DNA of 64,000 nt, taken from NCBI GenBank assembly GCA_008273105.1, contig GCA_008273105.1_4080.1; one strand, written 5' to 3'. Shown in pieces: positions 1-64,000 of this stretch; position 1 is the stretch's first letter; the number at the start of each line of letters is the position of its first letter. Both the position numbers and the translations under genes were made by a program. The notes below the pieces were generated by a model. It did no database searches. It was given only the letters and a program-made list of their open reading frames with translations, and had not been told where the DNA came from. The DNA is from a phage.

Positions 1-251
1 ATTAATCTTCAAATCAGACCCAGGGCAATATGAAATGTATTCTGCTTTGTAATGAAAGTCATTATCATCAAAGTACTCCGCGTAGATTTGATTACCTCTA
101 CCATTAGTAAATGCTAGTCTTCCTTTAGATGAACTGAACTCATCGTATTGAAACATACCACCAAAAGGTTTAGGACTTCTGAACTCCTTTGCAATGCGAT
201 AGATATTTTCTGCAAATTCTAAAACACCATCGTAATCATATTCTATAGTAA
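1..251 (-). CDS. hypothetical protein, 3' end beyond window
   Basis: Minus-strand frame open from ATG at 251 to window edge (MITIEYDYDGVLEF...); abuts stop of next gene. Confidence 0.4.
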
Positions 252-728
252 TCATAAACCATTTTTCTCCAGGTACTCAATAATACAATCGACATTGTTC
301 AGGTCCAAGTAGAAATGATCACTATCGGAATTTAGTTCATTTTTAAGGGCTGTTAAAATCACTGAACTGAAAACAATCCTCTCTGGATACACAGTACTGT
401 ACTGGAAGAACTCTTCTTCAGTGTTAATTACAATCGTATCAAATGCTTCATTTATAAGAAGATGATTGTAGTATTTGAAATTATCTGAACTTGGGAAATG
501 GTATGAAATAAAATCACCACTTGGTACTTCATCAAGCACTCTAATACTACAAGTTGATTCATCTGAGCTATAGAGTAACCCATCCATAAAGGAAAGATAT
601 CCATTTCGTTTAATAACTTTATTTTTATCAATTAAAAAATCTTCAGTAACATTCGCAAGGAATTTATAAACCCTGATAATGTCTTTTGCTATTTTTTGTG
701 CATTGCTAAATGATAGGTCTTTGGACAT
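252..728 (-). CDS. family-A small protein (F-Q core motif)
   Basis: ORF 158 aa; core motif TEEEFFQYSTVY then FYLD, shared with array paralogs. Confidence 0.6.
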   Translation of the reverse strand: MSKDLSFSNAQKIAKDIIRVYKFLANVTEDFLIDKNKVIKRNGYLSFMDGLLYSSDESTCSIRVLDEVPSGDFISYHFPSSDNFKYYNHLLINEAFDTIVINTEEEFFQYSTVYPERIVFSSVILTALKNELNSDSDHFYLDLNNVDCIIEYLEKNGL

Positions 729-787
729 TGTGTTATAACCCTTTACAATTAATATAAAGGGATTATATCACAAAAAATCGGTGGGTG

Positions 788-1372
788 TCAAGAGTGGTTG
801 CGAAGTTCTACCATTTCTTCCCAAACTAATTGGTAATCTTCTAAGTCCAGATAGAAGTCTTCATTCCAGTGCACATGAAAGTACTTATACATGAATAGAA
901 CTCCTAAATCGTATGCAGGAAACAATAATGATAGTTGAAAGTAGTATTCCTGATTTAAAACTATATCAATAAACTCTAATGTACGTATGCCACCTTTCGA
1001 TGAACGTATCTCAATGTGTGAGGTATCCTTCATACTGTAACACATGAAACCACCTCTAAATTCTGGATCATATTCACATTCGAACTGCTCACTGTTGTTA
1101 TAGAAATCTCTCCCACTTTCTTGATCTTTCGGTCTACGTACTGATACATGAATATTTTTATCACGGTACATTGAACGATTTAGTATTTTCAAACATTTGA
1201 ACTTATCTTCTTTAATGAACTTGATAATATCAATTATATCTTGTGCTGTACTGATAGCTGATTCGAATGTATCCAACTTAAGATGATTATATTGGGTTCC
1301 AGAGTTCATTTTTTTATCTAACATATAAACCTCATAATTCATACATTTTTGATTTGAACTGCATATGACCAC
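788..1372 (-). CDS. family-A small protein (divergent)
   Basis: ORF 194 aa; motif QEYYFQLSLLF ... FYLDLEDY; true start may be internal (about 1324). Confidence 0.5.
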   Translation of the reverse strand: MVICSSNQKCMNYEVYMLDKKMNSGTQYNHLKLDTFESAISTAQDIIDIIKFIKEDKFKCLKILNRSMYRDKNIHVSVRRPKDQESGRDFYNNSEQFECEYDPEFRGGFMCYSMKDTSHIEIRSSKGGIRTLEFIDIVLNQEYYFQLSLLFPAYDLGVLFMYKYFHVHWNEDFYLDLEDYQLVWEEMVELRNHS

Positions 1373-1667
1373 CTATTTCACATGGATAACAATTCATAAT
1401 TTTGTTCAATAGAATCTGGTATTTTTTAATAACTTCTATATCAATTTTTATATTACTATTAAAAACTAATGATTCTTGAAATAATTCCCCCTCGTCAAGT
1501 GAAGTAAAATCATTTATCTTCAAGGGTATATTGTTGCATCGCAAGGAGAATGTATTTTCATCACGAATTAAAGTATAGAAATCATTATGTTTTTTATTAT
1601 AATCAAATTTAACAAGTAGTAGTTTAATATGAGTAGCGTACATTACTTTAACTAATTCAGTCTTCAT
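1332..1667 (-). CDS. family-A small protein
   Basis: ORF 111 aa; motif DEGELFQESLVFN. Confidence 0.55.
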   Translation of the reverse strand: MKTELVKVMYATHIKLLLVKFDYNKKHNDFYTLIRDENTFSLRCNNIPLKINDFTSLDEGELFQESLVFNSNIKIDIEVIKKYQILLNKIMNCYPCEIGGHMQFKSKMYEL

Positions 1668-2019
1668 AACGGAATAAAATTCTCCTGTACTGCTCCGGTC
1701 CAGTACTCAATCTCTTCACTGGATAATTATCAAAGATTCTTTTCATTTCTTTCTGGATTAAACATAAGAAATCAAAGTTACAATCGTACTTATTATCCCA
1801 TACTAAACTTTCTTGGAATAACTCATCCTCTTGCATTAGTGTAGTGTCAATTACATCTTCACGAACATAGCTATATACTTCATAGCTCTTGAAGCCATCT
1901 TCTGATAATTCTAATTCATATGCAGCCATATCAAACATATCATCATGGTTTGTCTTCAATGATATTAAACAAGTAACTAATTTTTTAGTTGTATAGTATG
2001 TAATACTTAATGTGTTCAT
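1657..2019 (-). CDS. family-A small protein
   Basis: ORF 120 aa; motif QEDELFQESLVWD. Confidence 0.55.
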   Translation of the reverse strand: MNTLSITYYTTKKLVTCLISLKTNHDDMFDMAAYELELSEDGFKSYEVYSYVREDVIDTTLMQEDELFQESLVWDNKYDCNFDFLCLIQKEMKRIFDNYPVKRLSTGPEQYRRILFRYED

Positions 2020-2024
2020 TTGTT

Positions 2025-2627
2025 TTATACCTCAGTATAAAGCTTACAATAGCTTTCATCAAAATCACAAACACTTCTCAAGTACTGACACAGGTCATTG
2101 AAAATATTTACATTTGATATATATACATTATCAAATTCTGTTCGTTGAAAGAATGTATGCATAGAATTTGTAATATATCGCATTGCATCTTCACGTCCCA
2201 TAGTTATATCATTTGTGAACATTGCATCTTCATCAGTACTGATGTGTTCTATTTTAAATGATTTCATAAATGGAATACTCTTTCCTAGGGCATAACCATC
2301 ACCATATGATGCTTCTACTGCACCTTTAGAATAAAGGAATTGATATAAGTCCGAATCACGATTATAAAAAGTACGACATACGGAGGAACATAATTTATTA
2401 TCTATATGAAATAAAAATCTTTTAGCATTTTTGTCTAATACTATTCGCAATGCATCACTCTCTAGAAATATATCACCATCAAGCATAAATGAGAACTGTA
2501 CTAATGCTTTTTCTAAATCCGCTCGTTTGTGATAAATCATTTCCTGCATATATATAATATCATTTGCTAATTTCTTAAAAAACAAATGCACATCTGCACT
2601 ACAACATTTATTTGCATTTATTGACAT
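2025..2627 (-). CDS. hypothetical protein
   Basis: ORF 200 aa, co-oriented and abutting neighbours; no clear family motif. Confidence 0.5.
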   Translation of the reverse strand: MSINANKCCSADVHLFFKKLANDIIYMQEMIYHKRADLEKALVQFSFMLDGDIFLESDALRIVLDKNAKRFLFHIDNKLCSSVCRTFYNRDSDLYQFLYSKGAVEASYGDGYALGKSIPFMKSFKIEHISTDEDAMFTNDITMGREDAMRYITNSMHTFFQRTEFDNVYISNVNIFNDLCQYLRSVCDFDESYCKLYTEV

Positions 2628-3178
2628 AATAGTTCCTTATACATATGATGTACTTTACAAATCTCATTATAGTATTTCATATCAATGTCATTTGTATTAA
2701 AAACGGAAACAGACAATACTGCTAACTTATCAATTAAGTAATTATTATCGGCGTACTCTTTTAACTTATTGAACATATAGATGCATTTTATACTTAATTC
2801 ATCATGCAACACACTGTTCTGAAAAATATTCTCTTCAGTATTAGGAGATAAGTAATCTTCAATTATATACGATAAACTACTATCGCAATCTTTATAGATT
2901 GAAATTGATGGATGTAATGTGTCATACATTACACTAAACAGATCACCGTCATATGTGGATATTAAACTATTATTGGAAACAGTAGGATGATAATATTTCA
3001 GTACTGAAAACTTTGAACAATCAGTGCAGTAAAAATGATCCATCCCTCGACGACTTTCGTATGAGAATAGTTTACTTGTATATTCAATCCCTTTGGTGCG
3101 ACGGATTGTTTCATGCATTTCTGCACATTGCATTAAAATTACCATACGTTCAAACGCAATATCTAAATCATCGTACAT
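2618..3178 (-). CDS. family-A small protein
   Basis: ORF 186 aa; motif TEENIFQNSVLHD. Confidence 0.55.
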   Translation of the reverse strand: MYDDLDIAFERMVILMQCAEMHETIRRTKGIEYTSKLFSYESRRGMDHFYCTDCSKFSVLKYYHPTVSNNSLISTYDGDLFSVMYDTLHPSISIYKDCDSSLSYIIEDYLSPNTEENIFQNSVLHDELSIKCIYMFNKLKEYADNNYLIDKLAVLSVSVFNTNDIDMKYYNEICKVHHMYKELLCQ

Positions 3179-3359
3179 AACGGATATCCTTCTTCAGCGA
3201 ATTAATATATTCCAAAATAACTTGTTCCTGATATTGGGTTCCCAAGTACATCAGGACTTTCAACTCTTTGAATTCAGTACTATATGAGTCTGTTTGCATC
3301 ATTCTAGTAGAATATATATTGAATAGTTTAGCAATGTCATTTTGGTCTATTATTTTCAT
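3168..3359 (-). CDS. family-B small protein (LGTxxQ core)
   Basis: ORF 63 aa; motif YLGTQYQEQVI; outlying member of the 16-24 kb array family. Confidence 0.5.
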   Translation of the reverse strand: MKIIDQNDIAKLFNIYSTRMMQTDSYSTEFKELKVLMYLGTQYQEQVILEYINSLKKDIRYVR

Positions 3360-3558
3360 ATATTCTCTTCTGGATTAGTTCCTGTAAGTGCTGAATATAA
3401 CCCTTCATTGCAACATCCTGTTTGTTAGAGCCAACGAAGAACAAGAGCTTAAAGTCATGGTAATCCATTTTTGGTTTAGTAGTGAACCATATGTCCCACA
3501 CTGCACTCACAGTTCTCATGTATTCAATTCGATTAAATGTTTTTGAATACTTCATCAA
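3337..3558 (-). CDS. family-B-like small protein
   Basis: ORF 73 aa; degenerate motif FVGSNKQDVAM. Confidence 0.45.
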   Translation of the reverse strand: MMKYSKTFNRIEYMRTVSAVWDIWFTTKPKMDYHDFKLLFFVGSNKQDVAMKGYIQHLQELIQKRIYENNRPK

Positions 3559-4069
3559 TGTTAATCGCCAATAAGTTAATATACAAATTACTGTTAAATG
3601 CTATCTGCAATTCCATATAGAACTGAATGATAGCATAGTCAGGGTCAGTACACGATAGTTGAAAACACTGTTCGTCAAATGCATTGTAATTGTACTTAGG
3701 GATGTGAATTTCACGCTTCAAATCAGGTTGACCCCACTTCATCGCATACACACCAATGTTATTGTTCTTTTTCCTTTTCTTAAATGTTAATTGTTGAATA
3801 TTTCCAGCGTTGTCTAGGAAAATAGTATTATTCGACACAGGTGCACCAATAGAAAACAATGATGTATCAATTACGTGTGTCTCACGCACCTCACACTTCT
3901 GGAATGCCCCAGTACCCTGTAATACATAATGAAAATTGTACTTCTCATTAACAACAGTACTAGGATCGATTAAACCAGTACTGCATTTTTTGAGTACTGG
4001 TACAATGGTGCGAATCTTTTTTGATAAATCTTGTAATGCATCAAAGTCATTGATGTTAACTTTCATCAC
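3533..4069 (-). CDS. hypothetical protein (weak family-A signal)
   Basis: ORF 178 aa; GTGAFQKCEV weak match to F-Q core. Confidence 0.5.
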   Translation of the reverse strand: MMKVNINDFDALQDLSKKIRTIVPVLKKCSTGLIDPSTVVNEKYNFHYVLQGTGAFQKCEVRETHVIDTSLFSIGAPVSNNTIFLDNAGNIQQLTFKKRKKNNNIGVYAMKWGQPDLKREIHIPKYNYNAFDEQCFQLSCTDPDYAIIQFYMELQIAFNSNLYINLLAINIDEVFKNI

Positions 4070-4515
4070 TCGAATGTAGCCTCTTCAGTAGTAACAAAAT
4101 TGGTTAGTGTATCCAGTTCAGCAGTGTCAAGATAAAATACATCTAGTACAGATTTCTGATATATTACACTGAATGTGCATAGATTGTCAAGTGTCCCTTG
4201 TTCATAAACAGTACTACCCTGGAAGTACCCTTCTTCAGTACTCAGGGATAAAATATCTGAAATTTTAAAAGATTCTTCAGTTGCATGTCTTTCTATATTA
4301 ACTATATTGCCGTTTCGGTTCAATGAAATATAATCGTATGCTAACTCAATTAGACTATAATTATCCGCATTAGTGTCAAATAAAGCGACAATTTTTCGTC
4401 TCAATCTCTCATCGTGATCATGGTTTTCATCAGCTAAGTATTCAGGATTTTCTTTGAAGAATTTAACGACGCGTAGAATATCATTTGCTTTCTTGATTGC
4501 ACTTTCGTAACTCAT
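4066..4515 (-). CDS. family-A small protein
   Basis: ORF 149 aa; motif STEEGYFQGSTVY ... FYLD; ATGA overlap with neighbour. Confidence 0.55.
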   Translation of the reverse strand: MSYESAIKKANDILRVVKFFKENPEYLADENHDHDERLRRKIVALFDTNADNYSLIELAYDYISLNRNGNIVNIERHATEESFKISDILSLSTEEGYFQGSTVYEQGTLDNLCTFSVIYQKSVLDVFYLDTAELDTLTNFVTTEEATFE

Positions 4516-4820
4516 AATAATTCAACCACTCCATCTCTAAAGTACATATAACTACCACCATTGGATACTGTGAATTCTATTGTCCCCAATAATATATTAT
4601 ATTTTTTTATTTCACATGTAGTACTTGTAGTGTAAGGCTCACCATCTCCTAAGTACATTGACATATGACATAGAACTTTTCTACCAGCATATTTCTCTTC
4701 AAACGATTGTTCAAAACTATGCATAATTTGATTTAAAGCTGAAATGTAATTAATAAAGTCAGGTATTTCTGTCAATGAATTATAAACCGTACAAAGTGAA
4801 TCAAATTCATTTTTAGTCAT
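4512..4820 (-). CDS. hypothetical protein
   Basis: ORF 102 aa in operon context; no family motif. Confidence 0.45.
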   Translation of the reverse strand: MTKNEFDSLCTVYNSLTEIPDFINYISALNQIMHSFEQSFEEKYAGRKVLCHMSMYLGDGEPYTTSTTCEIKKYNILLGTIEFTVSNGGSYMYFRDGVVELL

Positions 4821-5134
4821 TATATTTCTATCTCAATGTAATCCTGTGTGATTAAATAATCCCAATGATACTTCACCTGCTTTTGTAATTCAATTAACGT
4901 AAAGAAGTTGATCGATTTATCCCATACGAGAGATTCCTGGAAAATAAATGATTCATGTTCATCGTAATAATCACACTCTAAAAAATCAGGTATATATTCA
5001 CTATCGTGAATGTATTCAACAAACGAACTAGCTTGGCATTTCTTTACTACTAGTAATAATGAATTATCATGATCAAACAGATACAATAAACTAATTTCAC
5101 CAGGGACGTACTGAACACTGAATAAGTTTTTCAT
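4820..5134 (-). CDS. family-A small protein
   Basis: ORF 104 aa; motif ESFIFQESLVWD. Confidence 0.55.
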   Translation of the reverse strand: MKNLFSVQYVPGEISLLYLFDHDNSLLLVVKKCQASSFVEYIHDSEYIPDFLECDYYDEHESFIFQESLVWDKSINFFTLIELQKQVKYHWDYLITQDYIEIEI

Positions 5135-5583
5135 TCTATACCTTCTGGATCTTTACGAAGTTCTTCGAAATCCAAATAAAATCGAGGACAGTTAACACTC
5201 TTTAAGTACCACATAATAACTAATGCTTCAAGTACTTCATCATCGTAAACAGTACTGTTTTGGAAGTAATACTCTTCACTATCCCACGGACCTTCCAGTA
5301 CTTCATAATTCAAAATTAATGGTTTTTTGCGATTAATAAAACGAATGCTACCATTTTCAACATAACTAATAAATTCTGCATCTCTATTGTATTCAGAAAA
5401 CGATATAGGACTATTGGAATTCAACCCAAGAATAACCCTTACACCAACGGAGTTATTATACATTTCATCCTTGTAGTAGTTGCCGTTCTCGGCTTTGTAC
5501 ACTTCTTTGAACTTTCCTGCCTTTATATCGTCAAAGTATCCATGTAGTTCTTTTGCTTTTTCAAGAGCACTTTGTAATGACAT
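5131..5583 (-). CDS. family-A1 protein (MSLQSAL... GPWDSEEYYFQ subfamily)
   Basis: ORF 150 aa; N-term MSLQSALEKAK, core GPWDSEEYYFQNSTVY, MWYLKS, FYLDF. Confidence 0.65.
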   Translation of the reverse strand: MSLQSALEKAKELHGYFDDIKAGKFKEVYKAENGNYYKDEMYNNSVGVRVILGLNSNSPISFSEYNRDAEFISYVENGSIRFINRKKPLILNYEVLEGPWDSEEYYFQNSTVYDDEVLEALVIMWYLKSVNCPRFYLDFEELRKDPEGIE

Positions 5584-6049
5584 TACCTTCTCCTACAGTA
5601 TTCTCTACATATTCATAATCAAAATAGAAACTACTGGAGTCAATACTTTTGAAATACCACATAATTACAATAACATCTAATTCTTCTTCATTGTACAACG
5701 TACTATTCTGGAAGTAATATTCTTCACTATCCCACGGTCCTTCCAGTACTGAATAAGGAATGATAGTGTCATCAGCATCACTATCTGTGTTGTAGATGGT
5801 AATATCTTCATTACGGCAATAACTAATGTACTGATTGTACATATGATATTCACAGTTATCACTGTCACCAGTATCAGTGTGCAGTACTAATGTTTCTGCA
5901 CATATCTCGGACTCGTCATAATCGTCACGGTCTTTTACAAAAAATTCAGTATCAGATGTTTTATATACACCTGGTACTGAACCTTCCTGTACCATAATCA
6001 TGTACTCATGAATCTTCTTTGCTTCTTTCAATGCACTTTGTAATGACAT
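5561..6049 (-). CDS. family-A1 protein
   Basis: ORF 162 aa; MSLQSALKEAK ... GPWDSEEYYFQNSTLY ... MWYFKS. Confidence 0.65.
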   Translation of the reverse strand: MSLQSALKEAKKIHEYMIMVQEGSVPGVYKTSDTEFFVKDRDDYDESEICAETLVLHTDTGDSDNCEYHMYNQYISYCRNEDITIYNTDSDADDTIIPYSVLEGPWDSEEYYFQNSTLYNEEELDVIVIMWYFKSIDSSSFYFDYEYVENTVGEGNVITKCS

Positions 6050-6492
6050 TACAAATCCCCTGTACTTAAATATTCACATGCTCCCCAGTCAAGAAAGAAT
6101 GGTTCAAAATTCAATTCCTTAAAGTACCACAACACAACCAAGGAATCAAGAATTTCTTGGTTAAAAATGAGACTCTGTTGGAAGTAATACTCTTCAGAAC
6201 CCCACGGGCCATCAAGTACCCCGAAGTCAACAGGTGTATTTGTTGTGTCAAAAGTAATCTTAGTACCTGGAATATATACAAAAAAATTAGTATATTGACT
6301 ACATGAAGAGTACTGTATAGTATTGTCTTTATCCTGTCCCATAAGTAAAATATCATCAGAGTATGTCTTTATACCTGATAGATAATACTCATTACCAAAT
6401 GCACTTACTTTATCACCATAGAAACCACTTTTTATGTTATCGTGGAAGTGATGTATTCTGTGTGCTAGTTCAAGTGCACTTGCTAAACTCAT
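6049..6492 (-). CDS. family-A1 protein
   Basis: ORF 147 aa; MSLASALELAH ... GPWGSEEYYFQQSLIF ... LWYFKE. Confidence 0.65.
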   Translation of the reverse strand: MSLASALELAHRIHHFHDNIKSGFYGDKVSAFGNEYYLSGIKTYSDDILLMGQDKDNTIQYSSCSQYTNFFVYIPGTKITFDTTNTPVDFGVLDGPWGSEEYYFQQSLIFNQEILDSLVVLWYFKELNFEPFFLDWGACEYLSTGDL

Positions 6493-6959
6493 ATATCCTC
6501 TTTAATAACTCGTAGTAGATCCAAGTCCAAATAGAAGCTAGGACAATCTGTATTATTAAAGTACCACAGAATGACAAGCTTGTCAAGTACATCTTCCTCG
6601 TAGATAGTATTCTGCTGGAAGTAGTACTCTTCACTTCCCCAGTCATTATCCAGTACTGAATACGGAAGATGTTTCTCTGCTGCACCAGATATAATGTCAG
6701 AATCTTGTATTAAAATATCAGCATCACGACAGAAGTACATGTAATTATCTTCCAAATTAACATCACACCCATTGAGTGTTGTTTCAGAAGAATCTAAGTT
6801 TTCTTCATACATGTGAATGTACTCACTACTGTCATCGTATCTCATTCGACAATATGATTTACCTTCCTTGAATAGATATCCATTAAGACAATTTGCTACA
6901 ATTTCTTTGCTGCATAAATCAATTAACTTCGCAATCTCTAATGCTCTTTCTAAACTCAT
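6489..6959 (-). CDS. family-A1 protein
   Basis: ORF 156 aa; MSLERALEIAK ... DWGSEEYYFQQNTIY ... LWYFNN. Confidence 0.65.
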   Translation of the reverse strand: MSLERALEIAKLIDLCSKEIVANCLNGYLFKEGKSYCRMRYDDSSEYIHMYEENLDSSETTLNGCDVNLEDNYMYFCRDADILIQDSDIISGAAEKHLPYSVLDNDWGSEEYYFQQNTIYEEDVLDKLVILWYFNNTDCPSFYLDLDLLRVIKEDI

Positions 6960-6960
6960 T

Positions 6961-7452
6961 TCAACCCCTGTTAATACCGTTATCTACAGTTTTCTTTACG
7001 TATTTGTAATCGAAATAGAAGTTCCCAGAACCAATACTTTTAAAGTACCACATAATTATAATAACATCAAGTACTTCATTATCATATACAGTACTTTGTT
7101 GGAAGTAATACTCTTCACTATCCCACGGACCTTCCAGTACTTCACTCGGAATTATAATGTCATTGGAATCGCTGTCAGTACTGTTGATGGTATCTGTATC
7201 ATTAATATAGACCATGTACTCATTATGCATATTAATGAAGCATTCATAATCATTAGGGTCGGTATCTAGTATGCACGTTTCTGTATCCAGTACGCACGTT
7301 TCTGTATCTGAGCAGTCATTATAAAGGAGGTTATCCGGTACATAATATTGAGTACTTGTGTCTTTGAAAACACCGTAAACTGAACCTTCTTTTGCCATAT
7401 TCATGTACTCATGAATCTTCTTTGCTTTTTCCAATGAACTCTGTAATGTCAT
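6961..7452 (-). CDS. family-A1 protein
   Basis: ORF 163 aa; MTLQSSLEKAK ... GPWDSEEYYFQQSTVY ... MWYFKS. Confidence 0.65.
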   Translation of the reverse strand: MTLQSSLEKAKKIHEYMNMAKEGSVYGVFKDTSTQYYVPDNLLYNDCSDTETCVLDTETCILDTDPNDYECFINMHNEYMVYINDTDTINSTDSDSNDIIIPSEVLEGPWDSEEYYFQQSTVYDNEVLDVIIIMWYFKSIGSGNFYFDYKYVKKTVDNGINRG

Positions 7453-7461
7453 TTTATAATC

Positions 7462-7821
7462 TCATATATTGAAATAATAATTATTCGTTCTTGATGGGGA
7501 TGGATTAAATACGTTTTCTTTTTCAAATCTCTTCATTTCATTTTGCAAAGAAACCATTTCTTCAAATGTACAGGAGTACTTATTCTTATCAAACACTAAT
7601 GCAGCCTGAAATAGTTCACCATCGTCCAGTACTGTATAATCTATAAGACTCTCAGATTCATAGTCATAGTCGTCATGTGATACATGAATAAATTTAAAAC
7701 AAGAATCTTTGTAATGCATATATAAACTCAACTCATGTTCCGAGTCGCCCTTAATAAGATTACAGCACAAGTCCCATCCTTTAGGTAACTTATAATAGTA
7801 CATAGAATAATCATATGTCAT
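7462..7821 (-). CDS. family-A small protein
   Basis: ORF 119 aa; motif DDGELFQAALVFD. Confidence 0.55.
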   Translation of the reverse strand: MTYDYSMYYYKLPKGWDLCCNLIKGDSEHELSLYMHYKDSCFKFIHVSHDDYDYESESLIDYTVLDDGELFQAALVFDKNKYSCTFEEMVSLQNEMKRFEKENVFNPSPSRTNNYYFNI

Positions 7822-8174
7822 TCTTGAATTCCTAAATTGAATTTGTATTCTTGATTAATACTTGCATTGGGTTTATGCAAAGCAGCATACTCTTTCATTT
7901 CATTTTGTATTGCAATAACTTCTTCAAATGTACACAAGTACTTCTTATCAAATACTAATGATTCTTGGAATAGTTCTGCGGTATCCATTAATGTATAGTC
8001 CGGCATATCTTGGTGTGGATACTGTAATGAACTGTAATCAATGAATGTAAATTTACCCTGAGTGTAATGAATATACTCATTTGCACTGTGCATTAAATCA
8101 CCTTTGTTTAAATTACAAAAGTACTGATAACTGTGCTTGAAAGTATGTACTGATATTAAAAAATCAAATTCCAT
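7818..8174 (-). CDS. family-A small protein
   Basis: ORF 118 aa; motif DTAELFQESLVFD; its N-terminal 79 bp is duplicated at 8625-8703. Confidence 0.55.
   Translation of the reverse strand: MEFDFLISVHTFKHSYQYFCNLNKGDLMHSANEYIHYTQGKFTFIDYSSLQYPHQDMPDYTLMDTAELFQESLVFDKKYLCTFEEVIAIQNEMKEYAALHKPNASINQEYKFNLGIQE
8096..8174. repeat. 79-bp direct repeat, copy 1 (5' end of gene 7818..8174)
   Basis: aatcacctttgtttaaattacaaaagtactgataactgtgctt...ccat, near-identical (2 mismatches) to 8625-8703. Confidence 0.8.
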
Positions 8175-8545
8175 CAGTACTCAACCTCTACATAAATAGA
8201 TTCAGGAAACTTAGTCATATAATCTTCTGGATAGTTCTGCATTACTTTGATCATTTCTGCCTGTGTAGCACGGACGTATTCAATTGGTGCTCCTGGTAAA
8301 TTCCAGACAGTACTTTCCTGAAAGAATTCCTCTTCTGACAGTACTGTCAGATTTACAAAATCATTACGGTAATTTTTTGAATCATCATATGTGAAGATTT
8401 TAAAAGACCCATTTTCATATAGTACAAGAACAAAATGGGAGAATTTTTGTAATGCACCACCAAGGCTTTCCACGACCGCATGATTCAGTGTACAGATGAC
8501 CTCTTTTTTCCTCATACCGAATTGAATTCTAATTTCTTTTTTCAT
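8174..8545 (-). CDS. family-A small protein
   Basis: ORF 123 aa; motif SEEEFFQESTVWN. Confidence 0.55.
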   Translation of the reverse strand: MKKEIRIQFGMRKKEVICTLNHAVVESLGGALQKFSHFVLVLYENGSFKIFTYDDSKNYRNDFVNLTVLSEEEFFQESTVWNLPGAPIEYVRATQAEMIKVMQNYPEDYMTKFPESIYVEVEY

Positions 8546-8703
8546 AAAATCTCCTTCAGATTAGTACTGAATTTGTACAGAATATTAGAACTGTATACAG
8601 CCTCTGTATCTGTATCCATAATCAAATCACCTTTGTTTAAATTACAAAAGTACTGATAACTGTGCTTAAAAGAATGTACTGATATTAAAAAATCAAATTC
8701 CAT
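8542..8703 (-). CDS. chimeric ORF / gene fragment from partial duplication
   Basis: 53-codon frame; first 27 aa duplicate N-terminus of 7818..8174 then diverge; ATGA overlaps at both ends. Confidence 0.3.
   Translation of the reverse strand: MEFDFLISVHSFKHSYQYFCNLNKGDLIMDTDTEAVYSSNILYKFSTNLKEIL
8625..8703. repeat. 79-bp direct repeat, copy 2
   Basis: Near-identical to 8096-8174. Confidence 0.8.
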
Positions 8704-9080
8704 CACTCTTCCCCTAGATTGAAATGATTACAAAAATCATCTTCACCAGTACTGCACCAGATGTCTATACATTCTCTGTGAATACATTTAATTCTACGCT
8801 GTAATTCAATCATCTCTTCTAATGTACAGATGTACTTCTTATCAAATACTAATGCCGCCTGAAACAGTGCAGCATCATCAAGTACTGTATAGTCCAACAT
8901 CTCGGTTGCTTTACCCCTAAACCCAGTACTAAAATCCATCAAATAAAAGTCAGCATTCCAGTACTTTAAAATCTTGTCCCTAGCGTAGTTTAAATCACCC
9001 TTGTATAAGTTAGAGTGCGTAACTAACTCACCAGTGTACATCCATGTCCTTGCACAAAATTCATTATATTTTATTTCCAT
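8703..9080 (-). CDS. family-A small protein
   Basis: Motif DDAALFQAALVFD; start set at MEIKYNEF (9080) because upstream 47 aa of the six-frame ORF look like translated non-coding sequence. Confidence 0.5.
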   Translation of the reverse strand: MEIKYNEFCARTWMYTGELVTHSNLYKGDLNYARDKILKYWNADFYLMDFSTGFRGKATEMLDYTVLDDAALFQAALVFDKKYICTLEEMIELQRRIKCIHRECIDIWCSTGEDDFCNHFNLGEE

Positions 9081-9276
9081 CTTAATCTCTACTATAATTA
9101 ATAAGGTAAACTCCAATATAAGGAGAACGTTCGGCGGCGGGGTATTTTTTGTTTCAAGAAACATGAACTGTACTCTGAAAAACACAATATAAAACTTTAT
9201 ATTAAACATATACCTTAGCATGTTTTTCAGCGGAAATTTTTTTGACCCCCCTGCGGCCTGTCAAAATGAAACGTCT

Positions 9277-9501
9277 CTATTTATTCAGCCTAGAAACCTT
9301 GATTTCTTCAATCCTTTTCATTGCACAAAGCCTTCGACTCGTCCTCTCGTATATATTCAATACTCGCTGTAATGCATTATCTGTATTATCTGCAACTGCA
9401 ATCTGAACCAAATATGTATCCTTCAAAATAGAATCCATCATGAATTCAAAACCTTTCACACTAAAGCAATATGCCACTTCCGGCTCTTCAAACGTAATCA
9501 T
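9277..9501 (-). CDS. hypothetical protein
   Basis: ORF 74 aa, co-oriented. Confidence 0.45.
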   Translation of the reverse strand: MITFEEPEVAYCFSVKGFEFMMDSILKDTYLVQIAVADNTDNALQRVLNIYERTSRRLCAMKRIEEIKVSRLNK

Positions 9502-9691
9502 AATTCCAATCCCCTATTCCCTCTAACCTTCTAAGATATCTTGCGTAAATTATTTCGAAATATCTGTGCAACGAAATTACGGATTGCTCATAATCATCAT
9601 TCCTGTACATTGTGCATGTCAGAAAATCATTTAACCCAAAATCTAAACTGCACTTGAACTTCTCCTTAGCAACATCTCTAAAATTATTCAT
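9488..9691 (-). CDS. hypothetical protein
   Basis: ORF 67 aa, overlaps neighbour stop. Confidence 0.45.
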   Translation of the reverse strand: MNNFRDVAKEKFKCSLDFGLNDFLTCTMYRNDDYEQSVISLHRYFEIIYARYLRRLEGIGDWNYDYV

Positions 9692-9845
9692 AATATGTCC
9701 TCTGTACAGCGTAGGTGTACTGTGAACTCAGCACCACTAATAGGTAATCTATATTGTAAGCACGATTTCCTCGTTGACTAGCACGGCTGGAATAAAGAAT
9801 ATTATCCACATATGTATTGAACTGATCTTCAAATAACTCTTTCAT
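9684..9845 (-). CDS. hypothetical small protein (53 aa, below ORF-track cutoff)
   Basis: Manual translation MKELFEDQFNTYVDN...; stop overlaps next ATG (ATGAATAA). Confidence 0.35.
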   Translation of the reverse strand: MKELFEDQFNTYVDNILYSSRASQRGNRAYNIDYLLVVLSSQYTYAVQRTYYE

Positions 9846-9873
9846 CAGCATTATACCATCACATAATCATACA

Positions 9874-10425
9874 TCATACATTAACAACTTTATCGATGTA
9901 ATCTTCTAACATATCAATATATCTGGTATTGGTTCTAACTAAAAGGTATGCAAATCCAGAGAACTCCTGTGTATAATGCTTTACAGCGTACATACAACGA
10001 AGCTTATCATTGTCATACATTGTACTGTACTGAAACAAACTCTCGTCTGATAGCTCTAATAACGCTTGGGCTTCACTTCTCGTGAACTTCATAGGGTCAT
10101 GTACTGCATCACAAAAACAAACCTGTGTCTCGCTATTGAAACCCTGTGATAGATATATACCTTCACACTCTGAACGCACCGATACTGCATTATAACTATG
10201 TGTTGCCCCCATCATATCTGAACTCAAAACTAAAATCAACCCATTTTTATTTTTAATCAACAAATCTGACTTAAGGGATTTGATCTCCGTATGGGAAATA
10301 TCACCAAATCTTCCTGGGACTTCAAACTTATCAACGTTGTATACAATCTTTTGTACTTGCTCTTTTAAACGCTTAATTGCACTTCTGTCTTTTTCTAATG
10401 TATCTAATAAACTCATTGAACTCAT
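9874..10425 (-). CDS. family-A small protein
   Basis: Motif SDESLFQYSTMYD; start set at MSSMSLL preceded by AAGGAAAG. Confidence 0.5.
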   Translation of the reverse strand: MSSMSLLDTLEKDRSAIKRLKEQVQKIVYNVDKFEVPGRFGDISHTEIKSLKSDLLIKNKNGLILVLSSDMMGATHSYNAVSVRSECEGIYLSQGFNSETQVCFCDAVHDPMKFTRSEAQALLELSDESLFQYSTMYDNDKLRCMYAVKHYTQEFSGFAYLLVRTNTRYIDMLEDYIDKVVNV

Positions 10426-10435
10426 TGTACTTTCC

Positions 10436-10780
10436 TTACATATTTGTACCGAACAAAACGGAACTTTGAATGCCATTAATCGACACTTCATGTACATATA
10501 TATTTTGTCTGAACAAAGGAACTAATTGAACTAAACTCGTTTGCATAATAATATGCATATGTACATTGTCATATGCCGTTTCGTATTGGAATCGTGCAGC
10601 TTCATCTTCTATGAAATTCGGAACTTGGACTGGATTCTCAAAATTTGTCCTTGTACTGAACTGTACATCATTGTCCTGTACCTTAATACCATATGAATTA
10701 TCATTGTTATCAACTACATCAAATTCAATTAAACTACCATCTTTACTGACGTTTACTATATAAACCGAAAATCGACTCAT
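10436..10780 (-). CDS. family-A small protein (divergent)
   Basis: ORF 114 aa; motif EDEAARFQYETAYD. Confidence 0.5.
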   Translation of the reverse strand: MSRFSVYIVNVSKDGSLIEFDVVDNNDNSYGIKVQDNDVQFSTRTNFENPVQVPNFIEDEAARFQYETAYDNVHMHIIMQTSLVQLVPLFRQNIYVHEVSINGIQSSVLFGTNM

Positions 10781-11295
10781 AAACCTATTTCCTCTAAATC
10801 TTTGACAAATGTATCATAATCCGATAATGACAAAAATATGTCTGTACTGATGTTTTGACGTAATGTATTAAACAAATTATGTACCTGTAATAAATCAGGT
10901 GCATAAATCAGGGATTGCTGGAAATACGATTCTTCTGTATCTAATATATCCCTGCACTCAATTTCACGAACTCGTTGGTATATTGAATTTAATAATACAT
11001 TTTCATCTTTGAGCATTGGAAGGTATCTGATGTACATGTGCTCCATCAACTCATCCTGGATTGAACCCCTGAACTGCAACACGTATTCAAAACACATCAC
11101 TACATCTTGTAGGTAATTGGCACTGTAATTATTGCTGTAAACAATCTTATGACTTCTGAACTCATCATCATCATTTCTGAACCAATTGTCACCCACTTTG
11201 GTGTACTTATGACTAAGCTTCCCATCCTCCAACGCTCGAATGAACTTCATAATGTTAATTGCAAAATCATATGAATGATGCTTGTGTTGATGCAT
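10777..11295 (-). CDS. family-A small protein
   Basis: ORF 172 aa; motif DTEESYFQQSLIY. Confidence 0.55.
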   Translation of the reverse strand: MHQHKHHSYDFAINIMKFIRALEDGKLSHKYTKVGDNWFRNDDDEFRSHKIVYSNNYSANYLQDVVMCFEYVLQFRGSIQDELMEHMYIRYLPMLKDENVLLNSIYQRVREIECRDILDTEESYFQQSLIYAPDLLQVHNLFNTLRQNISTDIFLSLSDYDTFVKDLEEIGL

Positions 11296-11303
11296 TTTTT
11301 ACC

Positions 11304-11498
11304 TCAATTCTGTCCGAAAAAATAACCAAAATGTTTAAAGCAAGAAAGCATTACTATGTTCATCACTCTATCATCAAATTCATCTTGTGTTTCTGCACAT
11401 AATGTTTCACAGATATTCAAATGTAATAATTCAAGCTGGAAACTGTCGGTGAACCAATCAAACTTACGGTATTTTTGTTTAACATCAACTGTAAGCAT
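11304..11498 (-). CDS. hypothetical protein
   Basis: ORF 64 aa. Confidence 0.4.
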   Translation of the reverse strand: MLTVDVKQKYRKFDWFTDSFQLELLHLNICETLCAETQDEFDDRVMNIVMLSCFKHFGYFFGQN

Positions 11499-11499
11499 A

Positions 11500-12123
11500 C
11501 TATATATCCAACCCTTTTACAACATCTACGAAATGTTCAAACACTTCTTTTGAAAAATAACCACCTTCACAAAAAAGCATACTAAACGGTGGCAGCATGT
11601 CCGATAACTCTTTAGCTAAATTGATTTCTGCTCTTAACTCTTGAACATCAATGATATCATGTACTAAAGATAATTGAAACATGAATGCATCTACATCTTC
11701 ATTCATTTCTGAATTGTAATATAACTCTTCAGGGAATTTGTCGGTTTCGTAATAATAAAAAACTTTATTGTTGAACACACCACTAATAGGAACATCATTT
11801 TCATCTTTCTTTGAAATGTTTGTTTCCCATGACTCTATATTATTAGGAACAAAAAAATCATAGGCTGATTTTGAACCCTGTACTGAATCCAACTTTATTC
11901 CATAATATTCCGTATCCATGTATTTCTGCTGTAATGTAATACCACGTGTACTGACATTCACTTGGAATATATCATCTTTATCTGGAACACTAAATGGAAT
12001 ACATAACACTGAATTCTCAGGGTATTTGGCAATGAATGCATCCAGCACTTTATTAAGCACCGGAATGGCAATTTTACTGTACTGCATCAAATCATACATT
12101 TTAATTCTGGTCATATCATTCAC
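11500..12123 (-). CDS. family-A protein
   Basis: ORF 207 aa; motif EDVDAFMFQLSLVHD. Confidence 0.55.
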   Translation of the reverse strand: MNDMTRIKMYDLMQYSKIAIPVLNKVLDAFIAKYPENSVLCIPFSVPDKDDIFQVNVSTRGITLQQKYMDTEYYGIKLDSVQGSKSAYDFFVPNNIESWETNISKKDENDVPISGVFNNKVFYYYETDKFPEELYYNSEMNEDVDAFMFQLSLVHDIIDVQELRAEINLAKELSDMLPPFSMLFCEGGYFSKEVFEHFVDVVKGLDI

Positions 12124-12655
12124 CTGTGTATGTTTTCACCCTTAGCGATTCAAAATCCCATACATCACTGATTGTACCATTGTGCCTGTAATCATAATAT
12201 TCTACTAATACATTATACAATAACTTCAACGATACAAATTCATGATTCCACGGAGCTTTATTCTCATGAACACATTTGGTGATATAAGGTATAATATATA
12301 AACTAAACAACACTAATGGTGAATGTATACATTGCATTTGAAAATATTCTTCTTCTTGCATACAATGCTCAGGAATAATCAATTCCGTATGTGACCCTAA
12401 GCTATACGAACCTGCTGTGTATTTTTTCGTATCACATGCGTACCATATTGTACTATCCGAAATAAATGGAATGATACCATTATTGTTTGCAATGTACATC
12501 ATATGGTAAGAGCGATTTGTCTTGTTAAATATCTCGATACTTTCGATATTACTACAAATCATGTATTCAAGGCAATCAATGATCTTATCTTTAAATGTAC
12601 CAATTTCATTGAATGACATTGCTTTCTGTACTTTTGATACTGTTGTACTGCTCAT
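12116..12655 (-). CDS. family-A protein (divergent)
   Basis: ORF 179 aa; motif QEEEYFQMQCIH. Confidence 0.5.
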   Translation of the reverse strand: MSSTTVSKVQKAMSFNEIGTFKDKIIDCLEYMICSNIESIEIFNKTNRSYHMMYIANNNGIIPFISDSTIWYACDTKKYTAGSYSLGSHTELIIPEHCMQEEEYFQMQCIHSPLVLFSLYIIPYITKCVHENKAPWNHEFVSLKLLYNVLVEYYDYRHNGTISDVWDFESLRVKTYTGE

Positions 12656-13326
12656 ATGTTATCCTTAAAAAAATCCAAATACTCTTCATTGAAAGCATAT
12701 GTATCATCTTTTTTGTTATGCACCACATAATCATAAAGAGCTATGAATGCAGGGATTATGATCTTACATGATTTATTATTGTATTTGTGGTACTCCAAAT
12801 CAACGGTGTTCAATTTAGCAATAAGCATAGCAACAAAGATATCTTCATGGCGATGTACTGTACTGTACTGAAAATACTCATCCTCTCCAATATCTGGATG
12901 ATATAACGGTATAACCAAATTATTACGAATTGACATCTTATATTTTTGTAATGCAGCTAAATGTATGAACCACAATCTATCTTCATTGAAATATGGAAAA
13001 ATAATTTTGTCTGTGCTAATAAAAATTTCTTCATTTCGATTATTTGTCACAAGAGGTGCATACATTTTAATTTTTGCAGATCTAATAATTAAATTAAAAA
13101 TATAATGAATCTTATGAACTGCACTTGATGCATCTTCGTATGTACTTGGGATTATGAAACTCACTATATGTTCTCCTTTAAAATGATTACACATGATAAC
13201 AGCTTTGCACTTCTTTGTCAATACCAAAACGAAAAAAGCCCATATCTTACGATACAGGCGTGCTGGGCATGTTGATTTGAATTTCATTGTACAAATCATC
13301 AATATATAGACATGAAAAAAACACAC
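12652..13326 (-). CDS. family-A protein
   Basis: ORF 224 aa; motif GEDEYFQYSTVH; start probably internal (overlap with upstream gene). Confidence 0.5.
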   Translation of the reverse strand: MCFFHVYILMICTMKFKSTCPARLYRKIWAFFVLVLTKKCKAVIMCNHFKGEHIVSFIIPSTYEDASSAVHKIHYIFNLIIRSAKIKMYAPLVTNNRNEEIFISTDKIIFPYFNEDRLWFIHLAALQKYKMSIRNNLVIPLYHPDIGEDEYFQYSTVHRHEDIFVAMLIAKLNTVDLEYHKYNNKSCKIIIPAFIALYDYVVHNKKDDTYAFNEEYLDFFKDNI

Positions 13327-13753
13327 TATCTTGTACTATATTGTTGTGATAAAGCATTTTAAATACTACATAAAAAAATAAATCAATATCATCGTGGACT
13401 AAATTCTGCTGGAACCACCACTCGTCTGTTAAATCTTGTGCATTAAAATCATCAGGAACTTCAATGAACGACATATCACAATCTTCTTTGTACTCAAACC
13501 ACATGTCGTCATTCGGATAACGTTCATGCTTCTCTGGGTAACAATTGCTGGGATTAAATGTTAAAATATTAAACCCCGTAGAGCAACGTTCTTTATTTAA
13601 AAATGTATTATTCCATACCTGATATTTTTCACCAACATCAAGCTCTTCTGTTACTGATTTTATTGCACATAATGTACTGTATATTGTTTCTATCTTGTGA
13701 ACATATTTAAATGCAGCATCTAAGCTGAACTCTAAATCATACATGTACTGCAT
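13247..13753 (-). CDS. family-A protein
   Basis: ORF 168 aa; motif TDEWWFQQNLVHD. Confidence 0.55.
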   Translation of the reverse strand: MQYMYDLEFSLDAAFKYVHKIETIYSTLCAIKSVTEELDVGEKYQVWNNTFLNKERCSTGFNILTFNPSNCYPEKHERYPNDDMWFEYKEDCDMSFIEVPDDFNAQDLTDEWWFQQNLVHDDIDLFFYVVFKMLYHNNIVQDSVFFSCLYIDDLYNEIQINMPSTPVS

Positions 13754-14073
13754 AAAATTACCTCAACTAAAGCAAGGACTGTATTGAATTCCACTATACT
13801 TGTAATTCCTTGAAGGTACATGTACTTTGCTACTACATATTTCTGTACTAAATTATAATTTTTAAATTCCTCAAAATTGTAATTTAGAACAAAATCTGTA
13901 CTCAAAAATAACTTATGCATCTCTAATGCACTTTGATAATACGCGTACAACTCACTGATATCAATACTGGTTAAATTATATTGTTCATATCTATGATACG
14001 GGATGGCTTCAATTTCAATACTATAAAACCATTCTCTTAACTTATTAATATCAAATGTATTATTCAGCTTCAT
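13732..14073 (-). CDS. hypothetical protein
   Basis: ORF 113 aa. Confidence 0.45.
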   Translation of the reverse strand: MKLNNTFDINKLREWFYSIEIEAIPYHRYEQYNLTSIDISELYAYYQSALEMHKLFLSTDFVLNYNFEEFKNYNLVQKYVVAKYMYLQGITSIVEFNTVLALVEVILCSTCMI

Positions 14074-14626
14074 AACTCAATACCTCCATTAAACACTCAT
14101 ACACACCATCAATCGCATAAGCACAAAAATTGAAATTAATTTTGTGATTCTTGTGTAATGGACTATTGTGTACTGTACTCATTATGACATTATAAAATAA
14201 CAAACGCACTGGTACAAGCATTGAACCTTGGAAAAATTCTTCCTCTGATTTATATGTATTGTACTCTATTGTTTTGTTCGTTTCTTTATCATATGTTACC
14301 ATTACTAATGGGGCATTTTTATTATACCATGCGTACTCTAAATCATTCTTTCCAATAACAGCACCAGGTGCGAAATCCAAAAGACCAATAACACTACGGG
14401 AATTTGGGGTATCAGGTGTATTGAATCGTTTATCAAAATGACTCGTGCACGCAATATATGTATTGTACTTCGATGGAATAATACCAATACATTTGTGGAA
14501 ATGACGCTTGTGATATTTCTGGGCATTATATAAGGCTGCAACAATACAAGCTAACTTTTGTCCCATAAGGATTGCATTAGCGTAGGTGTACTGAATTTCA
14601 TTGCTGGTACGGTACTTCGAGGTCAT
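14060..14626 (-). CDS. family-A protein
   Basis: ORF 188 aa; motif SEEEFFQGSMLV. Confidence 0.55.
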   Translation of the reverse strand: MTSKYRTSNEIQYTYANAILMGQKLACIVAALYNAQKYHKRHFHKCIGIIPSKYNTYIACTSHFDKRFNTPDTPNSRSVIGLLDFAPGAVIGKNDLEYAWYNKNAPLVMVTYDKETNKTIEYNTYKSEEEFFQGSMLVPVRLLFYNVIMSTVHNSPLHKNHKINFNFCAYAIDGVYECLMEVLSYEAE

Positions 14627-14909
14627 AATATTTCCTTTGCCATATCATGGGCTTAAAATCAATAACAGCTTTCTGTATCTTTTTTAATAATAAGACATCA
14701 TAACCACCCGTGTCAATCACTAATTGCTGTTGGAACAATTCTTCATCGGATAATGTATTGAAATCTACAAAATAATCTGTAACTATCGAATCATTTAAAT
14801 GTGCCATGTACCAACCTGAACTTCTTGAATAAATCAAATTCCACCCATCGTCATCATCTTCTAATTCAACATAAATCATATCTGGGGTATACATCATTTT
14901 ATACTTCAT
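14598..14909 (-). CDS. family-A small protein
   Basis: ORF 103 aa; motif SDEELFQQQLVID. Confidence 0.55.
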   Translation of the reverse strand: MKYKMMYTPDMIYVELEDDDDGWNLIYSRSSGWYMAHLNDSIVTDYFVDFNTLSDEELFQQQLVIDTGGYDVLLLKKIQKAVIDFKPMIWQRKYYDLEVPYQQ

Positions 14910-15447
14910 AACTATATCCTTGCATTAATAAATCATAAACTACATGGACTAAATTTAATTGAATATAAAATTTTAAACCTTTAATTAATGGATTCAAATG
15001 CATTGTACTGAATAACATTAGATACATCATCTCATGCGGTTTTGTGATTAATGATTGTTGGAATACGCCAGCTTCATCATAAGGGTCTATGAACTGAAAT
15101 TTGTCTTCATCATAATTTGTATTGGAATGCTGATATATAAAATAATCATCATTGGTATTGTACCACAAATACCCTTCGAATCCTGTACTAACACCTTTGG
15201 TCAATGGGGATGCTGATACTGGATTTGAACTGATTAATGCACCTACATCAACAATCCCCGTTGTATCATATTCGATTTCAACATCAATATCAATGTATTT
15301 CCTTGCGATATCTGCGTTTATGGACAAATATAAACTACCACCTGTCCTCTGACTCAGGATTCCATCTATATGCGATATAGGATGGTTGTTATTGAGGATA
15401 AGCATTATTGTACTTATCTTGTGTGCTAATAACTCTATCTCATTCAT
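14899..15447 (-). CDS. family-A protein
   Basis: ORF 182 aa; motif DEAGVFQQSLIT. Confidence 0.5.
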   Translation of the reverse strand: MNEIELLAHKISTIMLILNNNHPISHIDGILSQRTGGSLYLSINADIARKYIDIDVEIEYDTTGIVDVGALISSNPVSASPLTKGVSTGFEGYLWYNTNDDYFIYQHSNTNYDEDKFQFIDPYDEAGVFQQSLITKPHEMMYLMLFSTMHLNPLIKGLKFYIQLNLVHVVYDLLMQGYSYEV

Positions 15448-15647
15448 AATTTACCTATCGATGGATACCTAGGATTTGTAGGATGTAAAATCCTGTCCTG
15501 TACTGAAAGGTGCTCAAATGTAATTAAACTCAAATAATAATCGTAATTATCAATACCACCCTTCAAATGTATATTGTAATACATCTTAATACTATCTAAT
15601 AATGAATCCTGTAATGCATTTAATGTTATCGTATTAATCTTTTGCAT
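15444..15647 (-). CDS. hypothetical protein
   Basis: ORF 67 aa. Confidence 0.45.
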   Translation of the reverse strand: MQKINTITLNALQDSLLDSIKMYYNIHLKGGIDNYDYYLSLITFEHLSVQDRILHPTNPRYPSIGKL

Positions 15648-15810
15648 TAATGTTCTTCTCTTAAAAATCGTTTGATAGCATAATCTAAATAAAATTCATA
15701 ACACATGCTATCTCTGTTCTTTATCCATATTTTGTAATCGGATTTTATATTACGCAACAAATAATTTGTATTAATTGTGTAATAATCTAATCGCCCTAAT
15801 CTTTCCATTT
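15646..15810 (-). CDS. hypothetical small protein (54 aa, below ORF-track cutoff)
   Basis: Manual translation MERLGRLDYYTINTNYLLRN...; TAATG overlap with downstream gene start. Confidence 0.4.
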
Positions 15811-16185
15811 AATAGGATACTCCTTTCCTTGTACTATGTACGACAAAATCCATCCGTAATGAATAGGATGATTTTTGTCTGAATCAGGAATAAAATATAA
15901 AGCTGTACTTGGATTGTGACTGAATAAATCTTTATTGTCAAATGTAAAATGATCTAATTTTATTATACGCGTTGATAAAGAACGTAATACATTTTTAACA
16001 CTGAACTCTGTTCCTTTGTATTTTTCCGATAATTCAAATAATGCATCTGTAATTAAATCACTGAACTCTTGAATTACAAAATTCTGATAAAATGCATTAA
16101 TCTCTTTAAACTCTGTATACATTTCACTTCTTGTATTCAAAAGGAATATTACTTGTTTAAGATCCTGTACTATTGTTGGGTTCAT
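15796..16185 (-). CDS. hypothetical protein
   Basis: ORF 129 aa. Confidence 0.5.
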   Translation of the reverse strand: MNPTIVQDLKQVIFLLNTRSEMYTEFKEINAFYQNFVIQEFSDLITDALFELSEKYKGTEFSVKNVLRSLSTRIIKLDHFTFDNKDLFSHNPSTALYFIPDSDKNHPIHYGWILSYIVQGKEYPIKWKD

Positions 16186-16423
16186 ATTTGTTTATCTCAT
16201 TATGTACCTTAAGCATCAAAATTTGCATATGAATTTTTTGTTCAAGGTGCTTGATAAATTTCTGTGCCATTTCTTCTTGTTCCGATGTACCAAGATAAAA
16301 TAACAGATTAAATTCTGATAATCGCAAAGAAAAATCTTCATCACCACCCTTTAAACAAAAATCCCTGTACTTCGATGCGTACAAATATTGGTTTACTTTT
16401 TTATAATACCCTGTGTTTTGCAT
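16157..16423 (-). CDS. family-B small protein
   Basis: ORF 88 aa; motif YLGTSEQEEMA. Confidence 0.55.
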   Translation of the reverse strand: MQNTGYYKKVNQYLYASKYRDFCLKGGDEDFSLRLSEFNLLFYLGTSEQEEMAQKFIKHLEQKIHMQILMLKVHNEINKYEPNNSTGS

Positions 16424-16608
16424 ACGATCTCCGTTCGCAATGAACTTATATAATAATGAATGTATTGTTCCTGTGAACGTGTTCCAAGAAAAATAAACAT
16501 ATCAAACTCTGTTCTTTTTAAATTCAATTCATCTTTTGTTAAACTAGTACTGAATTCCCTGTACTTTTGGGTCTTCCATTCTTGATTAATTGTCTTGTAC
16601 ATTGACAT
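16393..16608 (-). CDS. family-B small protein
   Basis: ORF 71 aa; motif FLGTRSQEQYI. Confidence 0.55.
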   Translation of the reverse strand: MSMYKTINQEWKTQKYREFSTSLTKDELNLKRTEFDMFIFLGTRSQEQYIHYYISSLRTEIVCKTQGIIKK

Positions 16609-16912
16609 ATATGGTTCTTCCTTGTGTGCCTTGTATTAGCCTATCAAACACATCGAGCATCACTTTTTGAATATTAATTAGTACTGGCATCGTGCAAATA
16701 TCAATGTCGTATACTAAGCTGTACTGGAATAATTCATCTTCCTGCATTTGTACTAAATTAGGTAAAGGATAATTGTCTGCCTCTTCATCCTGGTACTTGA
16801 AATGCATAACACCATCCTTTTTGTACAAAAGAATGTCAATATCACCTAACTCTTCTGCATAACCAAAAATACATATACTCGATGTTTTTGCTATATTAAA
16901 TTTCATCTCCAC
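16586..16912 (-). CDS. family-A small protein
   Basis: ORF 108 aa; motif QEDELFQYSLVYD. Confidence 0.55.
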   Translation of the reverse strand: MEMKFNIAKTSSICIFGYAEELGDIDILLYKKDGVMHFKYQDEEADNYPLPNLVQMQEDELFQYSLVYDIDICTMPVLINIQKVMLDVFDRLIQGTQGRTIYVNVQDN

Positions 16913-17148
16913 CTCTCTCCGTCAGCACAAGAGTACTGGTACGTTGTCGTTAGGGTAGGGACCATGTTTGTAATGGGCATGTTGTTAACAATAACCGTAA
17001 CAGGCATAAGAATCGTCTCTTCTCTACTCTGTCCTGTCCTTGTGCAATTCATCTTCTGCATTTCATCTGAATCCATGAAATACAATACAAATGGTGCAAT
17101 CCCAAGAACAATACACAAAACGATAAGGAAATTTAAAAAATTTAACAT
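16903..17148 (-). CDS. hypothetical small membrane protein
   Basis: ORF 81 aa with hydrophobic N-terminus (LNFLNFLIVLCIVLGIAPFVLYF); sigma70-like promoter directly upstream. Confidence 0.45.
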   Translation of the reverse strand: MLNFLNFLIVLCIVLGIAPFVLYFMDSDEMQKMNCTRTGQSREETILMPVTVIVNNMPITNMVPTLTTTYQYSCADGERWR

Positions 17149-17177
17149 AATTTTTACCCTATGATTAACGTTAGTGT

Positions 17178-17206
17178 ACTATATCAGTAATGAAAAGTAC
17201 TGTCAA
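17178..17206 (-). promoter_or_regulatory. sigma70-type promoter (TTGACA-N17-TATAGT)
   Basis: Minus-strand TTGACA gtacttttcattactga TATAGT upstream of 16903..17148. Confidence 0.45.
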
Positions 17207-17207
17207 G

Positions 17208-17612
17208 CTAGTATTGCACTGTTCTAATGAAAGTACCTGAACTCATGGATTTAAGCTTATGAACCTCTTCCTGCATACCCTTGATTAACCCTAAAGGTAT
17301 AGGTACATCATGTACTAAGCTGTACTGAAAGTATTCTTCTTCAGATAAAGTACTAACATCTGGAACGCCAATTTTAGTTATATAATCTTGATGTGTTGAC
17401 CAATAAATTATATCTTCAGTAGAATTGTACTCCCCATATACTGAACAGTATTGATGAATATCTTTCCTGTACCCTTGAGCAATAAAGAACTTATCTACTG
17501 CATTACCAGCATTAATAGAATTCACTTCGATTGTCACAGTACTTGAGCTTGTATAACTCTTAGTATTATCAGTACTTTTAATACTCAACTGTGTGTTCTT
17601 CATAATCACCAT
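17208..17612 (-). CDS. family-A small protein
   Basis: ORF 134 aa; motif SEEEYFQYSLVHD. Confidence 0.55.
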   Translation of the reverse strand: MVIMKNTQLSIKSTDNTKSYTSSSTVTIEVNSINAGNAVDKFFIAQGYRKDIHQYCSVYGEYNSTEDIIYWSTHQDYITKIGVPDVSTLSEEEYFQYSLVHDVPIPLGLIKGMQEEVHKLKSMSSGTFIRTVQY

Positions 17613-17922
17613 TAGGCTCCTGTTTAGATTCTTTCATTAGTACTATCATCTTATGTACTAATGGCATAGGAAACTCTAAATCCCATACTAATGATTCCTG
17701 AAAGTATTCCTCTGGTGATAAAGTACTTAAATCTTTAATATCAACGTGCTTGTATATTTTATTTTCGTAATTAACAAATGATATATATAAATCACTAACA
17801 TAAGAATCATAGGTAATTGTGAATGGCTTACCCTTGTAATCCATTACATCTCTACATAGACTACTTTTGATATATGTATGTTCAAATGATTTATATACCT
17901 TGAGTTGTATATTAGTTTTCAT
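17578..17922 (-). CDS. family-A small protein
   Basis: ORF 114 aa; motif SPEEYFQESLVWD. Confidence 0.55.
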   Translation of the reverse strand: MKTNIQLKVYKSFEHTYIKSSLCRDVMDYKGKPFTITYDSYVSDLYISFVNYENKIYKHVDIKDLSTLSPEEYFQESLVWDLEFPMPLVHKMIVLMKESKQEPNGDYEEHTVEY

Positions 17923-18187
17923 ATTTCTCTTTATTAGCTTGTTTGGTTTTATAGTGAATTAAATCTATTAATGTAATCAAGTACAACGTCAAATAGTACT
18001 CTTGTTGATCTGTACCTAATGATACAAAGAACTTGTGCTCATAGATTAAAACCTGTTTCTCTTCAAATGGACATTTAATCCTCTGTATAGGCTTAAGTAA
18101 ATGATAGTACTTATTAAATCTATGATACATTTCTAGTTCTGTCAGTACTTTCATATTAAACACATACTCCATTAGCTGTAGCATCAC
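17912..18187 (-). CDS. family-B small protein
   Basis: ORF 91 aa; motif VSLGTDQQEYY. Confidence 0.55.
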   Translation of the reverse strand: MMLQLMEYVFNMKVLTELEMYHRFNKYYHLLKPIQRIKCPFEEKQVLIYEHKFFVSLGTDQQEYYLTLYLITLIDLIHYKTKQANKEKYEN

Positions 18188-18377
18188 GTAAAGCTGTCAA
18201 ATACTTCTGTACGGCTTGCTCTTGCTTATTTGTACCTAAAAGTATATACATCCATAATTCACTGTAATGTACATCTTGTGTATAAGGGTCATTGTAACTT
18301 TTTGATAATATAGCATCAAATTCAGATGCATGAACCCTTGTGAACTTAAGAATATCTTGTTGTGTTATGATTCTCAT
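18156..18377 (-). CDS. family-B small protein
   Basis: ORF 73 aa; motif LLGTNKQEQAV. Confidence 0.55.
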   Translation of the reverse strand: MRIITQQDILKFTRVHASEFDAILSKSYNDPYTQDVHYSELWMYILLGTNKQEQAVQKYLTALRDATANGVCV

Positions 18378-18589
18378 ATCTTTTCCTGTACTATCTGTAT
18401 AAGAATCCCTATGTGTGAATTAACAGTTCTCTCTTGGTGCTGTGTTCCTAAGAGTGTCAGTACTATCATATCTGAACGCAAAAGATTTTTTTCAAGTTCA
18501 CTTATATCAGTTCTTGAATCAAGTGCCATATATTTGTGATTATTCTTCCTGAATAGTGCCAAGTACTCTTGGTTTGATATTATCTTCAT
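18374..18589 (-). CDS. family-B small protein
   Basis: ORF 71 aa; motif LLGTQHQERTV. Confidence 0.55.
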   Translation of the reverse strand: MKIISNQEYLALFRKNNHKYMALDSRTDISELEKNLLRSDMIVLTLLGTQHQERTVNSHIGILIQIVQEKI

Positions 18590-18801
18590 AGTTTACTTTT
18601 AATTTCCATTAAAAGTGCTCTAATATGCTCATTGACAAATCGCTCTTGGGAATCTGTGTCTAGGGTGAGAAGCATTCTTAAATCGGAACCTCTGATGGTA
18701 TATTCTAAATCATTCTTTGATTCTCGCATAAGTTTCTGAAAGGATGAGAAGTGTAATCCCATGAGTTCAATGTATTCTGCTGTTCCTAGTGGTTTTGGCA
18801 T
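18586..18801 (-). CDS. family-B small protein
   Basis: ORF 71 aa; motif LTLDTDSQERFV. Confidence 0.55.
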   Translation of the reverse strand: MPKPLGTAEYIELMGLHFSSFQKLMRESKNDLEYTIRGSDLRMLLTLDTDSQERFVNEHIRALLMEIKSKL

Positions 18802-19019
18802 TTTAGTTCAATAGCTCGTTTAAGTGTATTAATATAATCTTTAATGTCGTGTTCTTGATAGTTCGTTCCAAGGGTAGCTAGAACATAGACTTCATTTCTC
18901 TTAATAATTTTATCCATATCTGGTATATCTGATGTGTTAATGACGAAGAGCTTCAAAAACAGTCCATTTATGATTGTTAGGTATTCTACATCGGTAATGA
19001 TTTTCATTTGCATTTGCAT
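18786..19019 (-). CDS. family-B small protein
   Basis: ORF 77 aa; motif ATLGTNYQEHDI. Confidence 0.55.
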   Translation of the reverse strand: MQMQMKIITDVEYLTIINGLFLKLFVINTSDIPDMDKIIKRNEVYVLATLGTNYQEHDIKDYINTLKRAIELKCQNH

Positions 19020-19225
19020 TTTCTCAGTACTGATTCTTTAAGTTCATTGATGTAGCACTCTACATATTCTTCTTGTAGGTTTGTTCCGATATGTAACAGT
19101 ACTCTTAAATCTGCTCTCAGTACTTCTTTGTCATCTTCATCTATATCAGACAGTGTTATGTTTAAGAATTTACTTGAACTCTCTATAAGTAATATTACTG
19201 AATCACCTTTGCTTAAAATTTTCAT
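19004..19225 (-). CDS. family-B small protein
   Basis: ORF 73 aa; motif HIGTNLQEEYV. Confidence 0.55.
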   Translation of the reverse strand: MKILSKGDSVILLIESSSKFLNITLSDIDEDDKEVLRADLRVLLHIGTNLQEEYVECYINELKESVLRKCKCK

Positions 19226-19433
19226 AATCTCTTTTTGCTTTCCTCGCCAAAAGGTACATATACGATTCTTCGTATTGTGCTTGGTAGTTTGTGTTTAAGA
19301 GTCGAAACAACTTCTGTTCTGCTAGAACGAGTTGCTTATCTTCATAACAACGATAGCGTATCAACTTTTTGTATTCGATGTTGATTACATCCATTACTAT
19401 AAGCCCATGTTCATCATCTGTCAAGTGTTTCAT
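19203..19433 (-). CDS. family-B small protein
   Basis: ORF 76 aa; motif LLNTNYQAQYE. Confidence 0.55.
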   Translation of the reverse strand: MKHLTDDEHGLIVMDVINIEYKKLIRYRCYEDKQLVLAEQKLFRLLNTNYQAQYEESYMYLLARKAKRDYENFKQR

Positions 19434-19672
19434 GCATTTTTTCTTTTTCTTATATGTTTAGTTAAAAGGTATATTAGTTTTCTATTGTATTCTTCCTGAT
19501 AGTTTGTTCCTAATAGTGCAAGAAGTTTTGCTTCAACTAAAGCTAATTGACGTTCTTCAAATGTGTGTTCCAGTATGTACTTTGGGTTTGATTTTTTAGC
19601 GTAATCACTATTAGTTTTCATTACAATCTTATGATATTCATTAACTGTTAGGATTTTTAAATACTTGATCAT
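19430..19672 (-). CDS. family-B small protein
   Basis: ORF 80 aa; motif LLGTNYQEEYN. Confidence 0.55.
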   Translation of the reverse strand: MIKYLKILTVNEYHKIVMKTNSDYAKKSNPKYILEHTFEERQLALVEAKLLALLGTNYQEEYNRKLIYLLTKHIRKRKNA

Positions 19673-19892
19673 GTATCTTTTCCTTTATAGAGAATTTAAG
19701 ATATCGAAGCATACTTTCAATGTAATACTCTTGTCTGTCAGTGCCAAGAAAGTACATGAGTTGAATGTATAAAACTTCTGCACTCCTTTCCGCTGGAGAC
19801 TTGTTTGTGTCGTTTGGAAGTTGATTTGTATGTTTTCTTGATTTAATTAGTCGTTCTTTTAACTCATCGTCTGTTAAGTATTTCATTTGCAT
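19641..19892 (-). CDS. family-B small protein
   Basis: ORF 83 aa; motif FLGTDRQEYYI. Confidence 0.55.
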   Translation of the reverse strand: MQMKYLTDDELKERLIKSRKHTNQLPNDTNKSPAERSAEVLYIQLMYFLGTDRQEYYIESMLRYLKFSIKEKIHDQVFKNPNS

Positions 19893-20118
19893 TTACTTTT
19901 TCCTTAATAGTGATTTTAAGATATCTAATCATACGTGCAACATATTCCTCTTGTCTATCAGTTCCCAGAAGATATGGTAGTGATTGGAATAATACTTCTG
20001 CACTCCTTTCTGCTGGGGTTTGGTTTAGGTCAATTGGACGTTTATTGGTATATCTCTTGGCACGAACTAATCTCTCGACGTATTCATTATAGGTTAAGTA
20101 TATCATTTCATTTTGCAT
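19864..20118 (-). CDS. family-B small protein
   Basis: ORF 84 aa; motif LLGTDRQEEYV. Confidence 0.55.
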   Translation of the reverse strand: MQNEMIYLTYNEYVERLVRAKRYTNKRPIDLNQTPAERSAEVLFQSLPYLLGTDRQEEYVARMIRYLKITIKEKVNANEILNRR

Positions 20119-20338
20119 TAACTTTTTCCTTAATACTCATTATAAGATGTTCAATCATATTTTGAACCATAAATTCTTGTTTATCAGTTCCAAGAACGTA
20201 TGGTAGCTTCTGAAACAATACATTTGCAGATACTTCAGATATTGATTGATTTGGAACGAACTTAAGAGTAATGTTTTTGGTTTTTAACATCTTCTCTTGA
20301 AATTCTTCATTCGTTAAGTATATCATTTCATTTTGCAT
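20108..20338 (-). CDS. family-B small protein
   Basis: ORF 76 aa; motif VLGTDKQEFMV. Confidence 0.55.
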   Translation of the reverse strand: MQNEMIYLTNEEFQEKMLKTKNITLKFVPNQSISEVSANVLFQKLPYVLGTDKQEFMVQNMIEHLIMSIKEKVNAK

Positions 20339-20554
20339 TTACATTCTCTCATATATATTTTGGGTTAAAAGGTCAATCCAGATTTCCACATATCGTTGTT
20401 GGTGTTGCGTCCCTAACAGTACACCCAACTTAGCTTCACACTCTAATAACAATCTGGTTTTGTATGGTAGACTTTGGAATCCTATAGTAGCATCTAATTT
20501 GGTAATTGCATAGTTGATTCGGATGAATCTTTCTTGCAATGTGATGTTGATCAT
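20339..20554 (-). CDS. family-B small protein
   Basis: ORF 71 aa; motif LLGTQHQQRYV. Confidence 0.55.
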   Translation of the reverse strand: MINITLQERFIRINYAITKLDATIGFQSLPYKTRLLLECEAKLGVLLGTQHQQRYVEIWIDLLTQNIYERM

Positions 20555-20841
20555 TTCTTAGTACACCTCAGTGGTTGGGTCATTTGATGAAAGTACAGCT
20601 TACCTCTGATTTCCAGTAGTAACTCCGCGATTAAGCGATTTACTTCTGTATCTTGATAGTTTGTTCCTAAGAATACACCCATCTTTAACTCACGCATCAT
20701 AATCATTTTCTTACTGTGTTGAATTTCTGGGTTGTGATAGATTGTATTACGTTTGTGCGTAATTTTTGTCATACGCTCGGTATATTCATCTTTACTTAAA
20801 TTGATCATTTGCATGTTCATCAACCTCACATTTATTTTCAA
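20551..20841 (-). CDS. family-B small protein
   Basis: ORF 96 aa; motif FLGTNYQDTEV. Confidence 0.55.
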   Translation of the reverse strand: MKINVRLMNMQMINLSKDEYTERMTKITHKRNTIYHNPEIQHSKKMIMMRELKMGVFLGTNYQDTEVNRLIAELLLEIRGKLYFHQMTQPLRCTKK

Positions 20842-20843
20842 TA

Positions 20844-21110
20844 CTATTCTTTAGTTTGTAGATATAGTTTTCTTCCAATGTATCTCTTAAGTGCGATTAT
20901 GTATTCATCTACATAATACTCCTGATAGTTTGTTCCTATGAATGCACCCACCTTTAACTCAAGTTTCATAATCATCTTATTTCCGTGTTTAATGACTTCT
21001 CCGTGATGGATTTCATTAAGTCCAGGTGCAATTTTCACCAGGCGTTCTTTATATTTTGCTTGAGATAATTTAATCATTTTCATGTTAATTACCCTTACAT
21101 TTATTTTCAA
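20844..21110 (-). CDS. family-B small protein
   Basis: ORF 88 aa; motif FIGTNYQEYYV. Confidence 0.55.
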   Translation of the reverse strand: MKINVRVINMKMIKLSQAKYKERLVKIAPGLNEIHHGEVIKHGNKMIMKLELKVGAFIGTNYQEYYVDEYIIALKRYIGRKLYLQTKE

Positions 21111-21315
21111 TACTATTCATTAGTTCTCTAAGATAGTTTTTTACCTTACCTGCCTGATAGTTGGTCCCTAGAAAGTTGCATAACTCTGCTTCTATAATTT
21201 TGATTTTTCTGATATCAGGCTTCAATCTTTTGTTATTGAATATTTGAATCCTTATATCTCTGGATGCATTTAAACGTTTTTGATATTCATGGTAAGTTAA
21301 ATGAATCATTTTCAT
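21085..21315 (-). CDS. family-B small protein
   Basis: ORF 76 aa; motif FLGTNYQAGKV. Confidence 0.55.
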   Translation of the reverse strand: MKMIHLTYHEYQKRLNASRDIRIQIFNNKRLKPDIRKIKIIEAELCNFLGTNYQAGKVKNYLRELMNSIENKCKGN

Positions 21316-21530
21316 TTACGTTTAACCTCTCGCTGGAGGGCATCAATTAACATCAGTACAGCATTCTCTTGATAGTTTGTTCCTAAGACTGAAAGCATCT
21401 TTATCTCATTTACTAAAATCAACTTCTTTGAGGGTTCAATAATGTTACTATCATAAACGGCCTTACGTGCTGGATAAGTTTTCGCCAGTATAACATAAAA
21501 TTCGTCTTTACTTAAATTAATCATTTGCAT
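21312..21530 (-). CDS. family-B small protein
   Basis: ORF 72 aa; motif VLGTNYQENAV. Confidence 0.55.
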   Translation of the reverse strand: MQMINLSKDEFYVILAKTYPARKAVYDSNIIEPSKKLILVNEIKMLSVLGTNYQENAVLMLIDALQREVKRK

Positions 21531-21739
21531 TTACTTTTAACCTCTTTCTGTAGAGCGTCAATCCATAGATCTACATACATTTGTTGATAGTTTGTGCCTA
21601 AGAGTGCACCTACATAGAGTTCAGTTACTAGTGCGTGCTTAAGGTTAGCTTGGATGCTCTTATCGCTTGATATCATTCTCCTTCTGCTTCCACATGTTTT
21701 CAGGAGTCTGATGTATTCAAAGCCTTGTAAATTTCTCAT
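21521..21739 (-). CDS. family-B small protein
   Basis: ORF 72 aa; motif LLGTNYQQMYV. Confidence 0.55.
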   Translation of the reverse strand: MRNLQGFEYIRLLKTCGSRRRMISSDKSIQANLKHALVTELYVGALLGTNYQQMYVDLWIDALQKEVKSKCK

Positions 21740-21951
21740 ATTTTGGATACCACCTTGTTACGTAAGGAACTTAATAATACGTCAGTGTAGATGTTTTGAT
21801 AGTTTGTCCCTACGAATACACCCAACTTCATTTCAGCTATTATAACACATTTGTCCTCTTGTGCAATAGATTTGTTTAACACAATACTATACACTTTTGA
21901 TTTGATAGTTTGTAACCTCCAATGATACTGATACTCATTAAGAATTATCAT
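21736..21951 (-). CDS. family-B small protein
   Basis: ORF 71 aa; motif FVGTNYQNIYT. Confidence 0.55.
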   Translation of the reverse strand: MIILNEYQYHWRLQTIKSKVYSIVLNKSIAQEDKCVIIAEMKLGVFVGTNYQNIYTDVLLSSLRNKVVSKI

Positions 21952-22186
21952 TCTCTTTCCTCCAGATTTCGGTTCTCATGTGTTGGCAGTGTGCATCAAT
22001 ATATTGCTCTATCGATCTGGCGATTGCTGTTTTATCAGTGCCTGTCATCAGTACAAGCATCTCGGCCTCACAGTGAAGTAAACGCATGATATCATAGGGT
22101 AATATTTCAGATACCGTGTCATAGTGTTTCTGTGCCAGTGTCTGCAATAGTTTACAATACATTTTGTGATTTAGTCTTTGTCGCAT
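21938..22186 (-). CDS. family-B-like small protein (divergent)
   Basis: ORF 82 aa; degenerate motif LMTGTDKTAIA. Confidence 0.45.
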   Translation of the reverse strand: MRQRLNHKMYCKLLQTLAQKHYDTVSEILPYDIMRLLHCEAEMLVLMTGTDKTAIARSIEQYIDAHCQHMRTEIWRKENDNS

Positions 22187-22443
22187 TGTTTATTCCATTC
22201 TTTTTTGGCTCTCTGGGTTTTATATTGGATTTGGTTTCTTAATGCTGCCAAGTATCGTTGAATGAACAGATCTTGATAGTTTGTTCCAATGAATTTCATA
22301 AGATAAACATCACCGTTGATAACATCCACTTCAGGTGCACCATGTAATGCATTGTTTTTTCTAAGGGTGTTAATAAGAGAGAAGAGGGCAGTTTGATACT
22401 CAACTCCTGATAAAGTCTTCATGTTTTGCGAGCCAATATTCAT
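22171..22443 (-). CDS. family-B small protein
   Basis: ORF 90 aa; motif FIGTNYQDLFI. Confidence 0.55.
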   Translation of the reverse strand: MNIGSQNMKTLSGVEYQTALFSLINTLRKNNALHGAPEVDVINGDVYLMKFIGTNYQDLFIQRYLAALRNQIQYKTQRAKKEWNKQCDKD

Positions 22444-22663
22444 CTAGTTTATCCTGTATAACATTCATTAATTGATCGACAAATTCTTTGCAAAACTTAT
22501 CTTGATATTGAGTCCCCATAAAGTACAGCAACCATAGCTCATTAACTTTAGCTCGCATTTGGTTCCATGTAAGGGTGGGGTCATCGTAGATTACTCTTGC
22601 TTCTGGGGTGAGCTTTCGAATTCTAAGTGAATATTCATCTTGTGTTAAGTATTTCATTTGCAT
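22400..22663 (-). CDS. family-B small protein
   Basis: ORF 87 aa; motif FMGTQYQDKFC. Confidence 0.55.
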   Translation of the reverse strand: MQMKYLTQDEYSLRIRKLTPEARVIYDDPTLTWNQMRAKVNELWLLYFMGTQYQDKFCKEFVDQLMNVIQDKLDEYWLAKHEDFIRS

Positions 22664-22812
22664 TTGTCCATAATGTAATTCTTGAGTGCAACTATGTGTT
22701 CATGGATATAAAAATTCTGATGAGAAGTTCCAAGAAAGTACAGCATCCATCCCTCACTCTGCTCGACTTCTAGTTTAGTATCGAGTTGGTCAGATATGTT
22801 AATGAAAACCAT
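22657..22812 (-). CDS. family-B small protein (51 aa, below ORF-track cutoff)
   Basis: Manual translation MVFINISDQLDTKLEVEQSEGWMLYFLGTSHQNFYIHEH...; motif FLGTSHQNFYI. Confidence 0.5.
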
Positions 22813-23036
22813 TAGTTCTTTTCCTTTCTTTCTATTTGTTTCATAAGAACATTGATATACTCACCCGCAAACCTATTCTGATACTGCGTCCCCATGAATT
22901 CCAACATCCATACTTCAGCAACCTTTTCTTCAATTTCAGTTCATTGTAAGTACATCATAGTGAAGTAAATGGTGTTCTCTTTTTTTCTGGCACTCTTAGC
23001 ACGGGCCTCGTATTCAAAGTTATTAATGATGTTCAT
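22812..23036 (-). pseudogene. family-B member disrupted by frameshift
   Basis: ATG at 23036 gives MNIINNFEYEARAKSA... ending at in-frame TGA after 32 aa; family motif FMGTQYQNRFAGEYINVLMKQIERK continues in another frame to TAA at 22812. Confidence 0.45.
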
Positions 23037-23250
23037 TACATTTGTCCATTATGTAATTAGTGAGTGCAACTATGTGTGCAACAACATACTCTTCCTGAAA
23101 GTTCGTCCCCAGTACAGCCAACATGCGTACATCGGTGGTGTTTATCTTGTGTTCCAATCGAGTTAAACCTTTTATTTGTAAAAGGGTATCGTATTTGTTT
23201 AATGCATCAATGATAATTCTCATCTTCTCAATATTACTTAAATGTTTCAT
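23023..23250 (-). CDS. family-B small protein
   Basis: ORF 75 aa; motif VLGTNFQEEYV. Confidence 0.55.
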   Translation of the reverse strand: MKHLSNIEKMRIIIDALNKYDTLLQIKGLTRLEHKINTTDVRMLAVLGTNFQEEYVVAHIVALTNYIMDKCNEHH

Positions 23251-23459
23251 AGTTTACTCTTAATGTAGTTCTGAAGTTCAATTAAGTATTTCCCTACATA
23301 ATACTCCTGAAAGTCTGTATCCAAAAATGCACCCATAAGTAAATCCTTCTCCATTGCCCTTGATAAGTTAAGGTCTGCATTTGAAAGGTATATAAGTAAT
23401 ATTTCAGTCTGGACAGAATTGAAACGTTTCTTATATTCTTCTGGTGTTAATATAATCAT
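23247..23459 (-). CDS. family-B small protein
   Basis: ORF 70 aa; motif FLDTDFQEYYV. Confidence 0.55.
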   Translation of the reverse strand: MIILTPEEYKKRFNSVQTEILLIYLSNADLNLSRAMEKDLLMGAFLDTDFQEYYVGKYLIELQNYIKSKL

Positions 23460-23671
23460 AATTTGATCCTGATGTATTTCTCAAGAGATGACAAATACTT
23501 TTCCTCATAATACTCCTGATAGTCTGTTCCCAAGAATGCACCCAAAAGTATTTCATTTTCCAATACCTCGGCTAAGTTTAAATCAGAAGTCTCTTCGTAT
23601 ATTATGAGGATTTCAAGTTGTCTGGCAGCGATGCGTTTAGTATATTGATATGAGTTTTCTATAATAATCAT
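23456..23671 (-). CDS. family-B small protein
   Basis: ORF 71 aa; motif FLGTDYQEYYE. Confidence 0.55.
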   Translation of the reverse strand: MIIIENSYQYTKRIAARQLEILIIYEETSDLNLAEVLENEILLGAFLGTDYQEYYEEKYLSSLEKYIRIKL

Positions 23672-23877
23672 AGTTTACTCTTTATATCTTGAATTAAAAA
23701 TCGAATCCATTCTTCAACATAATCTTCCTGATGGTTTGTGTTCAGTACAGCCAACATGCGGATCTCTGCTCTTGCAACTTCAATTTCAGTTTTAGGCAGG
23801 TCTTTGCTGATATCCACCATTAAGTCCATGTATTTCAAGATAAGACCGTATGATTGGGTTCGTGTTATAGTTTTCAT
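23668..23877 (-). CDS. family-B small protein
   Basis: ORF 69 aa; motif VLNTNHQEDYV. Confidence 0.55.
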   Translation of the reverse strand: MKTITRTQSYGLILKYMDLMVDISKDLPKTEIEVARAEIRMLAVLNTNHQEDYVEEWIRFLIQDIKSKL

Positions 23878-24074
23878 TGTTTCCTCGTGGACAATATTTT
23901 ATTTTTCAATGTATCCATATATTGCCACACCCATCTACCCTGATAGTTTGTTCCCAATGTAATCAAAAGGTATAACTCCATTCGTTCTACGTGTGTGTCT
24001 GTATTATAAATCTTTGTGAAGTTTTTACGTAACAGTGATTGATATTCTTCTTTATTTAAAATACGCATTTTCAT
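23874..24074 (-). CDS. family-B small protein
   Basis: ORF 66 aa; motif TLGTNYQGRWV. Confidence 0.55.
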   Translation of the reverse strand: MKMRILNKEEYQSLLRKNFTKIYNTDTHVERMELYLLITLGTNYQGRWVWQYMDTLKNKILSTRKQ

Positions 24075-24268
24075 AGTTTACTCGTTATATCTTCAATTAA
24101 ATACCAAATCCAATCGTTGACATACCTTTCCTGAAAGTTAGTTCCAATGAATAGTGCCATAATTAATTCACGCTTATAGGCAATACCACGGTCATGTGAC
24201 TTATACATTATCATAGCCATGTTATTGATAAGTCTTTCGTGGTGTTCTGCTTGAGTTAAAATACGCAT
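24071..24268 (-). CDS. family-B small protein (first gene of array)
   Basis: Motif FIGTNFQERYV; start set at MRILTQ preceded by AAGGGAG; promoter-like TTGACT...TAAAAT upstream. Confidence 0.5.
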   Translation of the reverse strand: MRILTQAEHHERLINNMAMIMYKSHDRGIAYKRELIMALFIGTNFQERYVNDWIWYLIEDITSKL

Positions 24269-24517
24269 AGGGACTCCCTTGAAAATAATATCAATCATAT
24301 TTTATACGATTCATATAAAAAGTCAATAACATTTTATTCGTAATACCCCTTTATCGAAGTCGCTAAGGTTACCCGCCCTTTAGCCCCCTACGCATTTTGC
24401 CATAGTCCAATCCCTTTTATTTCAAAAAAGTCAAGGGATTACCTATGCATTTTTTTAACGCATAATTTTAAAAACGCCTTGACTTTTTTCTGAATCAGTA
24501 CTAGATCCCTTTACGCA

Positions 24518-24727
24518 TTAATCCTTCGTTACGCTAACGATTATCTGTGTATCCCCGTAGTCCTGCCATACTTCCACGCCATCGGTCGCCCTGGTTAGTC
24601 GTGCTGTCATCTGCTTAATGGTCTTAGGCTTTAGTGGAACCTGTTGCAGTACTGTACGCATAGCATCATTGACGTTATCATGTACGCCTGCAATAGTACC
24701 TAGAACGCTGTATACTGTATAGAACAT
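24518..24727 (-). CDS. hypothetical early protein
   Basis: ORF 69 aa; AGGAGGG SD 7 nt upstream of ATG. Confidence 0.55.
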   Translation of the reverse strand: MFYTVYSVLGTIAGVHDNVNDAMRTVLQQVPLKPKTIKQMTARLTRATDGVEVWQDYGDTQIIVSVTKD

Positions 24728-24795
24728 ATGTATGCCCTCCTGATATAGTTAAGGCCGCTACAAGGCGGCCTATGATGTTTGGTGATGTGTAACGC

Positions 24796-25197
24796 TTACA
24801 GTCCTAAGATAGTGCGTGCTTCGTTACGTTCCGTACACAGCTGCATGATGTGAGCAAGTAAGTCCTTGCTAATGTATCCGGTGTTCATAGCTTCACGAAT
24901 AGATACATCATAAGCACCGAACCCCGTGCGAACGATACGCACATCATTCAGGTTAGTATTATAGATACCGCCGAGATCAACGGCTTCGAATACTACATCA
25001 ACAGAATATTCATTGTTGCCATCGTGGAAGTTTTCCAGTGCAATAGTATTGGATACCGCCCAACGTTTGCAGTTTCCAATGATGCGGCACTGTTCCGGTT
25101 GGATAGTACCATTACTTACAGCGTACTCCAGTGCATCTTTACCGAAAGTCCGAGCCAGTACTAAAACGTCAGCGAAGGAATTGATTGAGAAGGTCAT
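24796..25197 (-). CDS. hypothetical early protein
   Basis: Start set at MTFSINSF after AAGGAG; six-frame N-terminal extension MVLPPKLRSFI is the translated 5'-UTR hairpin. Confidence 0.55.
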   Translation of the reverse strand: MTFSINSFADVLVLARTFGKDALEYAVSNGTIQPEQCRIIGNCKRWAVSNTIALENFHDGNNEYSVDVVFEAVDLGGIYNTNLNDVRIVRTGFGAYDVSIREAMNTGYISKDLLAHIMQLCTERNEARTILGL

Positions 25198-25250
25198 GAT
25201 AAAACTCCTTAATTTAGGAGGGAGAACCATTTCCCCCTCTCTATGTAAAA

Positions 25251-25278
25251 CATTATACTTGATTCTAAGTACTATGCA
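25251..25278 (-). promoter_or_regulatory. sigma70-type early promoter (TTGCAT-N16-TATAAT)
   Basis: Minus strand: aaaaagtac TTGCAT ... TATAAT gttttacat, followed by GC hairpin and SD. Confidence 0.6.
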
Positions 25279-25286
25279 AGTACTTT

Positions 25287-25619
25287 TTACATTTTAATAC
25301 CTGGATTCAGGTAGCGGTGAGATCCATATTCTGGATCGGTTTCGGTCCAGTACTGTAAATCGATAGTACCTTTCGCGTTAATCTTGTCTACCAGCTTATT
25401 CATCTTAGTGTATACTACGTCAGCATCGATGCGTTTAAAGCCAGTAGCTTTAGTGAAGTAGTAGTGATTTGCTTCACTATCATTAAGGATATACCGAGCA
25501 CCGTTTGCAGTCTGTGCGATAATGATTGAGTATTCTACTTCCCGATCCAGACCGTCGATGAATACAGATGAAACATTGGTACGGATGAAAGCTTTAACGA
25601 TAGCGATTGAAGTACTCAT
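25287..25619 (-). CDS. hypothetical early protein
   Basis: ORF 110 aa; AGGAG SD; TTGACA-N17 promoter upstream. Confidence 0.55.
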   Translation of the reverse strand: MSTSIAIVKAFIRTNVSSVFIDGLDREVEYSIIIAQTANGARYILNDSEANHYYFTKATGFKRIDADVVYTKMNKLVDKINAKGTIDLQYWTETDPEYGSHRYLNPGIKM

Positions 25620-25825
25620 TTTGAATCTCCTAACTTTGTGGGCCGTCGCACCATTGCCGCCCTACGAGATACATTATTGCAGTACTGATATACTTTGTCA
25701 ATACTTTTTTTATTAATAGTTTTCACTTCACCAGCAGATAGTTACTCACCGTTATTAACTATATATTTTGGATACACTTATGCACCCTGTGGGCTAGTTT
25801 TTGTCTATGCGTATATAATAGCAAA

Positions 25826-25858
25826 GGAACTGACCGGAGTCAATCCCTTTTTTATTCT
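25826..25858 (-). terminator. intrinsic terminator hairpin (in repeated intergenic module)
   Basis: ggaactgaccggagtcaatccc hairpin with flanking A/T runs immediately downstream of gene 25861..26118; overlaps a TTGACT -35-like hexamer. Confidence 0.45.
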
Positions 25859-25860
25859 TT

Positions 25861-26118
25861 TTATGAAATATCTTCGATGTAGTCGGCCCATTTCATTTTT
25901 TCAGTACTGTCAATGGCTACCGGATTATTTGGATCAAACCATTCACCATTCCCGCAATACATACCCACGGCAACGGTTTTATAGCCATCCTGTGCAGTAC
26001 TCCACGACATAGCACGATAGATATGGCCTTTAACTGGTTGCAGTACTGGTAATGTTTTATGGTCTTCTACGTAGGCCATAGCTTGAGGATTTACCCGATA
26101 TTGTGTGAACTGTTCCAT
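25861..26118 (-). CDS. hypothetical early protein
   Basis: ORF 85 aa; AGGGGA SD. Confidence 0.55.
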   Translation of the reverse strand: MEQFTQYRVNPQAMAYVEDHKTLPVLQPVKGHIYRAMSWSTAQDGYKTVAVGMYCGNGEWFDPNNPVAIDSTEKMKWADYIEDIS

Positions 26119-26194
26119 TATGTTTCCCCTTGTAGTTAGTAAAGTTATTACATCAGTACTATCAAGCTATGTCAATAGTACTGAAATAAAACTT

Positions 26195-26419
26195 TTAGAT
26201 TAGATTATTGATGCCGTTGATGGTAGACTCGCTTTCTTCTTTCTCCCATTGGCGGTAGTACTTCCATGCTTCATGATATGTGGCGATTAGTTCATCTTTT
26301 TGATCCTGAGTACATGCCAGTACTGAATCACGATGAGCGGTGTTATAGATAGAATCGAATGATTTCTTCTCTTCTGCCAGGTTAGCTACTTCCCGCATTA
26401 GTTCATCAAAGTTAGCCAT
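26195..26419 (-). CDS. hypothetical early protein
   Basis: ORF 74 aa (MANFDEL...); AAGGAG SD; 5'-UTR hairpin gggggaggatatctccccc. Confidence 0.6.
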   Translation of the reverse strand: MANFDELMREVANLAEEKKSFDSIYNTAHRDSVLACTQDQKDELIATYHEAWKYYRQWEKEESESTINGINNLI

Positions 26420-26466
26420 TTTATTACTCCTTTTAGTGGGGGAGGATATCTCCCCCTATGCAAAAC

Positions 26467-26494
26467 ATTATACTTTGTTTTAGTTATTATGCAA
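26467..26494 (-). promoter_or_regulatory. sigma70-type early promoter (TTGCAT-N16-TATAAT)
   Basis: Minus strand TTGCAT aataactaaaacaaag TATAAT, then UTR hairpin 26438-26456. Confidence 0.6.
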
Positions 26495-26750
26495 GTACTT
26501 TTTTCATATAAAGATTATATTCTACACCGCCGTAACCTTCTACGATGATATGTTTTGCGTTATCACGTTTGCACATAGTGAAACCGTTGTTGATGTGTTC
26601 TGCATTTTCCAGGGCGACATCACCGATAGCGGCACATACGGCACTAATAACAGTATTCCGCAAAGTACTGGTATCATTAGCGGTCATAGTAGTTTGCAGT
26701 ACTACGTTGTCGTATACGTGTGCATTGATAGTGATTTCGATAGTGTTCAT
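26487..26750 (-). CDS. hypothetical early protein
   Basis: ORF 87 aa; AGGAG SD. Confidence 0.55.
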   Translation of the reverse strand: MNTIEITINAHVYDNVVLQTTMTANDTSTLRNTVISAVCAAIGDVALENAEHINNGFTMCKRDNAKHIIVEGYGGVEYNLYMKKVLA

Positions 26751-26836
26751 GGTGTATCTCCTGGACTGGCGGGAGAACTATTCCCCCGCTCTATGTAAAA
26801 CATTATACGTTAATCTAACTACAATGCAAGTACTTT

Positions 26837-27028
26837 TTAAATTTTATTTCCGATATAGTCCGGTCTATTCTTTTCGGTCATACGCTTTGCTAATGTTTGC
26901 ATATGGCTTATTGCGTTTAATGTGTCTTCCTCCAGGGATGAATCAACATAATCAGGATCATTCTTCACCTTGCAATGATTATGATAGCGTAGTACTGCCA
27001 GTACTTTTTTAACTTCTTCTACTGTCAT
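26837..27028 (-). CDS. hypothetical early protein
   Basis: ORF 63 aa; ATGA overlap with upstream gene (coupled). Confidence 0.5.
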   Translation of the reverse strand: MTVEEVKKVLAVLRYHNHCKVKNDPDYVDSSLEEDTLNAISHMQTLAKRMTEKNRPDYIGNKI

Positions 27029-27297
27029 AATAAGTACCCCACTTCGTTAGCTTTCAGGTTAGTATCAATCATCAGTGGATTTTTGTAGTTCACAAAACGA
27101 TTAGTTTTCTCGATAGCGAATCCCATATAATCCAGCTTACTAACAGTACATTCATTCTTAAAAACTTCTTTCGCTGCATCGATGGCTGATTGCATGGATA
27201 ACCGACCATCTAAATTAATGTTTCCAAATGATCCACCAGCAGAAGTAGGATTACCGTTCATATCTTTAATGATCATAGTAGCGGAGTAGCTGGACAT
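27025..27297 (-). CDS. hypothetical early protein
   Basis: ORF 90 aa; AGGAA SD; hairpin ggggagaactattctcccc in 5' UTR. Confidence 0.55.
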   Translation of the reverse strand: MSSYSATMIIKDMNGNPTSAGGSFGNINLDGRLSMQSAIDAAKEVFKNECTVSKLDYMGFAIEKTNRFVNYKNPLMIDTNLKANEVGYLL

Positions 27298-27381
27298 AAT
27301 TTTGTTTCCTTTTAGTATCGGGGAGAACTATTCTCCCCTTGATGTAAACTATTATACAGTACTGATATACTTTGTCAATAC

Positions 27382-27603
27382 TTAATTACGTTTAAAATGA
27401 TATGTGCCTTTATCATCCTGTACGCCCCATACTGATTTACCATCAACACCAGTGAAACCGGATTGTAATTCAATATGGAAACCATTATTATCAACTACAA
27501 AAACTTTTTTATTTTCATCCCGATAACATTGATATTCTGAATCAACATTAAAGGCCGCATCATTCAGAAGATTGGAAGCGTAAATGCAAGTCATTGTAGT
27601 CAT
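27382..27603 (-). CDS. hypothetical early protein
   Basis: Start set at MTTMTCIY after AAGGAA; upstream extension is translated UTR hairpin. Confidence 0.5.
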   Translation of the reverse strand: MTTMTCIYASNLLNDAAFNVDSEYQCYRDENKKVFVVDNNGFHIELQSGFTGVDGKSVWGVQDDKGTYHFKRN

Positions 27604-27657
27604 GATTTTATTCCTTATTCTTTGAGGGAGAACCATTTCCCCCTCTCGATATAAAAC

Positions 27658-27685
27658 ATTATACTTGATTCTAAGTACAATGCAA
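27658..27685 (-). promoter_or_regulatory. sigma70-type early promoter (TTGCAT-N16-TATAAT)
   Basis: Minus strand TTGCAT tgtacttagaatcaag TATAAT. Confidence 0.6.
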
Positions 27686-27779
27686 GTACTTTTTAAAAAA
27701 TAGTTTTCAGTACTGAATACTTATATAATAGATACATTTATGCACCCTGTGGGTCAGTGAGCTATCTCTCAATGAATAT

Positions 27780-27828
27780 ATAATAGCAAAGGGACTGACC
27801 GAAGTCAATCCCTTTTTTAATCTTTTTT
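27780..27828 (-). terminator. terminator hairpin overlapping a promoter-like TTGACT-N17-TATTAT element
   Basis: gggactgaccgaagtcaatccc hairpin with A/T flanks just downstream of kinase-like gene; same module at 25.8, 30.7 and 34.4 kb. Confidence 0.45.
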
Positions 27829-28411
27829 ATCGTGTTATAGTTACGGCTTTTACATCCCGCTTTTTATAGTACTGATTCCAGATATTGCGGGTTAAACCGT
27901 AATCAAGTACTTTAATAAGGCCGTTGCGATCCTGGCCGATATTCTGTTTTCTGATATCTCTTATCGTTAGTGTTGACAGTGTATCATCAACGTGTTGTAG
28001 TGCATCAGCAAAGCGGTGCTGGCGTTCAATTGCATTACGTTTAATATTGTACTTTAATTCGTTGCACGCGTTAACGTGCTTTACACTGCCTTTGCTTGCA
28101 GTACTCAACCGATCCATAACGATAAACATATTATCAGGATCGCTTAAATGCATATGCACTTTAGCAAAGTACTGTTTCAATTGAGGGCGGTCATAGTCTA
28201 AAAAATTCCATACCTTACATTCAGTTTCATTTTGTTCTACACCCGCATCACAATTGGCGACCTTAATCACTAACCGATCATTTAAAGCGAAAACTATACG
28301 GGAAGAACCTGCACCGATGATCTCCAAGCCAGCTAACCGACAAGCTGAAAGGATCTCTTTGTTGGTTTCCATTTCTGACAGTGTACGGATGAATTTAGTA
28401 TAATTACGCAT
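27827..28411 (-). CDS. protein kinase-like protein (truncated ePK-like fold)
   Basis: Gly-rich loop IGAGSSRIVF, VIK lysine, catalytic-loop-like IRDIRKQNIG, DYG (DFG-like) with typical spacing; start set at MRNYTKF after AAGGAGA. Confidence 0.6.
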   Translation of the reverse strand: MRNYTKFIRTLSEMETNKEILSACRLAGLEIIGAGSSRIVFALNDRLVIKVANCDAGVEQNETECKVWNFLDYDRPQLKQYFAKVHMHLSDPDNMFIVMDRLSTASKGSVKHVNACNELKYNIKRNAIERQHRFADALQHVDDTLSTLTIRDIRKQNIGQDRNGLIKVLDYGLTRNIWNQYYKKRDVKAVTITR

Positions 28412-28442
28412 TGCATGTTCTCCTTGAGTTAATGAAACTATA

Positions 28443-28685
28443 TTACAGTACTTTACTATCAATGGCAACTACTTTTTTAACATTAACGGCGTGGATCACT
28501 TCCTTCGTGTTTTTAGTACTGAATACTTTTGCCGTACCTTGTTCGACCGCAATACGATAGCGACCGTTAACGTCCACCATGTTGATAAAGTCCGGGGTAC
28601 TGAATGGAGTTACCCGGCATTTAAGAACGGTTAACAGTTCCACCAGCGTTGTAGTCTCTTTGATACGTTTTTCTAAAGTAATCAT
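28443..28685 (-). CDS. hypothetical early protein (paralog of 28743..28961)
   Basis: Start set at MITLEKRIK downstream of TTGACA-N17-TACTAT; six-frame extension MTVLKCFS is translated promoter. Confidence 0.5.
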   Translation of the reverse strand: MITLEKRIKETTTLVELLTVLKCRVTPFSTPDFINMVDVNGRYRIAVEQGTAKVFSTKNTKEVIHAVNVKKVVAIDSKVL

Positions 28686-28742
28686 TTTGTTTTCCCCGTG
28701 TTGGTATGCGTACATAGTACTAAAACATTTGAGTACTGTCAA

Positions 28743-28961
28743 TTAGATAATAGAATATTTCTTTAGTGATAATGCGTCTTCTGTCGGTTGATATTCTACA
28801 CCGTTCCCGTTATCTACCTTAGTGAGTAAACCTTTATCAATGAGTTTTTTGATGGTACGGTTTCCCTGTTGAAAACTGGTGAAGTGTGAATCATTACGAA
28901 AGGTATAACCGTGCTTCACTGCTTCATCAATAGTTTTCTTTTCGATTTTAGATAATTTCAT
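28743..28961 (-). CDS. hypothetical early protein, possible HTH DNA-binding
   Basis: Start set at MKLSKIEKK downstream of TTGACA-N17-TATTAT; HTH assignment is a guess from sequence appearance. Confidence 0.45.
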   Translation of the reverse strand: MKLSKIEKKTIDEAVKHGYTFRNDSHFTSFQQGNRTIKKLIDKGLLTKVDNGNGVEYQPTEDALSLKKYSII

Positions 28962-29017
28962 TTTGTTTCTCTCTCTGTGTTGGTATAGATACATAATACT
29001 AAAACATTTGAGTACTG

Positions 29018-29272
29018 TCAACGTGATATTAGTTTTATTTTTTTATTGTATTGTTGGTGTTCATATAGATTAATTTTTCCAGTACTCTCGATCACTATTC
29101 TATTGTTAGTGTCTACGTCGATTACACGTAGTTTCCCGTTGCTTAACTTCCTAGGCAATAGACTACCATTAATAAACTCATTAGCAAGCTGTACGGCCTT
29201 TGAGATGATTCTCTGTGGGGCTTTATAGTGTACCCGTAATACATTATCGTTTGATAGTTGAACCTTAATCAT
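29018..29272 (-). CDS. hypothetical early protein
   Basis: ORF 84 aa. Confidence 0.5.
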   Translation of the reverse strand: MIKVQLSNDNVLRVHYKAPQRIISKAVQLANEFINGSLLPRKLSNGKLRVIDVDTNNRIVIESTGKINLYEHQQYNKKIKLISR

Positions 29273-29285
29273 TTTGTTTATCCTA

Positions 29286-29311
29286 TAAAAAAGGCGGGAA
29301 CAGTTCCCGCC
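29286..29311 (-). terminator. intrinsic terminator
   Basis: Hairpin ggcgggaacagttcccgcc followed on minus strand by TTTTTTAT, just downstream of 29335..29730. Confidence 0.6.
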
Positions 29312-29334
29312 GTGTTGTTAGTACTGCAATGTTA

Positions 29335-29730
29335 TTAGATAACCTGGCGGCGTTTACTGTATACTGTTACACGGTTTCCTTTACGGTCATGACGGATCTC
29401 TTTCTGGTTACGAATCAGTTCACTTGGACGCTTAAGGTTTGCCAGGTGATCCGCGTGAGTCCATGCATTTGCGTTAACTGTAACTTCAATATCAGAACCT
29501 TCCAAGAAGTCATCTTGAGCGTTCAGTACTTCAGCCAGTTCTTGAGCTTTCTTCAGTTCTGCTTCAGTAAGTACAGGCTCAGGTGAATTCACAATATCAG
29601 AGATCTCTTTGAACTGTACCGCCCAGCGTTGTCCTTTCGGTGCATCTTTGCCCATGTCTTTAAATGTTTCACCTTCTTCACGAGCAACGATGCGAGCTTG
29701 TTCACGGGTAGCGAAGAATTTAGTAATCAT
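29335..29730 (-). CDS. hypothetical early protein (paralog of 41617..41880)
   Basis: Shares KFFATREQARI, TFKDMG, RWAV, DRKGNRVTVY with 41617 gene. Confidence 0.55.
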   Translation of the reverse strand: MITKFFATREQARIVAREEGETFKDMGKDAPKGQRWAVQFKEISDIVNSPEPVLTEAELKKAQELAEVLNAQDDFLEGSDIEVTVNANAWTHADHLANLKRPSELIRNQKEIRHDRKGNRVTVYSKRRQVI

Positions 29731-29829
29731 GGTGTACATCCTATTAGTTAAGTTAATTAGTACTACAAGTTAGAGTCTATTATAAAGTACTATCTGGGCA
29801 ATGTCAAATAGTACTTTAAATGGATTCTA

Positions 29830-30153
29830 TTACATGTCTTTCTTACGTTTTACATCGTAGTAACGAACTGTAATTTCTTTGTTGATCTCTTCCTCGATGC
29901 GGTGAATAACTTTTTCTTTCGGGTTGAAACCTATTACAGTTTCTTTAATGATCTCCAAGCCCGTGTATTCGCCTTGTGTACCGTAACCGTAAGTAAAGGT
30001 TTCATGTCCCAGGTCTTCCCAGCGGTCACCAATCAATGCAGACACGTAGCATGAGTGGTAAGTATTGCCGTGGCTATCAGTCCACCGATTAACTTTAATG
30101 TCAAAGGAAGTTACAATTTTCATTTCTACTTTCTGGGTAAGGATCATAGCCAT
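29830..30153 (-). CDS. hypothetical early protein (paralog of 35992..36315)
   Basis: Shares RWTDSxGNTYHSC, FTYGY and C-terminal VKRKKD. Confidence 0.55.
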   Translation of the reverse strand: MAMILTQKVEMKIVTSFDIKVNRWTDSHGNTYHSCYVSALIGDRWEDLGHETFTYGYGTQGEYTGLEIIKETVIGFNPKEKVIHRIEEEINKEITVRYYDVKRKKDM

Positions 30154-30242
30154 TTTAATTTCTCTCTTTGTTAGGTGGGGAACTATTCCCCACTTGATGT
30201 AAAATATTATACAGTACTAAAAACTATTGTCAAACTATTTTA

Positions 30243-30443
30243 TCAAATTGTTTCCCATTTCATGTTACCCGCTTTACGCTGTGAAACAGGAATAAACATG
30301 TTATTAATGTTACTAATATAACCGACCTGTAAGTCACGCTGTGAACCATACGCCCGACTTGCTGCATTTTTAGCACCGCGTTCTGATTTATAAACGCCGC
30401 TGGATACTGTAAAGCCTACTACACCGAAAGTAAAATGTTTCAT
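30243..30443 (-). CDS. hypothetical early protein
   Basis: ORF 66 aa; TTGACA-N16-TATAAT and AGAGGAA SD upstream; long duplicated leader further upstream. Confidence 0.55.
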   Translation of the reverse strand: MKHFTFGVVGFTVSSGVYKSERGAKNAASRAYGSQRDLQVGYISNINNMFIPVSQRKAGNMKWETI

Positions 30444-30493
30444 TTTGTATTCCTCTTTGTGGTTGATGTAAGTATTATACTCGTTTAATTTCT

Positions 30494-30600
30494 ATTGTCA
30501 AACTATTTTATCAGGGGAGGTTTTCGTATGTCTTACTCCTGGACTACTTAACGGGGAGTTACTTGTTTCGTTCCCCGTCCTGATGTAAAACATTATACGC
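30494..30600 (-). repeat. about 107-bp structured leader repeat (copy 1)
   Basis: Near-identical to 40926-41035; contains hairpin acggggag...ctccccgt and the early promoter -10 region. Confidence 0.7.
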
Positions 30601-30766
30601 TTATCGTGATACTTTGCAAGTACTTTTTAAAAATAGTTTTCAGTACTATCAAATACTAGCCGCCAGCATATAATAGATACATTTATGCACCCTGTGGGCT
30701 GATTTGTTTCTATGCGTATATAATAGCAAAGGGACTGACCGGAGTCAATCCCTTTTTTAATTCTTT

Positions 30767-30916
30767 TTAAACTTGTTTTGGGTTGCGATATGTGATAGCG
30801 TTCGGGTACATTTGTTTAATGTTATTCCATGCCTGGTTAACATTGTAACCACTTGAGCGAATCAGTTGGTTACTACCGACACCTTGAAACACTACTTCGA
30901 ATAAGAATTCTTTCAT
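30767..30916 (-). CDS. hypothetical small protein (49 aa, below ORF-track cutoff)
   Basis: Manual translation MKEFLFEVVFQGVGSNQLIR...; AGGTGA SD; ATGA overlap with upstream gene. Confidence 0.4.
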   Translation of the reverse strand: MKEFLFEVVFQGVGSNQLIRSSGYNVNQAWNNIKQMYPNAITYRNPKQV

Positions 30917-31086
30917 GCTTTCACCTCGCGATCTGCTTTACCTTTACGCCACGACATTACTAATTGTTCGCGTTGCCATAAGTCGAGTGATACAAAAAGT
31001 TTTGCGGTATCACTTTTAGGATACTCGCCATTAGTACCTAACCGATAAAACAGATCTTTCAGTACTGATAATTCTACTTGAATCAT
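30913..31086 (-). CDS. hypothetical small protein (57 aa, below ORF-track cutoff)
   Basis: Manual translation MIQVELSVLKDLFYRLGTNGEYPK...; AGGAG SD; ATGA overlaps both ends. Confidence 0.45.
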   Translation of the reverse strand: MIQVELSVLKDLFYRLGTNGEYPKSDTAKLFVSLDLWQREQLVMSWRKGKADREVKA

Positions 31087-31175
31087 TTTATTACTCCTGA
31101 TTGCGTTAATACTTCTACTATTGCATGAATGATCATAAGTACAGCTAAAACAATAATCATCGGATTCATTTGCAT
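31083..31175 (-). CDS. hypothetical small hydrophobic peptide (30 aa)
   Basis: MQMNPMIIVLAVLMIIHAIVEVLTQSGVIK; AAGGAG SD 8 nt upstream; first gene of a 3-gene mini-operon. Confidence 0.35.
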   Translation of the reverse strand: MQMNPMIIVLAVLMIIHAIVEVLTQSGVIK

Positions 31176-31192
31176 AAGCTGTACTCCTTATA

Positions 31193-31405
31193 TTAATCTT
31201 TCAGCCAATGATCTTGAATGAATTTTTCACAGAATCCCTGTTTCATGGATTCTAACAGGCGTTCGCGGTGAGCGGCGGCATATTGCTCAGTACTATGCGT
31301 TACGCCAGGCTGATAACGTGATACCCCATCCGGTCCGATGTATTGTACATCCCACGGTTTTTCGTTAGTATCAGACCATTTACGAACGATTAGTTGACCT
31401 TGCAT
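31193..31405 (-). CDS. hypothetical early protein
   Basis: ORF 70 aa; AGGAAA SD; UTR hairpin. Confidence 0.55.
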   Translation of the reverse strand: MQGQLIVRKWSDTNEKPWDVQYIGPDGVSRYQPGVTHSTEQYAAAHRERLLESMKQGFCEKFIQDHWLKD

Positions 31406-31489
31406 TTTTCTTTCCTCTTAGTGGGGAGAATCATTTCTCCCCTTCATGTAACTTATTATACAGTACTATAATCTATTGTCAAATACTTT

Positions 31490-31678
31490 TTAAAGTTTAT
31501 GAATCAATTCTTTATCTAAGCGATAGCGTACATTATTAATGGTAACAGCATTATTTTTAATGCTACGCTGTACAGGTCCACCAGCAATAACAAACGTTGC
31601 TTTATTACCCCGAACAATGATAGCACTTCCAGGATTACCGAAATCATCTTGTACTAAAATACTTGATAAGTTTTCCAT
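31490..31678 (-). CDS. hypothetical early protein
   Basis: ORF 62 aa; AGGAAA SD; UTR hairpin aggggaagatgtttcccct. Confidence 0.55.
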   Translation of the reverse strand: MENLSSILVQDDFGNPGSAIIVRGNKATFVIAGGPVQRSIKNNAVTINNVRYRLDKELIHKL

Positions 31679-31756
31679 TTTTATTTCCTCTTAGTAGGGG
31701 AAGATGTTTCCCCTTGATGTAAGTACTATAACAGTACTTAAAACTAAATGCAAGTA

Positions 31757-32113
31757 CTATGATAAAATCATGATAGGATATTCACTATCGATCAGTACCT
31801 CGAATCCGAACCCTTCGTACCATTCTTTAAGATTAAAGGCGTTATCTTCTCCCGTATCGCATTCTAAGATGATACAATCTGAATCATCGGCGGCATCGAT
31901 AAAGGCATTCATTAATTCGTTACCTTCACCATTGCCCCGACTATCAGGATCAACATAAAGAGAATCAATAAACGCTACACGGTCATAATCAAGATCCGGT
32001 GCAATGATTCCACGTTTAACAAACCAGTACTGCAACTGTGCTACTTTGCCCTGTACTTGATAGCCAGTGATCTCGCCATTGTCAGTAGTACGCGTGATAT
32101 GTTGTATTCCCAT
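31757..32113 (-). CDS. GNAT-like acetyltransferase (tentative)
   Basis: VAFIDSLYVDPDSRGNGEGNELMNAF resembles GNAT motif A (R-x-x-G-x-G); short for a GNAT. Confidence 0.35.
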   Translation of the reverse strand: MGIQHITRTTDNGEITGYQVQGKVAQLQYWFVKRGIIAPDLDYDRVAFIDSLYVDPDSRGNGEGNELMNAFIDAADDSDCIILECDTGEDNAFNLKEWYEGFGFEVLIDSEYPIMILS

Positions 32114-32142
32114 GATTTCAATCCTCAGTTAAGATATAAAAT

Positions 32143-32170
32143 ATTATACACTATCTTTCAGTACTGTCAA
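32143..32170 (-). promoter_or_regulatory. sigma70-type promoter (TTGACA-N16-TATAAT)
   Basis: Minus strand TTGACA gtactgaaagatagtg TATAAT upstream of 31757 gene. Confidence 0.6.
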
Positions 32171-32176
32171 TACTTT

Positions 32177-32434
32177 TTATCTCATAGATCTATGCCAACA
32201 ATTACGCGGATCTCTTTTAAAAGTACTATCATGATCCTCCTGGCAAGTAATACAATACATGCACCCTATAACGGCCTGGCGTCGATTCTCAGGGATTTTA
32301 TCGCCGCAGTCGAGGCAATGTACTAGTGATTCTCTTTGTGCGTTAATTTGCTTTCTAGCGTGGTTAACGGCGGCCTGAATCACTGCGTTAATCTCGTCTT
32401 GTTCGGCCCCGTCTTTCGCGAATCCTACAGCCAT
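32177..32434 (-). CDS. traR: TraR/DksA-family C4 zinc-finger protein
   Basis: CLDCGDKIPENRRQAVIGCMYCITCQ matches the TraR/DksA zinc-finger pattern C-x2-C-G-x2-I-P-x2-R ... C-x2-C-Q. Confidence 0.65.
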   Translation of the reverse strand: MAVGFAKDGAEQDEINAVIQAAVNHARKQINAQRESLVHCLDCGDKIPENRRQAVIGCMYCITCQEDHDSTFKRDPRNCWHRSMR

Positions 32435-32763
32435 TATTTTAACCTCATTATAAAAATACTATAGTACTGTAATGCTACAATAATACTACTAGTGCTAATC
32501 TTATTCAAACCACATGATACTACATATCCACCAGCATTACCACGGATAGTAACGCCTTTGTACTGTCTATATAAATTCAACTGCGTATATTGCCTTTGAT
32601 CAAGAATTGATCAGAATTATACGCCTTATGCTAAATTGATCCAGTACTTTTTTGATCATTTATTGATCGATATTATATAGTTACATTTGTGCACCCTATG
32701 GGTTAGTGACGTTCTCGTCTTGATGTAAGTATTATGCCAGTACTGGAGGATATTGTCAATAGA

Positions 32764-32961
32764 TTATTTTAATTTTTTTCTGTCATTGATTAATGCTTTC
32801 AGTACTATACTAATGATTTGCAATGATTCATCAATGACTATAAAATTATTCTCTTTCATTAGATGATAGTTACCATTGATTGTATATTCTAAGGAGTACT
32901 GTTTACGTTTAATTTTTGATAATGTTTCTATTTGTTTTTGTACTGATTTCATGCTAATCAT
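32764..32961 (-). CDS. hypothetical early protein
   Basis: ORF 65 aa. Confidence 0.5.
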   Translation of the reverse strand: MISMKSVQKQIETLSKIKRKQYSLEYTINGNYHLMKENNFIVIDESLQIISIVLKALINDRKKLK

Positions 32962-33066
32962 TGTTAAACGTCCTGTAACGCATTCTAACGAGATAAACGG
33001 TTTAGTACTGACATTGTATAGGGTAATGAATTAAAGCCCACCAGCGTTAACTAGTGGGCTATAATC

Positions 33067-33210
33067 TTACATCTTGCGGATAATCTTAACAGTATCTTTC
33101 ACCGATTTACCGTCTTGCTGGCATTGCTCGATCATTGCGTATTGTTCTGCGGTCAGATCCTCGCCAGTTTTTGCCAGTACTGCGTCGATGAATGAATCCA
33201 GTGCGATCAT
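33067..33210 (-). CDS. hypothetical small protein (47 aa, below ORF-track cutoff)
   Basis: Manual translation MIALDSFIDAVLAKTGEDLTAEQYAMIEQCQQDGK...; hairpin downstream. Confidence 0.4.
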   Translation of the reverse strand: MIALDSFIDAVLAKTGEDLTAEQYAMIEQCQQDGKSVKDTVKIIRKM

Positions 33211-33309
33211 TTTGTTTCTCTCTTAGGTTAAGTTAACTACTGTTGATAAAACTTATTATACAGTACTATCAAACTATGTCAATAACTTTAATAGTACTGG
33301 TAATATATT

Positions 33310-33489
33310 TTAGCGGTAGTCGTCGTATGCTTTATTCACCTGGCGAATGTAACTTTCAAAGGCTTCGTCTACCGTTTCATACTCCCGAACATAATCACCA
33401 TAGGAAACCACATACATACCTTTTTGATCTTCAAACGACATGATGATAGAATCCAGGCCGATGATTTCAGTTTTTGCGATGATAGCCAT
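33310..33489 (-). CDS. hypothetical small protein (59 aa, below ORF-track cutoff)
   Basis: MAIIAKTEIIGLDSIIMSFEDQKG...; preceded by TTGACA-N17-CATAAT and AAGGA SD. Confidence 0.5.
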   Translation of the reverse strand: MAIIAKTEIIGLDSIIMSFEDQKGMYVVSYGDYVREYETVDEAFESYIRQVNKAYDDYR

Positions 33490-33523
33490 TTTTAATTCCT
33501 TAGTAGTGTAGTTGATAAAAGTT

Positions 33524-33552
33524 ATTATGTCAGTACTATCAAACTATGTCAA
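33524..33552 (-). promoter_or_regulatory. sigma70-type promoter (TTGACA-N17-CATAAT)
   Basis: Minus strand TTGACA tagtttgatagtactga CATAAT; AGTACTG sits just upstream of the -10, as in several other promoters. Confidence 0.55.
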
Positions 33553-33571
33553 TAGTACTGTGATAATATTT

Positions 33572-33784
33572 TTAGTTAATGATAGTCAGTGTAAAATTGT
33601 AATCCCCTGCCTGGTATAGTACTTTGTCGCCGAACGTTCCAACACGTTTCATATTGCAATAGATACCCATAACACTTTTTACATCTTTGATATTCCGAAC
33701 GCCAGTAATATCCTTGTTGAAAGTATCATGATCAGAAAATAAAACTTGTTTTGCATTTTTCAGTACAGTGCGGATATTAGCCAT
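33572..33784 (-). CDS. hypothetical early protein
   Basis: ORF 70 aa; UTR hairpin ggggagaactattctcccc upstream. Confidence 0.55.
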   Translation of the reverse strand: MANIRTVLKNAKQVLFSDHDTFNKDITGVRNIKDVKSVMGIYCNMKRVGTFGDKVLYQAGDYNFTLTIIN

Positions 33785-33876
33785 TTTGTTTTTTCTCTGT
33801 TAGTGGGGAGAACTATTCTCCCCTTGATGTAAACTATTATACAGTACTATAATCTATTGTCAAACTATTTTTTATA

Positions 33877-34218
33877 TTATTCGAAATCTTCCGGTACTGA
33901 CTGATAATCATCTTCACCATAAGCACTTTCTAACCGCTCACCAGTGTAATCATCAGTTAGTGAGTCATCCTCATAGTTCACGTCTACGCCAGTGATGTAA
34001 AACTGGCTATCGTCTGGATCATTGAAATTAATTTTTTGGATGTTTACAATAACTGTATTGATGCCCAGGACACCGCCATCAGCCGTTACAAAGTACTGAT
34101 AGTTTTCACAACCGCCTGAATTGAAACCGTAATTAATTTCGGCCCGACCATCATTTAAACGCAGTACCTGGGCGATGATTTCATTTTCAAAGTTAGATTG
34201 AGCAATTGAGATAGTCAT
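33877..34218 (-). CDS. hypothetical early protein, acidic C-terminus
   Basis: ORF 113 aa. Confidence 0.55.
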   Translation of the reverse strand: MTISIAQSNFENEIIAQVLRLNDGRAEINYGFNSGGCENYQYFVTADGGVLGINTVIVNIQKINFNDPDDSQFYITGVDVNYEDDSLTDDYTGERLESAYGEDDYQSVPEDFE

Positions 34219-34428
34219 GATTCGTTTCCTTATTACCAGGGGAAACCGTTTCCCCTTGCGATGTAAAACATTATACGCTTATTGAGATAGTTTGCAAGTA
34301 CTTTTTAAAAATAGTTTTCAGTACTCAAACATTATACAATAGATACACTCCTGCACCCTGTGGGCTAGTGAGCTATCTCTCAATGAATATATAATAGCAA
34401 AATGGCTGACCGAAGTCAACCACTTTTT

Positions 34429-34566
34429 TCATTTATTTTTAGCTTTTAGAATCGCCGCCTTTCGCGTCATGCCTTGCTTGATGTACTCCTTTACTTTCGC
34501 TTTTTTAGCGTTTACCTTGTCTGCTTTCGTTTTAGGAGTACTGTAAATTATACTGTTAGGATTCAT
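34429..34566 (-). CDS. hypothetical small basic protein (45 aa)
   Basis: MNPNSIIYSTPKTKADKVNAKKAKVKEYIKQGMTRKAAILKAKNK; Lys-rich; GGTGA SD; abuts upstream gene stop. Confidence 0.4.
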   Translation of the reverse strand: MNPNSIIYSTPKTKADKVNAKKAKVKEYIKQGMTRKAAILKAKNK

Positions 34567-34656
34567 TTAAATCACCATAAAGAATAGATAGGTTACTAAC
34601 AACGCCGCGATCAATGCACCGACCAGGGCCGAACTGTAATAAGCTAATGATTTCAT
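34567..34656 (-). CDS. hypothetical small hydrophobic peptide (29 aa)
   Basis: MKSLAYYSSALVGALIAALLVTYLFFMVI; ATGA overlap with upstream gene. Confidence 0.3.
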   Translation of the reverse strand: MKSLAYYSSALVGALIAALLVTYLFFMVI

Positions 34657-34805
34657 TTTTTAGCCTGAAAATAATGTTTAATTTGAGCGGCGGTCAGTGC
34701 ACAATTACGCAGGAAGTTTTCTGTATAACTGCGTCGAGTACTGAAAGAAAATTGACCTTTGCCGTTACCGATAGTAACATCAAACCGAGCATTATATTGT
34801 TTCAT
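34656..34805 (-). CDS. hypothetical small protein (49 aa)
   Basis: MKQYNARFDVTIGNGKGQFSF...; AGGAG SD; UTR hairpin ggggagaaccatttccccc. Confidence 0.5.
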
Positions 34806-34886
34806 TTTGATTCTCCTTGTATCAGGGGAGAACCATTTCCCCCTCTATGTAAACAATTATACAGTACTAAAAACTAATTGCAAGTA

Positions 34887-35033
34887 TTATTTTTTAGATT
34901 TACGCAAACTTTCTACCATCTCAGGAGTAAGGCCCGGTGGGTAGGAAACCACTTCATCAACGAAACGTAAAGGGAATACCCCAGCGAAAGGTGAACATGC
35001 TTTCTTAGTATTACTCTTTTTTGATGCTTTCAT
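34887..35033 (-). CDS. hypothetical small protein (48 aa)
   Basis: MKASKKSNTKKACSPFAGVFPLRFVDEVV...; AAGGAA SD; UTR hairpin. Confidence 0.45.
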   Translation of the reverse strand: MKASKKSNTKKACSPFAGVFPLRFVDEVVSYPPGLTPEMVESLRKSKK

Positions 35034-35102
35034 TTCATATTCCTTAATTAGTGGGGAGAATCATTTCTCCCCTTCATGTAAAACATTATACAGTACTGAA
35101 AA

Positions 35103-35312
35103 CTAATTGCAAGTACTATTTGAAAGTAAATGCTCATACGCTGCATTAACTACATTTTCAATAACCGACTGTACAGAAAGATCCCCCACGTCCTGGCTAT
35201 AGTAGAAATTGCTTACAGTGGTGTCATCGTATGCAAATACTTTACCAGGTACTGCATCAATCACATACATATTAACCTTTAAGATGTCGATCTTATCCTG
35301 TACAGTAAGCAT
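35103..35312 (-). CDS. hypothetical early protein
   Basis: ORF 69 aa. Confidence 0.5.
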   Translation of the reverse strand: MLTVQDKIDILKVNMYVIDAVPGKVFAYDDTTVSNFYYSQDVGDLSVQSVIENVVNAAYEHLLSNSTCN

Positions 35313-35317
35313 ATTAA

Positions 35318-35590
35318 TTAACCTTTTAAGTACTGGCTTAAGTAGTCTTTTTGATCTTCGGTGATTGCAGTCATCTTCCCTAGTACTGGATTAATGATAT
35401 AATCCCCTGTAACGTCCTGTAACGCATTCTCAGGCGGTGAAACGGCTGGGGTAGCCATAGCCATTGCCTGGACTTGTTCGACGCTGTAACGCTCATAAAG
35501 GCGGCATTCTTCCGGTGTTAACATAGCATCAGTACGCTTCATCGGTTTAATGATGCTTTCGATCTCATTCAGTACTTGATTAACGTTCAT
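35318..35590 (-). CDS. hypothetical early protein
   Basis: ORF 90 aa. Confidence 0.5.
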   Translation of the reverse strand: MNVNQVLNEIESIIKPMKRTDAMLTPEECRLYERYSVEQVQAMAMATPAVSPPENALQDVTGDYIINPVLGKMTAITEDQKDYLSQYLKG

Positions 35591-35641
35591 GGTATAATCC
35601 CCAATATAAGCGGCCTAAATCGACCGCTAACGATGTTTTGA

Positions 35642-35911
35642 TTAATAGGTGTAAGGTTGACGCTCAAACAATGATTGTACGCTGTACGCCCCGCTAATGG
35701 GCTTCGCTGGCAAATCAATTTTATATTGTTCACGCTTAAAGATAATAAAACGGCAATTGTTTTTAACATCAAAATTGATTGAACGTTCCAGGAGTTTTCC
35801 ATCGTGCACAAATACAAGATAACCGCTTGGTACTTGTTTTGTAGAACTGGTTGCAACCATAGACCGACGAACATGTGTACCTGCATCGATTAAAGTACTG
35901 ATATTTTTCAT
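35642..35911 (-). CDS. hypothetical early protein
   Basis: ORF 89 aa with AGAGGA SD; preferred over overlapping low-complexity frame 35587..35886. Confidence 0.5.
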   Translation of the reverse strand: MKNISTLIDAGTHVRRSMVATSSTKQVPSGYLVFVHDGKLLERSINFDVKNNCRFIIFKREQYKIDLPAKPISGAYSVQSLFERQPYTY

Positions 35912-35991
35912 TTTACTATCCTCTTAAGTTGATTTAATTTCTTTCCCCTATGCAGACACTGTATCAAAGTATCTGCATAAAGTAAAGCTAA

Positions 35992-36315
35992 TTAAAGATC
36001 TTTTTTACGTTTTACATCCTGTACAGTACAATGCAACGGGATAGACAAATCATTACACAAACGAGTAAGGGAGGTTTCAACAGTATCAAGCCCGTCTACT
36101 GATTCCTTTAAGAGATCAAACGCCGTTTGTTGATATGCATCTTCATAGCCATAAGTAAATGATTCAACCGCCAGATCATTCAAACCGTTATCCAGTTCAA
36201 CGCTTACATGACAAGAATGATAAGTATTGCCATATGAATCAGTCCAACGTTTACCGTCAACATTGATTGCATGGATTGCAGCCAGGGAAACGGTGTTGAT
36301 GATAGTTTTAGCCAT
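35992..36315 (-). CDS. hypothetical early protein (paralog of 29830..30153)
   Basis: Shares RWTDSYGNTYHSC, FTYGY, VKRKKD; AAGGAA SD. Confidence 0.55.
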   Translation of the reverse strand: MAKTIINTVSLAAIHAINVDGKRWTDSYGNTYHSCHVSVELDNGLNDLAVESFTYGYEDAYQQTAFDLLKESVDGLDTVETSLTRLCNDLSIPLHCTVQDVKRKKDL

Positions 36316-36406
36316 TTTAGTATTCCTTAAATTAATATGTGTCGTCTTGATAAAATCTATTATGCCAGTACTATCAAACTATGTCAATAGTACTGTGATA
36401 ATATTT

Positions 36407-36619
36407 TTACTTACTTTCTTTCGCTGCTTTATATGTTGCCACTGCCATAACCACATCAGCACGAACAAAGTTTTTAACCGTGTCACTGTAATAATTGATC
36501 GCATCATCTATATCTGCGAACGTCCGATACATACCGCACCAAGATACTTTATAACCTTCTTTCACTTCTGCCAGTTTAACGATAGTCTTGTTAACTTTGA
36601 TTTTAGTAATGATAGCCAT
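36407..36619 (-). CDS. hypothetical early protein
   Basis: ORF 70 aa; AGGAAA SD; UTR hairpin. Confidence 0.55.
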   Translation of the reverse strand: MAIITKIKVNKTIVKLAEVKEGYKVSWCGMYRTFADIDDAINYYSDTVKNFVRADVVMAVATYKAAKESK

Positions 36620-36705
36620 TTTAGTTTCCTTGTAGTGGGGAGAATCATTTCTCCCCTTGATGTAATGTATTATACTTTATTCGATTTACTTTGCAAGTAC
36701 TTTTT

Positions 36706-36933
36706 TTAATTTAATTCATCCAGGCAAAGGATACGCTCAACGCCCAAATCAGTTAAACTAATCGACGGCACTTGATAGGTTTCAATGTATGCTACACTTG
36801 CCCACTGACCGAACTCATTAACGGCCCAGGTATTCATTGCATTTTGCAATTCCGCACCTGCCTTGTTAGTAATGACTGCAACTACTTGTTCGTTGCCAGT
36901 AGTACCAGATACGCGAGTAATGATAATAGCCAT
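36706..36933 (-). CDS. hypothetical early protein
   Basis: Start set at MAIIITRV after AAGGAA; six-frame extension MFYIERG is the translated -10 region. Confidence 0.5.
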   Translation of the reverse strand: MAIIITRVSGTTGNEQVVAVITNKAGAELQNAMNTWAVNEFGQWASVAYIETYQVPSISLTDLGVERILCLDELN

Positions 36934-37170
36934 TGTTTTGATTCCTTTGATTTGGAAGGAGAACCGTTTCCCCCTCTCGATGTAAAACATTATACGCTAA
37001 TCTCTTAATCGTGCAAGTACTTTTTATTACTTTTTGCAAAATACTTTAAACGCTCTCAATCGCATTCTAACGACCTTAACGCCACCAGCTAGGGCGATGT
37101 ATCAGATAATCAGTTTAATGCGTTAGAATCGATTCTAGGCGGTGCTGGTGGACTGGAATACTACAGACAC

Positions 37171-37197
37171 AAAAAAGCCCACTGTTTAAGGTGGGCT
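37171..37197 (-). terminator. intrinsic terminator
   Basis: Hairpin agcccacc ttaaacag tgggct followed on minus strand by TTTTTT; identical copy at 37906-37932. Confidence 0.65.
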
Positions 37198-37218
37198 AGT
37201 GATTCAGTACTTTAATTG

Positions 37219-37701
37219 TTATGCTTCAACTTTGCGATGAGCTTCGATCCATTCCTCGCGAGTCATACCGCTTTCTTTGATAGCGTCCAGTACTACCGCA
37301 ATGCAGTTACCGCGTACAGGAATCATATGTTCTTCCCCGTTATCAAGTACTACAGTAACACGTTCTTGAATCCATTTTTTAGGTTTAGATTCTGGCTTAT
37401 CTTCACCATACTTAACCGCCAGGGCTTTATGTGCCATTTCTACAACTACTTCCAGATCCAATCCAGCCACCGCCGCCTGGATACTTTCGATTGTTGCTTG
37501 CAGTTCGGCTTCACGGGCTTTTTTCTGTTCTTCCAGTTCTGCTACCTTTTTGGCTTGCAGTTCTTTAGCTTCACTGTACGCAATGTTAAAATTGTTGCGT
37601 ACTGCTTTCATGGTATCGTTATCCAGGTCAGCCAACAATTCAGCAGCAATAACAGTATCGTTTGAAATCAGTGCTTTCAGGAATGATTTTACATTAGCCA
37701 T
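37219..37701 (-). CDS. H-NS-like nucleoid-associated protein (tentative)
   Basis: Helical charged N-terminal region (AKELQAKKVAELEEQKKAREAELQ); C-terminus VVLDNGEEH...PVRGNC...AIKESGMTREEWI loosely resembles, from memory, the H-NS C-terminal DNA-binding region; start at MANVKSF after GAGGA. Confidence 0.35.
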   Translation of the reverse strand: MANVKSFLKALISNDTVIAAELLADLDNDTMKAVRNNFNIAYSEAKELQAKKVAELEEQKKAREAELQATIESIQAAVAGLDLEVVVEMAHKALAVKYGEDKPESKPKKWIQERVTVVLDNGEEHMIPVRGNCIAVVLDAIKESGMTREEWIEAHRKVEA

Positions 37702-37905
37702 TTTATAAATCCTCAATTAAAGTTTAGTTTACGTTTATTAGTGTATCAAAGTTTTATCGACGTGTCCAGTTTTTCGTTCGACTTACTGGCGGTCTACTTA
37801 GTGCTCCCCGTCTTGATGTAATACATTCTACGCCTTTTTGTGGTAATGTCAACTACTATTTTAAAACTATTTTTAAAGTATGCAGTACTACGATAATACA
37901 AAAAC

Positions 37906-37932
37906 AAAAAAGCCCACTGTTTAAGGTGGGCT
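37906..37932 (-). terminator. intrinsic terminator (second copy)
   Basis: Same hairpin agcccacc...tgggct + T-run downstream of 37950..38249. Confidence 0.65.
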
Positions 37933-37949
37933 AGTGATTCAGTACTATA

Positions 37950-38249
37950 TTATAAACAGTTAATTACTCCGGTGTGCGTTACTTTCTCAGTATCCATAAC
38001 CGTGACCGATCCACGCTTAGTACTTACATCGTAATAAATTGTCGTGCTACCTTTTTCGTCTTCTTCATGGAACGGGCCGCTTTTAAATGCTTCTGGCTGG
38101 ATCTCTAAATCCTTTAAAACAATCTCGCCAGTACTTTCATCTGTCATCGCAACAGTGCACTGAATGAATTTTTCACTACTTACATCTAACGACGCATTAA
38201 CAGCGAAAGAGGAAACAGATAAAGCCAGGGCGATGATTGCAATTTTCAT
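37950..38249 (-). CDS. secreted/periplasmic protein with N-terminal signal peptide
   Basis: MKIAIIALALSVSSFAVNA-SLD: n-region, hydrophobic core and AxA-like cleavage site; AAGGA SD. Confidence 0.55.
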   Translation of the reverse strand: MKIAIIALALSVSSFAVNASLDVSSEKFIQCTVAMTDESTGEIVLKDLEIQPEAFKSGPFHEEDEKGSTTIYYDVSTKRGSVTVMDTEKVTHTGVINCL

Positions 38250-38333
38250 TTGATTATCCTTAGTTACCAGGGGGAACCGCTCCCCCGTGCGATGTAAAAT
38301 ATTGTACAGTACTAAAAACTAATTGCAAGTACT

Positions 38334-38570
38334 TTATGATTTTTTATAAAACATTTCGGCAGTAATATTTTTACCCGTTGGTTGTACTTTATCCAGAATT
38401 TTTTGATGCCCTGGCCGTCCAAATGAATATGATCCGTAAACCGTAAACCAGTAGTTACCCTCAGTGTTTACATGTACAGCACAATAGGGAACGCCCCGCG
38501 ATTCATCACCAATAAAGTGTGATACCGTTCCCGTTACATTAGCAGACGTTGATTTGATTTGTTCAAGCAT
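38334..38570 (-). CDS. hypothetical early protein
   Basis: ORF 78 aa; AAGGAA SD; UTR hairpin gggggaaccgctccccc. Confidence 0.55.
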   Translation of the reverse strand: MLEQIKSTSANVTGTVSHFIGDESRGVPYCAVHVNTEGNYWFTVYGSYSFGRPGHQKILDKVQPTGKNITAEMFYKKS

Positions 38571-38679
38571 TTTCTTATTCCTTAGTTACCAGGGGGAACC
38601 GCTCCCCCTATGCAAAACATTATACGCGTTTAAAAACTAATAGCAAGTATTTTAATAAAAAGTATTTGAAAAATAATTG

Positions 38680-38708
38680 TTGACAACTGCATCCAGTACT
38701 GGCATAAT
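38680..38708 (+). promoter_or_regulatory. plus-strand sigma70-type promoter (TTGACA-N17-CATAAT), antisense to early genes
   Basis: TTGACA actgcatccagtactgg CATAAT, followed about 28 nt later by CCCACAGGGTGCA at 38737-38749. Confidence 0.45.
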
Positions 38709-38788
38709 TACTACATAAAGACGATACAGTCACTAACCCACAGGGTGCATAGATCCGTCTATTAAATGATTCAGTACTTAACAATAAA

Positions 38789-38806
38789 GGGGATCAATCG
38801 ATCCCC
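38789..38806 (-). terminator. hairpin terminator downstream of 38813..39034
   Basis: ggggatcaatcgatcccc followed on minus strand by TTTATTGTT. Confidence 0.45.
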
Positions 38807-38812
38807 TATGTA

Positions 38813-39034
38813 TTACTTAGTAAGGTATAAACAGAAGTCACCTTTATTTGCTACGCCGCCAGTGTAACGCGATGAATAGTTAGAAACGTCCTGGACTTCT
38901 GCTATTACCAGTGTATCATCATTCAATTCGTCGCAGAAGCAAACGGCTGGATCTTTTACGCCGATCTTGTCGGCATGTTCCCGCATAGATTTAACCAGTG
39001 CTTCCAGTTGAGAAAGAGTAGTGATATTAGCCAT
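38813..39034 (-). CDS. hypothetical early protein
   Basis: Start set at MANITTL after GAGGA; upstream extension is translated hairpin. Confidence 0.5.
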   Translation of the reverse strand: MANITTLSQLEALVKSMREHADKIGVKDPAVCFCDELNDDTLVIAEVQDVSNYSSRYTGGVANKGDFCLYLTK

Positions 39035-39118
39035 TGTATTTTCCTCATTACCAGGGAGAACCATTTCTCCCCTCTATGTAAACTATTATACAGTACTGAA
39101 AACTAATTGCAAGTACTT

Positions 39119-39307
39119 TTAATTAAATTCCATAAAATCATTCTCAACGTGCACAACAATTTGATTGTTTTTAAAGTCCGCAGCGAACTCGATGCAATCA
39201 TAAACCGCTTTTTGTGTTACAATGCTATGAGTACCAATCGGATTAATAGGGGATTGAATTGTTTCAATCTCGTTCCCTTGCTCATTAACAATTAAAATAT
39301 TAAACAT
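39119..39307 (-). CDS. hypothetical early protein
   Basis: ORF 62 aa; AGGAG SD. Confidence 0.5.
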   Translation of the reverse strand: MFNILIVNEQGNEIETIQSPINPIGTHSIVTQKAVYDCIEFAADFKNNQIVVHVENDFMEFN

Positions 39308-39363
39308 CGCTGTTACTCCTGGGTAGTGTTAACTCGATATAAAGTATTATACGCCTTTATTGC

Positions 39364-39567
39364 TTAGTGTCCAGTACTTTTTAAAACATATTCATAAACA
39401 CTACGCACATCATTGATCATCGCCTGGCGGTTAGCAGGTAACGCACCAGGATCGCCACTATCCCAGGCATTGATAAAACTCCCCAAATCATGAAAGATTT
39501 TATTCTGTAAGCCGATTAACTGCAATTCTTTTTCTTCAAGCTCTTTGATACGGTCAATTAAAAGACT
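39364..39567 (-). CDS. hypothetical early protein
   Basis: Start set at MSLLIDRIK after GAGGA. Confidence 0.45.
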   Translation of the reverse strand, partial: SLLIDRIKELEEKELQLIGLQNKIFHDLGSFINAWDSGDPGALPANRQAMINDVRSVYEYVLKSTGH

Positions 39568-39587
39568 CATTAGATAATCCTCAGTAC

Positions 39588-39875
39588 TTAATTGTAAGAT
39601 CCGCAACGGTTACAATAGTGCCCGTCTTCCTCGTCATCGTCAACGAATTGACCGACGAAATTATCTACTTTCTCTTTGAGATTCTGATAATTGTTTTCAA
39701 CTTCCTTTAGACGTTCCTGGTAGTATTCCAGGGCTTGCACATACGCCGCCTCAGCCGTTTTCGCTCTTAAGGCTAAATTCATGCCACGCGTTTCATCGTA
39801 CATCCAAAAGCCATCGGTGCACTCACTGATTGACAATGATTTGGTTAACACTTTATAGTCAATTACTTTGCTCAT
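39588..39875 (-). CDS. hypothetical early protein with C-terminal Cys pair
   Basis: Start set at MSKVIDYKVL after GAGGA; C-terminus HYCNRCGSYN. Confidence 0.45.
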   Translation of the reverse strand: MSKVIDYKVLTKSLSISECTDGFWMYDETRGMNLALRAKTAEAAYVQALEYYQERLKEVENNYQNLKEKVDNFVGQFVDDDEEDGHYCNRCGSYN

Positions 39876-39931
39876 TAGATAATCCTCAGTAAAGGCGGGA
39901 ACCACACCCGCCATTGATTCAGTACTGAATG

Positions 39932-40171
39932 TTACATTCCAACCATTGCAGCACGGATCGCCGTAGTGCTATACTTGAATCCGTCCGGTGTTGTAGTAGT
40001 ACCGTTGGCTTTTAATCTGCGGTACATACATTGGGCCGCAATATCTTTAGTTTTACATTGTGCGATGCAACTTTGAGCAAGCCGATATAATGACTCACCG
40101 TTATTAATCCACAATGAAACATTCCAATGAGTTTTGTTTTTGTGTCCGTTGTAAGTTTTAGTACTAGCCAT
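39932..40171 (-). CDS. hypothetical early protein (paralog of 41972..42211)
   Basis: Shares GHKNKTHWNVSLWINN.ESLYRLAQ and TPDGFKYSTTAIRAAMVGM. Confidence 0.55.
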   Translation of the reverse strand: MASTKTYNGHKNKTHWNVSLWINNGESLYRLAQSCIAQCKTKDIAAQCMYRRLKANGTTTTPDGFKYSTTAIRAAMVGM

Positions 40172-40261
40172 TTTTAAATCCTCGTTTGAGCGGGGAACCA
40201 TTCCCCGCCTCGATATAAAGTATTATACGCTTTTAAACTTAGTTTGCAAGTACTTTTTAAA

Positions 40262-40873
40262 TTAATATGCGATTGATTCTACTACGTCATCAATAACATT
40301 GAATTGATATTCGTTACCCTCAATCAGTGCCGTAATGTTTTCAGTAGTGAATTGATCCTCATATGCATTCTCTAAATCACGGTACAACTTGCGGGATAAT
40401 TCACGAATAGTTTCAGTGAGTAGTTCCTCAAGCTCATTAACTAACGTTTCTTGTTTTGCGGTTAAATCAGTGTAAGCCGATTCAATGTACCCGCTTACAG
40501 TATTCTCATGTGAGTACAAAGAATGAGAACGCTTTACACTCATCGCCAAATCATCTTCATTCAGCAGGTGACGGATTGAGCGATACTTAGTTAATGCTCT
40601 TACCTTGCGTAAAAACTTCACTGCGTCAACGTGGTCAGTACTGATTGATGCACCGTCACCCTGGGACCAAAAACCACTGAATTGTATTTCAGCGTCATTA
40701 ATGCCATATTCCGGTAGTACTGTTTCTTTATAGTATTCAATTTCACTTTCAGAAAAATAATTGTCGTTTGAGTTTTTTTCACGTTCCCGAACCAGTTCGA
40801 TAGCCGCCGCTTGTTGTTCTGCGTTCAGTTCAGAAAAAGCCATAACGAAAGTAGTAGTAGTGATAGTTTTCAT
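40262..40873 (-). CDS. acidic hypothetical protein
   Basis: ORF 203 aa, many D/E residues, motif FSGFWSQGDGASI; GAGGG SD. Confidence 0.55.
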   Translation of the reverse strand: MKTITTTTFVMAFSELNAEQQAAAIELVREREKNSNDNYFSESEIEYYKETVLPEYGINDAEIQFSGFWSQGDGASISTDHVDAVKFLRKVRALTKYRSIRHLLNEDDLAMSVKRSHSLYSHENTVSGYIESAYTDLTAKQETLVNELEELLTETIRELSRKLYRDLENAYEDQFTTENITALIEGNEYQFNVIDDVVESIAY

Positions 40874-40925
40874 TTTGTAACCCTCATTCAGTAGTTTATG
40901 TAAGTATTATACGCTTTTAAAAACA

Positions 40926-41035
40926 TTTGTCAAACTATTTTATCAGGGGAGTTTTTCGTGTGCCTTACTCCTGGGCTACTTAACGGGGAGTTACTTATTT
41001 CGTTCCCCGTCCTGATGTAAAACATTATACGCCTT
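40926..41035 (-). repeat. about 107-bp structured leader repeat (copy 2)
   Basis: Near-identical to 30494-30600. Confidence 0.7.
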
Positions 41036-41095
41036 TAAACATAGTTTGCAAGTACTTTTTAAAAATAGTTTTCAGTACTGAATATTAAAAAAGTA

Positions 41096-41124
41096 TTGAC
41101 AGCATTATCAAGTACTGGCATAAT
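41096..41124 (+). promoter_or_regulatory. plus-strand sigma70-type promoter (TTGACA-N17-CATAAT)
   Basis: Followed by CCCACCGGGTGCA at 41146-41158; convergent with an inverted copy at 41203-41216. Confidence 0.45.
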
Positions 41125-41298
41125 ATACCCCATGACAACAGCTAACCCACCGGGTGCACAATTGTAACTATACTAAACTAATTTTTCTATAGATACACTC
41201 CCGCACCCTATGGGCTACGGCTTATCTGCCAATGAATACATTATGCCAGTACTGACAAAATAAGTCAATACCGGCAATTGTAAAGATTTGTAAACTGC

Positions 41299-41529
41299 TT
41301 ATACTGCAATCGCGTCCAGGCTATAATAATAATAAGTGCCGTATTGGTGTACTTTATTACCTTTTATTTCAGTACTGAATGAATCCGAACGGTTTGCATA
41401 TGATGTTAATTTAAAGTACTTTGATTTGCTGATACGTTGCCATACACCGCAGATCCGCTGTAAGTAAGTAGTTTTATTAGTGGTAGTATCTTTTACGGTT
41501 TTAACTTCAGTCATATACATATTAGTCAT
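41299..41529 (-). CDS. hypothetical early protein
   Basis: ORF 76 aa. Confidence 0.5.
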   Translation of the reverse strand: MTNMYMTEVKTVKDTTTNKTTYLQRICGVWQRISKSKYFKLTSYANRSDSFSTEIKGNKVHQYGTYYYYSLDAIAV

Positions 41530-41616
41530 TTTTATTACTCCAGGTTATAGGCGGGAAGTGTTCCCGCTCTCGATGTAAAACATTATACGCCATTAAACAT
41601 AGTTTGCAAGTACTTT

Positions 41617-41880
41617 TTATTCAAGTACTGCAATCTTTTTAGTACGGTACACGGTCACGCGGTTGCCCTTTCGGTCGAGCTTTATTTCTACCACTCGACG
41701 CGATACACTATCGGGACTTTTTAAGGCCGCTAACCAGTACTGTAATGATCTGGCGGTACTACGCTTTACAATGGCCCAACGTTTACCACGTTCCGATTGT
41801 ACGCCCATATCTTTAAACGTTGCCCCGGCGTGGCGTGCGGCGATCCGAGCTTGTTCACGCGTCGCAAAATACTTAATATT
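41617..41880 (-). CDS. hypothetical early protein (paralog of 29335..29730)
   Basis: Start set at MNIKYFATREQ; shared motifs with 29335 gene. Confidence 0.5.
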   Translation of the reverse strand, partial: NIKYFATREQARIAARHAGATFKDMGVQSERGKRWAIVKRSTARSLQYWLAALKSPDSVSRRVVEIKLDRKGNRVTVYRTKKIAVLE

Positions 41881-41971
41881 CATGCTGTTGCCCTTATCGT
41901 TGGTGTATGAATAAAACACTATTATAAAGTACTATCCCCGTGCAATAGTACTTTAAATAAATTCTATTCTA

Positions 41972-42211
41972 TTACATTCCAACCATTGCCGCACGGATCG
42001 CAGTAGTGCTATATTTGAATCCGTCCGGTGTTTTATCTTGTCCAGTCTGTTCTAAAAATAACATCATATGACGGGCCGCATCATTGCGATTAGTGCTATC
42101 GTTAATAAAGTCCTGGGCCAACCGGTATAATGATTCATCGTTATTAATCCAAAGGCTTACATTCCAATGAGTTTTGTTTTTGTGACCTAAGAACATTTTT
42201 GATTTAGCCAT
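41972..42211 (-). CDS. hypothetical early protein (paralog of 39932..40171)
   Basis: ORF 79 aa; GAGGA SD. Confidence 0.55.
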   Translation of the reverse strand: MAKSKMFLGHKNKTHWNVSLWINNDESLYRLAQDFINDSTNRNDAARHMMLFLEQTGQDKTPDGFKYSTTAIRAAMVGM

Positions 42212-42306
42212 TTTTTTTTAATCCTCTTATATAGTGGGGAACTATTCCCCACCTGATGTAAAACATTATACGCCATTAAACATAGTTTGCAAGTACTTTA
42301 TTAAAC

Positions 42307-42669
42307 TTATTTGTAAATTTTACCACTGTCAGCCCATACCAGGAAACGAGGCATATTATCCCATGCATCTTGTTTTAAGTTTAAGCCGTGCAATTCCTCA
42401 GTTGTTGCCATCCCTGGTACTGGCTTACTACACACCGCGAAATTTTCGCCCATATACTGATAAACCATCGTCAAATCATTTGAGATCATTATATGGATCA
42501 TTGAATCCAGCATCAAAGTAGCGGCGTATTGTTCACGCTTAAGCGGCAACATTGCAATAAGTTCCCGATAAGCTGCAATGTGAATTTTTACAGTTTCAGC
42601 CGGAAGACCTTTCATCTCATCGCGGAAGTTTACCAGGTTAAGCATGATTTTATTGATTTGAGTCGCCAT
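42307..42669 (-). CDS. hypothetical early protein
   Basis: Start set at MATQINKIM; six-frame extension MFYIESG is the translated -10 region. Confidence 0.5.
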   Translation of the reverse strand: MATQINKIMLNLVNFRDEMKGLPAETVKIHIAAYRELIAMLPLKREQYAATLMLDSMIHIMISNDLTMVYQYMGENFAVCSKPVPGMATTEELHGLNLKQDAWDNMPRFLVWADSGKIYK

Positions 42670-42724
42670 CGTTTTAATCTCTCTTAATGTGTAGCGGGAA
42701 GTGTTCCCGCTCTCGATGTAAAAC

Positions 42725-42752
42725 ATTATACGCTTTTATCAGTACGGTGCAA
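42725..42752 (-). promoter_or_regulatory. sigma70-type early promoter (TTGCAC-N16-TATAAT)
   Basis: Minus strand TTGCAC ... TATAAT gttttacatcgag, then hairpin gcgggaagtgttcccgc. Confidence 0.55.
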
Positions 42753-42784
42753 GTACTTTCTACAAATACTTTTAAAATAGTTTT

Positions 42785-42876
42785 CTTTCTATATAGGAGT
42801 ACTATTATTCAGTACTGAATCAATCCAGGGGAACTATCTTTCTATATAGGAGTACTATTATTCAGTACTGAATCAA
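42785..42876. repeat. 39-bp direct repeat x2 (14-bp spacer)
   Basis: ctttctatataggagtactattattcagtactgaatcaa at 42785-42823 and 42838-42876; contains palindrome ttcagtactgaa. Confidence 0.8.
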
Positions 42877-43028
42877 CCAAATCACTACTACACCCCATAA
42901 AACGGCCTCAGACGCATTCTAACGCATTAATACACATAAGCTATACATTTGCACCATTCCAATCATTCCAGGGCTTTACAGGCCGTTTAAACGCGTTAAA
43001 TTATTTTCAATTATTTTGTTTTTAGGTA

Positions 43029-43056
43029 TTGACTTGATCCTGAAAAAGCGTATAAT
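43029..43056 (+). promoter_or_regulatory. plus-strand sigma70-type promoter (TTGACT-N16-TATAAT)
   Basis: Initial transcribed sequence tactacatagacg matches the 38.7 kb copy; CCCAGAGGGTGCG at 43084-43097. Confidence 0.45.
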
Positions 43057-43495
43057 TACTACATAGACGCGAGAAAGCGGAAACCCCAGAGGGTGCGGAA
43101 TTACGCCCAAAATTCAAGATATAAAAAAAGGATACACTCCCGCACCCTAGCAGGTAAACGCACTTTCTCAGTACTGAAATATAGTACCATAGTCCGGCCC
43201 AGGATAGCAAGCAAATTAATTAAAACTTTTTTGCTTCCAGGGTATTGCTTTATTTTTTCAGTACTGTATAATAGTTCCATCAAGTCGAGAAAGACTCAAG
43301 CCCACCGGGTGCATAGTTACGCCCAAAATTCAGTACTGAAAAAAATTTTAAAAATATCCGTCCAGGCCGTTGACATTGCCCCCAGTTTATAAGATAATGA
43401 TTCCAGATTCAGAAAAATCTAACGTTCGATACTGCTGGGGAATTTACCCCGACGCGGTAGGGGAACTATTGGAAAAAACAAAATAAAATTTTGAT

Positions 43496-43600
43496 TTAGC
43501 CGTCTATACTTCCAGACGTGTAACCATCTAGCCGTTTAGCCGTCCAGAAATCTAGCCGTTTAGCCGTCTAGATGGATAGCCATCTTTACTTCCAGACTTC
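43496..43600. repeat. iteron-like cluster (AGCCGT x6, CTTCCAGAC x2, CCATCTAG/CTAGATGG inverted pair)
   Basis: tagccgtttagccgtc repeated; visible by eye in the non-coding hub. Confidence 0.7.
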
Positions 43601-44657
43601 TGGAGGGCTAGACATATCTACGCCCAAAATCCATCCAGGGTAACTACACCCAAAATCCGTCAGTACTATACCATAGATCTATCTTTTGAAAGGGAGTATT
43701 CAGTACTGCCATCATAGCCCTCACTATGTTACCCTAGGAGGATGAAGACCATCATGTAGTACTGAATACTGTTAGAGGGAATCCACCAGCTTGTGCTGGT
43801 GGCATAATGCTTTAGATTAAAATCAGTACTAATACCATTCTGTTAATATCAGTACTGTTATTACGATTTTCATATGAGGTTCAAAAAGATGTACCACCAC
43901 AGGAGGAACTATCTTTTCTGTACTGTACTGTCTCACGACAGGAGGTAGAGTAAATGAATTGTTCGCAGCAACTCATCTCTCTATGTAGAACATTATACAG
44001 TACTGAATCATAATGTCAATAACTTTCTTTCATCTTTCAGTACTGATATTCTTGAGAACTACCCGACTACAATCATCATTATATCCCACAAATCATAAAC
44101 GTCCCAACGTAAATTTCAACTTTCGAAGATCCAACTTTTATTTCATAGGTACTCCAAAATTTTTAGGATCGAGATTTAGGATGGAGTACTAACCAACTTT
44201 TTGCTGGAGCCTCAAGGGGTAATTGAATTTTACCCCGAAGGGTAAAAGGGTAATTGTAATTAAGGTGAAAGTAATAATTCAGTACTAATCATTGCGTGAT
44301 TACTTTTGATTACATTTGATGTAATTTGCAAAATGGAAAAGGAGCTTGGAAACTAAAAAGTACGGCAGACTTCCTCTGCCTACTTAGTGGCATATCAGTA
44401 CTGAATCATTCACACACATTTCCGTGCATTCTTGAGCAATCTTGTCTATACTAATCAGTACTGAATCATATATAATCATTCTGTGATTCTACGGTGCTCA
44501 TATAAATGTTTATATATGATTACTTATGACTACCTATGATTACGGGGTTTAGCCTGGGGAGAATCCTAGTGATCGCATTTGTCCAGGCTGAATTTTAACA
44601 ATTCGCCTGTACATAAAGGTTGTTCACTAGGAGCTTCCCCTGTCTCTATGTGTTTAA

Positions 44658-44849
44658 TTACTTTCTATATATAAGCATTAAGATATAGTAGTACTGATTA
44701 TACTGTACATTCTCTTTAATATTATAAGGGTCTATAGCAATCTCGGTACATCTGTTAAATGCATATCTATTAAATGCCAGTGGAATTATAGATCTAATCC
44801 ATACTTGTTCATTTTCTTTTAGTTTACTTATATAGAAGTTTTTATACAT
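44658..44849 (-). CDS. family-C small protein
   Basis: ORF 63 aa; MYKNFYISKL ... YYILMLIYRK. Confidence 0.55.
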   Translation of the reverse strand: MYKNFYISKLKENEQVWIRSIIPLAFNRYAFNRCTEIAIDPYNIKENVQYNQYYYILMLIYRK

Positions 44850-44864
44850 AGTATTCTCTATTAA

Positions 44865-45047
44865 TTAATATGATAGTACTAGTGTTAGTACTGAGCACAA
44901 TTGTTCTTTATAGTTCTTATGGTATATAGAATCTTTTATGCACTCATTGAAGTGCCATAGGTATAATCTTGGGTCGCATTCTTTATATATTCTTACGGGG
45001 ACGAATGTTAGTTTTCGTATATAGAATTCTTTATGTTCTTTATTCAT
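44865..45047 (-). CDS. family-C small protein
   Basis: ORF 60 aa; MNKEHKEFYIRKL ... LTLVLSY. Confidence 0.55.
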   Translation of the reverse strand: MNKEHKEFYIRKLTFVPVRIYKECDPRLYLWHFNECIKDSIYHKNYKEQLCSVLTLVLSY

Positions 45048-45048
45048 A

Positions 45049-45237
45049 TTAGTACCTGAATATAAGTAGGATTATGTTATAGTACTGGTTAGTACTGCAA
45101 TGATTCTCTATACATCGATTAACAGTTATGGAATAGCTATATCTGGCGTAAGCATTATCCAGGGGGATTTTACATTGAGCACTTAGAGAAAGTACAGTAG
45201 GTAGTGTATTCAAATAGAAGTCTTTGTAATTATTCAT
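45049..45237 (-). CDS. family-C small protein
   Basis: ORF 62 aa; MNNYKDFYLNTL ... ILLIFRY; 1-nt gap to next gene. Confidence 0.55.
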   Translation of the reverse strand: MNNYKDFYLNTLPTVLSLSAQCKIPLDNAYARYSYSITVNRCIENHCSTNQYYNIILLIFRY

Positions 45238-45439
45238 ACAGGAATAGTATACCTATGATACCTGAGTACAGGTTAGTACTGTTACCATCTTCGTTTGCGT
45301 TTAAAGTCATTTGAATACAATTATTGTAGCATACTCTGCCGAAAAATGTATTAGTACTTAAAGGTGGAGTAGTCCTTAGAAACATTTGTTCTGAGGGGCT
45401 TATGTATTTGGAGTAGAATTCTTTATGTTCTTTATTCAT
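45230..45439 (-). CDS. family-C small protein
   Basis: ORF 69 aa; MNKEHKEFYSKY ... IGILFLYE. Confidence 0.55.
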   Translation of the reverse strand: MNKEHKEFYSKYISPSEQMFLRTTPPLSTNTFFGRVCYNNCIQMTLNANEDGNSTNLYSGIIGILFLYE

Positions 45440-45444
45440 ATTAG

Positions 45445-45630
45445 TTAGTGTCTGTATATAAGTAATAGTAAGAATACGTACTGCACATCTTCATCTTTAG
45501 TATTGAGTACTGTACGTATTGCGTCATTAAACAAGAATATAGTACTTGGGTCATGAGAATTTAAAGGGGTTCTGGGTACGGCACATTTGTAGTTCCCTTT
45601 AACAAATTGTGTGTAGTATTCTCTATGCAT
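45445..45630 (-). CDS. family-C small protein
   Basis: ORF 61 aa; MHREYYTQF ... LLLLIYRH. Confidence 0.55.
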   Translation of the reverse strand: MHREYYTQFVKGNYKCAVPRTPLNSHDPSTIFLFNDAIRTVLNTKDEDVQYVFLLLLIYRH

Positions 45631-45631
45631 A

Positions 45632-45817
45632 TTAGTACCTATATATTAGGGCGATAATGTAGTACAATTCATATGGAATGTAATTTGGGGTGATCGCACA
45701 CTGTGTATGGTAAATGAATTGTTCGGTATTTTTCTTATCCTTGATATCTATTGGGATTAGTGGTATAAGCATTTGGGAGTTTAGATCGAGATGGCTTAAG
45801 TAGAATTCTTTATGCAT
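45632..45817 (-). CDS. family-C small protein
   Basis: ORF 61 aa; MHKEFYLSHL ... IIALIYRY. Confidence 0.55.
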   Translation of the reverse strand: MHKEFYLSHLDLNSQMLIPLIPIDIKDKKNTEQFIYHTQCAITPNYIPYELYYIIALIYRY

Positions 45818-45826
45818 ATTGTTCTT

Positions 45827-46015
45827 TTAGAATACGAAAGCTAGGTACAGGGTATGATACAGTACTCGATGATAGCTGTCAAAATCTAGTATACATGCTT
45901 TAGTGCACATAGTAAAGTACACTTTATCGTTTTGTGCATTGATACCGCGAGGTTTATCTAATAGATTAGTACTGAGGTACATTGGGAAATATTTTGTGTA
46001 GTATTCTTTATGCAT
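45827..46015 (-). CDS. family-C small protein
   Basis: Start set at MHKEYYTKY (family N-terminus); ... HTLYLAFVF. Confidence 0.5.
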   Translation of the reverse strand: MHKEYYTKYFPMYLSTNLLDKPRGINAQNDKVYFTMCTKACILDFDSYHRVLYHTLYLAFVF

Positions 46016-46016
46016 A

Positions 46017-46199
46017 TTAGTACCTGAATATAAGTAGGATAGTGTTATATAGCTGGTCATAACTACTACTATTTTCTATACTTCGTTCTATGCAGTTATT
46101 GAATCCCAGTACTACCAAATCGTTATCCATAGGGACTTTGTATCTGGCGTAGTGTTCAAAAATGCTGGGGAGAAATTGTGTGTAGTATTCTTTGTGCAT
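46017..46199 (-). CDS. family-C small protein
   Basis: ORF 60 aa; MHKEYYTQF ... TILLIFRY. Confidence 0.55.
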   Translation of the reverse strand: MHKEYYTQFLPSIFEHYARYKVPMDNDLVVLGFNNCIERSIENSSSYDQLYNTILLIFRY

Positions 46200-46200
46200 A

Positions 46201-46392
46201 TTAGTACCTATATATTAGTAAAAGGATGTGATACAGTACTCGATTATAGTCTTCAATATATATCGAGGATTTAGTGCACTGAATGAAGTAGTCTTTTTCG
46301 TAGTTTTTTTCTATACCCAATGCAACGTTTGGTACAAGGTGTTGGAGATACATTGGGAGTTTCTCTATGTAGTATTCTTTGTGGTTATTCAT
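46201..46392 (-). CDS. family-C small protein
   Basis: ORF 63 aa; MNNHKEYYIEKL ... ILLLIYRY. Confidence 0.55.
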   Translation of the reverse strand: MNNHKEYYIEKLPMYLQHLVPNVALGIEKNYEKDYFIQCTKSSIYIEDYNRVLYHILLLIYRY

Positions 46393-46393
46393 A

Positions 46394-46576
46394 TTAGTAC
46401 CTGAATGTTAGCATTACTACGTAGTACAGCATATATGGATTATCATCGTATATGAGCGTGTACTTAGTACATTATTGGAACATTATCTTTGCGTGATCTT
46501 TTATGCCTATTGGTTCTGTTGGTATATGGTGCTGGAGATGCATAGGGATTTTATCCCTGTAGTATTCTTTGTGCAT
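46394..46576 (-). pseudogene. family-C member with in-frame TAA nonsense codon
   Basis: MHKEYYRDKIPMHLQHHIPTEPIGIKDHAKIMFQ-stop, same frame continues CTKYTLIYDDNPYMLYYVVMLTFRY-stop giving the family C-terminus. Confidence 0.5.
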
Positions 46577-46586
46577 GTTGTTCTCT

Positions 46587-46769
46587 TTAGTACTTATATA
46601 TTAGGAGTAAAATGTTATAGTACTGGTTCATTGTATCATCATTTTCTATAGCACGTTTTACGCTATTCATGTAGTTAGATCGAGCGGCACGAGTTATGAG
46701 AAGAACTTTGTATGCAGCAAAGTATTTTTGCTGCACGGGTAGTTTAGAGATATAGTATTCTTTATACAT
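46587..46769 (-). CDS. family-C small protein
   Basis: Start set at MYKEYYISKL; ... ILLLIYKY. Confidence 0.5.
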   Translation of the reverse strand: MYKEYYISKLPVQQKYFAAYKVLLITRAARSNYMNSVKRAIENDDTMNQYYNILLLIYKY

Positions 46770-47433
46770 AGTTTGTAATATACGTAATGAGGTGATGCAT
46801 TTTCTTATTAGTACTGATAATTTCCTGTACATGTTTTGTCAGATTGTACGCGTTTTTATAGAGTACTGGATTATCGATTACAGTACTGTACATGAATAGT
46901 TCTTCTTCCTGTAGTTCTTTGTGTTCTAGTTCTTTGAGGAATTGCAGTACTGTATCAGTTTCTTCTGTACGTTGTGCTTGCCAGAAGTGCATATTCTCGT
47001 GTACTTTTTCTGCATCAGTAGAGTATATGCCACCCATTTGGAATTGTGCTGTATTGACATCGTGGGAGGTGTTACAATTCCCGAAGAAGTATGTATTCCC
47101 GAAGTATAGCATTAAAGTGCACGGGGTATTATCCAACTGCATATTGATGATGAAGGATGCGTTCTTTAGTACCTTTGTGCTCGTATTAGTACTCAATACT
47201 TTTAAATCAGTATTATAGATATTCATATAATGAACAGCTATATTATTTTTCTTCATGTACAATTCAAGGTTCTTTGATACGTTAACTCCATTTGTACTGG
47301 ATTTTTCCTTTTTATTTCGTTTCTTTAGTACATTCGGGTGATACGTATATGCAGATGTAACTGATTCTGCCTGAATACTATTGAGGTACTTAAAGTGCTT
47401 AAGGTATTGTTTGCTGTGTGCATTAAGTTTCAT
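46762..47433 (-). CDS. hypothetical protein with family-A-like core, embedded in family-C array
   Basis: ORF 223 aa; contains QEEELFMYSTVIDN resembling the family-A F-Q core. Confidence 0.5.
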   Translation of the reverse strand: MKLNAHSKQYLKHFKYLNSIQAESVTSAYTYHPNVLKKRNKKEKSSTNGVNVSKNLELYMKKNNIAVHYMNIYNTDLKVLSTNTSTKVLKNASFIINMQLDNTPCTLMLYFGNTYFFGNCNTSHDVNTAQFQMGGIYSTDAEKVHENMHFWQAQRTEETDTVLQFLKELEHKELQEEELFMYSTVIDNPVLYKNAYNLTKHVQEIISTNKKMHHLITYITNYV

Positions 47434-47443
47434 TTGGTTTCCT

Positions 47444-47623
47444 TTATATAGATGCCAGGGCGAGGATTTCCCTGTAGGGATTATCTTGTGTTAGTACAGC
47501 ATAAATGCAGCTATTGAGATTAATATTTTTAGTACTTTTTGTTCCTAGTTTGTAGTAATCAACGAATGTGTCGTACATGAAACGGTCTTTAATGCTTATG
47601 TGTTCTCTATAGAATTGTTGCAT
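47444..47623 (-). CDS. family-C small protein (59 aa, below ORF-track cutoff)
   Basis: Manual translation MQQFYREHISIKDRFMYDTF ... YREILALASI. Confidence 0.45.
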   Translation of the reverse strand: MQQFYREHISIKDRFMYDTFVDYYKLGTKSTKNINLNSCIYAVLTQDNPYREILALASI

Positions 47624-47631
47624 AGTATTCC

Positions 47632-47820
47632 TTACATAGAGATGAGTTTCAGTACATCAATATACATATAACGTTCAGATGACTGTACACGGGTAGTGAT
47701 AATCTCAATCGATATGTTTTTAATTAGAGGTGAAGATGATTGATGGTTCTGAATAAATGTGTGGTGCATACTTTGTTCTATGTGGTTTAGTTTATTGAAG
47801 TAGTACTCAAAAGTGTTCAT
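47632..47820 (-). CDS. family-C small protein (subtype 2)
   Basis: ORF 62 aa; MNTFEYYFNKL ... YIDVLKLISM. Confidence 0.55.
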   Translation of the reverse strand: MNTFEYYFNKLNHIEQSMHHTFIQNHQSSSPLIKNISIEIITTRVQSSERYMYIDVLKLISM

Positions 47821-47827
47821 GTCTACC

Positions 47828-48007
47828 TTAGATTGAGATTAGTTTAAGTACTTCTCTGTACGTGTACTTTTCGTTTTGTGCTTCTACTGTACACGAGAGT
47901 AGATAACGTTTTTTATCTCTTTTGTTCCCGACTGTGTAGTACCTTTGGAATTTATTATAGTTGTATCTATCTTTGTGCTGGAGGTTATAGATATAGAATT
48001 CTTGCAT
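47828..48007 (-). CDS. family-C small protein (59 aa, below ORF-track cutoff)
   Basis: Manual translation MQEFYIYNLQHKDRYNYNKFQRYY ... YREVLKLISI. Confidence 0.5.
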   Translation of the reverse strand: MQEFYIYNLQHKDRYNYNKFQRYYTVGNKRDKKRYLLSCTVEAQNEKYTYREVLKLISI

Positions 48008-48015
48008 AGAGTACC

Positions 48016-48201
48016 TTATATTGCTATCAGTTTGAGTACTTCAATATATGTGCGGTACTCTGCTTTAATTAAATTTGTACACACTGTAAGGGAATTTCTT
48101 TGTATAAGTTTATTGCCGCTTTTATACGCATTTCTCCACACATAGAGATGAGATCTTTCAGGCATAGATAGTTTATTGGTATAGTACTCAAATGTATTCA
48201 T
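48016..48201 (-). CDS. family-C small protein (subtype 2)
   Basis: ORF 61 aa; MNTFEYYTNKL ... YIEVLKLIAI. Confidence 0.55.
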   Translation of the reverse strand: MNTFEYYTNKLSMPERSHLYVWRNAYKSGNKLIQRNSLTVCTNLIKAEYRTYIEVLKLIAI

Positions 48202-48209
48202 ATATTACC

Positions 48210-48392
48210 TCAAATAGAGATTAGTTTAAGTACTTCTCTGTATGTGTACTTTTCGTTTTGTGCATCTCTTGTGCTTGTATATAGGTATCCTCGACGATAT
48301 TTGTTGCTCCCGTTCTTGTAGTGGAATTCGAACTTATTGTAGATGAATCTATCGCCAGGCTGTAATTTACTTAAGTACAATTCAATGCTCAT
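48210..48392 (-). CDS. family-C small protein (subtype 2)
   Basis: Start set at MSIELYLSKL; ... YREVLKLISI. Confidence 0.5.
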   Translation of the reverse strand: MSIELYLSKLQPGDRFIYNKFEFHYKNGSNKYRRGYLYTSTRDAQNEKYTYREVLKLISI

Positions 48393-48402
48393 AGTATTCT
48401 CT

Positions 48403-48588
48403 TTACATATCAATAAGTTTCAGTACTGCTCGGTACGTGTACTTAGTTGTCAGTGCTTCTTTAATAGAAATACAGAAGTAATGTTGTTTGTCTCTTATAC
48501 TGCCGCGTTTGTAGTACCACACATGGGAGTTGTGACTGTACTTGTCTCTGTCGGATAGTTGTTGGTAGTAGTAGCTTATATGATTCAT
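48403..48588 (-). CDS. family-C small protein (subtype 2)
   Basis: ORF 61 aa; MNHISYYYQQL ... YRAVLKLIDM. Confidence 0.55.
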   Translation of the reverse strand: MNHISYYYQQLSDRDKYSHNSHVWYYKRGSIRDKQHYFCISIKEALTTKYTYRAVLKLIDM

Positions 48589-48640
48589 TATAATGTAATT
48601 AGCCTTACTATATTAAAGTACTCGGTCCCTGGTGTACCTT

Positions 48641-48835
48641 TTAGAACTTAAAGATGAGGTTCAGGATAGAGCGGTACTTAGTTTCAGGGAACTGATGTTC
48701 TATTGCATAACGTGTCACCATCCTGAAATCGTAATTATAATACAGATTATCCTTTCTCATAGGTGGTGCTAAAGAGAATGATAGCTGTTCTTGTTTGGGT
48801 AGTTTACTACAATAGAAATCTTTATGATTATTCAT
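48641..48835 (-). CDS. family-C small protein
   Basis: ORF 64 aa; MNNHKDFYCSKL ... ILNLIFKF. Confidence 0.55.
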   Translation of the reverse strand: MNNHKDFYCSKLPKQEQLSFSLAPPMRKDNLYYNYDFRMVTRYAIEHQFPETKYRSILNLIFKF

Positions 48836-49037
48836 AGAAATATATTAGTCCTATTAAACCTGAGTACATAATATTTTTGTTATTGCATTCGATTGCTTCT
48901 AGAGTACTACGTATACAATTATTAAAGCAATCTCTACCGAATTGAGTATTGGTACTTACAGGTGATACACTCCTTAGAAACAATTGTTCTTCGTTGCTAA
49001 GGTATTTGGTGTAGAATTCTTTATGTTCAGTATTCAT
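48828..49037 (-). CDS. family-C small protein
   Basis: ORF 69 aa; MNTEHKEFYTKYL ... IGLIYFYE; near-duplicate architecture of 45230..45439. Confidence 0.55.
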   Translation of the reverse strand: MNTEHKEFYTKYLSNEEQLFLRSVSPVSTNTQFGRDCFNNCIRSTLEAIECNNKNIMYSGLIGLIYFYE

Positions 49038-49038
49038 A

Positions 49039-49242
49039 TTAGTACTCGATTAATAGGGTAAGGATGTAATAGTATTGCATACATTCTACCCCTTGTAAAG
49101 CATTTCTTATGTTATTATTCCTGTACGAGTTCAGGAGTTTAGGGCTACGTTTGAGGTGTTTGAAATTAGTTTGTGTATGCAGTAGGCTTTCACGTAGACC
49201 TTTTGTTGGTAGTGCATCGATGTAGTACTGTTCGATATTCAT
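49039..49242 (-). CDS. family-C small protein
   Basis: ORF 67 aa; MNIEQYYIDAL ... ILTLLIEY. Confidence 0.55.
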   Translation of the reverse strand: MNIEQYYIDALPTKGLRESLLHTQTNFKHLKRSPKLLNSYRNNNIRNALQGVECMQYYYILTLLIEY

Positions 49243-49466
49243 ATAGATAGCAGTACTAAGATTTTTGATAATTGTTTATTGCTATCCCCGCAGATGTTGC
49301 TGTGTAAAATACTCACAATGAGGGTATCAATTGCATTGTTCATCATAAGGGTGCATCCTGGACTATTATAATTTTTTAGCTCAATTAGCCACGAACTATC
49401 CGCGAGAAATTCCCCGTACTCTAGTTCATTTAGAGTATTGAGGTAGTACTTAAGAGTATTTGTCAT
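49239..49466 (-). CDS. family-C small protein (first gene of operon)
   Basis: ORF 75 aa; MTNTLKYYLNTL; AAGGAGA SD and sigma70-type promoter upstream. Confidence 0.55.
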   Translation of the reverse strand: MTNTLKYYLNTLNELEYGEFLADSSWLIELKNYNSPGCTLMMNNAIDTLIVSILHSNICGDSNKQLSKILVLLSI

Positions 49467-49491
49467 GTGTAGTTCTCCTTATATTCCTTCT

Positions 49492-49520
49492 ATAGTACAC
49501 CAGTACTGAAAGGATGTCAA
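49492..49520 (-). promoter_or_regulatory. sigma70-type promoter for family-C operon (TTGACA-N17-TACTAT)
   Basis: Minus strand TTGACA tcctttcagtactggtg TACTAT, then AAGGAGA SD and ATG at 49466. Confidence 0.55.
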
Positions 49521-49539
49521 GGGTTTTCTTTATGGGGTA

Positions 49540-49568
49540 AATATGATATAATGAATAAGGAGGGATTT
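49540..49568 (+). promoter_or_regulatory. promoter -10 (TATAAT) and SD of first leader-tagged cassette
   Basis: aaatatgatataatgaataaggaggg then ATG at 49569; no good -35. Confidence 0.5.
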
Positions 49569-50678
49569 ATGTTACCTTTTGGAAGAATGTTAAAGTATGG
49601 GAATGTAGCACCTGTACCCAAAAAAATAAAGAAAGTTATTGCAGGATATGATAATTTATATGTACTATATGGTGATGGATCGCTATATGGTTGTGGAATC
49701 AATAACTATCAACAGTTAAATATTACTGGAACTACTACACAAAATAAATGGGTACTGATTACAAATGGCGTTAATAATGCATGGGCTGGTGGATATAATA
49801 TTTTATATTTTAAAGAAGATAAATTTATAATGCACGGAACTAATGTCTCATTAGGTTTAGGAAATAATACAATTCCACTAGGTGGAGTAGATGTAACTTC
49901 TTCATTTCCAGATATATCTGATATTAAAATGATATCCATTGGTTTTGATTCAATGCACTATGTTAGTGCTGATGGTAAAATTGTATATGGAAGAGGTATG
50001 AACACAAATGGTTCTGTTGGTTCAGGTAGTACTTACTCACAGAGTACTTTTACTTCAGTACTGAATAATGGCACTAATCAGGTTATTGATATATTTGGTA
50101 ACGTTAATAATACAGTGCTTCTAACGTCAAATGGCGAGCTTCGTGCGTGTGGTACAAGTGCTTATGGTTCCATAGGAAATGAAACTGGTAAGTGGACATC
50201 GTTTGGTTTAAAATTATCTGGCACTAAAATAATGGGTGGTAATGCGTATAGTACGCTTGCATATACAAATGCGGGAATGTACCACACAGGGTGGCAGTTA
50301 AATGGGGAACTGGGAAATGGTTTAGATACTAACGTACAGGTATATCCATTTCAATTTAACTCTAAAACAATAGATAGCAAGATAGATAAAATTGCTAAAT
50401 CATCATCTGGGTCATATGTTAATATGTACTCAACAACAGAAGGAAAGATATATACTACAGGTGCATATGGTAAAAACGGCTCAACTACTGCATTGAATTT
50501 GTTCACCAATACACTAACACTTGAAAATTACAATCCAGATGCCGCAGCGTTGTATACGTGCACAAACTTCAGTGTTGTATATGATGGTAATGAAACTATT
50601 GCTGTAAGTGGTAGTCCTACATATGTACCAGGTGACGTTGCCGCAAATAGATGGACCACAATTCCATTACCCAAGTAA
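49569..50678 (+). CDS. MLPF-leader RCC1-like beta-propeller repeat protein 1
   Basis: Start MLPFGRMLKYGN after AAGGAGG; body has repeated G-x-L/V-Y-G-C/R-G-x-N-x-x-G-x-L/V/I-G-x-G units (YGCGINNYQQL, YGRGMNTNGSVGSG, ACGTSAYGSIGN). Confidence 0.75.
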   Translation: MLPFGRMLKYGNVAPVPKKIKKVIAGYDNLYVLYGDGSLYGCGINNYQQLNITGTTTQNKWVLITNGVNNAWAGGYNILYFKEDKFIMHGTNVSLGLGNNTIPLGGVDVTSSFPDISDIKMISIGFDSMHYVSADGKIVYGRGMNTNGSVGSGSTYSQSTFTSVLNNGTNQVIDIFGNVNNTVLLTSNGELRACGTSAYGSIGNETGKWTSFGLKLSGTKIMGGNAYSTLAYTNAGMYHTGWQLNGELGNGLDTNVQVYPFQFNSKTIDSKIDKIAKSSSGSYVNMYSTTEGKIYTTGAYGKNGSTTALNLFTNTLTLENYNPDAAALYTCTNFSVVYDGNETIAVSGSPTYVPGDVAANRWTTIPLPK

Positions 50679-50684
50679 TACGAT

Positions 50685-50714
50685 GCCAGTACTTGATACT
50701 GGCTTTCTTATTTG
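50685..50714 (+). terminator. intrinsic terminator (cassette boundary)
   Basis: gccagta cttga tactggc hairpin + tttcttatttg T-run. Confidence 0.65.
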
Positions 50715-50747
50715 TATTAAATATAGTATAATGATAAAGGAGGAACT
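50715..50747 (+). promoter_or_regulatory. cassette promoter -10 (TATAAT) and SD
   Basis: gtattaaatatagTATAATgataAAGGAGG; weak or absent -35. Confidence 0.5.
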
Positions 50748-51926
50748 ATGTTACCTTTTGGAAGAATGTTGAATTATGGAAATGAAGCACCGGGCGTACC
50801 AACACCAAAAGATTTCTTTTTGGATGTATCATCCGGCAAACCTACTATGTTGATGCTTTTGGATAACGGCGAAGTATGGGGTTGTAGTAATGATGGACAA
50901 CTATTAGGTTTAAACACTACCGCGTCAGCATACGGTAAGCCATACTTTGTTATGGAAAATGTTAAGTTAATGTTCGCGTCAGTGTGGGGGACATTACTTA
51001 TCACTAACGATAATAAAGTGAAGTACACTGGTAGACAAACCATGTTTAATGGTTCATCTAATTATTGGAGTACTTTTCAAGATTTTACAACGAAGTACAC
51101 GACTGTTGGTATTGACATAAGTACTATAGAAAAAGTTGGATTCAATACTGGTACATTATTCCTACGCACAACTAATGGTGATTTATGGGGTCATGGAAAT
51201 AACGCTAATGGTTATTTCGGAAAAGGAAATACCGTGGCGAATTACACACCAACCAAGATCAAGACTAATACATTAGATTTTTGGTTAACTAATGGGAATG
51301 CAATTGTACAAACTGGCCCTAAAGAATTCTATGCTACTGGTGATAATTATTATTATCAAATGGGTGTTACGACTACTGGTAATATAACAACATGGACACA
51401 GATTTTTAAGGACGCTACTGATGATCCTGAGTTTGAATATAATGCAATGCGAACAAGTCAAGCAACATTAATACTTTACGGTAAAGGAACTACATTCTAC
51501 GCAAGTGGGAGAAACTATATGAGTTCATGGGGTGTATCTGGAGCACCAGTGGATGTTAATACTACACTATATAAAGGTACGTTACCATTTGTACCCGGGG
51601 ATTTAACATATTTTTATGCTGGTCGAGAACAAGCATATTGGACTAACTTAATCATTGATACTAATGGAGTTCTGTACATATCTGGAACAAAAGATGGGGG
51701 TGGTGGTTCAAATGCACCTATATTTGAAGTATTACCAACCCCAAGTAGTGCAGTTGGATTCAAATGTGGTACAGCAACACGTTCTTATGCTATAATGGAT
51801 TGTACTGGCAATCAATTTATGTACGCACGTGGTACAGCTTTGTCAGACCCTGCTGGCTTTACACCAATGAGTACACCATTAAATCATACATGGACACACA
51901 TAACAGATTTTAAATTTAACCGATAA
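50748..51926 (+). CDS. MLPF-leader RCC1-like beta-propeller repeat protein 2
   Basis: MLPFGRMLNYGN leader; repeats of WGCSNDGQLLG / WGHGNNANGYFGKG type. Confidence 0.75.
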   Translation: MLPFGRMLNYGNEAPGVPTPKDFFLDVSSGKPTMLMLLDNGEVWGCSNDGQLLGLNTTASAYGKPYFVMENVKLMFASVWGTLLITNDNKVKYTGRQTMFNGSSNYWSTFQDFTTKYTTVGIDISTIEKVGFNTGTLFLRTTNGDLWGHGNNANGYFGKGNTVANYTPTKIKTNTLDFWLTNGNAIVQTGPKEFYATGDNYYYQMGVTTTGNITTWTQIFKDATDDPEFEYNAMRTSQATLILYGKGTTFYASGRNYMSSWGVSGAPVDVNTTLYKGTLPFVPGDLTYFYAGREQAYWTNLIIDTNGVLYISGTKDGGGGSNAPIFEVLPTPSSAVGFKCGTATRSYAIMDCTGNQFMYARGTALSDPAGFTPMSTPLNHTWTHITDFKFNR

Positions 51927-51932
51927 TATTAT

Positions 51933-51966
51933 GCCAGTACTTGATACTGGCATTTCTTTTTGTATT
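51933..51966 (+). terminator. intrinsic terminator (cassette boundary)
   Basis: gccagtacttgatactggc + atttctttttgtatt. Confidence 0.65.
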
Positions 51967-51997
51967 AAATATAATATAATGAATAAAGGAGGGAAAT
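51967..51997 (+). promoter_or_regulatory. cassette promoter -10 and SD
   Basis: aaatataatataatgaataAAGGAGGG. Confidence 0.5.
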
Positions 51998-53191
51998 ATG
52001 TTACCTTTTGCAAGAATGGTTAAATACGGGAATAAACAGCCTATTCCTGAACCAGTTGAGTTCACTGATGTTTTACAGCAACATTATACTAATGCTATGT
52101 ATCTACATAAGCCCACGAATACACTATACGGTTATGGTGGTAATAACTTGAGCCAATTAGGTCTAGGGAATCAATCGACAGTTTCTACTTTTACAGTACT
52201 GGCAACGCACTGTGCAGCCTTTTGGTTAGGCGTTCATGGATCATTGATGATTGACTTGGATAATAGAATATATTTCACAGGGAATACAGTAGCATTCCCC
52301 GATTATGGAGATGCAACTCCAGTTAATGGTTATTTTAGAACATGGACTGATGTTACTGCCGCATTTAACAAAATAAATATACACGCTAATTTAATCAAGA
52401 GTGTACATATAGGTGAAAGTACTAGAATATTACTACACGATGGAAGAGTCGTTGTTTGTGGTAAAAATGCAAATGCCGAATGTGGAACAGGTAACCAAAA
52501 TCCCATTCCAGTACTAACAGTTGTTACTGGTATGGGTGAAGTTTCTCAATTGGCGTGTTCATTACAGGGTACGCACTATCTCAAAACAAATAAAGAAGCA
52601 TGGTTTTGTGGTAAGGATAACTTTGGTGAAAGTGGTGGTGGGACTAGCTCATACGTTTTTACTAATAAATTAATACGAACCAACGTCGATTATATAAGTG
52701 CTACTTATGATGTTACCTGGTGGTTCACTGCCGGTAGGGTGTACTGGAGTGGTAGAAACAATTCTGGACAAGCTGGGAATGGTACTACTTCAACTACAAA
52801 CCAATTAACTACAGTTCAGAATTCACAGGTTATAGTGAATATTAGTGATGGTTTCCTGTGTCCTAGTAATATGGGTAACTCAACAATTGGTGCACCTATG
52901 GCTCAATACCCATCATATGTCAGGAGTGCAGGCATCAATACATATGGTCAAGAAGGGACGGGAAATACAACAGTAATTACTTCGTGGGGGGCGTTTTCTT
53001 TAAGTGCGATACAGGGTGGATATGACAATGTTCTTATGGCATCCAAAGACTGGTCCAGAACAATAATTATAACTAAAGATTATAAATTATATGCATGTGG
53101 GGGCTTTAACGGTTCAGGTGGTAACTTACCGGATGGTACTTCCTTAATTAAAACATTAACATTAATGCCAACGCAGTTATGGCAACAATAG
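51998..53191 (+). CDS. MLPF-leader RCC1-like beta-propeller repeat protein 3
   Basis: MLPFARMVKYGN leader; repeats YGYGGNNLSQLGLG, VCGKNANAECGTG, WSGRNNSGQAGNG. Confidence 0.75.
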   Translation: MLPFARMVKYGNKQPIPEPVEFTDVLQQHYTNAMYLHKPTNTLYGYGGNNLSQLGLGNQSTVSTFTVLATHCAAFWLGVHGSLMIDLDNRIYFTGNTVAFPDYGDATPVNGYFRTWTDVTAAFNKINIHANLIKSVHIGESTRILLHDGRVVVCGKNANAECGTGNQNPIPVLTVVTGMGEVSQLACSLQGTHYLKTNKEAWFCGKDNFGESGGGTSSYVFTNKLIRTNVDYISATYDVTWWFTAGRVYWSGRNNSGQAGNGTTSTTNQLTTVQNSQVIVNISDGFLCPSNMGNSTIGAPMAQYPSYVRSAGINTYGQEGTGNTTVITSWGAFSLSAIQGGYDNVLMASKDWSRTIIITKDYKLYACGGFNGSGGNLPDGTSLIKTLTLMPTQLWQQ

Positions 53192-53199
53192 GAGGGAAT

Positions 53200-54309
53200 A
53201 TGTTACCTTTTGGAAGAATGATTAGGTATGGAAATATTGTCCCTGGTCCTAAAAAAATAATTAAAGTTGGTGCTTCTACCCAAGGCCAATTCTTATTGAC
53301 TGATTCACATGATTTATATTACATAGGTAGAAATCAAGGTGGTGAATCTGGAAATGGTAATACCAACACGGTATCTTCATGGATATTAGTAAGTGCAGAT
53401 GTTTCTAATTTTTTCGTGGGTGATCGTACACTTGTTATTATTAAAAATGATAATACTATATGGACATCAGGTCAAACGTACTGGTTCTCATCTTCTACAA
53501 CTACTTCTTACAGTACTGTATTAGTTGAAAGGACTAGTTGGTTTACCAATGCTATACCAGTCAGTGAAATTGCTAATATTGTATGCACAAATGGTTTAAT
53601 ATTTGTACTTAGCACTAATTCAGTACTCTATGGTGCAGGAGATAATGGATATCGTGGTTCTTTGGGTATTGGTTCCTCATCAATTTACACATTAACTCAA
53701 TGTGCTACGAACGTTCGTAAAGTAATGACCAATGCGAATGATAGTATATATCTTACATTAGATAATAAGCTATATAGTTCTGGATGGAATAGTAGTGGGC
53801 AGCATGGTACGGGGAACCAAACACAAATTAACACTTGGGGATTGCGTAGTTCTGGTGTAATCGATGCAGCCATTGGTGGTAATGCATTAAATTACTATAA
53901 TGGTACATCATATTTCGTATGTGGTCAAACTCCAAACTTTCTTAGTTCAGGTACGACTACATTCCGTGCAGTTCCTTTAAGTACTTTGCCTAATAGTTCT
54001 CCGTTGTTTATGACGAATTCACCTGCCTTAAATACTGCTACACAAATGGTAATTACTAGTACATATCAGAAGGGTGTTGGGGCGAACCGTGGTTTGGGAT
54101 TAAACAATTCTCAAACTGGTGCTATATATAGTGCTACCAATTTACAATTACCCGTTGAAGTTAGTGAGATTAGGGATGTTCTTTTTAGTGATGGTTTGAC
54201 ATCGATATTAACCAAAAATGGAGATGTGTATAGTACTGGATCGTATTACGCCATTCCAGGTGCAATCGAGGATGTTGCAGTCTTTACTAAAATTGATTTA
54301 CCAAAATAA
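53200..54309 (+). CDS. MLPF-leader RCC1-like beta-propeller repeat protein 4
   Basis: Start MLPFGRMIRYGN 8 nt after stop of gene 3 (TAG overlaps AGGAGGG SD); no terminator/promoter cassette, so likely co-transcribed. Confidence 0.75.
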   Translation: MLPFGRMIRYGNIVPGPKKIIKVGASTQGQFLLTDSHDLYYIGRNQGGESGNGNTNTVSSWILVSADVSNFFVGDRTLVIIKNDNTIWTSGQTYWFSSSTTTSYSTVLVERTSWFTNAIPVSEIANIVCTNGLIFVLSTNSVLYGAGDNGYRGSLGIGSSSIYTLTQCATNVRKVMTNANDSIYLTLDNKLYSSGWNSSGQHGTGNQTQINTWGLRSSGVIDAAIGGNALNYYNGTSYFVCGQTPNFLSSGTTTFRAVPLSTLPNSSPLFMTNSPALNTATQMVITSTYQKGVGANRGLGLNNSQTGAIYSATNLQLPVEVSEIRDVLFSDGLTSILTKNGDVYSTGSYYAIPGAIEDVAVFTKIDLPK

Positions 54310-54315
54310 CATAAT

Positions 54316-54346
54316 GCCAGTACACTGTACTGGCTTTCTTATTTGT
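54316..54346 (+). terminator. intrinsic terminator (cassette boundary)
   Basis: gccagtac act gtactggc + tttcttatttg; loop differs from other copies, stem conserved. Confidence 0.65.
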
Positions 54347-54379
54347 ATTAAATATAGTATAACAAATAAAGGAGGGAAT
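54347..54379 (+). promoter_or_regulatory. cassette promoter -10 (TATAAC variant) and SD
   Basis: gtattaaatatagTATAACaaataAAGGAGGG. Confidence 0.45.
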
Positions 54380-55519
54380 ATGTTACCTTTTGCAAGAATG
54401 GTTAAGTACGGGAATATCGCACCTGAACTGATTCTACCTAAAAACAGGTTACAATGTTCTGCTGATGCCAAATTTTATTTACACACAAATGGCAATCTAT
54501 ATTGGTTTGGTTCTTCAGCATATGGACAAAGTGGTAATAGTTCATTGGACTCTTCAACTGAATGGACTCTTGTCAACTCAAATGTTACACGATATTGGGG
54601 TGGGGTACAAGGAACAATTGCTATAAAGAAAGATGGTACTATTTGGTACACTGGTAGACGTACTGTTATTCCAATACTATCTTCAAACACTAACGGCGTT
54701 TGGGTTGATATAACACAGAACTTTACTGATTTCGGTGTCAGTGCAGATGATATTGATAGTGTTGTGATATCTTCGTGTATGCGTGTATTTTTAAAAAATG
54801 GAAAGTGGTTCTACTGTGGTGCTGGTACTGGTGGTGTTTTTGGGAATGGATCAACTTCAAGCGTTTCACGATTCACCTATAGTACAATAGAAAATGTTAT
54901 CAGTGCTGGTTGTGCAATATATAGTACTGGATTAGTACTAAATGATGGTTCATATTGGTATGCAGGTAGAACGTTTGTATCAGGAACGACGACACAAAAC
55001 TTGCTCACATTTACACAAGATACTTCGATTAGTAATGCAATTAAAGCAGTCAATACAAATGAAACTTCTTATATATTTCTTAATGATGGTAATGTTAAAG
55101 TTGCATCTATTAACGACTATGGACAAGCAGGTACAGGAAATAGGTCAGTAGCCCCAATGAGTACATTAATTCCAAATTTATCATTCCAAGGAGAAGTGGA
55201 GTTGGTGGGTGAGCTTGGGACAAACCTTACCGGACCATCCTGTATAATTAATAATAATAATAAGTTATTTTCATGTGGCCTTAATTCAAATGGTCAATGT
55301 GGTATTGGTACAACTGATATGTATATAACATCATTCGCTGAAATGGATCTTACTGCATTAGAAGGTAGTAATCTTAGTAGTTTTTGTAAGAGCTATTCTT
55401 ATACGATGTTAGTTGACGAATATAATAATTTATACACATGTGGTGTACCCAATCTTACTGGAATGTCTTCAACTACTGTACCAACAAGGGTTCCTGATTC
55501 ACTTCTACCGTGGAAATAA
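54380..55519 (+). CDS. MLPF-leader RCC1-like beta-propeller repeat protein 5
   Basis: MLPFARMVKYGN leader; repeats WFGSSAYGQSGN, YCGAGTGGVFGNG, SCGLNSNGQCGIG. Confidence 0.75.
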   Translation: MLPFARMVKYGNIAPELILPKNRLQCSADAKFYLHTNGNLYWFGSSAYGQSGNSSLDSSTEWTLVNSNVTRYWGGVQGTIAIKKDGTIWYTGRRTVIPILSSNTNGVWVDITQNFTDFGVSADDIDSVVISSCMRVFLKNGKWFYCGAGTGGVFGNGSTSSVSRFTYSTIENVISAGCAIYSTGLVLNDGSYWYAGRTFVSGTTTQNLLTFTQDTSISNAIKAVNTNETSYIFLNDGNVKVASINDYGQAGTGNRSVAPMSTLIPNLSFQGEVELVGELGTNLTGPSCIINNNNKLFSCGLNSNGQCGIGTTDMYITSFAEMDLTALEGSNLSSFCKSYSYTMLVDEYNNLYTCGVPNLTGMSSTTVPTRVPDSLLPWK

Positions 55520-55525
55520 TATAAT

Positions 55526-55556
55526 GCCAGTACACTGTACTGGCTTTCTTATTTGT
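55526..55556 (+). terminator. intrinsic terminator (cassette boundary)
   Basis: gccagtacactgtactggc + T-run. Confidence 0.65.
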
Positions 55557-55590
55557 ATTAAATATAGTATAATGAATAAAGGAGGGAAAT
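55557..55590 (+). promoter_or_regulatory. cassette promoter -10 and SD
   Basis: attaaatatagTATAATgaataAAGGAGGG. Confidence 0.5.
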
Positions 55591-56739
55591 ATGTTACCTT
55601 TTGTAAGAATGATGAATTATGGGAATATTGCCCCTGGTAAGGATAGGCGTTTTAAAATATATTCAAGTGATTCTATGTATCTTCATGATACTTATACTAA
55701 TAAGTTGTATGCATCTTCTGCGACGAATTGGGGTACTGGAACAGGTGTAGCATCGAGTAAATTTATTCTTTGTGCAGAGAATGTTAAACGAGTTCTATTG
55801 GAAGATAACAGTAGTAGTTGTCAATTGTATGAAGAGAAAGGTACTGGAAAAGTTTTTATCACTGGTAACACGAAGGCATTCACTGGTGTAACTGATACAA
55901 AAACTTTGTGGACGGACTGTACTACGTGGATAACATCAGGTGGTATTAATGTTTCTGATATAAAATACATGAGTAGTTTTAATGATATGAAGGTGAATTT
56001 GATAACAAACGATGGTACGTTGTATTGTTGTGGAGTTAACAATAACTCGAACCTATCATCATTTGGTGATGGTACAAACATTAATTCTTTTAACACATTC
56101 AAAAGGGTAGATACTATAACTTCGGTTAAAAAGGCAGTTGGTAACATATACCTAAAAGAAGATAATACTTTATGGGGTTGTGGTTTTAACTATTACTATC
56201 AGTTAGGTACAGGTAATCAAACTTCTATTACTGGGGTGACGATGATTTCTTCGGATGTTATAGATTTTGATGTAAGTTATCAGAGTACATTTTTTATTAA
56301 ATCGGATAATAATTTGTACGCTTGTGGTAAACAGTTCGGTGCACAATACGGGAACGAATTTGGCACAGGTGGTACTTCTTCATCTACCGATATACAATAC
56401 AAAACTCCGACATTATTGAGTTCGGGAGTTTATACTCTATATACGTGTGTTAGTAACATGGCATCACATATAGCTAAAGGTGATGAAGTTCTATACGCAT
56501 CTGGGTCGAATGGATTTGGTCAATTAGGTGTTGGTAATAATATTAATCAGTACTCATATACTCCTTCGTATACTTCGTTTAATAGTTCGTGTAATTTGGT
56601 ACGCACTCCATCTGGTTCACTTATACTTACGGACACTGAGCAATTATATTATTGTGGGTATGCTATGGTAGTAATGGGGGGAATTGCTGGACAAAACATT
56701 CTTAGTTATACAGAAGTTGATATGTCATTTATACAATGA
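55591..56739 (+). CDS. MLPF-leader RCC1-like beta-propeller repeat protein 6
   Basis: MLPFVRMMNYGN leader; repeats YCCGVNNNSNLSSFGDG, WGCGFNYYYQLGTG, YASGSNGFGQLGVG. Confidence 0.75.
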   Translation: MLPFVRMMNYGNIAPGKDRRFKIYSSDSMYLHDTYTNKLYASSATNWGTGTGVASSKFILCAENVKRVLLEDNSSSCQLYEEKGTGKVFITGNTKAFTGVTDTKTLWTDCTTWITSGGINVSDIKYMSSFNDMKVNLITNDGTLYCCGVNNNSNLSSFGDGTNINSFNTFKRVDTITSVKKAVGNIYLKEDNTLWGCGFNYYYQLGTGNQTSITGVTMISSDVIDFDVSYQSTFFIKSDNNLYACGKQFGAQYGNEFGTGGTSSSTDIQYKTPTLLSSGVYTLYTCVSNMASHIAKGDEVLYASGSNGFGQLGVGNNINQYSYTPSYTSFNSSCNLVRTPSGSLILTDTEQLYYCGYAMVVMGGIAGQNILSYTEVDMSFIQ

Positions 56740-56745
56740 TTTAAT

Positions 56746-56776
56746 GCCAGTACAGAGTACTGGCTTTCTTATTTGT
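56746..56776 (+). terminator. intrinsic terminator (cassette boundary)
   Basis: gccagtac aga gtactggc + T-run. Confidence 0.65.
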
Positions 56777-56810
56777 ATTAAATATAGTATAATGAATAAA
56801 GGAGGAATTT
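56777..56810 (+). promoter_or_regulatory. cassette promoter -10 and SD
   Basis: attaaatatagTATAATgaataAAGGAGG. Confidence 0.5.
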
Positions 56811-58001
56811 ATGTTACCTTTTGTAAGAATGATGAATTATGGGAATATTGTCCCAGTACCACTTCAAATTAAGAAAATAATCCCAACTGATTTAGATGTT
56901 GTTGTTCTGTATACGGATGGTCAACTATATGCACGTGGGAATAATAGTTTTGGGAAATTTGGTAGGGGAAACAACACTGCATTAAAATCATGGACATTAA
57001 TTAGAGAAAACGTTAACGATTGCTGGGTTACACAAGGAACTTTATTAGTAAAAGATAATGACTCAAATTATTTTTATTGTGGATATGGTGATCATGTTGG
57101 TTTACCAACTAGTACTACTACGTTTTTAAGTTATAACCAATATATTGAAAATTTGTACACGCAAAGTTCAAGTACTTCAATTAAACAGATGTATGGAGGT
57201 ACTACGTGGTTTACGGTATTAATGGATAATAATACAATATGGAGTACTGGTTGGAGTGGGGCTAGACAATTCGCTGATGGTACTGGTAGTACTCAACAAA
57301 TAACAGATGGATCATTTGTAAAAGCTGTCACGCCTAATGTTGATATTGCACAAATACTGTCAACAAATAACTGTGTAATGTTTTTTGATACACAAAATAA
57401 TTTATATATTGGTGGTGGTACGTCAGGTATAAGTACCAGTACCACATGGACACCATTTAATGAATATACTTTATATAAACCAAGTACAACATACACAAAA
57501 ACGTTACAATACACTGGATGCTCAAGTGGTGCAGTCAGTGCTTTGGTTGAGAATCCAAGTACTGGTGCACGTCAGTTTCTAGTTGGTGGTTTAGCGAGTA
57601 ATGGTGCATGGGGTAACAATACCACAACCAGTTCGGCAATTGCTGTATTAGGGAGCAATAGTACGACATTACCAACTGGAACTTTGTATTCAATTCATAC
57701 AGGATACCCAACACAATCTAGTATACTAGTTACGAGTACTGGTGTATATGCAACTGGTTTAAATGCGAGTAGTTATGCTGGTTCGTTGGGTGTTGGTTCT
57801 AATGTTACTATTGGTAGATTTACTATATGTCCAATGCCAGCAGAAATATCATATTCTATGTATGATAAAATAAAAATATATCGCGGTTCGTATCGTACTT
57901 TTCTAACTGCTGATATGAAAAATATATATTCAACCGGAACGTATGATGATGGTGGTCCTAGTACAAATAGATATGTTCTGGATACACCTAGACAATTGTA
58001 A
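56811..58001 (+). CDS. MLPF-leader repeat protein 7 (RCC1-like, more divergent)
   Basis: MLPFVRMMNYGN leader; YARGNNSFGKFGRG and Gly/Thr-rich repeats. Confidence 0.7.
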   Translation: MLPFVRMMNYGNIVPVPLQIKKIIPTDLDVVVLYTDGQLYARGNNSFGKFGRGNNTALKSWTLIRENVNDCWVTQGTLLVKDNDSNYFYCGYGDHVGLPTSTTTFLSYNQYIENLYTQSSSTSIKQMYGGTTWFTVLMDNNTIWSTGWSGARQFADGTGSTQQITDGSFVKAVTPNVDIAQILSTNNCVMFFDTQNNLYIGGGTSGISTSTTWTPFNEYTLYKPSTTYTKTLQYTGCSSGAVSALVENPSTGARQFLVGGLASNGAWGNNTTTSSAIAVLGSNSTTLPTGTLYSIHTGYPTQSSILVTSTGVYATGLNASSYAGSLGVGSNVTIGRFTICPMPAEISYSMYDKIKIYRGSYRTFLTADMKNIYSTGTYDDGGPSTNRYVLDTPRQL

Positions 58002-58008
58002 TAATTTA

Positions 58009-58039
58009 GCCAGTACAAAGTACTGGCTTTCTTATTTGT
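58009..58039 (+). terminator. intrinsic terminator (cassette boundary)
   Basis: gccagtac aaa gtactggc + tttcttatttg. Confidence 0.65.
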
Positions 58040-58072
58040 ATTAAATATAGTATAATGAATAAAGGAGGAAGT
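58040..58072 (+). promoter_or_regulatory. cassette promoter -10 and SD
   Basis: attaaatatagTATAATgaataAAGGAGG. Confidence 0.5.
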
Positions 58073-59206
58073 ATGTTACCTTTTGGAAGAATGGTTAAGT
58101 ACGGAAATAAAAGACCATCTAATAATATCAAAAAGATTTCATGCACAACCAATAACAGTGTTTTGGTGCTCACCGAAAGTGGAGATTTGTATGGTTTTGG
58201 ATTCAATTCAGGTGGTGAACTTGGCACTGGTGCAACAACTAGTGTTACTTCAGTTATTCAAATTGACACTGGAGTTGATGATGTATGGGGTGGCAGTCTA
58301 TGTGCAATGTACAGAAAAGGCGATGAATTCTTTGGTAGCGGGAACGGTTCTTATTATGGTTCAAGTACTGTTAACTCAACCACATTTGTAAATGTAACAC
58401 ACATATTCCAAGATATAGATATTCTTAATATTAAGAAAATTAAAATGACAACAGGTTTGTTTATATTAATGCAAAACGGCAACTTATATGGATGTGGGGT
58501 AAACACCAATTGTCAATTTGGTACTGGTGAGGCAGGGAATTTTCGTTATCCTATAGCTACATTAACACAAACGGATGTTGTTGATTTTGATATTTTAGGA
58601 AACGCTAGTATAATATTAAAGACCGATGGGTACATGTACAGTGCGGGTGATAATGGTCGTGGACAACTTGGTAGTGCTGCCGCAACCACAGTTCTGGTAT
58701 ATACACAAATTAGTAAATTTCCAAATGTAACCAATTTGAATCTGTTCGGATGCACACAATCCTGTTCATTATTCAAAGATAGTGATGGTAAAACGTGGTT
58801 GAGTGGTAATAGTTATGGTATTGATTACCCAGTAGTAGCTACAACATTATTCAGTAAAGAAGCACCAGTACCTGAAGGTACATTTAGATTTATCCACACG
58901 AGATCAGGGGCAAATTCACCAGTAATATGTACACCCACTGGGTATTATGTTGCTGGTACTAACCCTTATGGTGCATATGGTATAGGTACAAATGTAACTC
59001 TGACTGCATACACTAGAATGGATTCAATGGATAATTACATATCAAATTATAATGATGTTCCTGTGTTTGATGGTTGTTTCTATGGGACATATTTTGCAGT
59101 CGGAGAACGTCTGTTTGGTGCAGGTAATGGAAATTTAGGTAATGTTCCAGGATATACTGGAACACAACGTAACTATGTAGAAATTAATTATAAAAATAAA
59201 CCTTAA
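58073..59206 (+). CDS. MLPF-leader RCC1-like beta-propeller repeat protein 8
   Basis: MLPFGRMVKYGN leader; repeats YGFGFNSGGELGTG, YGCGVNTNCQFGTG, YSAGDNGRGQLG. Confidence 0.75.
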   Translation: MLPFGRMVKYGNKRPSNNIKKISCTTNNSVLVLTESGDLYGFGFNSGGELGTGATTSVTSVIQIDTGVDDVWGGSLCAMYRKGDEFFGSGNGSYYGSSTVNSTTFVNVTHIFQDIDILNIKKIKMTTGLFILMQNGNLYGCGVNTNCQFGTGEAGNFRYPIATLTQTDVVDFDILGNASIILKTDGYMYSAGDNGRGQLGSAAATTVLVYTQISKFPNVTNLNLFGCTQSCSLFKDSDGKTWLSGNSYGIDYPVVATTLFSKEAPVPEGTFRFIHTRSGANSPVICTPTGYYVAGTNPYGAYGIGTNVTLTAYTRMDSMDNYISNYNDVPVFDGCFYGTYFAVGERLFGAGNGNLGNVPGYTGTQRNYVEINYKNKP

Positions 59207-59212
59207 TACAAT

Positions 59213-59243
59213 GCCAGTACTTGATACTGGCTTTTCTTTTTGG
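59213..59243 (+). terminator. intrinsic terminator (cassette boundary)
   Basis: gccagtacttgatactggc + ttttctttttg. Confidence 0.65.
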
Positions 59244-59276
59244 TTAAATATAGTATAATGAATAAAGGAGGGAATT
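59244..59276 (+). promoter_or_regulatory. cassette promoter -10 and SD
   Basis: gttaaatatagTATAATgaataAAGGAGGG. Confidence 0.5.
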
Positions 59277-60014
59277 ATGTTACCTTTTGCAAGAATGGTT
59301 AAGTTCGGGAATAAAATTGAATATAAGCCACATGGTGAACAATTAATCACGACAATAGGAACAACACAATTTACAGTTCCTGCTGGCGTTACCGAAATAT
59401 CAGTATGTGTTATTTCGCCGGGTGGTCAACGTGGTGCTGGTGGCGGCTTATCGTGGCGTAATAATATTCCGGTTTCTGGTGGTGAGTACTTAAGTGTTTC
59501 TCTTACACATCCCAACACTACTACAGCAGTTGAAAACGGTTTATATCGTGGAACTGAAAAACTATGTGTTAGCTTCACTGGTGAATATAGGGTTGGTGGA
59601 CTAGGTGGGAAAGCTGCTAACGCTATTAATGATGGTGGTGGTAATGGGGGCAACGCTGGTGTAAGTGGTGGTGCAGTCATTGGTGGTGGTGCTGGTGGCT
59701 ACACTGGTAAAGGTGGTAACGGAGATGCAATCACTGGTGAAAATGGTGCTGGCGGCGGCGGTGGTGGTGGTGCATTCTATAATACCTCGTTCATTGGTAC
59801 GGGTGGTGGTACTGGTATCATTGTTCAAGGTGCTAATGGTATTGGCGGTAGATACGATGGTTCATATAATGGTGGTGCTGGTAGTGGTGGTGCTGGTAAG
59901 ATGTATGGTGGTGGTGGTAGTATATGGGATAATTTTTCTTATACGGCTGCTGGTGGTGGTGCTGTGCGAATAATATGGGGACGTGGGAGATATTATCCTA
60001 ACAATTCAGTCTAA
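59277..60014 (+). CDS. MLPF-leader glycine-rich protein (non-RCC1 cargo)
   Basis: Same leader MLPFARMVKFGN fused to a Gly-rich body (GGGNGGNAGVSGG, GAGGGGGGGAF, GGAGSGGAG) unrelated to the propeller paralogs. Confidence 0.7.
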   Translation: MLPFARMVKFGNKIEYKPHGEQLITTIGTTQFTVPAGVTEISVCVISPGGQRGAGGGLSWRNNIPVSGGEYLSVSLTHPNTTTAVENGLYRGTEKLCVSFTGEYRVGGLGGKAANAINDGGGNGGNAGVSGGAVIGGGAGGYTGKGGNGDAITGENGAGGGGGGGAFYNTSFIGTGGGTGIIVQGANGIGGRYDGSYNGGAGSGGAGKMYGGGGSIWDNFSYTAAGGGAVRIIWGRGRYYPNNSV

Positions 60015-60021
60015 AATATAG

Positions 60022-60052
60022 GCCAGTACTTGATACTGGCTTTCTTATTTGT
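60022..60052 (+). terminator. intrinsic terminator (cassette boundary)
   Basis: gccagtacttgatactggc + tttcttatttg. Confidence 0.65.
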
Positions 60053-60085
60053 ATTAAATATAGTATAATGAATAAGGAGGGAATT
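60053..60085 (+). promoter_or_regulatory. cassette promoter -10 and SD
   Basis: attaaatatagTATAATgaatAAGGAGGG. Confidence 0.5.
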
Positions 60086-61228
60086 ATGTTACCTTTTGGA
60101 AGAATGGTTAAGTACGGGAATATTGCACCAGTTCCGGTAGTTCCTACAATAAAAGATTTTAAGATTGGCTTTTCGCATGAAGTGTTATTGGACAGTGCAG
60201 GTGATGCATGGGGTATTGGATACAATACAGATGGGCAGTTAGGCTTTTTGGATGCAAATACCAATTCACTAGGTGCGTGGTCTAAGATATATACTGATGT
60301 TCGATTAATTGGAGTTACTGCTAGATATACAGTGGTAGTTACTAATAATAATAGAATCCTTTACGCAGGAAATAACTTAATTTCTAGTACTACTACTCTT
60401 GGGTGGACCGATATAACTGCCAGTATGGGTCCGGTTGCGGTGGATAGCATCGATGCATTATATTGCACAGATGGTATGATGCATATTAAAACTTCAGATG
60501 GTTCTTTATATGCATATGGTCGTAACATGAACGCAAACAGTGGTGTTACTGGTGGTGTTATTAGTGTTGCAACTAAGGTTAATTTGCCTTCTGCTGTAAA
60601 TGACATGCGATATACGTTTAGTTATGGTTCAGTACTATGTCGATTGGATACGACTTCTATATACGCATGGGGACGAAACACAAATGGTGAATTAGGCCAG
60701 GGTAATACAACAGCTATCGTTACACCAAAACTATTGTCTGGTGCTTCTATTGCAATGGGTACTTCGTATAATGCTACTGCAATTGTTTCTGGTTCTGCAT
60801 CGTTAGTTACGTGTGGTGGTCAGAACAGTGGTCAGTTGGGTAATGGTATTACTACTGATGGTAATGTTTACGTATATGCTGCTAGAACATACCCTGGCGA
60901 TCTTAATACTATAAGAAGTCCAGTGGATTGTAGTACAACGTACACCTCTGCATTTATGAGTCCAGATGGTATATATTACACTGGTGCTAACCGAAGCATG
61001 TTTGGTGGTATTAGTGGTGCTGCTACCGTTGGTGTATATACTAAATGTAGTGATTTACCAATAACATATTCTAATATAATTCAGTGGGGTAGTGGTACTA
61101 TTGGTGGTGCTATATGTAGTAGTACAGAGTTATACCAATGTGGCATCGGTCGATACATTGCTGGAGATGGTGCGAGCACAACCAGGTATGGATTTAGGAA
61201 GACCCCATTACCTTGGGATGTTTATTGA
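60086..61228 (+). CDS. MLPF-leader RCC1-like beta-propeller repeat protein 10
   Basis: MLPFGRMVKYGN leader; repeats WGIGYNTDGQLG, YAYGRNMNANSG, WGRNTNGELGQG, CGGQNSGQLGNG. Confidence 0.75.
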   Translation: MLPFGRMVKYGNIAPVPVVPTIKDFKIGFSHEVLLDSAGDAWGIGYNTDGQLGFLDANTNSLGAWSKIYTDVRLIGVTARYTVVVTNNNRILYAGNNLISSTTTLGWTDITASMGPVAVDSIDALYCTDGMMHIKTSDGSLYAYGRNMNANSGVTGGVISVATKVNLPSAVNDMRYTFSYGSVLCRLDTTSIYAWGRNTNGELGQGNTTAIVTPKLLSGASIAMGTSYNATAIVSGSASLVTCGGQNSGQLGNGITTDGNVYVYAARTYPGDLNTIRSPVDCSTTYTSAFMSPDGIYYTGANRSMFGGISGAATVGVYTKCSDLPITYSNIIQWGSGTIGGAICSSTELYQCGIGRYIAGDGASTTRYGFRKTPLPWDVY

Positions 61229-61234
61229 AATAAT

Positions 61235-61268
61235 GCCAGTACTCAAGTACTGGCATTTCTTTTTGATT
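61235..61268 (+). terminator. intrinsic terminator (cassette boundary)
   Basis: gccagtac tcaa gtactggc + atttctttttg. Confidence 0.65.
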
Positions 61269-61299
61269 AAATATAGTATAATGAATAAAGGAGGGAAGT
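61269..61299 (+). promoter_or_regulatory. cassette promoter -10 and SD
   Basis: attaaatatagTATAATgaataAAGGAGGG. Confidence 0.5.
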
Positions 61300-62475
61300 A
61301 TGTTACCTTTTGCAAGAATGGTTAAGTATGGGAATATTAAACCTGCACCTTCGGGTGTATTAAAGATTAGTACATCTGTAACACATATGGGTATGTTATT
61401 TGATAGTGGTAACTTATATCTACGTGGGCGTGGTGCATATTATATGCTAGGAAATAATAGTACTGAGTATGTACAAAATGGGTGGGTACTTTGTCCATAT
61501 AAAGTTTCTAATGTTTGGTGTTTATTCGCAGGGACAATTATACTTACGACTGACGGAGAATTTTACTTAGCAGGGCAAATGAACTATCTCGGTGTATCTG
61601 CATCACCTGTTCCTGGATGGACTAATATTACATCTATATTGTCTACAATTCCAAGCCTTACTACAGTTCAAGATATAGCTTCTACCGAAACTACCGCATT
61701 TAATGGTTCTTTATTAATTCTGTTAAGTGATGGTAACTTATATGGGATAGGCCGTAATGCTGGGGGTGAATTGGGTGTTACTGGAATACAATCAACACCT
61801 ATTTTGATTAACACGGGTGTTACTTTAATCGCAGGAACACAGTCGGGTGGTGCTTTCCATTTTGTAAAAAATGGACAATATTACAGATGTGGTAATAATG
61901 CAAGTTATAACCTAGGTACAAGTTCATCTAAACTATCCACATTTACAGTAAGTACTGATATATCAGGAACAGTTATTGGTATTTCATGTACTACTGAAAC
62001 GACTTCAGTACTTACATCGAATAATGGTAATATTACAGTATATACGGCTGGAAAAAACACTGATTATTGTTTAGGAATAGGGTATGGAGACACTACGATT
62101 ATCATGAGTCCATTTAGTGCTACTCCCGCAATTAGTGGGATTATACCAGATGCTGCTTCGATGAATAACCACAGTTTGAATTATTTTATAATGGCAATGA
62201 CACAGAATGGTAAACTTTATACATGTGGTAGTGGTGTTCCTCTGGGTTGGCCTCCTTCTAGTGCATCAGAAAGATCTTCTTACCACCAAGTACAATATGA
62301 GGATATGGATATTGCTCCAGATGTTAATGCATTTGCAGTACAAGGTGGTTCTGGTGTGTTATACGCGTTAGTGGGGACTAATGAGGTGTACTGGTGTGGT
62401 AATGGGTCTATGTTTCAGGAACAGAGTCCGGGTACACAACAAGTTAAAATGAAGAAAATGATTTTACCAGAATAG
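61300..62475 (+). CDS. MLPF-leader RCC1-like beta-propeller repeat protein 11
   Basis: MLPFARMVKYGN leader; repeats YGIGRNAGGELG, RCGNNASYNLG. Confidence 0.75.
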   Translation: MLPFARMVKYGNIKPAPSGVLKISTSVTHMGMLFDSGNLYLRGRGAYYMLGNNSTEYVQNGWVLCPYKVSNVWCLFAGTIILTTDGEFYLAGQMNYLGVSASPVPGWTNITSILSTIPSLTTVQDIASTETTAFNGSLLILLSDGNLYGIGRNAGGELGVTGIQSTPILINTGVTLIAGTQSGGAFHFVKNGQYYRCGNNASYNLGTSSSKLSTFTVSTDISGTVIGISCTTETTSVLTSNNGNITVYTAGKNTDYCLGIGYGDTTIIMSPFSATPAISGIIPDAASMNNHSLNYFIMAMTQNGKLYTCGSGVPLGWPPSSASERSSYHQVQYEDMDIAPDVNAFAVQGGSGVLYALVGTNEVYWCGNGSMFQEQSPGTQQVKMKKMILPE

Positions 62476-62483
62476 GAGTGAAT

Positions 62484-63626
62484 ATGTTACCTTTTGCAAG
62501 AATGGTTAAGTACGGGAATATTATAATCCCCCTTGATATAAAAAAAGTTGATTTAACAATAAATGGTTGTATAATACTTACAAGTGATGGTAAATTATAT
62601 GCAAGTGGGACTCAATCAGCAGGTCAATTTGGATTAGGAAATAGAACAACACTTACAGTACGTACATTAATAGCCGAAAATGTGGTTAATTTTTGGTTTA
62701 GTCAGTCTGGATTAACTATTTTAAAAAATGATAGTTCATATTGGTTTAGTGGAGCAGCATATGCATATGGAGATAGTGGTAATGTTTTTATTAACATTGA
62801 TAGTTTAATCAAAGACAAATTTGACAATGCGAGCGAAATATATGTTGCACGTGATCATGCAACTGTTATTGTAAACGCCGATGGTTCAGTTTGGGTTTTA
62901 GGTTCTAATTTATATGGTATGATTGGGTTAGCAAGTACTACAACATACGCCCCTACATGGACACAAAATACAAACCTTACTGGTGTTTCTAAAATGCAAT
63001 TTGGTCATCTGAACGCATGTGGAATAAGATCGAATGGCGACGTTGTTGCGTGGGGTGAGAACAGATTCAACTGCTTCACAACTGTGGGCGGTACTGGTTA
63101 CCTGACACCAAGAGTAGTTAAGTCAAATGTGATTGATTTTTATTTAACTGCAACATCTTGTTTTATGTGGAGTGATGCTACTTCAGTTTATTTTAGTGGC
63201 TATACTGGGGACACTGGATTATTAAATTCTGCGGCTGGTAGTACCTTTCAGTCATACAATATATACAGTGTAGCTCAACCGGAAACATATGTAAGTTCAG
63301 AGTTTCGTTTTATAAAGCATACAAACTACAACTATGGTAATGCTGTTAACTTACCAGTATACGTTAAATTTAGAATTAATGGTGAAGTTTATAGTAGTGG
63401 ATATAACTTAAGTAGTAGTTTGGGGGTAAATTCCGTTTCCACCAGCGTAAAAAATACAACTTTAGTTCCAGGTGCATCAAAAATGACATCGTGGGTGGCT
63501 GGTGATACTAATGTTAAATTAGCTACTATTGATGGTAGTTTATATGGTGCAGGTAACGTACAATATATTTTAGATAAACCAAGTCAAGAAATATATCCCA
63601 CATATCAAAAATTAAATATAATATAA
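62484..63626 (+). CDS. MLPF-leader RCC1-like beta-propeller repeat protein 12
   Basis: Start MLPFARMVKYGN 8 nt after stop of gene 11 (TAGGAG overlap); no cassette, likely co-transcribed. Confidence 0.75.
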   Translation: MLPFARMVKYGNIIIPLDIKKVDLTINGCIILTSDGKLYASGTQSAGQFGLGNRTTLTVRTLIAENVVNFWFSQSGLTILKNDSSYWFSGAAYAYGDSGNVFINIDSLIKDKFDNASEIYVARDHATVIVNADGSVWVLGSNLYGMIGLASTTTYAPTWTQNTNLTGVSKMQFGHLNACGIRSNGDVVAWGENRFNCFTTVGGTGYLTPRVVKSNVIDFYLTATSCFMWSDATSVYFSGYTGDTGLLNSAAGSTFQSYNIYSVAQPETYVSSEFRFIKHTNYNYGNAVNLPVYVKFRINGEVYSSGYNLSSSLGVNSVSTSVKNTTLVPGASKMTSWVAGDTNVKLATIDGSLYGAGNVQYILDKPSQEIYPTYQKLNII

Positions 63627-63636
63627 AGGAGGGAAT

Positions 63637-64000
63637 ATGTTACCTTTTGGAAGAATGTTAAAGTACGGAAATATTAAACCAACTCTTCCTGAAATAAAGA
63701 AATTGGATGGTAGTCAATTACATGTCGGATTACTTTATAGTACAGGGAATATGTACATGCGTGGTTCTGGTTCGAACTATAAATTAGGTACAGGGGATGC
63801 TAGTGATGTATTCGGTGGTTGGGTACATGTACCCTATGAAGTTGATGATTTTTGGGCGTGTGTATCCGGTACATTAATAAAGACTGTTGATAATAAATTA
63901 TATTGTGCAGGTCTATACATGGGTGGATATTTTGGGGCTAGTGGTTCATATGTTAACTGGACTGAAGTAACTTCATTATTTGTAGGTATTGACGTGTCGC
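63637..64000 (+). CDS. MLPF-leader RCC1-like repeat protein 13 (3' end beyond window)
   Basis: Start MLPFGRMLKYGN 10 nt after stop of gene 12 with AAGGAGGG SD; frame open to window end. Confidence 0.7.
   Translation, partial: MLPFGRMLKYGNIKPTLPEIKKLDGSQLHVGLLYSTGNMYMRGSGSNYKLGTGDASDVFGGWVHVPYEVDDFWACVSGTLIKTVDNKLYCAGLYMGGYFGASGSYVNWTEVTSLFVGIDVS

Follow-up and report, generated by a model that had tools for sequence, protein, structure and literature searches.

The DNA analyzed here (64,000 nucleotides, hereafter the window) is from an Asteriusvirus, a PBECO4/121Q-like jumbo coliphage, and its one long gene-free region is probably the boundary and control region of a Rak2-like long direct terminal repeat (DTR), the counterpart of the "Repeat Region 3" or injection stop signal (iss) region of T5. 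This non-coding hub (42670..44657) consists of the inner-boundary region of the DTR (42670-44384) and 273 nt of unique DNA. As in T5, it is a conserved, untranslated region of more than 1 kb, rich in repeats and palindromes, which lies at the inner end of a long DTR and overruns into the unique DNA; the T5 region extends from 9194 to 10409 with the repeat ending at 10139, an overrun of 270 bp. In both cases the region is better conserved than the adjoining ORFs and carries an array of short sites resembling those of a host regulator, 0.5-0.9 kb from the end of the repeat. Unlike T5, the phage in this case is a jumbo myovirus, and its repeat is 20 kb long; the likeness to T5, where DNA transfer is known to take place in two steps, was drawn from sequence.

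A sequence-only reading had called this the only long gene-free stretch, and 42727-44657 is indeed the longest ORF-poor stretch of the window, the remaining gaps being 469 nt or shorter. The left edge of the hub is more likely 42670 than 42727, because the ATG annotated at 42726 sits within the -10 box of the promoter of the last DTR operon (TTGCAC-16 nt-TATAAT, 42725..42752, minus strand). The gene of this operon is shorter in the JP4 annotation, at 120 aa, and the initiation region recurs as a 91% repeat at 43977-43998. In relatives, all six hub ORFs of 38-99 aa are frameshifted or interrupted by in-frame stops; for five ORFs this holds in two or more relatives, and a coding role for the hub was rejected. 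The 19-aa ORFs at 43890-44014, as read from the sequence, are altered in frame or length in G17. ARAGORN found no tRNA in the hub, and no Rfam family reached its gathering score there, the matches at a looser E-value threshold being at chance level (E of 1.7 or higher). A real protein-coding or tRNA gene, which was to have counted against the earlier reading, is not found in the hub. Some database records fill these approximately 2 kb with spurious "hypothetical proteins". The architecture of the hub is kept in CBB, GAP32, XbC2, BF, Muenster, and Munch. A search of IMG/VR for relatives by way of a neighboring protein returned 121Q alone.

The right boundary of the DTR (window 24366-44384, about 20 kb) falls inside the hub and corresponds to the physical end of the virion DNA, as set by the experimentally determined termini of the relatives fEgEco12, G17, Muenster, Munch, and CBB. 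GACTTC and 11 further nt precede the cut at 44384/44385, and TAGTGG follows it (44368..44390, plus strand). The left boundary lies outside the hub, with the cut 24365/24366 in GCTA/AGG (24360..24372, plus strand), and was likewise placed by the termini of relatives. Both repeat copies in G17 terminate at "...ggcagacttcctctgcctact", equivalent to window 44384, and start at the sequence of window 24366. Position 1 of fEgEco12 is the same nucleotide, the ends of that phage having been established with PhageTerm plus restriction digests, and the records of Muenster and Munch (both PhageTerm), CBB, BF, and XbC2 all stop at the homologous site. The earlier suggestion of a packaging or regulatory center is thus supported by the DTR boundary, along with the conserved early promoters and leader elements described below; judged from the ends of relatives only, the terminus lies within the hub and not elsewhere. 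The hub was also correctly described as separating an early module from the family-C array, as it is the border of the DTR and the unique region.

Several elements are located near this end. Three TGATTAC-like units in 10-bp phase, 58-87 nt inside the terminus (44297..44326, plus strand), are a candidate terminase recognition element, and a second TGATTAC-like triplet lies outside it (44517-44546). The terminus motif and the flanking triplets may together form the cut site of the packaging enzyme. A predicted intrinsic terminator (GGCAGA..TCTGCC and a T run, 44364..44380, minus strand) for the incoming minus-strand family-C operon is 4 nt away from the DTR edge. A perfect hairpin reported at 43.80 kb was recovered at 43783-43802 (-9.7 kcal/mol, z -4.8) and proved to be an inverted pair of Chi sites (minus strand 43783-43790, plus strand 43795-43802) that is kept in Asteriusvirus and Salmonella phage Munch. 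The window contains 14 Chi sites versus 0.57 expected. The depositors of G17 called this hairpin a terminator (ARNOLD), a call we rejected, as both arms are Chi octamers, neither strand has the T run that would give a U run, and the terminator scan did not list it. Located 0.6 kb from the right end, the pair may convert RecBCD from a nuclease to a recombinase at entering ends. The second reported hairpin, at 44.21 kb, is present (44216-44236) but folds weakly (-5.6 kcal/mol, z -1.8).

The repeat-finder run recovered both the direct repeats and the 8-bp periodic cluster to which the sequence-only reading had drawn attention. The direct repeat, given there as 39 bp, does occur as two 100% identical copies, but these are 40 nt long (42784-42823 and 42837-42876), each with AGTACT and TCAGTACTGA. 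They lie just upstream of the leftward promoter, and both copies are also found in fEgEco12. AGTACT is abundant as claimed, with 18 copies in the hub (9.6/kb), but it is not hub-specific, because the excess is found throughout the window (259 copies versus 21.6 expected). The motif was rejected as a hub signal or general promoter element, given the genome-wide excess and the fact that only about 25 of the 259 copies lie in sigma-70-like spacers. The full palindrome TCAGTACTGA is concentrated in the hub (7 of 17 copies).

The hub contains predicted early promoters of host type, with leaders whose hairpins covary across genera. The plus-strand promoters proposed earlier were found as three sigma-70 sites at 43029-43056 (11/12), 43245-43272 (9/12), and 43370-43398 (11/12). 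The first belongs to the P1 module (43029..43147), composed of TTGACT-16-TATAAT, a covarying hairpin CGC-GAGAAA-GCG (43068-43079), and a CCCAGAGGGTGCGG box. An inverted copy of this box, CCGCACCC, at 43140-43147 is part of a convergent minus-strand module, and a long hairpin at P1 is better explained as two convergent leader-box copies than as an RNA stem, which is not kept in fEgEco12. The P2 module (43245..43332, plus strand) has TTGCTT-16-TATAAT with AGTACTG in the spacer, a hairpin GTC-GAGAAA-GAC, CCCACCGGGTGCA, and a TACGCCCAAAATTCA box. The promoter-linked motif of the earlier reading is also real: CCCANNGGGTG is found at 43085 and 43301, with 11 occurrences in the window versus 0.13 expected, and the CCCAxxGGGTG promoters are members of a family of modules, each pairing a promoter with a leader hairpin, that is specific to the DTR. 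The box YACNCCCAAAATCC has two copies at 43613..43661 (plus strand, identified as a repeat family) and others at 43096-43116, 43312-43332, and 44144-44164, and it keeps its relative positions in CBB, BF, and GAP32.

These modules may be likened to the leader hairpins of lambdoid nut/boxB sites. The stem with the GAGAAA loop covaries and, like boxB, it has 3-5 bp, a purine-rich loop, and a position no more than about 20 nt from the predicted start site. Unlike lambdoid nut, the modules lack boxA and have a conserved CCCACNGGGTGC box after the hairpin in its stead, and no N-like protein was identified.

The third promoter, P3 (TTGACA-17-GATAAT, 43370..43398, plus strand), is kept upstream of a homologous leader in all relatives examined. 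The leader (43430..43494, plus strand) has a covarying hairpin (43430-43459), then an SD-like AGGGGA and a mini-ORF of 3-14 codons, which starts with AUU here and AUG in other genera. Across genera, 93.6% of cells in the hairpin are paired versus 78.5% in shuffles (0/500), and five pairs change on both sides. On the other side of the array, a perfect consensus sigma-70 promoter (TTGACA-16-TATAAT, 12/12, AGTACTG in the spacer; 43992..44019, minus strand) is aimed leftward at it with no conserved ORF downstream, and its sequence is identical in G17. Promoter-like sites in the hub number 11 versus 10.8 in shuffles, which is not above chance, and the reality of the promoters therefore rests on their conservation in other genera.

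The left end of T7 has a terminal repeat of 160 bp, the tandem strong host promoters A1-A3, and short-repeat arrays adjoining the terminal repeat, with every promoter directed toward the genome interior. The hub is similar in being a non-coding end region with several strong tandem sigma-70 promoters near the genome end and short-period repeat arrays beside the terminal repeat, and transcription-driven DNA entry is a possible analogue. Unlike T7, the promoters of the hub converge on the array, and the two regions have no sequence similarity.

The array itself contains 15 in-phase 8-bp metbox-like units (43498..43617), 13 of which pass the threshold and 11 of which are contiguous. The matrix and thresholds were those of Augustus and Spicer 2011 (PMC3228920), where a MetJ operator has at least two contiguous 8-bp boxes, each scoring at least one-quarter of the consensus, with a sum of at least 12.58 bits (the consensus score). 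The 11 contiguous boxes (43498-43585) sum to 80.4 bits, rising to 98 bits for all in-phase boxes, which qualifies the array as an operator by score. Elsewhere in the window there are at most two boxes in a row, and none of 2000 shuffles gave a run of five. The 350-kb genome of a close relative has one array, of 14 boxes, and the runner-up run is three boxes. Box number among close relatives is 11, 12, 14, or 15, with differences always in whole 8-bp units, such that the array keeps its register through gain and loss of units.

The units of the array match the published MetJ operator matrix as well as those of real met operators do. As in the MetJ operators of Enterobacterales (metF, metBJ, metA, and others), they are contiguous, spacerless 8-bp units matching AGACGTCT, and their per-unit scores equal those of the Escherichia coli metF operator, which reaches 28 bits with four passing boxes. 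When the arrays of the window and of the T5-like phage PR1 were compared by BLAST with 5426 E. coli genomes, the metF operator was the only match, its alignment falling in the PR1 part of the query. Unlike MetJ operators, the array of the window has 13-15 boxes versus the four that pass in the metF operator scored, making it about three times longer, and it is carried by a virus. There is C at position 3 in 46% of units versus 10% in the MetJ matrix. The array also overlaps no promoter of a gene for methionine or S-adenosylmethionine synthesis, and no met gene is nearby; its first unit is some 93 nt past the start site predicted for P3, in contrast to chromosomal met operators, which lie over the promoter. 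On this basis we infer that the array is a set of candidate binding sites for host MetJ.

The sequence-only reading had described this cluster as iteron-like and the hub as a candidate origin. The cluster is real, with an 8-bp period, and CTTCCAGAC x2 and the CCATCTAG/CTAGATGG pair are present, but AGCCGT occurs five times rather than six, and the units are metbox-like 8-mers, not iterons of 17-22 bp. A replication origin in the hub, with the repeats as iterons and the change in GC-skew sign marking the origin, is highly improbable. Cumulative GC skew reaches its minimum at the hub both in the window and, after detrending, in the whole genome of the close relative; in the family-C ORFs to the right of the hub, third-position skew runs counter to the coding strand, and Chi polarity switches at the hub. 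However, the skew of the relative's genome, computed as had been proposed, tracks the coding strand in blocks without a two-replichore pattern, so that we rejected it as origin evidence, and Chi polarity is mostly accounted for by strand composition. Neither strand of 42770-44650 has a DnaA box (TTWTNCACA), the hub lacks a large AT-rich unwinding element, a search of the 49 DTR ORFs turned up no replication-initiator family, and the T5 origins are near the genome center according to Davison, not in the corresponding region. An iteron-type origin was rejected on these counts. The hub is like iteron origins and pac sites in having clustered short direct repeats in non-coding DNA near a packaging cut site, and unlike them in the contiguous 8-bp phase, in lacking DnaA boxes, an unwinding element, and an initiator gene, and in the cut being about 0.8 kb off. 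Replication primed from the repeat ends is possible.

The location of the array after the P3 leader raises the alternative that it acts as RNA, with P3 producing a structured leader, a mini-ORF, and a repetitive non-coding RNA rich in UAGCCGU, for example as a protein sponge. The strong promoter, covarying leader hairpin, and conserved SD-like start directly upstream of the array are consistent with this, as are the abundant terminal-repeat non-coding RNAs expressed by the related phage PA5oct. However, the boxes are found in both orientations within arrays (e.g., AGCCATCT and AGATGGCT), which fits a palindromic site in DNA, the arrays of T5-like phages are not preceded by a P3 leader, and no terminator or covarying structure was found within the array itself; a role as RNA is very unlikely.

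A phage protein of the ribbon-helix-helix or small terminase type might instead bind the array and mark where the repeat ends, whether to package the DNA, process its end, or position the genome, in the manner of centromere arrays with a 7-8-bp period. A contiguous 8-bp period is typical of ribbon-helix-helix arrays generally, the array lies at a conserved 0.7-0.9 kb from the cut site, and position 3 of the box departs from the MetJ matrix. The hosts of array-carrying phages belong to orders having MetJ with one exception, XbC2, whose recorded host is Xanthomonas, of an order without MetJ, and this too favors a phage protein. Against it, none of the 49 DTR ORFs matched a MetJ or ribbon-helix-helix family (Pfam), and tblastn of the 350-kb relative returned no MetJ, Arc, or Mnt homologues, leading us to reject a phage-encoded MetJ or Arc as the binder; the tblastn queries were approximate, and the absence of a match to them is weak evidence. 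In addition, the same boxes are found in T5-family siphoviruses and jumbo myoviruses with no common DNA-binding protein identified, the only array-like sequence in E. coli is a MetJ operator, and Fur-like boxes fill the slot in sister phages. We consider a dedicated phage protein unlikely, and candidate sites for host MetJ remain the preferred reading.

The slot that the array occupies, following the P3 leader at some 0.8 kb from the end of the repeat, is conserved in place. Other Rak2-like genera also have metbox arrays in it, as do T5-like phages that infect Providencia, Vibrio, and Aeromonas. In the phage database, arrays were found only in Rak2-like jumbo phages and Demerecviridae among the matches listed. 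A scan of viral contigs with a degenerate metbox pattern gave mostly perfect 8-mer microsatellites among the matches listed, which also included at least three contigs of T5-like size with true arrays. In the T5-like Providencia phage PR1, the array (9617-9701) lies within a DTR of 1..10461, in the order DnaA boxes, array, and then a CTGCGCTT motif resembling the T5 nick site. The three plus-strand promoters and covarying leader of the hub are not found in the T5-like phages.

The same slot has Fur-box-like arrays, identified by consensus matching only, in jumbo phages of Klebsiella and Salmonella, as well as in T5, where it falls at the injection-stop region. We scanned for 19-mers matching GATAATGATAATCATTATC at 13 or more positions and compared the counts with shuffles, which gave eight matches in Muenster, six in Munch, and five in T5. 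The Muenster and Munch arrays follow the homologous P3 leader, and the T5 boxes (15-16/19 matches) are located at approximately 9470-9640, around the reported shear point of about 9618. The iss of T5 has never been mapped to the base. In the hub of the window, Fur-like matches are at chance level (two versus a shuffle mean of 1.06), and Fur and DnaA boxes were both rejected there as candidates. Davison places DnaA boxes at the core of the T5 iss; unlike T5, 42770-44650 has no DnaA-box pairs in IRD'/IRC' inverted repeats, and the IRC/IRD repeats themselves are absent. No large gene resembling T5 A1/A2 is evident in the DTR, where all 49 ORFs are small (Pfam).

Arrays for different global regulators in different phages could also act as a sponge, with the metbox array, or the Fur or DnaA boxes elsewhere, titrating a host repressor in trans, from two repeat copies and later from hundreds of genomes. 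Depending on the regulator, methionine and S-adenosylmethionine synthesis or iron uptake would be switched on, or host replication initiation blocked, to the benefit of the phage. This diversity of regulators is in its favor, as are operator-grade boxes in an array three times the length of the metF operator and a location in the part of the genome present twice. A sponge would need neither the fixed slot nor the fixed distance to the end of the repeat seen in two unrelated phage families. The arrays are also confined to long-DTR phages among the matches listed, and we regard titration as an unlikely main role.

In the model that we prefer, in which the hub is the counterpart of the T5 iss region, holo-MetJ (with S-adenosylmethionine) would coat the array cooperatively to form a protein-DNA block of about 120 bp at the repeat border. 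This block would act in cis as a barrier that halts or paces entry of the rest of the genome once the repeat is in, in two steps as in T5. RNA polymerase, too, would be stopped by it when arriving from the flanking strong convergent promoters, P3 (43370-43398, plus strand) and 44019-43992 (minus strand). By extension, and more tentatively, the T5-type injection stop signal may itself be an operator array for an abundant host repressor, MetJ or Fur depending on the phage, beside DnaA boxes, with the same device gating genome entry or early transcription at the repeat border in Rak2-like jumbo phages; from the sequence comparison this is possible, though less than an even prospect.

In Davison's 2020 preprint (bioRxiv 10.1101/866236), the host factor behind the T5 injection stop still counts as unsolved, and the DnaA boxes suggested for it are a proposal. 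That analysis mentions neither MetJ nor Fur, and the full-text searches run in this analysis found no paper that connects the terminal repeats of phages with sites for MetJ or Fur. The finding that a variable T5-type slot is occupied by metbox arrays or by Fur-like boxes, depending on the phage, opens the iss question to simple experiments. For annotation, the approximately 2 kb given as "hypothetical proteins" in some records are non-coding. The same architecture is found in jumbo myoviruses of phage-therapy studies, where it defines the true genome ends and the early or pre-early compartment with its promoters. If the extended model is true, metabolic repressors of the host, carrying S-adenosylmethionine or iron, would set the pace at which phages of two unrelated families deliver their DNA.

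The longest ORF-poor stretch of the window, the hub (42670-44657), very probably marks the border of the terminal repeat and acts as an early control region. Asteriusvirus jumbo coliphages, including CRJP21, JP4, and PBECO4, share 95-97% identity with the window, and 121Q is a more distant match. On its right, the hub is bounded by an array of minus-strand ORFs of about 60 aa that starts at 44658 (family-C), and on its left by a minus-strand gene whose right edge is 42726 in the 139-aa reading used in G17 (42307-42726). This start is probably too early, since the promoter that drives the gene (TTGCAC-16-TATAAT) has this ATG within its -10 box and JP4 annotates a shorter gene; the 120-aa form (MATQINK...), with its start and right edge at 42669, fits better and is more likely. 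All six ORFs of 38-99 aa within the hub are disrupted by a frameshift or an in-frame stop in 121Q, ph0011, or EJP2, and neither a tRNA nor an Rfam family was found in the hub. All hub elements listed in the sequence-only reading were present; two points are corrected, as there are five copies of AGCCGT rather than six and the AGTACT palindromes, though many in the hub, are not specific to it.

The repeat ends were placed using G17, which was deposited with both copies of the direct terminal repeat (1..20668 and 350150..370817). Its left end, aggttacccgccctttagcc, corresponds to window position 24366 and its right end, ...ggcagacttcctctgcctact, to 44384, so a complete repeat unit (20,019 bp) falls within the window. 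The hub is the right-hand end of the repeat plus 273 nt of unique DNA. The Sharanji repeat (PhageTerm) equals that of G17 in length, the record of fEgEco12, whose ends were determined by PhageTerm and restriction digests, starts at exactly the same nucleotide, and in other genera the record ends at the homologous site (Muenster and Munch, both PhageTerm; CBB, BF, and XbC2). The right junction, in sequences that span it, reads ACT/TAGTGG in the window, AGATA/TAGTGC in EJP2, and AGATA/TAGTGG in GAP32; in the window, GACTTC stands 11 nt before the cut. The left junction, GCTA/AG, is common to the window (GCTA/AGG at 24365/24366), CBB, and Muenster. These junctions place an inverted YRCTA on the outer flank of both repeat ends, which would fit opposite-strand nicks followed by duplication of the repeat. 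The left boundary lies in a short non-coding gap (24280-24540) with ACGCATT-type repeats that are also found in the hub at 42908-42935. TGATTAC-like triplets in 10-bp phase at 44297-44326 and 44517-44546 bracket the terminus and hold four of the ten plus-strand TGATTAC copies in the window; the packaging enzyme possibly recognizes them.

Chi sites (GCTGGTGG) are concentrated in the terminal repeat, with 14 in the window versus 0.57 expected. They lie on the minus strand at 27233, 28640, 31578, 32528, 33038, 37082, 43783, and 63439, and on the plus strand at 37144, 43795, 49785, 59436, 59691, and 59949; the hub hairpin at 43783-43802 carries Chi on both strands. In ECO103, a 350-kb relative, 12 of 28 genome-wide sites fall in the 30 kb containing repeat and hub. 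RecBCD recognizes minus-strand Chi on entry from the left end and plus-strand Chi on entry from the right. Within the repeat, seven of nine sites are on the minus strand, the G17 repeat has nine minus-strand sites (the first 1.36 kb from the end), and the plus-strand Chi of the hairpin, 582 bp from the right repeat end, has the polarity suited to right-end entry. A role in end protection and RecA-mediated joining of repeats is plausible, and the strand bias is partly compositional.

The motif CCCAxxGGGTG occurs 11 times in the window versus 0.13 expected, and 9 of 10 copies in the 350-kb relative are inside the repeat. All ten copies in the window's repeat lie about 35 nt downstream of a sigma-70-type promoter, and upstream of seven lies a small hairpin (3-5-bp stem, GAGAAA-like loop) whose stem covaries strongly (91% paired versus 48.5% in shuffles; 19 cells altered on both sides). 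This pattern of promoter, box, and stem identifies the plus-strand hub promoters P1 (43029-43056) and P2 (43245-43272), which face no ORF, as members of a family of early promoter-leader modules. Further members, each a sigma-70 promoter with a CCCACNGGGTGC box, are found at 25783, 27743, 30688, 32692, 34354, and 41204 (minus strand) and at 38737 and 41146 (plus strand). The family is repeat-specific, with the small covarying hairpin in most members, and resembles nut/boxB leaders in form. A long "hairpin" at P1 was rejected as such and is rather two convergent copies of the box. The modules at 41146 (plus) and 41204 (minus) are opposed (41100-41260) within a 425-nt gene-free island and would yield complementary short RNAs; P1 shows the same arrangement. 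One plus-strand module, at ~38690-38810, lies in a run of minus-strand genes and has a terminator downstream (AGGGGATC aatc GATCCCCT); it may encode a small RNA of ~85 nt, a candidate that is conserved in 121Q. The 49 repeat ORFs (24366-42700, minus strand) have Pfam matches that include a DksA/TraR zinc finger, a GNAT acetyltransferase, a ParE-like toxin domain, and DUF7249, which fits a host-takeover early module.

A sensitive nucleotide search against other genera found similarity in two hub segments and none in the flanking genes. The order of parts is the same in CBB, GAP32, XbC2, BF, Muenster, and Munch: the leftward promoter of the last repeat gene, P1 with a convergent module opposite, P2 (Asteriusvirus and Muenster), P3 (43370-43398) with its leader, an array, a YACNCCCAAAATYC box, an AGTACT-rich part with a hairpin, and the terminus. 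The stem sequence of the P3 leader hairpin differs in nearly every genus; 93.6% of cells are paired, versus 78.5% in shuffles (0/500) and 44-65% in slid controls. Downstream, AGGGGA resembles a Shine-Dalgarno sequence and is followed by a mini-ORF (3-14 codons) with no conservation of its peptide.

The array of the window (43498-43617), previously described as an iteron-like cluster, was re-phased into 8-bp units (AGCCGTCT, AGACGTGT, AGCCGTTT, and onward) that correspond by sequence to the metbox, the MetJ operator unit (consensus AGACGTCT). Scored with the published half-site matrix and thresholds (PMC3228920), 43498-43585 forms an 11-box run of 80.4 bits, and 13 of 15 in-phase boxes pass the threshold (98 bits). 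No other run in the window exceeds two boxes, and no run of five arose in 2000 shuffles. Relatives carry 12 (G17), 14 (JP4, ECO103), or 15 (fEgEco12) boxes, differing by whole units, and the ECO103 array is the only one in 350 kb. When the window's array and that of the T5-like phage PR1 were searched by BLAST against 5426 E. coli genomes, the only match, obtained via the PR1 part of the query, was the metF operator (28 bits, with the same bits per box as the phage arrays). The array occupies the same slot in CBB, GAP32, XbC2, BF, and EJP2 and in T5-like phages of Providencia (PR1, at 9617-9701 with repeat 1..10461; PSTCR5), Aeromonas (AhSzq-1, AhSzw-1), and Vibrio (Pontus, Thalassa, VPT02), among others. 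MetJ is confined to five gammaproteobacterial orders, and Xanthomonadales lack it (PMC3228920). All hosts of array-bearing phages belong to MetJ-containing orders except the recorded host of XbC2 (OP292654), a Xanthomonas phage by record with a full array (locus positions 2790-2930) and an enterobacterial-type hub, which casts doubt on the recorded host or on the MetJ reading. The array could instead be a site for a phage protein; among the 49 repeat ORFs no MetJ or ribbon-helix-helix family turned up, and tblastn of the 350-kb relative with MetJ, Arc, and Mnt queries gave no homologue, which is weak evidence.

A rival reading, already proposed for the hub, is a replication origin. Cumulative GC skew of the window does reach its minimum at 44-45 kb, as does the detrended skew of the whole ECO103 genome at the hub, but genome-wide skew tracks the coding strand. 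Locally, the deviation is due to the family-C ORFs (44658-48800, minus strand), whose third-position GC skew is -0.32 on their own coding strand; this strand is C-rich, unlike all other gene groups in the window, so total skew flips about 4 kb ahead of the coding strand. No DnaA boxes were found in the hub and no initiator family among the 49 repeat ORFs, and a classical origin is therefore unsupported. Priming of replication at the repeat ends is possible. Across the window, AGTACT exceeds expectation about 12-fold (259 versus 21.6), densest at 24-48 kb and absent from 10001-16000 and 20001-24000. The 350-kb relative has 918 copies genome-wide, with a density of 6-6.7 per kb across its terminal repeat, hub, and family-C array, and the hubs of CBB, BF, GAP32, and Muenster are rich in AGTACT as well. 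Only ~25 sites lie in sigma-70-like promoter spacers, as AGTACTG-TATAAT. A regulator, modification, or structural site is a candidate explanation.

In T5, Repeat Region 3 (9194-10409) is untranslated, extremely repeat-rich, and more conserved than the ORFs; it extends 270 bp beyond the repeat and is the presumed site of the injection stop signal, with a shear point near 9618 (Davison, bioRxiv 10.1101/866236). The T5 slot (AY587007, ~9468-9640) holds direct repeat C and palindromes E-I. By consensus matching, these share 15-16 of 19 positions with the Fur box, and they coincide with the shear point reported for first-step transfer. PR1 has, in order, a palindrome, DnaA boxes, the metbox array, and a CTGCGCTT motif like the T5 nick site, and Muenster and Munch carry Fur-like arrays downstream of the homologous P3 leader. 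The Davison text mentions neither Fur nor MetJ; in the literature searched, we found no earlier report of MetJ or Fur sites at phage terminal repeats and no mention of the Fur-box likeness of repeat C and palindromes E-I.

The comparisons establish the position of the array, its conservation, its operator-grade match, and the interchange of metboxes with Fur-like boxes. MetJ probably binds the array; a sponge for the regulator is a rival reading of the same boxes. Two strong convergent promoters flank the array, P3 ~93 nt to the left and a perfect-consensus promoter (44019-43992) ~370 nt to the right; an RNA function of the array is a further rival. If MetJ does bind, MetJ with S-adenosylmethionine would coat the array and form a cis barrier at the repeat border, which might block RNA polymerase or might stop or pace the incoming DNA, as does the T5 injection stop signal; an entry-stop role is conceivable though rather unlikely. 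In both families, the slot holds arrays that look like host-repressor operators, with metboxes in some phages and Fur-like boxes in others.

Follow-up and report, generated by a model that had tools for sequence, protein, structure and literature searches.

The window analysed here, a 64,000-nt stretch of the genome of an Asteriusvirus jumbo coliphage (121Q/PBECO4 group), carries on its minus strand an array of 21 small ORFs (44658-49466, 59-75 aa each) that, judged by profile comparison, contains 19 demonstrable or probable copies of one protein family and one leader gene of uncertain kinship. According to the databases searched, this family is restricted to the genus Asteriusvirus, and it is an uncharacterised family within the known phenomenon of jumbo-phage tandem expansion. 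Codon-level comparisons indicate that the ORFs are real genes under moderate purifying selection. The explanation considered here as a whole, to which we would give about an even chance, is a genus-restricted cassette family that is transcribed early and encodes non-enzymatic binders of host or defence factors.

The genes follow the order A, B, two of subtype 1, six of subtype 2, X and eleven of subtype 1 (Table 1), which bears out the interleaved subtype blocks of a preliminary description. They form a co-directional, tightly packed unit in which the stop codon of one cassette overlaps or almost touches the start codon of the next, with spacings of -8 (three times), -4, 1 (five times) and, for most others, 5-15 nt. 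The earlier account of about 21 uniform tandem paralogs of about 60 aa in one operon, overlapping or separated by 1-15 nt, was thus right about the number of small ORFs, the tight unit, the existence of a true tandem family and most junctions, but it did not accommodate a 52-nt gap (48589-48640), a nonsense-mutated copy, gene A, whose family membership is not demonstrable (hhalign probability of 0.6% against subtype 1), or an unrelated 223-aa ORF in its middle (gene X, 46762-47433), which went unmentioned. Gene A is the first gene of the array in all relatives examined, and gene X interrupts the array at the same position in every relative examined, including JNE01. Gene X matches phrog_29152, a group without assigned function; a Pfam search gave no match, comparison with the small-protein family gave an hhalign probability of 0.08%, and its AlphaFold2 model was unusable (pLDDT 46). 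In the mutated copy (46394-46576), a CAA to TAA change at 46472-46474 allows at most 34 aa to be made, whereas its counterparts, gene 258 of 121Q (98.5% identical) and the 62-aa relative P0071, are intact; this copy is a fresh pseudogene.

Table 1. Genes and candidate expression signals of the small-protein array (window coordinates).
Feature	Position	Strand	Remarks
Sigma-70-type promoter, TTGACA - 17 nt with CAGTACTG in spacer - TACTAT	49492..49520	-	consensus match, conserved
Gene A, 75 aa, acidic (pI 4.7), strong SD TAAGGAG	49239..49466	-	first gene of operon
Gene B, 67 aa, probable distant family member	49039..49242	-	hhalign; 4-nt overlap with gene A
Subtype 1, 69 aa	48828..49037	-	phrog_11711, E 1.7e-12
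Subtype 1, 64 aa	48641..48835	-	8-nt overlap with upstream gene
Subtype 2, 61 aa, basic (pI 9.4)	48403..48588	-	
Subtype 2, 60 aa, ATG start at 48392	48210..48392	-	
Subtype 2, 61 aa	48016..48201	-	SD GAGGT at -6
Subtype 2, 59 aa	47828..48007	-	
Subtype 2, 62 aa	47632..47820	-	
Subtype 2, 59 aa	47444..47623	-	
Gene X, 223 aa, unrelated by sequence	46762..47433	-	phrog_29152
Subtype 1, 60 aa, internal ATG of 81-aa ORF	46587..46769	-	8-nt overlap with X
Subtype 1, inactivated by in-frame TAA	46394..46576	-	translation
Subtype 1, 63 aa, modelled with AlphaFold2	46201..46392	-	phrog_11711, E 2.7e-25
Subtype 1, 60 aa	46017..46199	-	phrog_11711, E 1.1e-23
Subtype 1, 62 aa, internal ATG of 77-aa ORF, repeat family D11	45827..46015	-	
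Promoter-like site, TTGACA-17-TATCAT, GAGTACTG in spacer	45882-45854	-	11/12 match; inside subtype-1 gene 45827-46015
Subtype 1, 61 aa	45632..45817	-	
Subtype 1, 61 aa	45445..45630	-	
Subtype 1, 69 aa, first gene of duplicated block	45230..45439	-	
Subtype 1, 62 aa, second gene of duplicated block	45049..45237	-	
Subtype 1, 60 aa	44865..45047	-	
Subtype 1, 63 aa, last gene of array	44658..44849	-	
Terminator-like hairpin, GGCAGAGGAAGTCTGCC then T-rich tail	44364..44380	-	consensus match; candidate 3' end of operon

Both terminal motifs noticed earlier are present, (H/N)KE(Y/F)Y..L at the N-terminus and either ..IL.LI(Y/F)R(Y/H) or ..EVLKLISI at the C-terminus. Comparison with hhalign links subtype 1 to subtype 2 (91% probability, E 9.6e-7, 54 columns) and gene B to subtype 1 over its full length (52%, E 1.4e-4), and JNE01 members match two subfamily HMMs at once, such as paralog J_1020_1223 with those of gene B and subtype 1; the proposal of a single family therefore stands for 20 ORFs by profile similarity, with gene B as a probable member, but not for gene A. 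The paralogs are old, with median identities of 31% within subtype 1 and 25% between subtypes. All three subtype-1 members tested gave full-length matches to phrog_11711 (E 1.7e-12 to 2.7e-25), while the two subtype-2 proteins tested, gene A and gene B matched neither this nor any other PHROG. Assignment to a known family was named in the preliminary description as grounds for refutation; subtype 1 does coincide with a known cluster, but PHROG 11711 is a catalogue entry for the same family with no function or description attached, which names the subtype-1 family without explaining it and lacks the kinship between subtypes 1 and 2 established here by profile comparison. The supposed independence of the array from the 'LGTNYQ' family of the window was upheld (hhalign probability below 1%). 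The Pfam search gave no match at E <= 1. Among the PADLOC models there was no consistent family match, only one of 20 members giving a weak one (PDC-M37A, E 0.0024), and a known anti-phage defence component was rejected as an identification on this result.

The TTGACA-N17-TACTAT promoter predicted upstream of the array was found at 49520-49492. It is kept in six relatives (E9.1, 121Q, WPEC5, slurp01, Turkey3 and the divergent JNE01, whose -10 element reads TACAAT) and belongs to a near-consensus class, TTGACA-N8-CAGTACTG-TATAAT, that recurs in the window and precedes many small genes. The preliminary description took it as the single promoter of the operon, which it may be, although another promoter-like site (11/12 match) was located within the array at 45882-45854. 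The genes had also been described as lacking individual SD sequences, which proved incorrect: within -20..-4 relative to the start, SD-like matches of at least 4 nt occur at 15 of the 22 starts against a background of 18% (p = 4e-7), 11 of them well spaced. In subtype 1 the match is AGGT within the final codons of the preceding gene (AGG-TAC-TAA). Since neighbouring genes overlap or almost touch and the SD-like sequence is often embedded in the end of the preceding gene, we infer that translation is probably coupled from cassette to cassette along the array. In addition, codons containing AGTACT (QYY, xVL, ST) are enriched genome-wide, and because of this enrichment and the position of the SD in the last codons, the apparent protein conservation may partly be imposed at the DNA level.

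AlphaFold2 modelled the subtype-1 member at 46201-46392 with a pLDDT of 90.9 for the best model (89-91 for all five), predicting with confidence a four-helix fold (residues 3-9, 14-17, 30-45 and 49-62). A Foldseek search of the PDB found nothing at E < 8; with Pfam likewise empty at E <= 1, assignment to the HTH or zinc-ribbon class was rejected. Only Y8 is invariant, L59 is nearly so, and no polar residue is invariant across the family. Conservation in the consensus is concentrated in the two ends, at aromatic and hydrophobic positions that probably form the core, and the central part is hypervariable; ortholog replacements run at 5.6% for the central part, 3.5% for the N-terminal and 2.4% for the C-terminal part. 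Conserved ends, a variable middle and a spread of pI from 4.7 to 9.6 among members make a pattern resembling that of binding proteins. No transmembrane segment was detected, the maximal 19-residue Kyte-Doolittle mean being at most 1.18 in all members, which led to rejection of a membrane or holin-like protein, and by this measure the proteins are soluble; in subtype 1, the strong hydrophobicity of the last helix could instead point to oligomerisation or to a peripheral attachment to membranes.

When 1.84 billion protein representatives were searched with a profile, only 35 clusters were retrieved, all of 59-75 aa, and tblastn against phages retrieved 36 records, all from Escherichia or Salmonella jumbo phages. 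Copy number varies between relatives (16-21 small genes) through whole-cassette indels at conserved gene junctions, and truncated copies are present in TH47. Within the window, the two-gene block 48641-49037 is duplicated at 45049-45439 (246-nt direct repeat, 75% identity; 59% amino acid identity between 48828-49037 and 45230-45439). Exactly one two-gene block (45049-45439) and three subtype-2 cassettes are missing from 121Q, where the indel breakpoints fall in junction homologies of 32-35 nt. These patterns suggest that the conserved junctions act as recombination substrates through which relatives gain and lose whole cassettes. By inspection, the metagenomic protein P0009 appeared chimeric, with a shared RVLYH segment linking parts of two paralogs from the window.

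The preliminary description called a further small-protein expansion remarkable, but tandem gene expansions are already in print for jumbo phages, those of the 121Q type included (PMC5646251, PMC7247149). For this particular family the literature search found no published description. The published cases resemble the array in that a small gene is present in many tandem copies that have diverged, attributed to tandem duplication. One is the lineage-specific tandem expansion of about 35 zinc-ribbon genes in phage G (PMC7824862), from which the array family differs in fold and sequence and in having no zinc ribbon. Another is an array of more than 30 similar genes in 121Q, cited by Hua et al. (PMC5646251), for which PMC5646251 and PMC7247149 give no gene coordinates to compare with the present array. 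The junction architecture documented here combines an SD placed in the final codons of the preceding gene with indels at junctions.

Evidence for selection comes from orthologous copies. Over 40 ortholog pairs, which are not independent, dN/dS was 0.36 in the called frame, whereas four of the other frames gave 0.98-1.63 and the codon-complement frame 0.63, and substitutions at codon positions 1, 2 and 3 numbered 117, 89 and 164. Pooled values were 0.30-0.42 in comparisons with five relatives and reached 0.79 with slurp01, and the reading frames are intact in seven phages. Since purifying selection is no more than moderate and one member has only recently become a pseudogene, the contribution of many copies may be small.

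Early host-takeover modules, such as gp37-60 of Bacillus phage SPO1 and the early small ORFs of T4, are clusters of small genes behind strong host-type promoters; the genes are largely dispensable singly, encode non-enzymatic inhibitors of host machinery and are mostly unrelated rather than one paralogous family. The array shares with them the many small genes behind a host-type promoter, its own early timing and host targets being predicted, but it multiplies a single family, and no sequence or structural similarity was found. Anti-CRISPR loci likewise gather small, fast-evolving, non-enzymatic proteins in one operon whose content differs between close relatives, although there unrelated families lie beside an HTH regulator. 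The array resembles them in its small fast-evolving proteins, single operon and varying content, yet it multiplies one family with no recognisable HTH gene (gene X has no Pfam match), and its anti-defence role is a proposal. On this explanation, host RNA polymerase would transcribe the operon early, a timing proposed because of the promoter type and by analogy; the proteins would be non-enzymatic binders, each paralog presenting a different surface to host factors or host defence proteins; and the array would thereby be a host-takeover or counter-defence arsenal whose individual members may be dispensable. The related phage CBB has its RpoD-like promoters concentrated in a region of short genes that were taken as early host-takeover genes (PMC5259590). 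The lack of family members in the phAPEC6 virion proteome (PMC7247149) would also fit an early operon.

It is possible, but in our judgement unlikely, that the array is evolutionary filler, in which tandem duplicates with little or no individual function amass under a capsid-size 'ratchet' and drift under relaxed constraint. Tandem duplication has been proposed by Hua et al. for the growth of jumbo genomes (PMC5646251), and the changing copy number among close relatives, the nonsense copy here, the truncated copies in TH47 and a dN/dS that is not low, overall and especially against slurp01, would all fit. However, these old paralogs still keep their frames, lengths and fold-defining residues, purifying selection is frame-specific, and the confident AlphaFold2 model implies a coherent, co-varying family. 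JNE01, for which the genome announcement gives 80% nucleotide identity to PBECO4 at 59% query coverage, has also kept the array with its gene order.

Small DNA-binding proteins, acting as transcription regulators or as nucleoid or structural binders, would be suggested by the helical fold, the basic character of subtype 2 and several subtype-1 members (pI 9.2-9.6) and a genome saturated with the palindrome AGTACT / CAGTACTG, which needs a reader; the small-protein expansion of phage G was read by Iyer et al. as transcription factors or structural DNA binders (PMC7824862). We regard this as having a small chance, considering that the Pfam search revealed no signature of DNA binding, whether HTH, zinc ribbon or other, that the last helix is hydrophobic where a recognition helix would be polar, and that acidic or neutral proteins (pI 4.7-6.9) are numerous in the family. 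At most one Cys is conserved, so there is no metal site.

The internal proteins IPI, IPII and IPIII of T4 and their variable relatives are small proteins encoded in tandem, variable as a set yet alike in a conserved N-terminal stretch, and at least one of them counters a host defence. The array, with its conserved N-terminus on otherwise divergent paralogs, could by this model encode injected virion-internal proteins whose N-terminus targets the capsid and whose variable body counters host defences on entry, and an inner body and a prohead protease of the T4 type are known from the close relative phAPEC6 (PMC7247149). This model is very improbable, however, since the published virion proteome of phAPEC6, which stands in for that of the present phage, contains among its 62 proteins no family member of 7-8 kDa, though a 4.7-kDa protein was detected (PMC7247149). 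Besides, an (L/I)xE protease motif occurs in the first 25 residues of only 4 of 20 members, at varying positions, the N-terminal helix is integral to the fold and confidently placed, the C-terminus is also conserved, and the promoter is of the sigma-70 type; the late motif TATAAATA is absent throughout the window, which carries limited weight because it is rare genome-wide. Finally, the ORFs could be no genes at all but arise from a DNA repeat, in which case the 'family' would be an artefact; the repeat would be the conserved 66-nt junction, which among the DNA segments is conserved best (8 copies at 61-77% identity). This notion is hardly credible and already contradicted by the frame-specific selection, the frames intact across seven phages, the confident fold and a profile homology that spans the full length, beyond the junctions.

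The minus strand between 44658 and 49466 carries 21 small ORFs of 59-75 aa (ORF list and junction table), which a preliminary description had taken as tandem paralogs in a single packed operon (Family C). The row of small ORFs is indeed present; its leader, gene A, is not demonstrable kin of the other genes, a larger ORF that the description had not mentioned (gene X) interrupts the row, and one copy is cut by an in-frame TAA (46472-46474). The order is gene A, gene B, two genes of sequence group subtype 1, six of subtype 2, gene X and then eleven of subtype 1. Neighbouring genes are spaced by -8 nt in three cases, -4 in one, +1 in five and mostly by 5-15 nt otherwise, with one gap of 52 nt and an apparent one of 79 nt, which is the tail of the cut member. 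The codon at the TAA is CAA (Gln) in the intact related database protein P0071, and the counterpart of the cut gene in phage 121Q is intact, with 98.5% DNA identity. The layout is common to six relatives and to the much more distant Asteriusvirus JNE01, and each relative has 16-21 small genes. In JNE01 (OR670491.1) an intact, unannotated 60-aa family member (MHNDFYIQKL...ILILALRY) lies at 3088-3270 on the plus strand, within what the GenBank annotation leaves as a 186-nt 'gap'.

Coordinates of the array, its signals and other features of the window
Feature	Position	Strand	Description
Gene A	49239-49466	minus	leader of the array
Gene B	49039-49242	minus	second gene of the array
Gene X	46762-47433	minus	223-aa ORF in mid-array
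Array promoter	49520-49492	minus	TTGACA, 17 nt, TACTAT
Internal promoter-like site	inside gene 45827-46015		11/12 match, GAGTACTG in spacer
Terminator-like hairpin	44380-44364		downstream of the array
Next unit's promoter	44019-43992		perfect 12/12 match
Recurrent promoter sites	49508, 44005, 41254, 39098, 35098, 32745, 27364, 25687	minus	first base of CAGTACTG, plus coordinates
Direct repeats	44390-44470		short, with 'TGATTCAGTACTGA', 60 nt apart, in non-coding DNA downstream of the array
Near-identical repeats	42817 and 42870 (42800-42880)		about 50 nt, 'gattgattCAGTACTGaataatagtactcctatatagaaaga'
'LGTNYQE'-motif tandem array	about 16157-24298	minus	about 22-30 genes of roughly 70-90 aa
Paralog pair	39932-40201, 41972-42211	minus	89 and 79 aa, '...GHKNKTHWNVSLWINN.ESLYRLAQ...TPDGFKYSTTAIRAAMVGM'
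RCC1-like tandem paralogs	49551-63626	plus	12 beta-propeller genes, 245-433 aa, divergent from Family C

A megablast search of a phage collection with 44000-50700 matched 37 Escherichia/Salmonella jumbo phages of 310-386 kb, the closest being vB_EcoM_E9.1 (97.7% identity); all classified matches, 121Q included, belong to the genus Asteriusvirus. In the relatives' records the array region is annotated solely as rows of 'hypothetical protein', and the RCC1-like 'chromosome condensation' genes form a row that diverges from them. Several 'DNA condensation proteins' homologous to the RCC1-like genes of the window were detected by mass spectrometry in the phAPEC6 virion (PMC7247149).

The paralogs are old: members of subtype 1 share a median identity of 31%, members of subtype 2 one of 37%, and the median across the subtypes is 25%. 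Profiles built from the window genes and their orthologs were compared by hhalign, aligned over full length, and matched between subtypes 1 and 2 (91% probability, E 9.6e-7, 54 columns) and between gene B and subtype 1 (52% probability, E 1.4e-4). One JNE01 protein bridges the two subtypes (1e-14 to the subtype 1 HMM, 5e-6 to that of subtype 2) and a second bridges gene B (1e-10) and subtype 1 (1e-5), so that, on these profile matches and bridging members, 20 of the ORFs are considered to be one family. Gene A, an acidic protein preceded by the only canonical Shine-Dalgarno (SD) sequence in the array (TAAGGAG), showed no demonstrable kinship with subtype 1 (0.6% probability). Gene X is unrelated to Family C (0.08%); two readings of it, as a member of the family into which a domain was inserted and as a protein with a C-terminal family domain, were ruled out (0.08-3%), and its AlphaFold2 model was unusable (pLDDT 46).

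These ORFs are real coding genes under moderate constraint. Pooled dN/dS of orthologs was 0.30-0.42 against five relatives, and 0.79 against the very close slurp01, where counts are small. In a six-frame control on 40 ortholog pairs, the called frame gave a dN/dS of 0.36, as against 0.98 and 1.37 for the two remaining sense frames and 1.63, 0.63 and 1.44 for the antisense ones; the pairs share window genes, which inflates the p-value, and the direction of the contrast is clear. Substitutions at codon positions 1, 2 and 3 of these pairs numbered 117, 89 and 164, and frames and lengths are preserved in all seven phages, leaving a practically negligible probability that the ORFs are not genes.

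A word-seeded search of 5.8 billion proteins returned 51 matches, and 35 came from an exhaustive HMM scan of the representatives of 1.84 billion clusters, all of them single-domain proteins of 49-98 aa; those with a named source belong to Escherichia/Salmonella jumbo phages or to E. coli assemblies in which such phages are present. The 36 records found by tblastn in the phage collection are likewise all Escherichia/Salmonella jumbo phages, and Family C is, judging from these matches, restricted to Asteriusvirus and close unclassified relatives. Subtype 1 corresponds to PHROG 11711 ('unknown function'), and the genes are annotated as hypothetical proteins; the family is already catalogued in this way, and neither it nor its subtype link, fold and junction architecture was found described in the Asteriusvirus and jumbo-phage literature.

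AlphaFold2 predicted the gene at 46201-46392, with a 51-sequence alignment, at a pLDDT of 90.9 (89-91 in five of five models), with helices at residues 3-9, 14-17, 30-45 and 49-62. Both ends of the consensus are conserved and the middle is variable; Tyr8 is the only invariant column and Leu59 the only nearly invariant one, and the consensus has no conserved polar or catalytic residue. Ortholog replacements follow the order middle (5.6%), N end (3.5%) and C end (2.4%). The proteins contain 11% tyrosine, their pI values lie between 4.7 and 9.6, and no member has a transmembrane segment. Pfam gave no match at E <= 1 for eight proteins, PADLOC nothing consistent for 20 members, and Rfam no RNA family in the array region; the best hit of a sequence profile search of the PDB was a designed repeat protein (E 0.16), Foldseek found no match in the PDB, and in BFVD it recovered members of the family itself only.

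The promoter proposed in the preliminary description is kept in all relatives examined, with TACAAT as the -10 in JNE01, and its spacer contains the palindrome CAGTACTG. The arrangement TTGACA-N8-CAGTACTG-TATAAT also stands upstream of other small-gene units of the window, at least seven in number, suggesting that the array uses the phage's standard near-consensus host-type promoter. At these recurrent sites the hexamers are near-consensus sigma-70 and the palindrome fills the spacer, often followed by '..acat..aggggagaa' and ATG; they may constitute the phage's class of early promoters, with an operator built in. In CBB, a related phage, RpoD-like promoters are concentrated in a stretch of short genes considered to act early in host takeover (PMC5259590). 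The 64-kb window has no copy of the T4-type late promoter motif TATAAATA (15.6 expected, sd 3.6), and in a distant 50-kb part of 121Q (200000-249999) the motif is scarce as well (three on both strands, about 16 expected). The internal 11/12 site of the array may serve as a second promoter. A promoter-like site at 48616-48587, in the 52-nt gap, was rejected as the promoter of the next gene, since its -10 overlaps the start codon. The two sets of short repeats near the end of the array and further downstream ('TGATTCAGTACTGA' and 'gattgattCAGTACTGaataatagtactcctatatagaaaga') could be clustered operator-like sites.

The absence of individual SD sequences, also put forward in that description, did not hold: 15 of the 22 starts have an SD-like match of at least 4 nt, compared with 18% of background positions (p = 4e-7). 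In subtype 1 the SD is typically AGGT, seven nucleotides upstream, and is made by the final codons of the upstream gene (AGG-TAC-TAA), and in subtype 2 it is TAAGG or GAGGT within a 7-10-nt spacer. Where a start has no such match, it overlaps the stop before it or lies directly against it, as is classic for translational coupling.

The best-conserved DNA of the array is a 66-nt junction (eight copies, 61-77% identity) formed by C-terminal codons, stop, start and N-terminal codons. A two-gene block (69 aa and 62-64 aa, 8-nt overlap) occurs at both 48641-49037 and 45049-45439 with 75% DNA identity, and subtype 2, judged by length and N-terminal sequence, reads as a two-gene unit present three times. 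Relative to the window, the segments missing from 121Q are exactly 45054-45413 (the two-gene block at 45049-45439) and 47656-48198 (three subtype 2 cassettes); the alignments flanking these segments overlap by 32 and 35 nt, which places the breakpoints in junction homologies, and the 32-nt pair is identical within the window. By inspection, a metagenomic protein (P0009) reads as a fusion at the shared RVLYH segment, with its N-terminal part from 46201-46392 and its C-terminal end from 45827-46015; unequal crossing-over would yield such a product.

The core of the promoter palindrome, AGTACT, is 12-fold over-represented in the window (259 copies, relative to mononucleotide expectation), and CAGTACTG contains each of the three hexamers with the strongest enrichment there; TCAGTACTG occurs 51 times (0.43 expected). 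AGTACT is also frequent in JNE01 (121 in 20 kb, 7.3 expected) and in the distant 50-kb part of 121Q (133, 17 expected). It reaches its highest density in the array (6.9 per kb, in all three frames) and is absent from two 4-kb bins (12001-16000 and 20001-24000). A poorly targeted literature query found no paper on this over-representation. Tyrosine codons are 86 TAC and 54 TAT in Family C (44658-49466), compared with 52 TAC and 135 TAT in the RCC1-like genes (49551-62475), a preference that may be linked to GTAC/AGTACT enrichment or to expression level. Because of the AGTACT enrichment and the TAC preference, selection at the DNA level may partly account for the conservation of certain residues (QYY, xVL, ST and the final Tyr). 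This tempers the functional weight of the conserved motifs, while the frame-specific selection and the fold prediction stand.

Because their combined features resemble known host-takeover and anti-defence gene sets, the reading ranked first is that these proteins might be early, non-enzymatic binders of host or defence proteins, for which the chances appear about evenly balanced, most of the uncertainty lying in the functional part. Such a role would fit the host-type promoter and the small, soluble scaffold, whose surface varies and which has no catalytic residues, as well as genus restriction, cassette turnover and occasional pseudogenes. In a more specific form, tentative and rather doubtful, the array would be a cassette-type 'effector library', in which one stable four-helix scaffold presents about twenty surfaces, each neutralising a different host defence or factor, and the junctions serve as both coupling signals and recombination sites. 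Recombination built into the junctions would allow the population to shuffle, delete and create chimeric cassettes, making the array the phage equivalent of variable effector arrays in eukaryotic pathogens; in a bolder version, family members would read or protect the genome-wide AGTACT/CAGTACTG palindrome.

That the array is near-neutral filler is judged unlikely. DNA binding by the proteins is quite unlikely, as Family C has no DNA-binding signature. It is very improbable that they are injected in the manner of T4 internal proteins, since no family member is present in the phAPEC6 virion proteome (PMC7247149) and an (L/I)xE motif near the N-terminus occurs in only four of 20 members.

More than 80% of the genes of 350-kb coliphages of the 121Q type, several of which have been proposed for therapy, have no known function, and the array comprises about twenty of them in a compact block of about 5 kb that is well delimited, amenable to experiment and presumably served by a single promoter. 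If its proteins bind host or defence factors, they would be naturally diversified small inhibitors of E. coli proteins on one scaffold, and the turnover of cassettes through their junctions would provide a concrete mechanism by which the accessory repertoires of jumbo phages change. If dispensable, the array would back the 'ratchet' view, in which jumbo genomes grow by tandem duplication. Published accounts of 121Q-type phages mention tandem expansions in passing only (PMC5646251; PMC7247149). The independence of the small-protein expansions in the window, as originally proposed, was borne out for Family C and the 'LGTNYQ' array, between which kinship was ruled out (hhalign probability below 1%). 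The latter array may correspond to the '>30 very similar genes' of 121Q noted by Hua et al. 2017 (PMC5646251). Additionally, the smaller paralog pair of the window matches, by position and length, JNE01 genes assigned to Pfam DUF7249.
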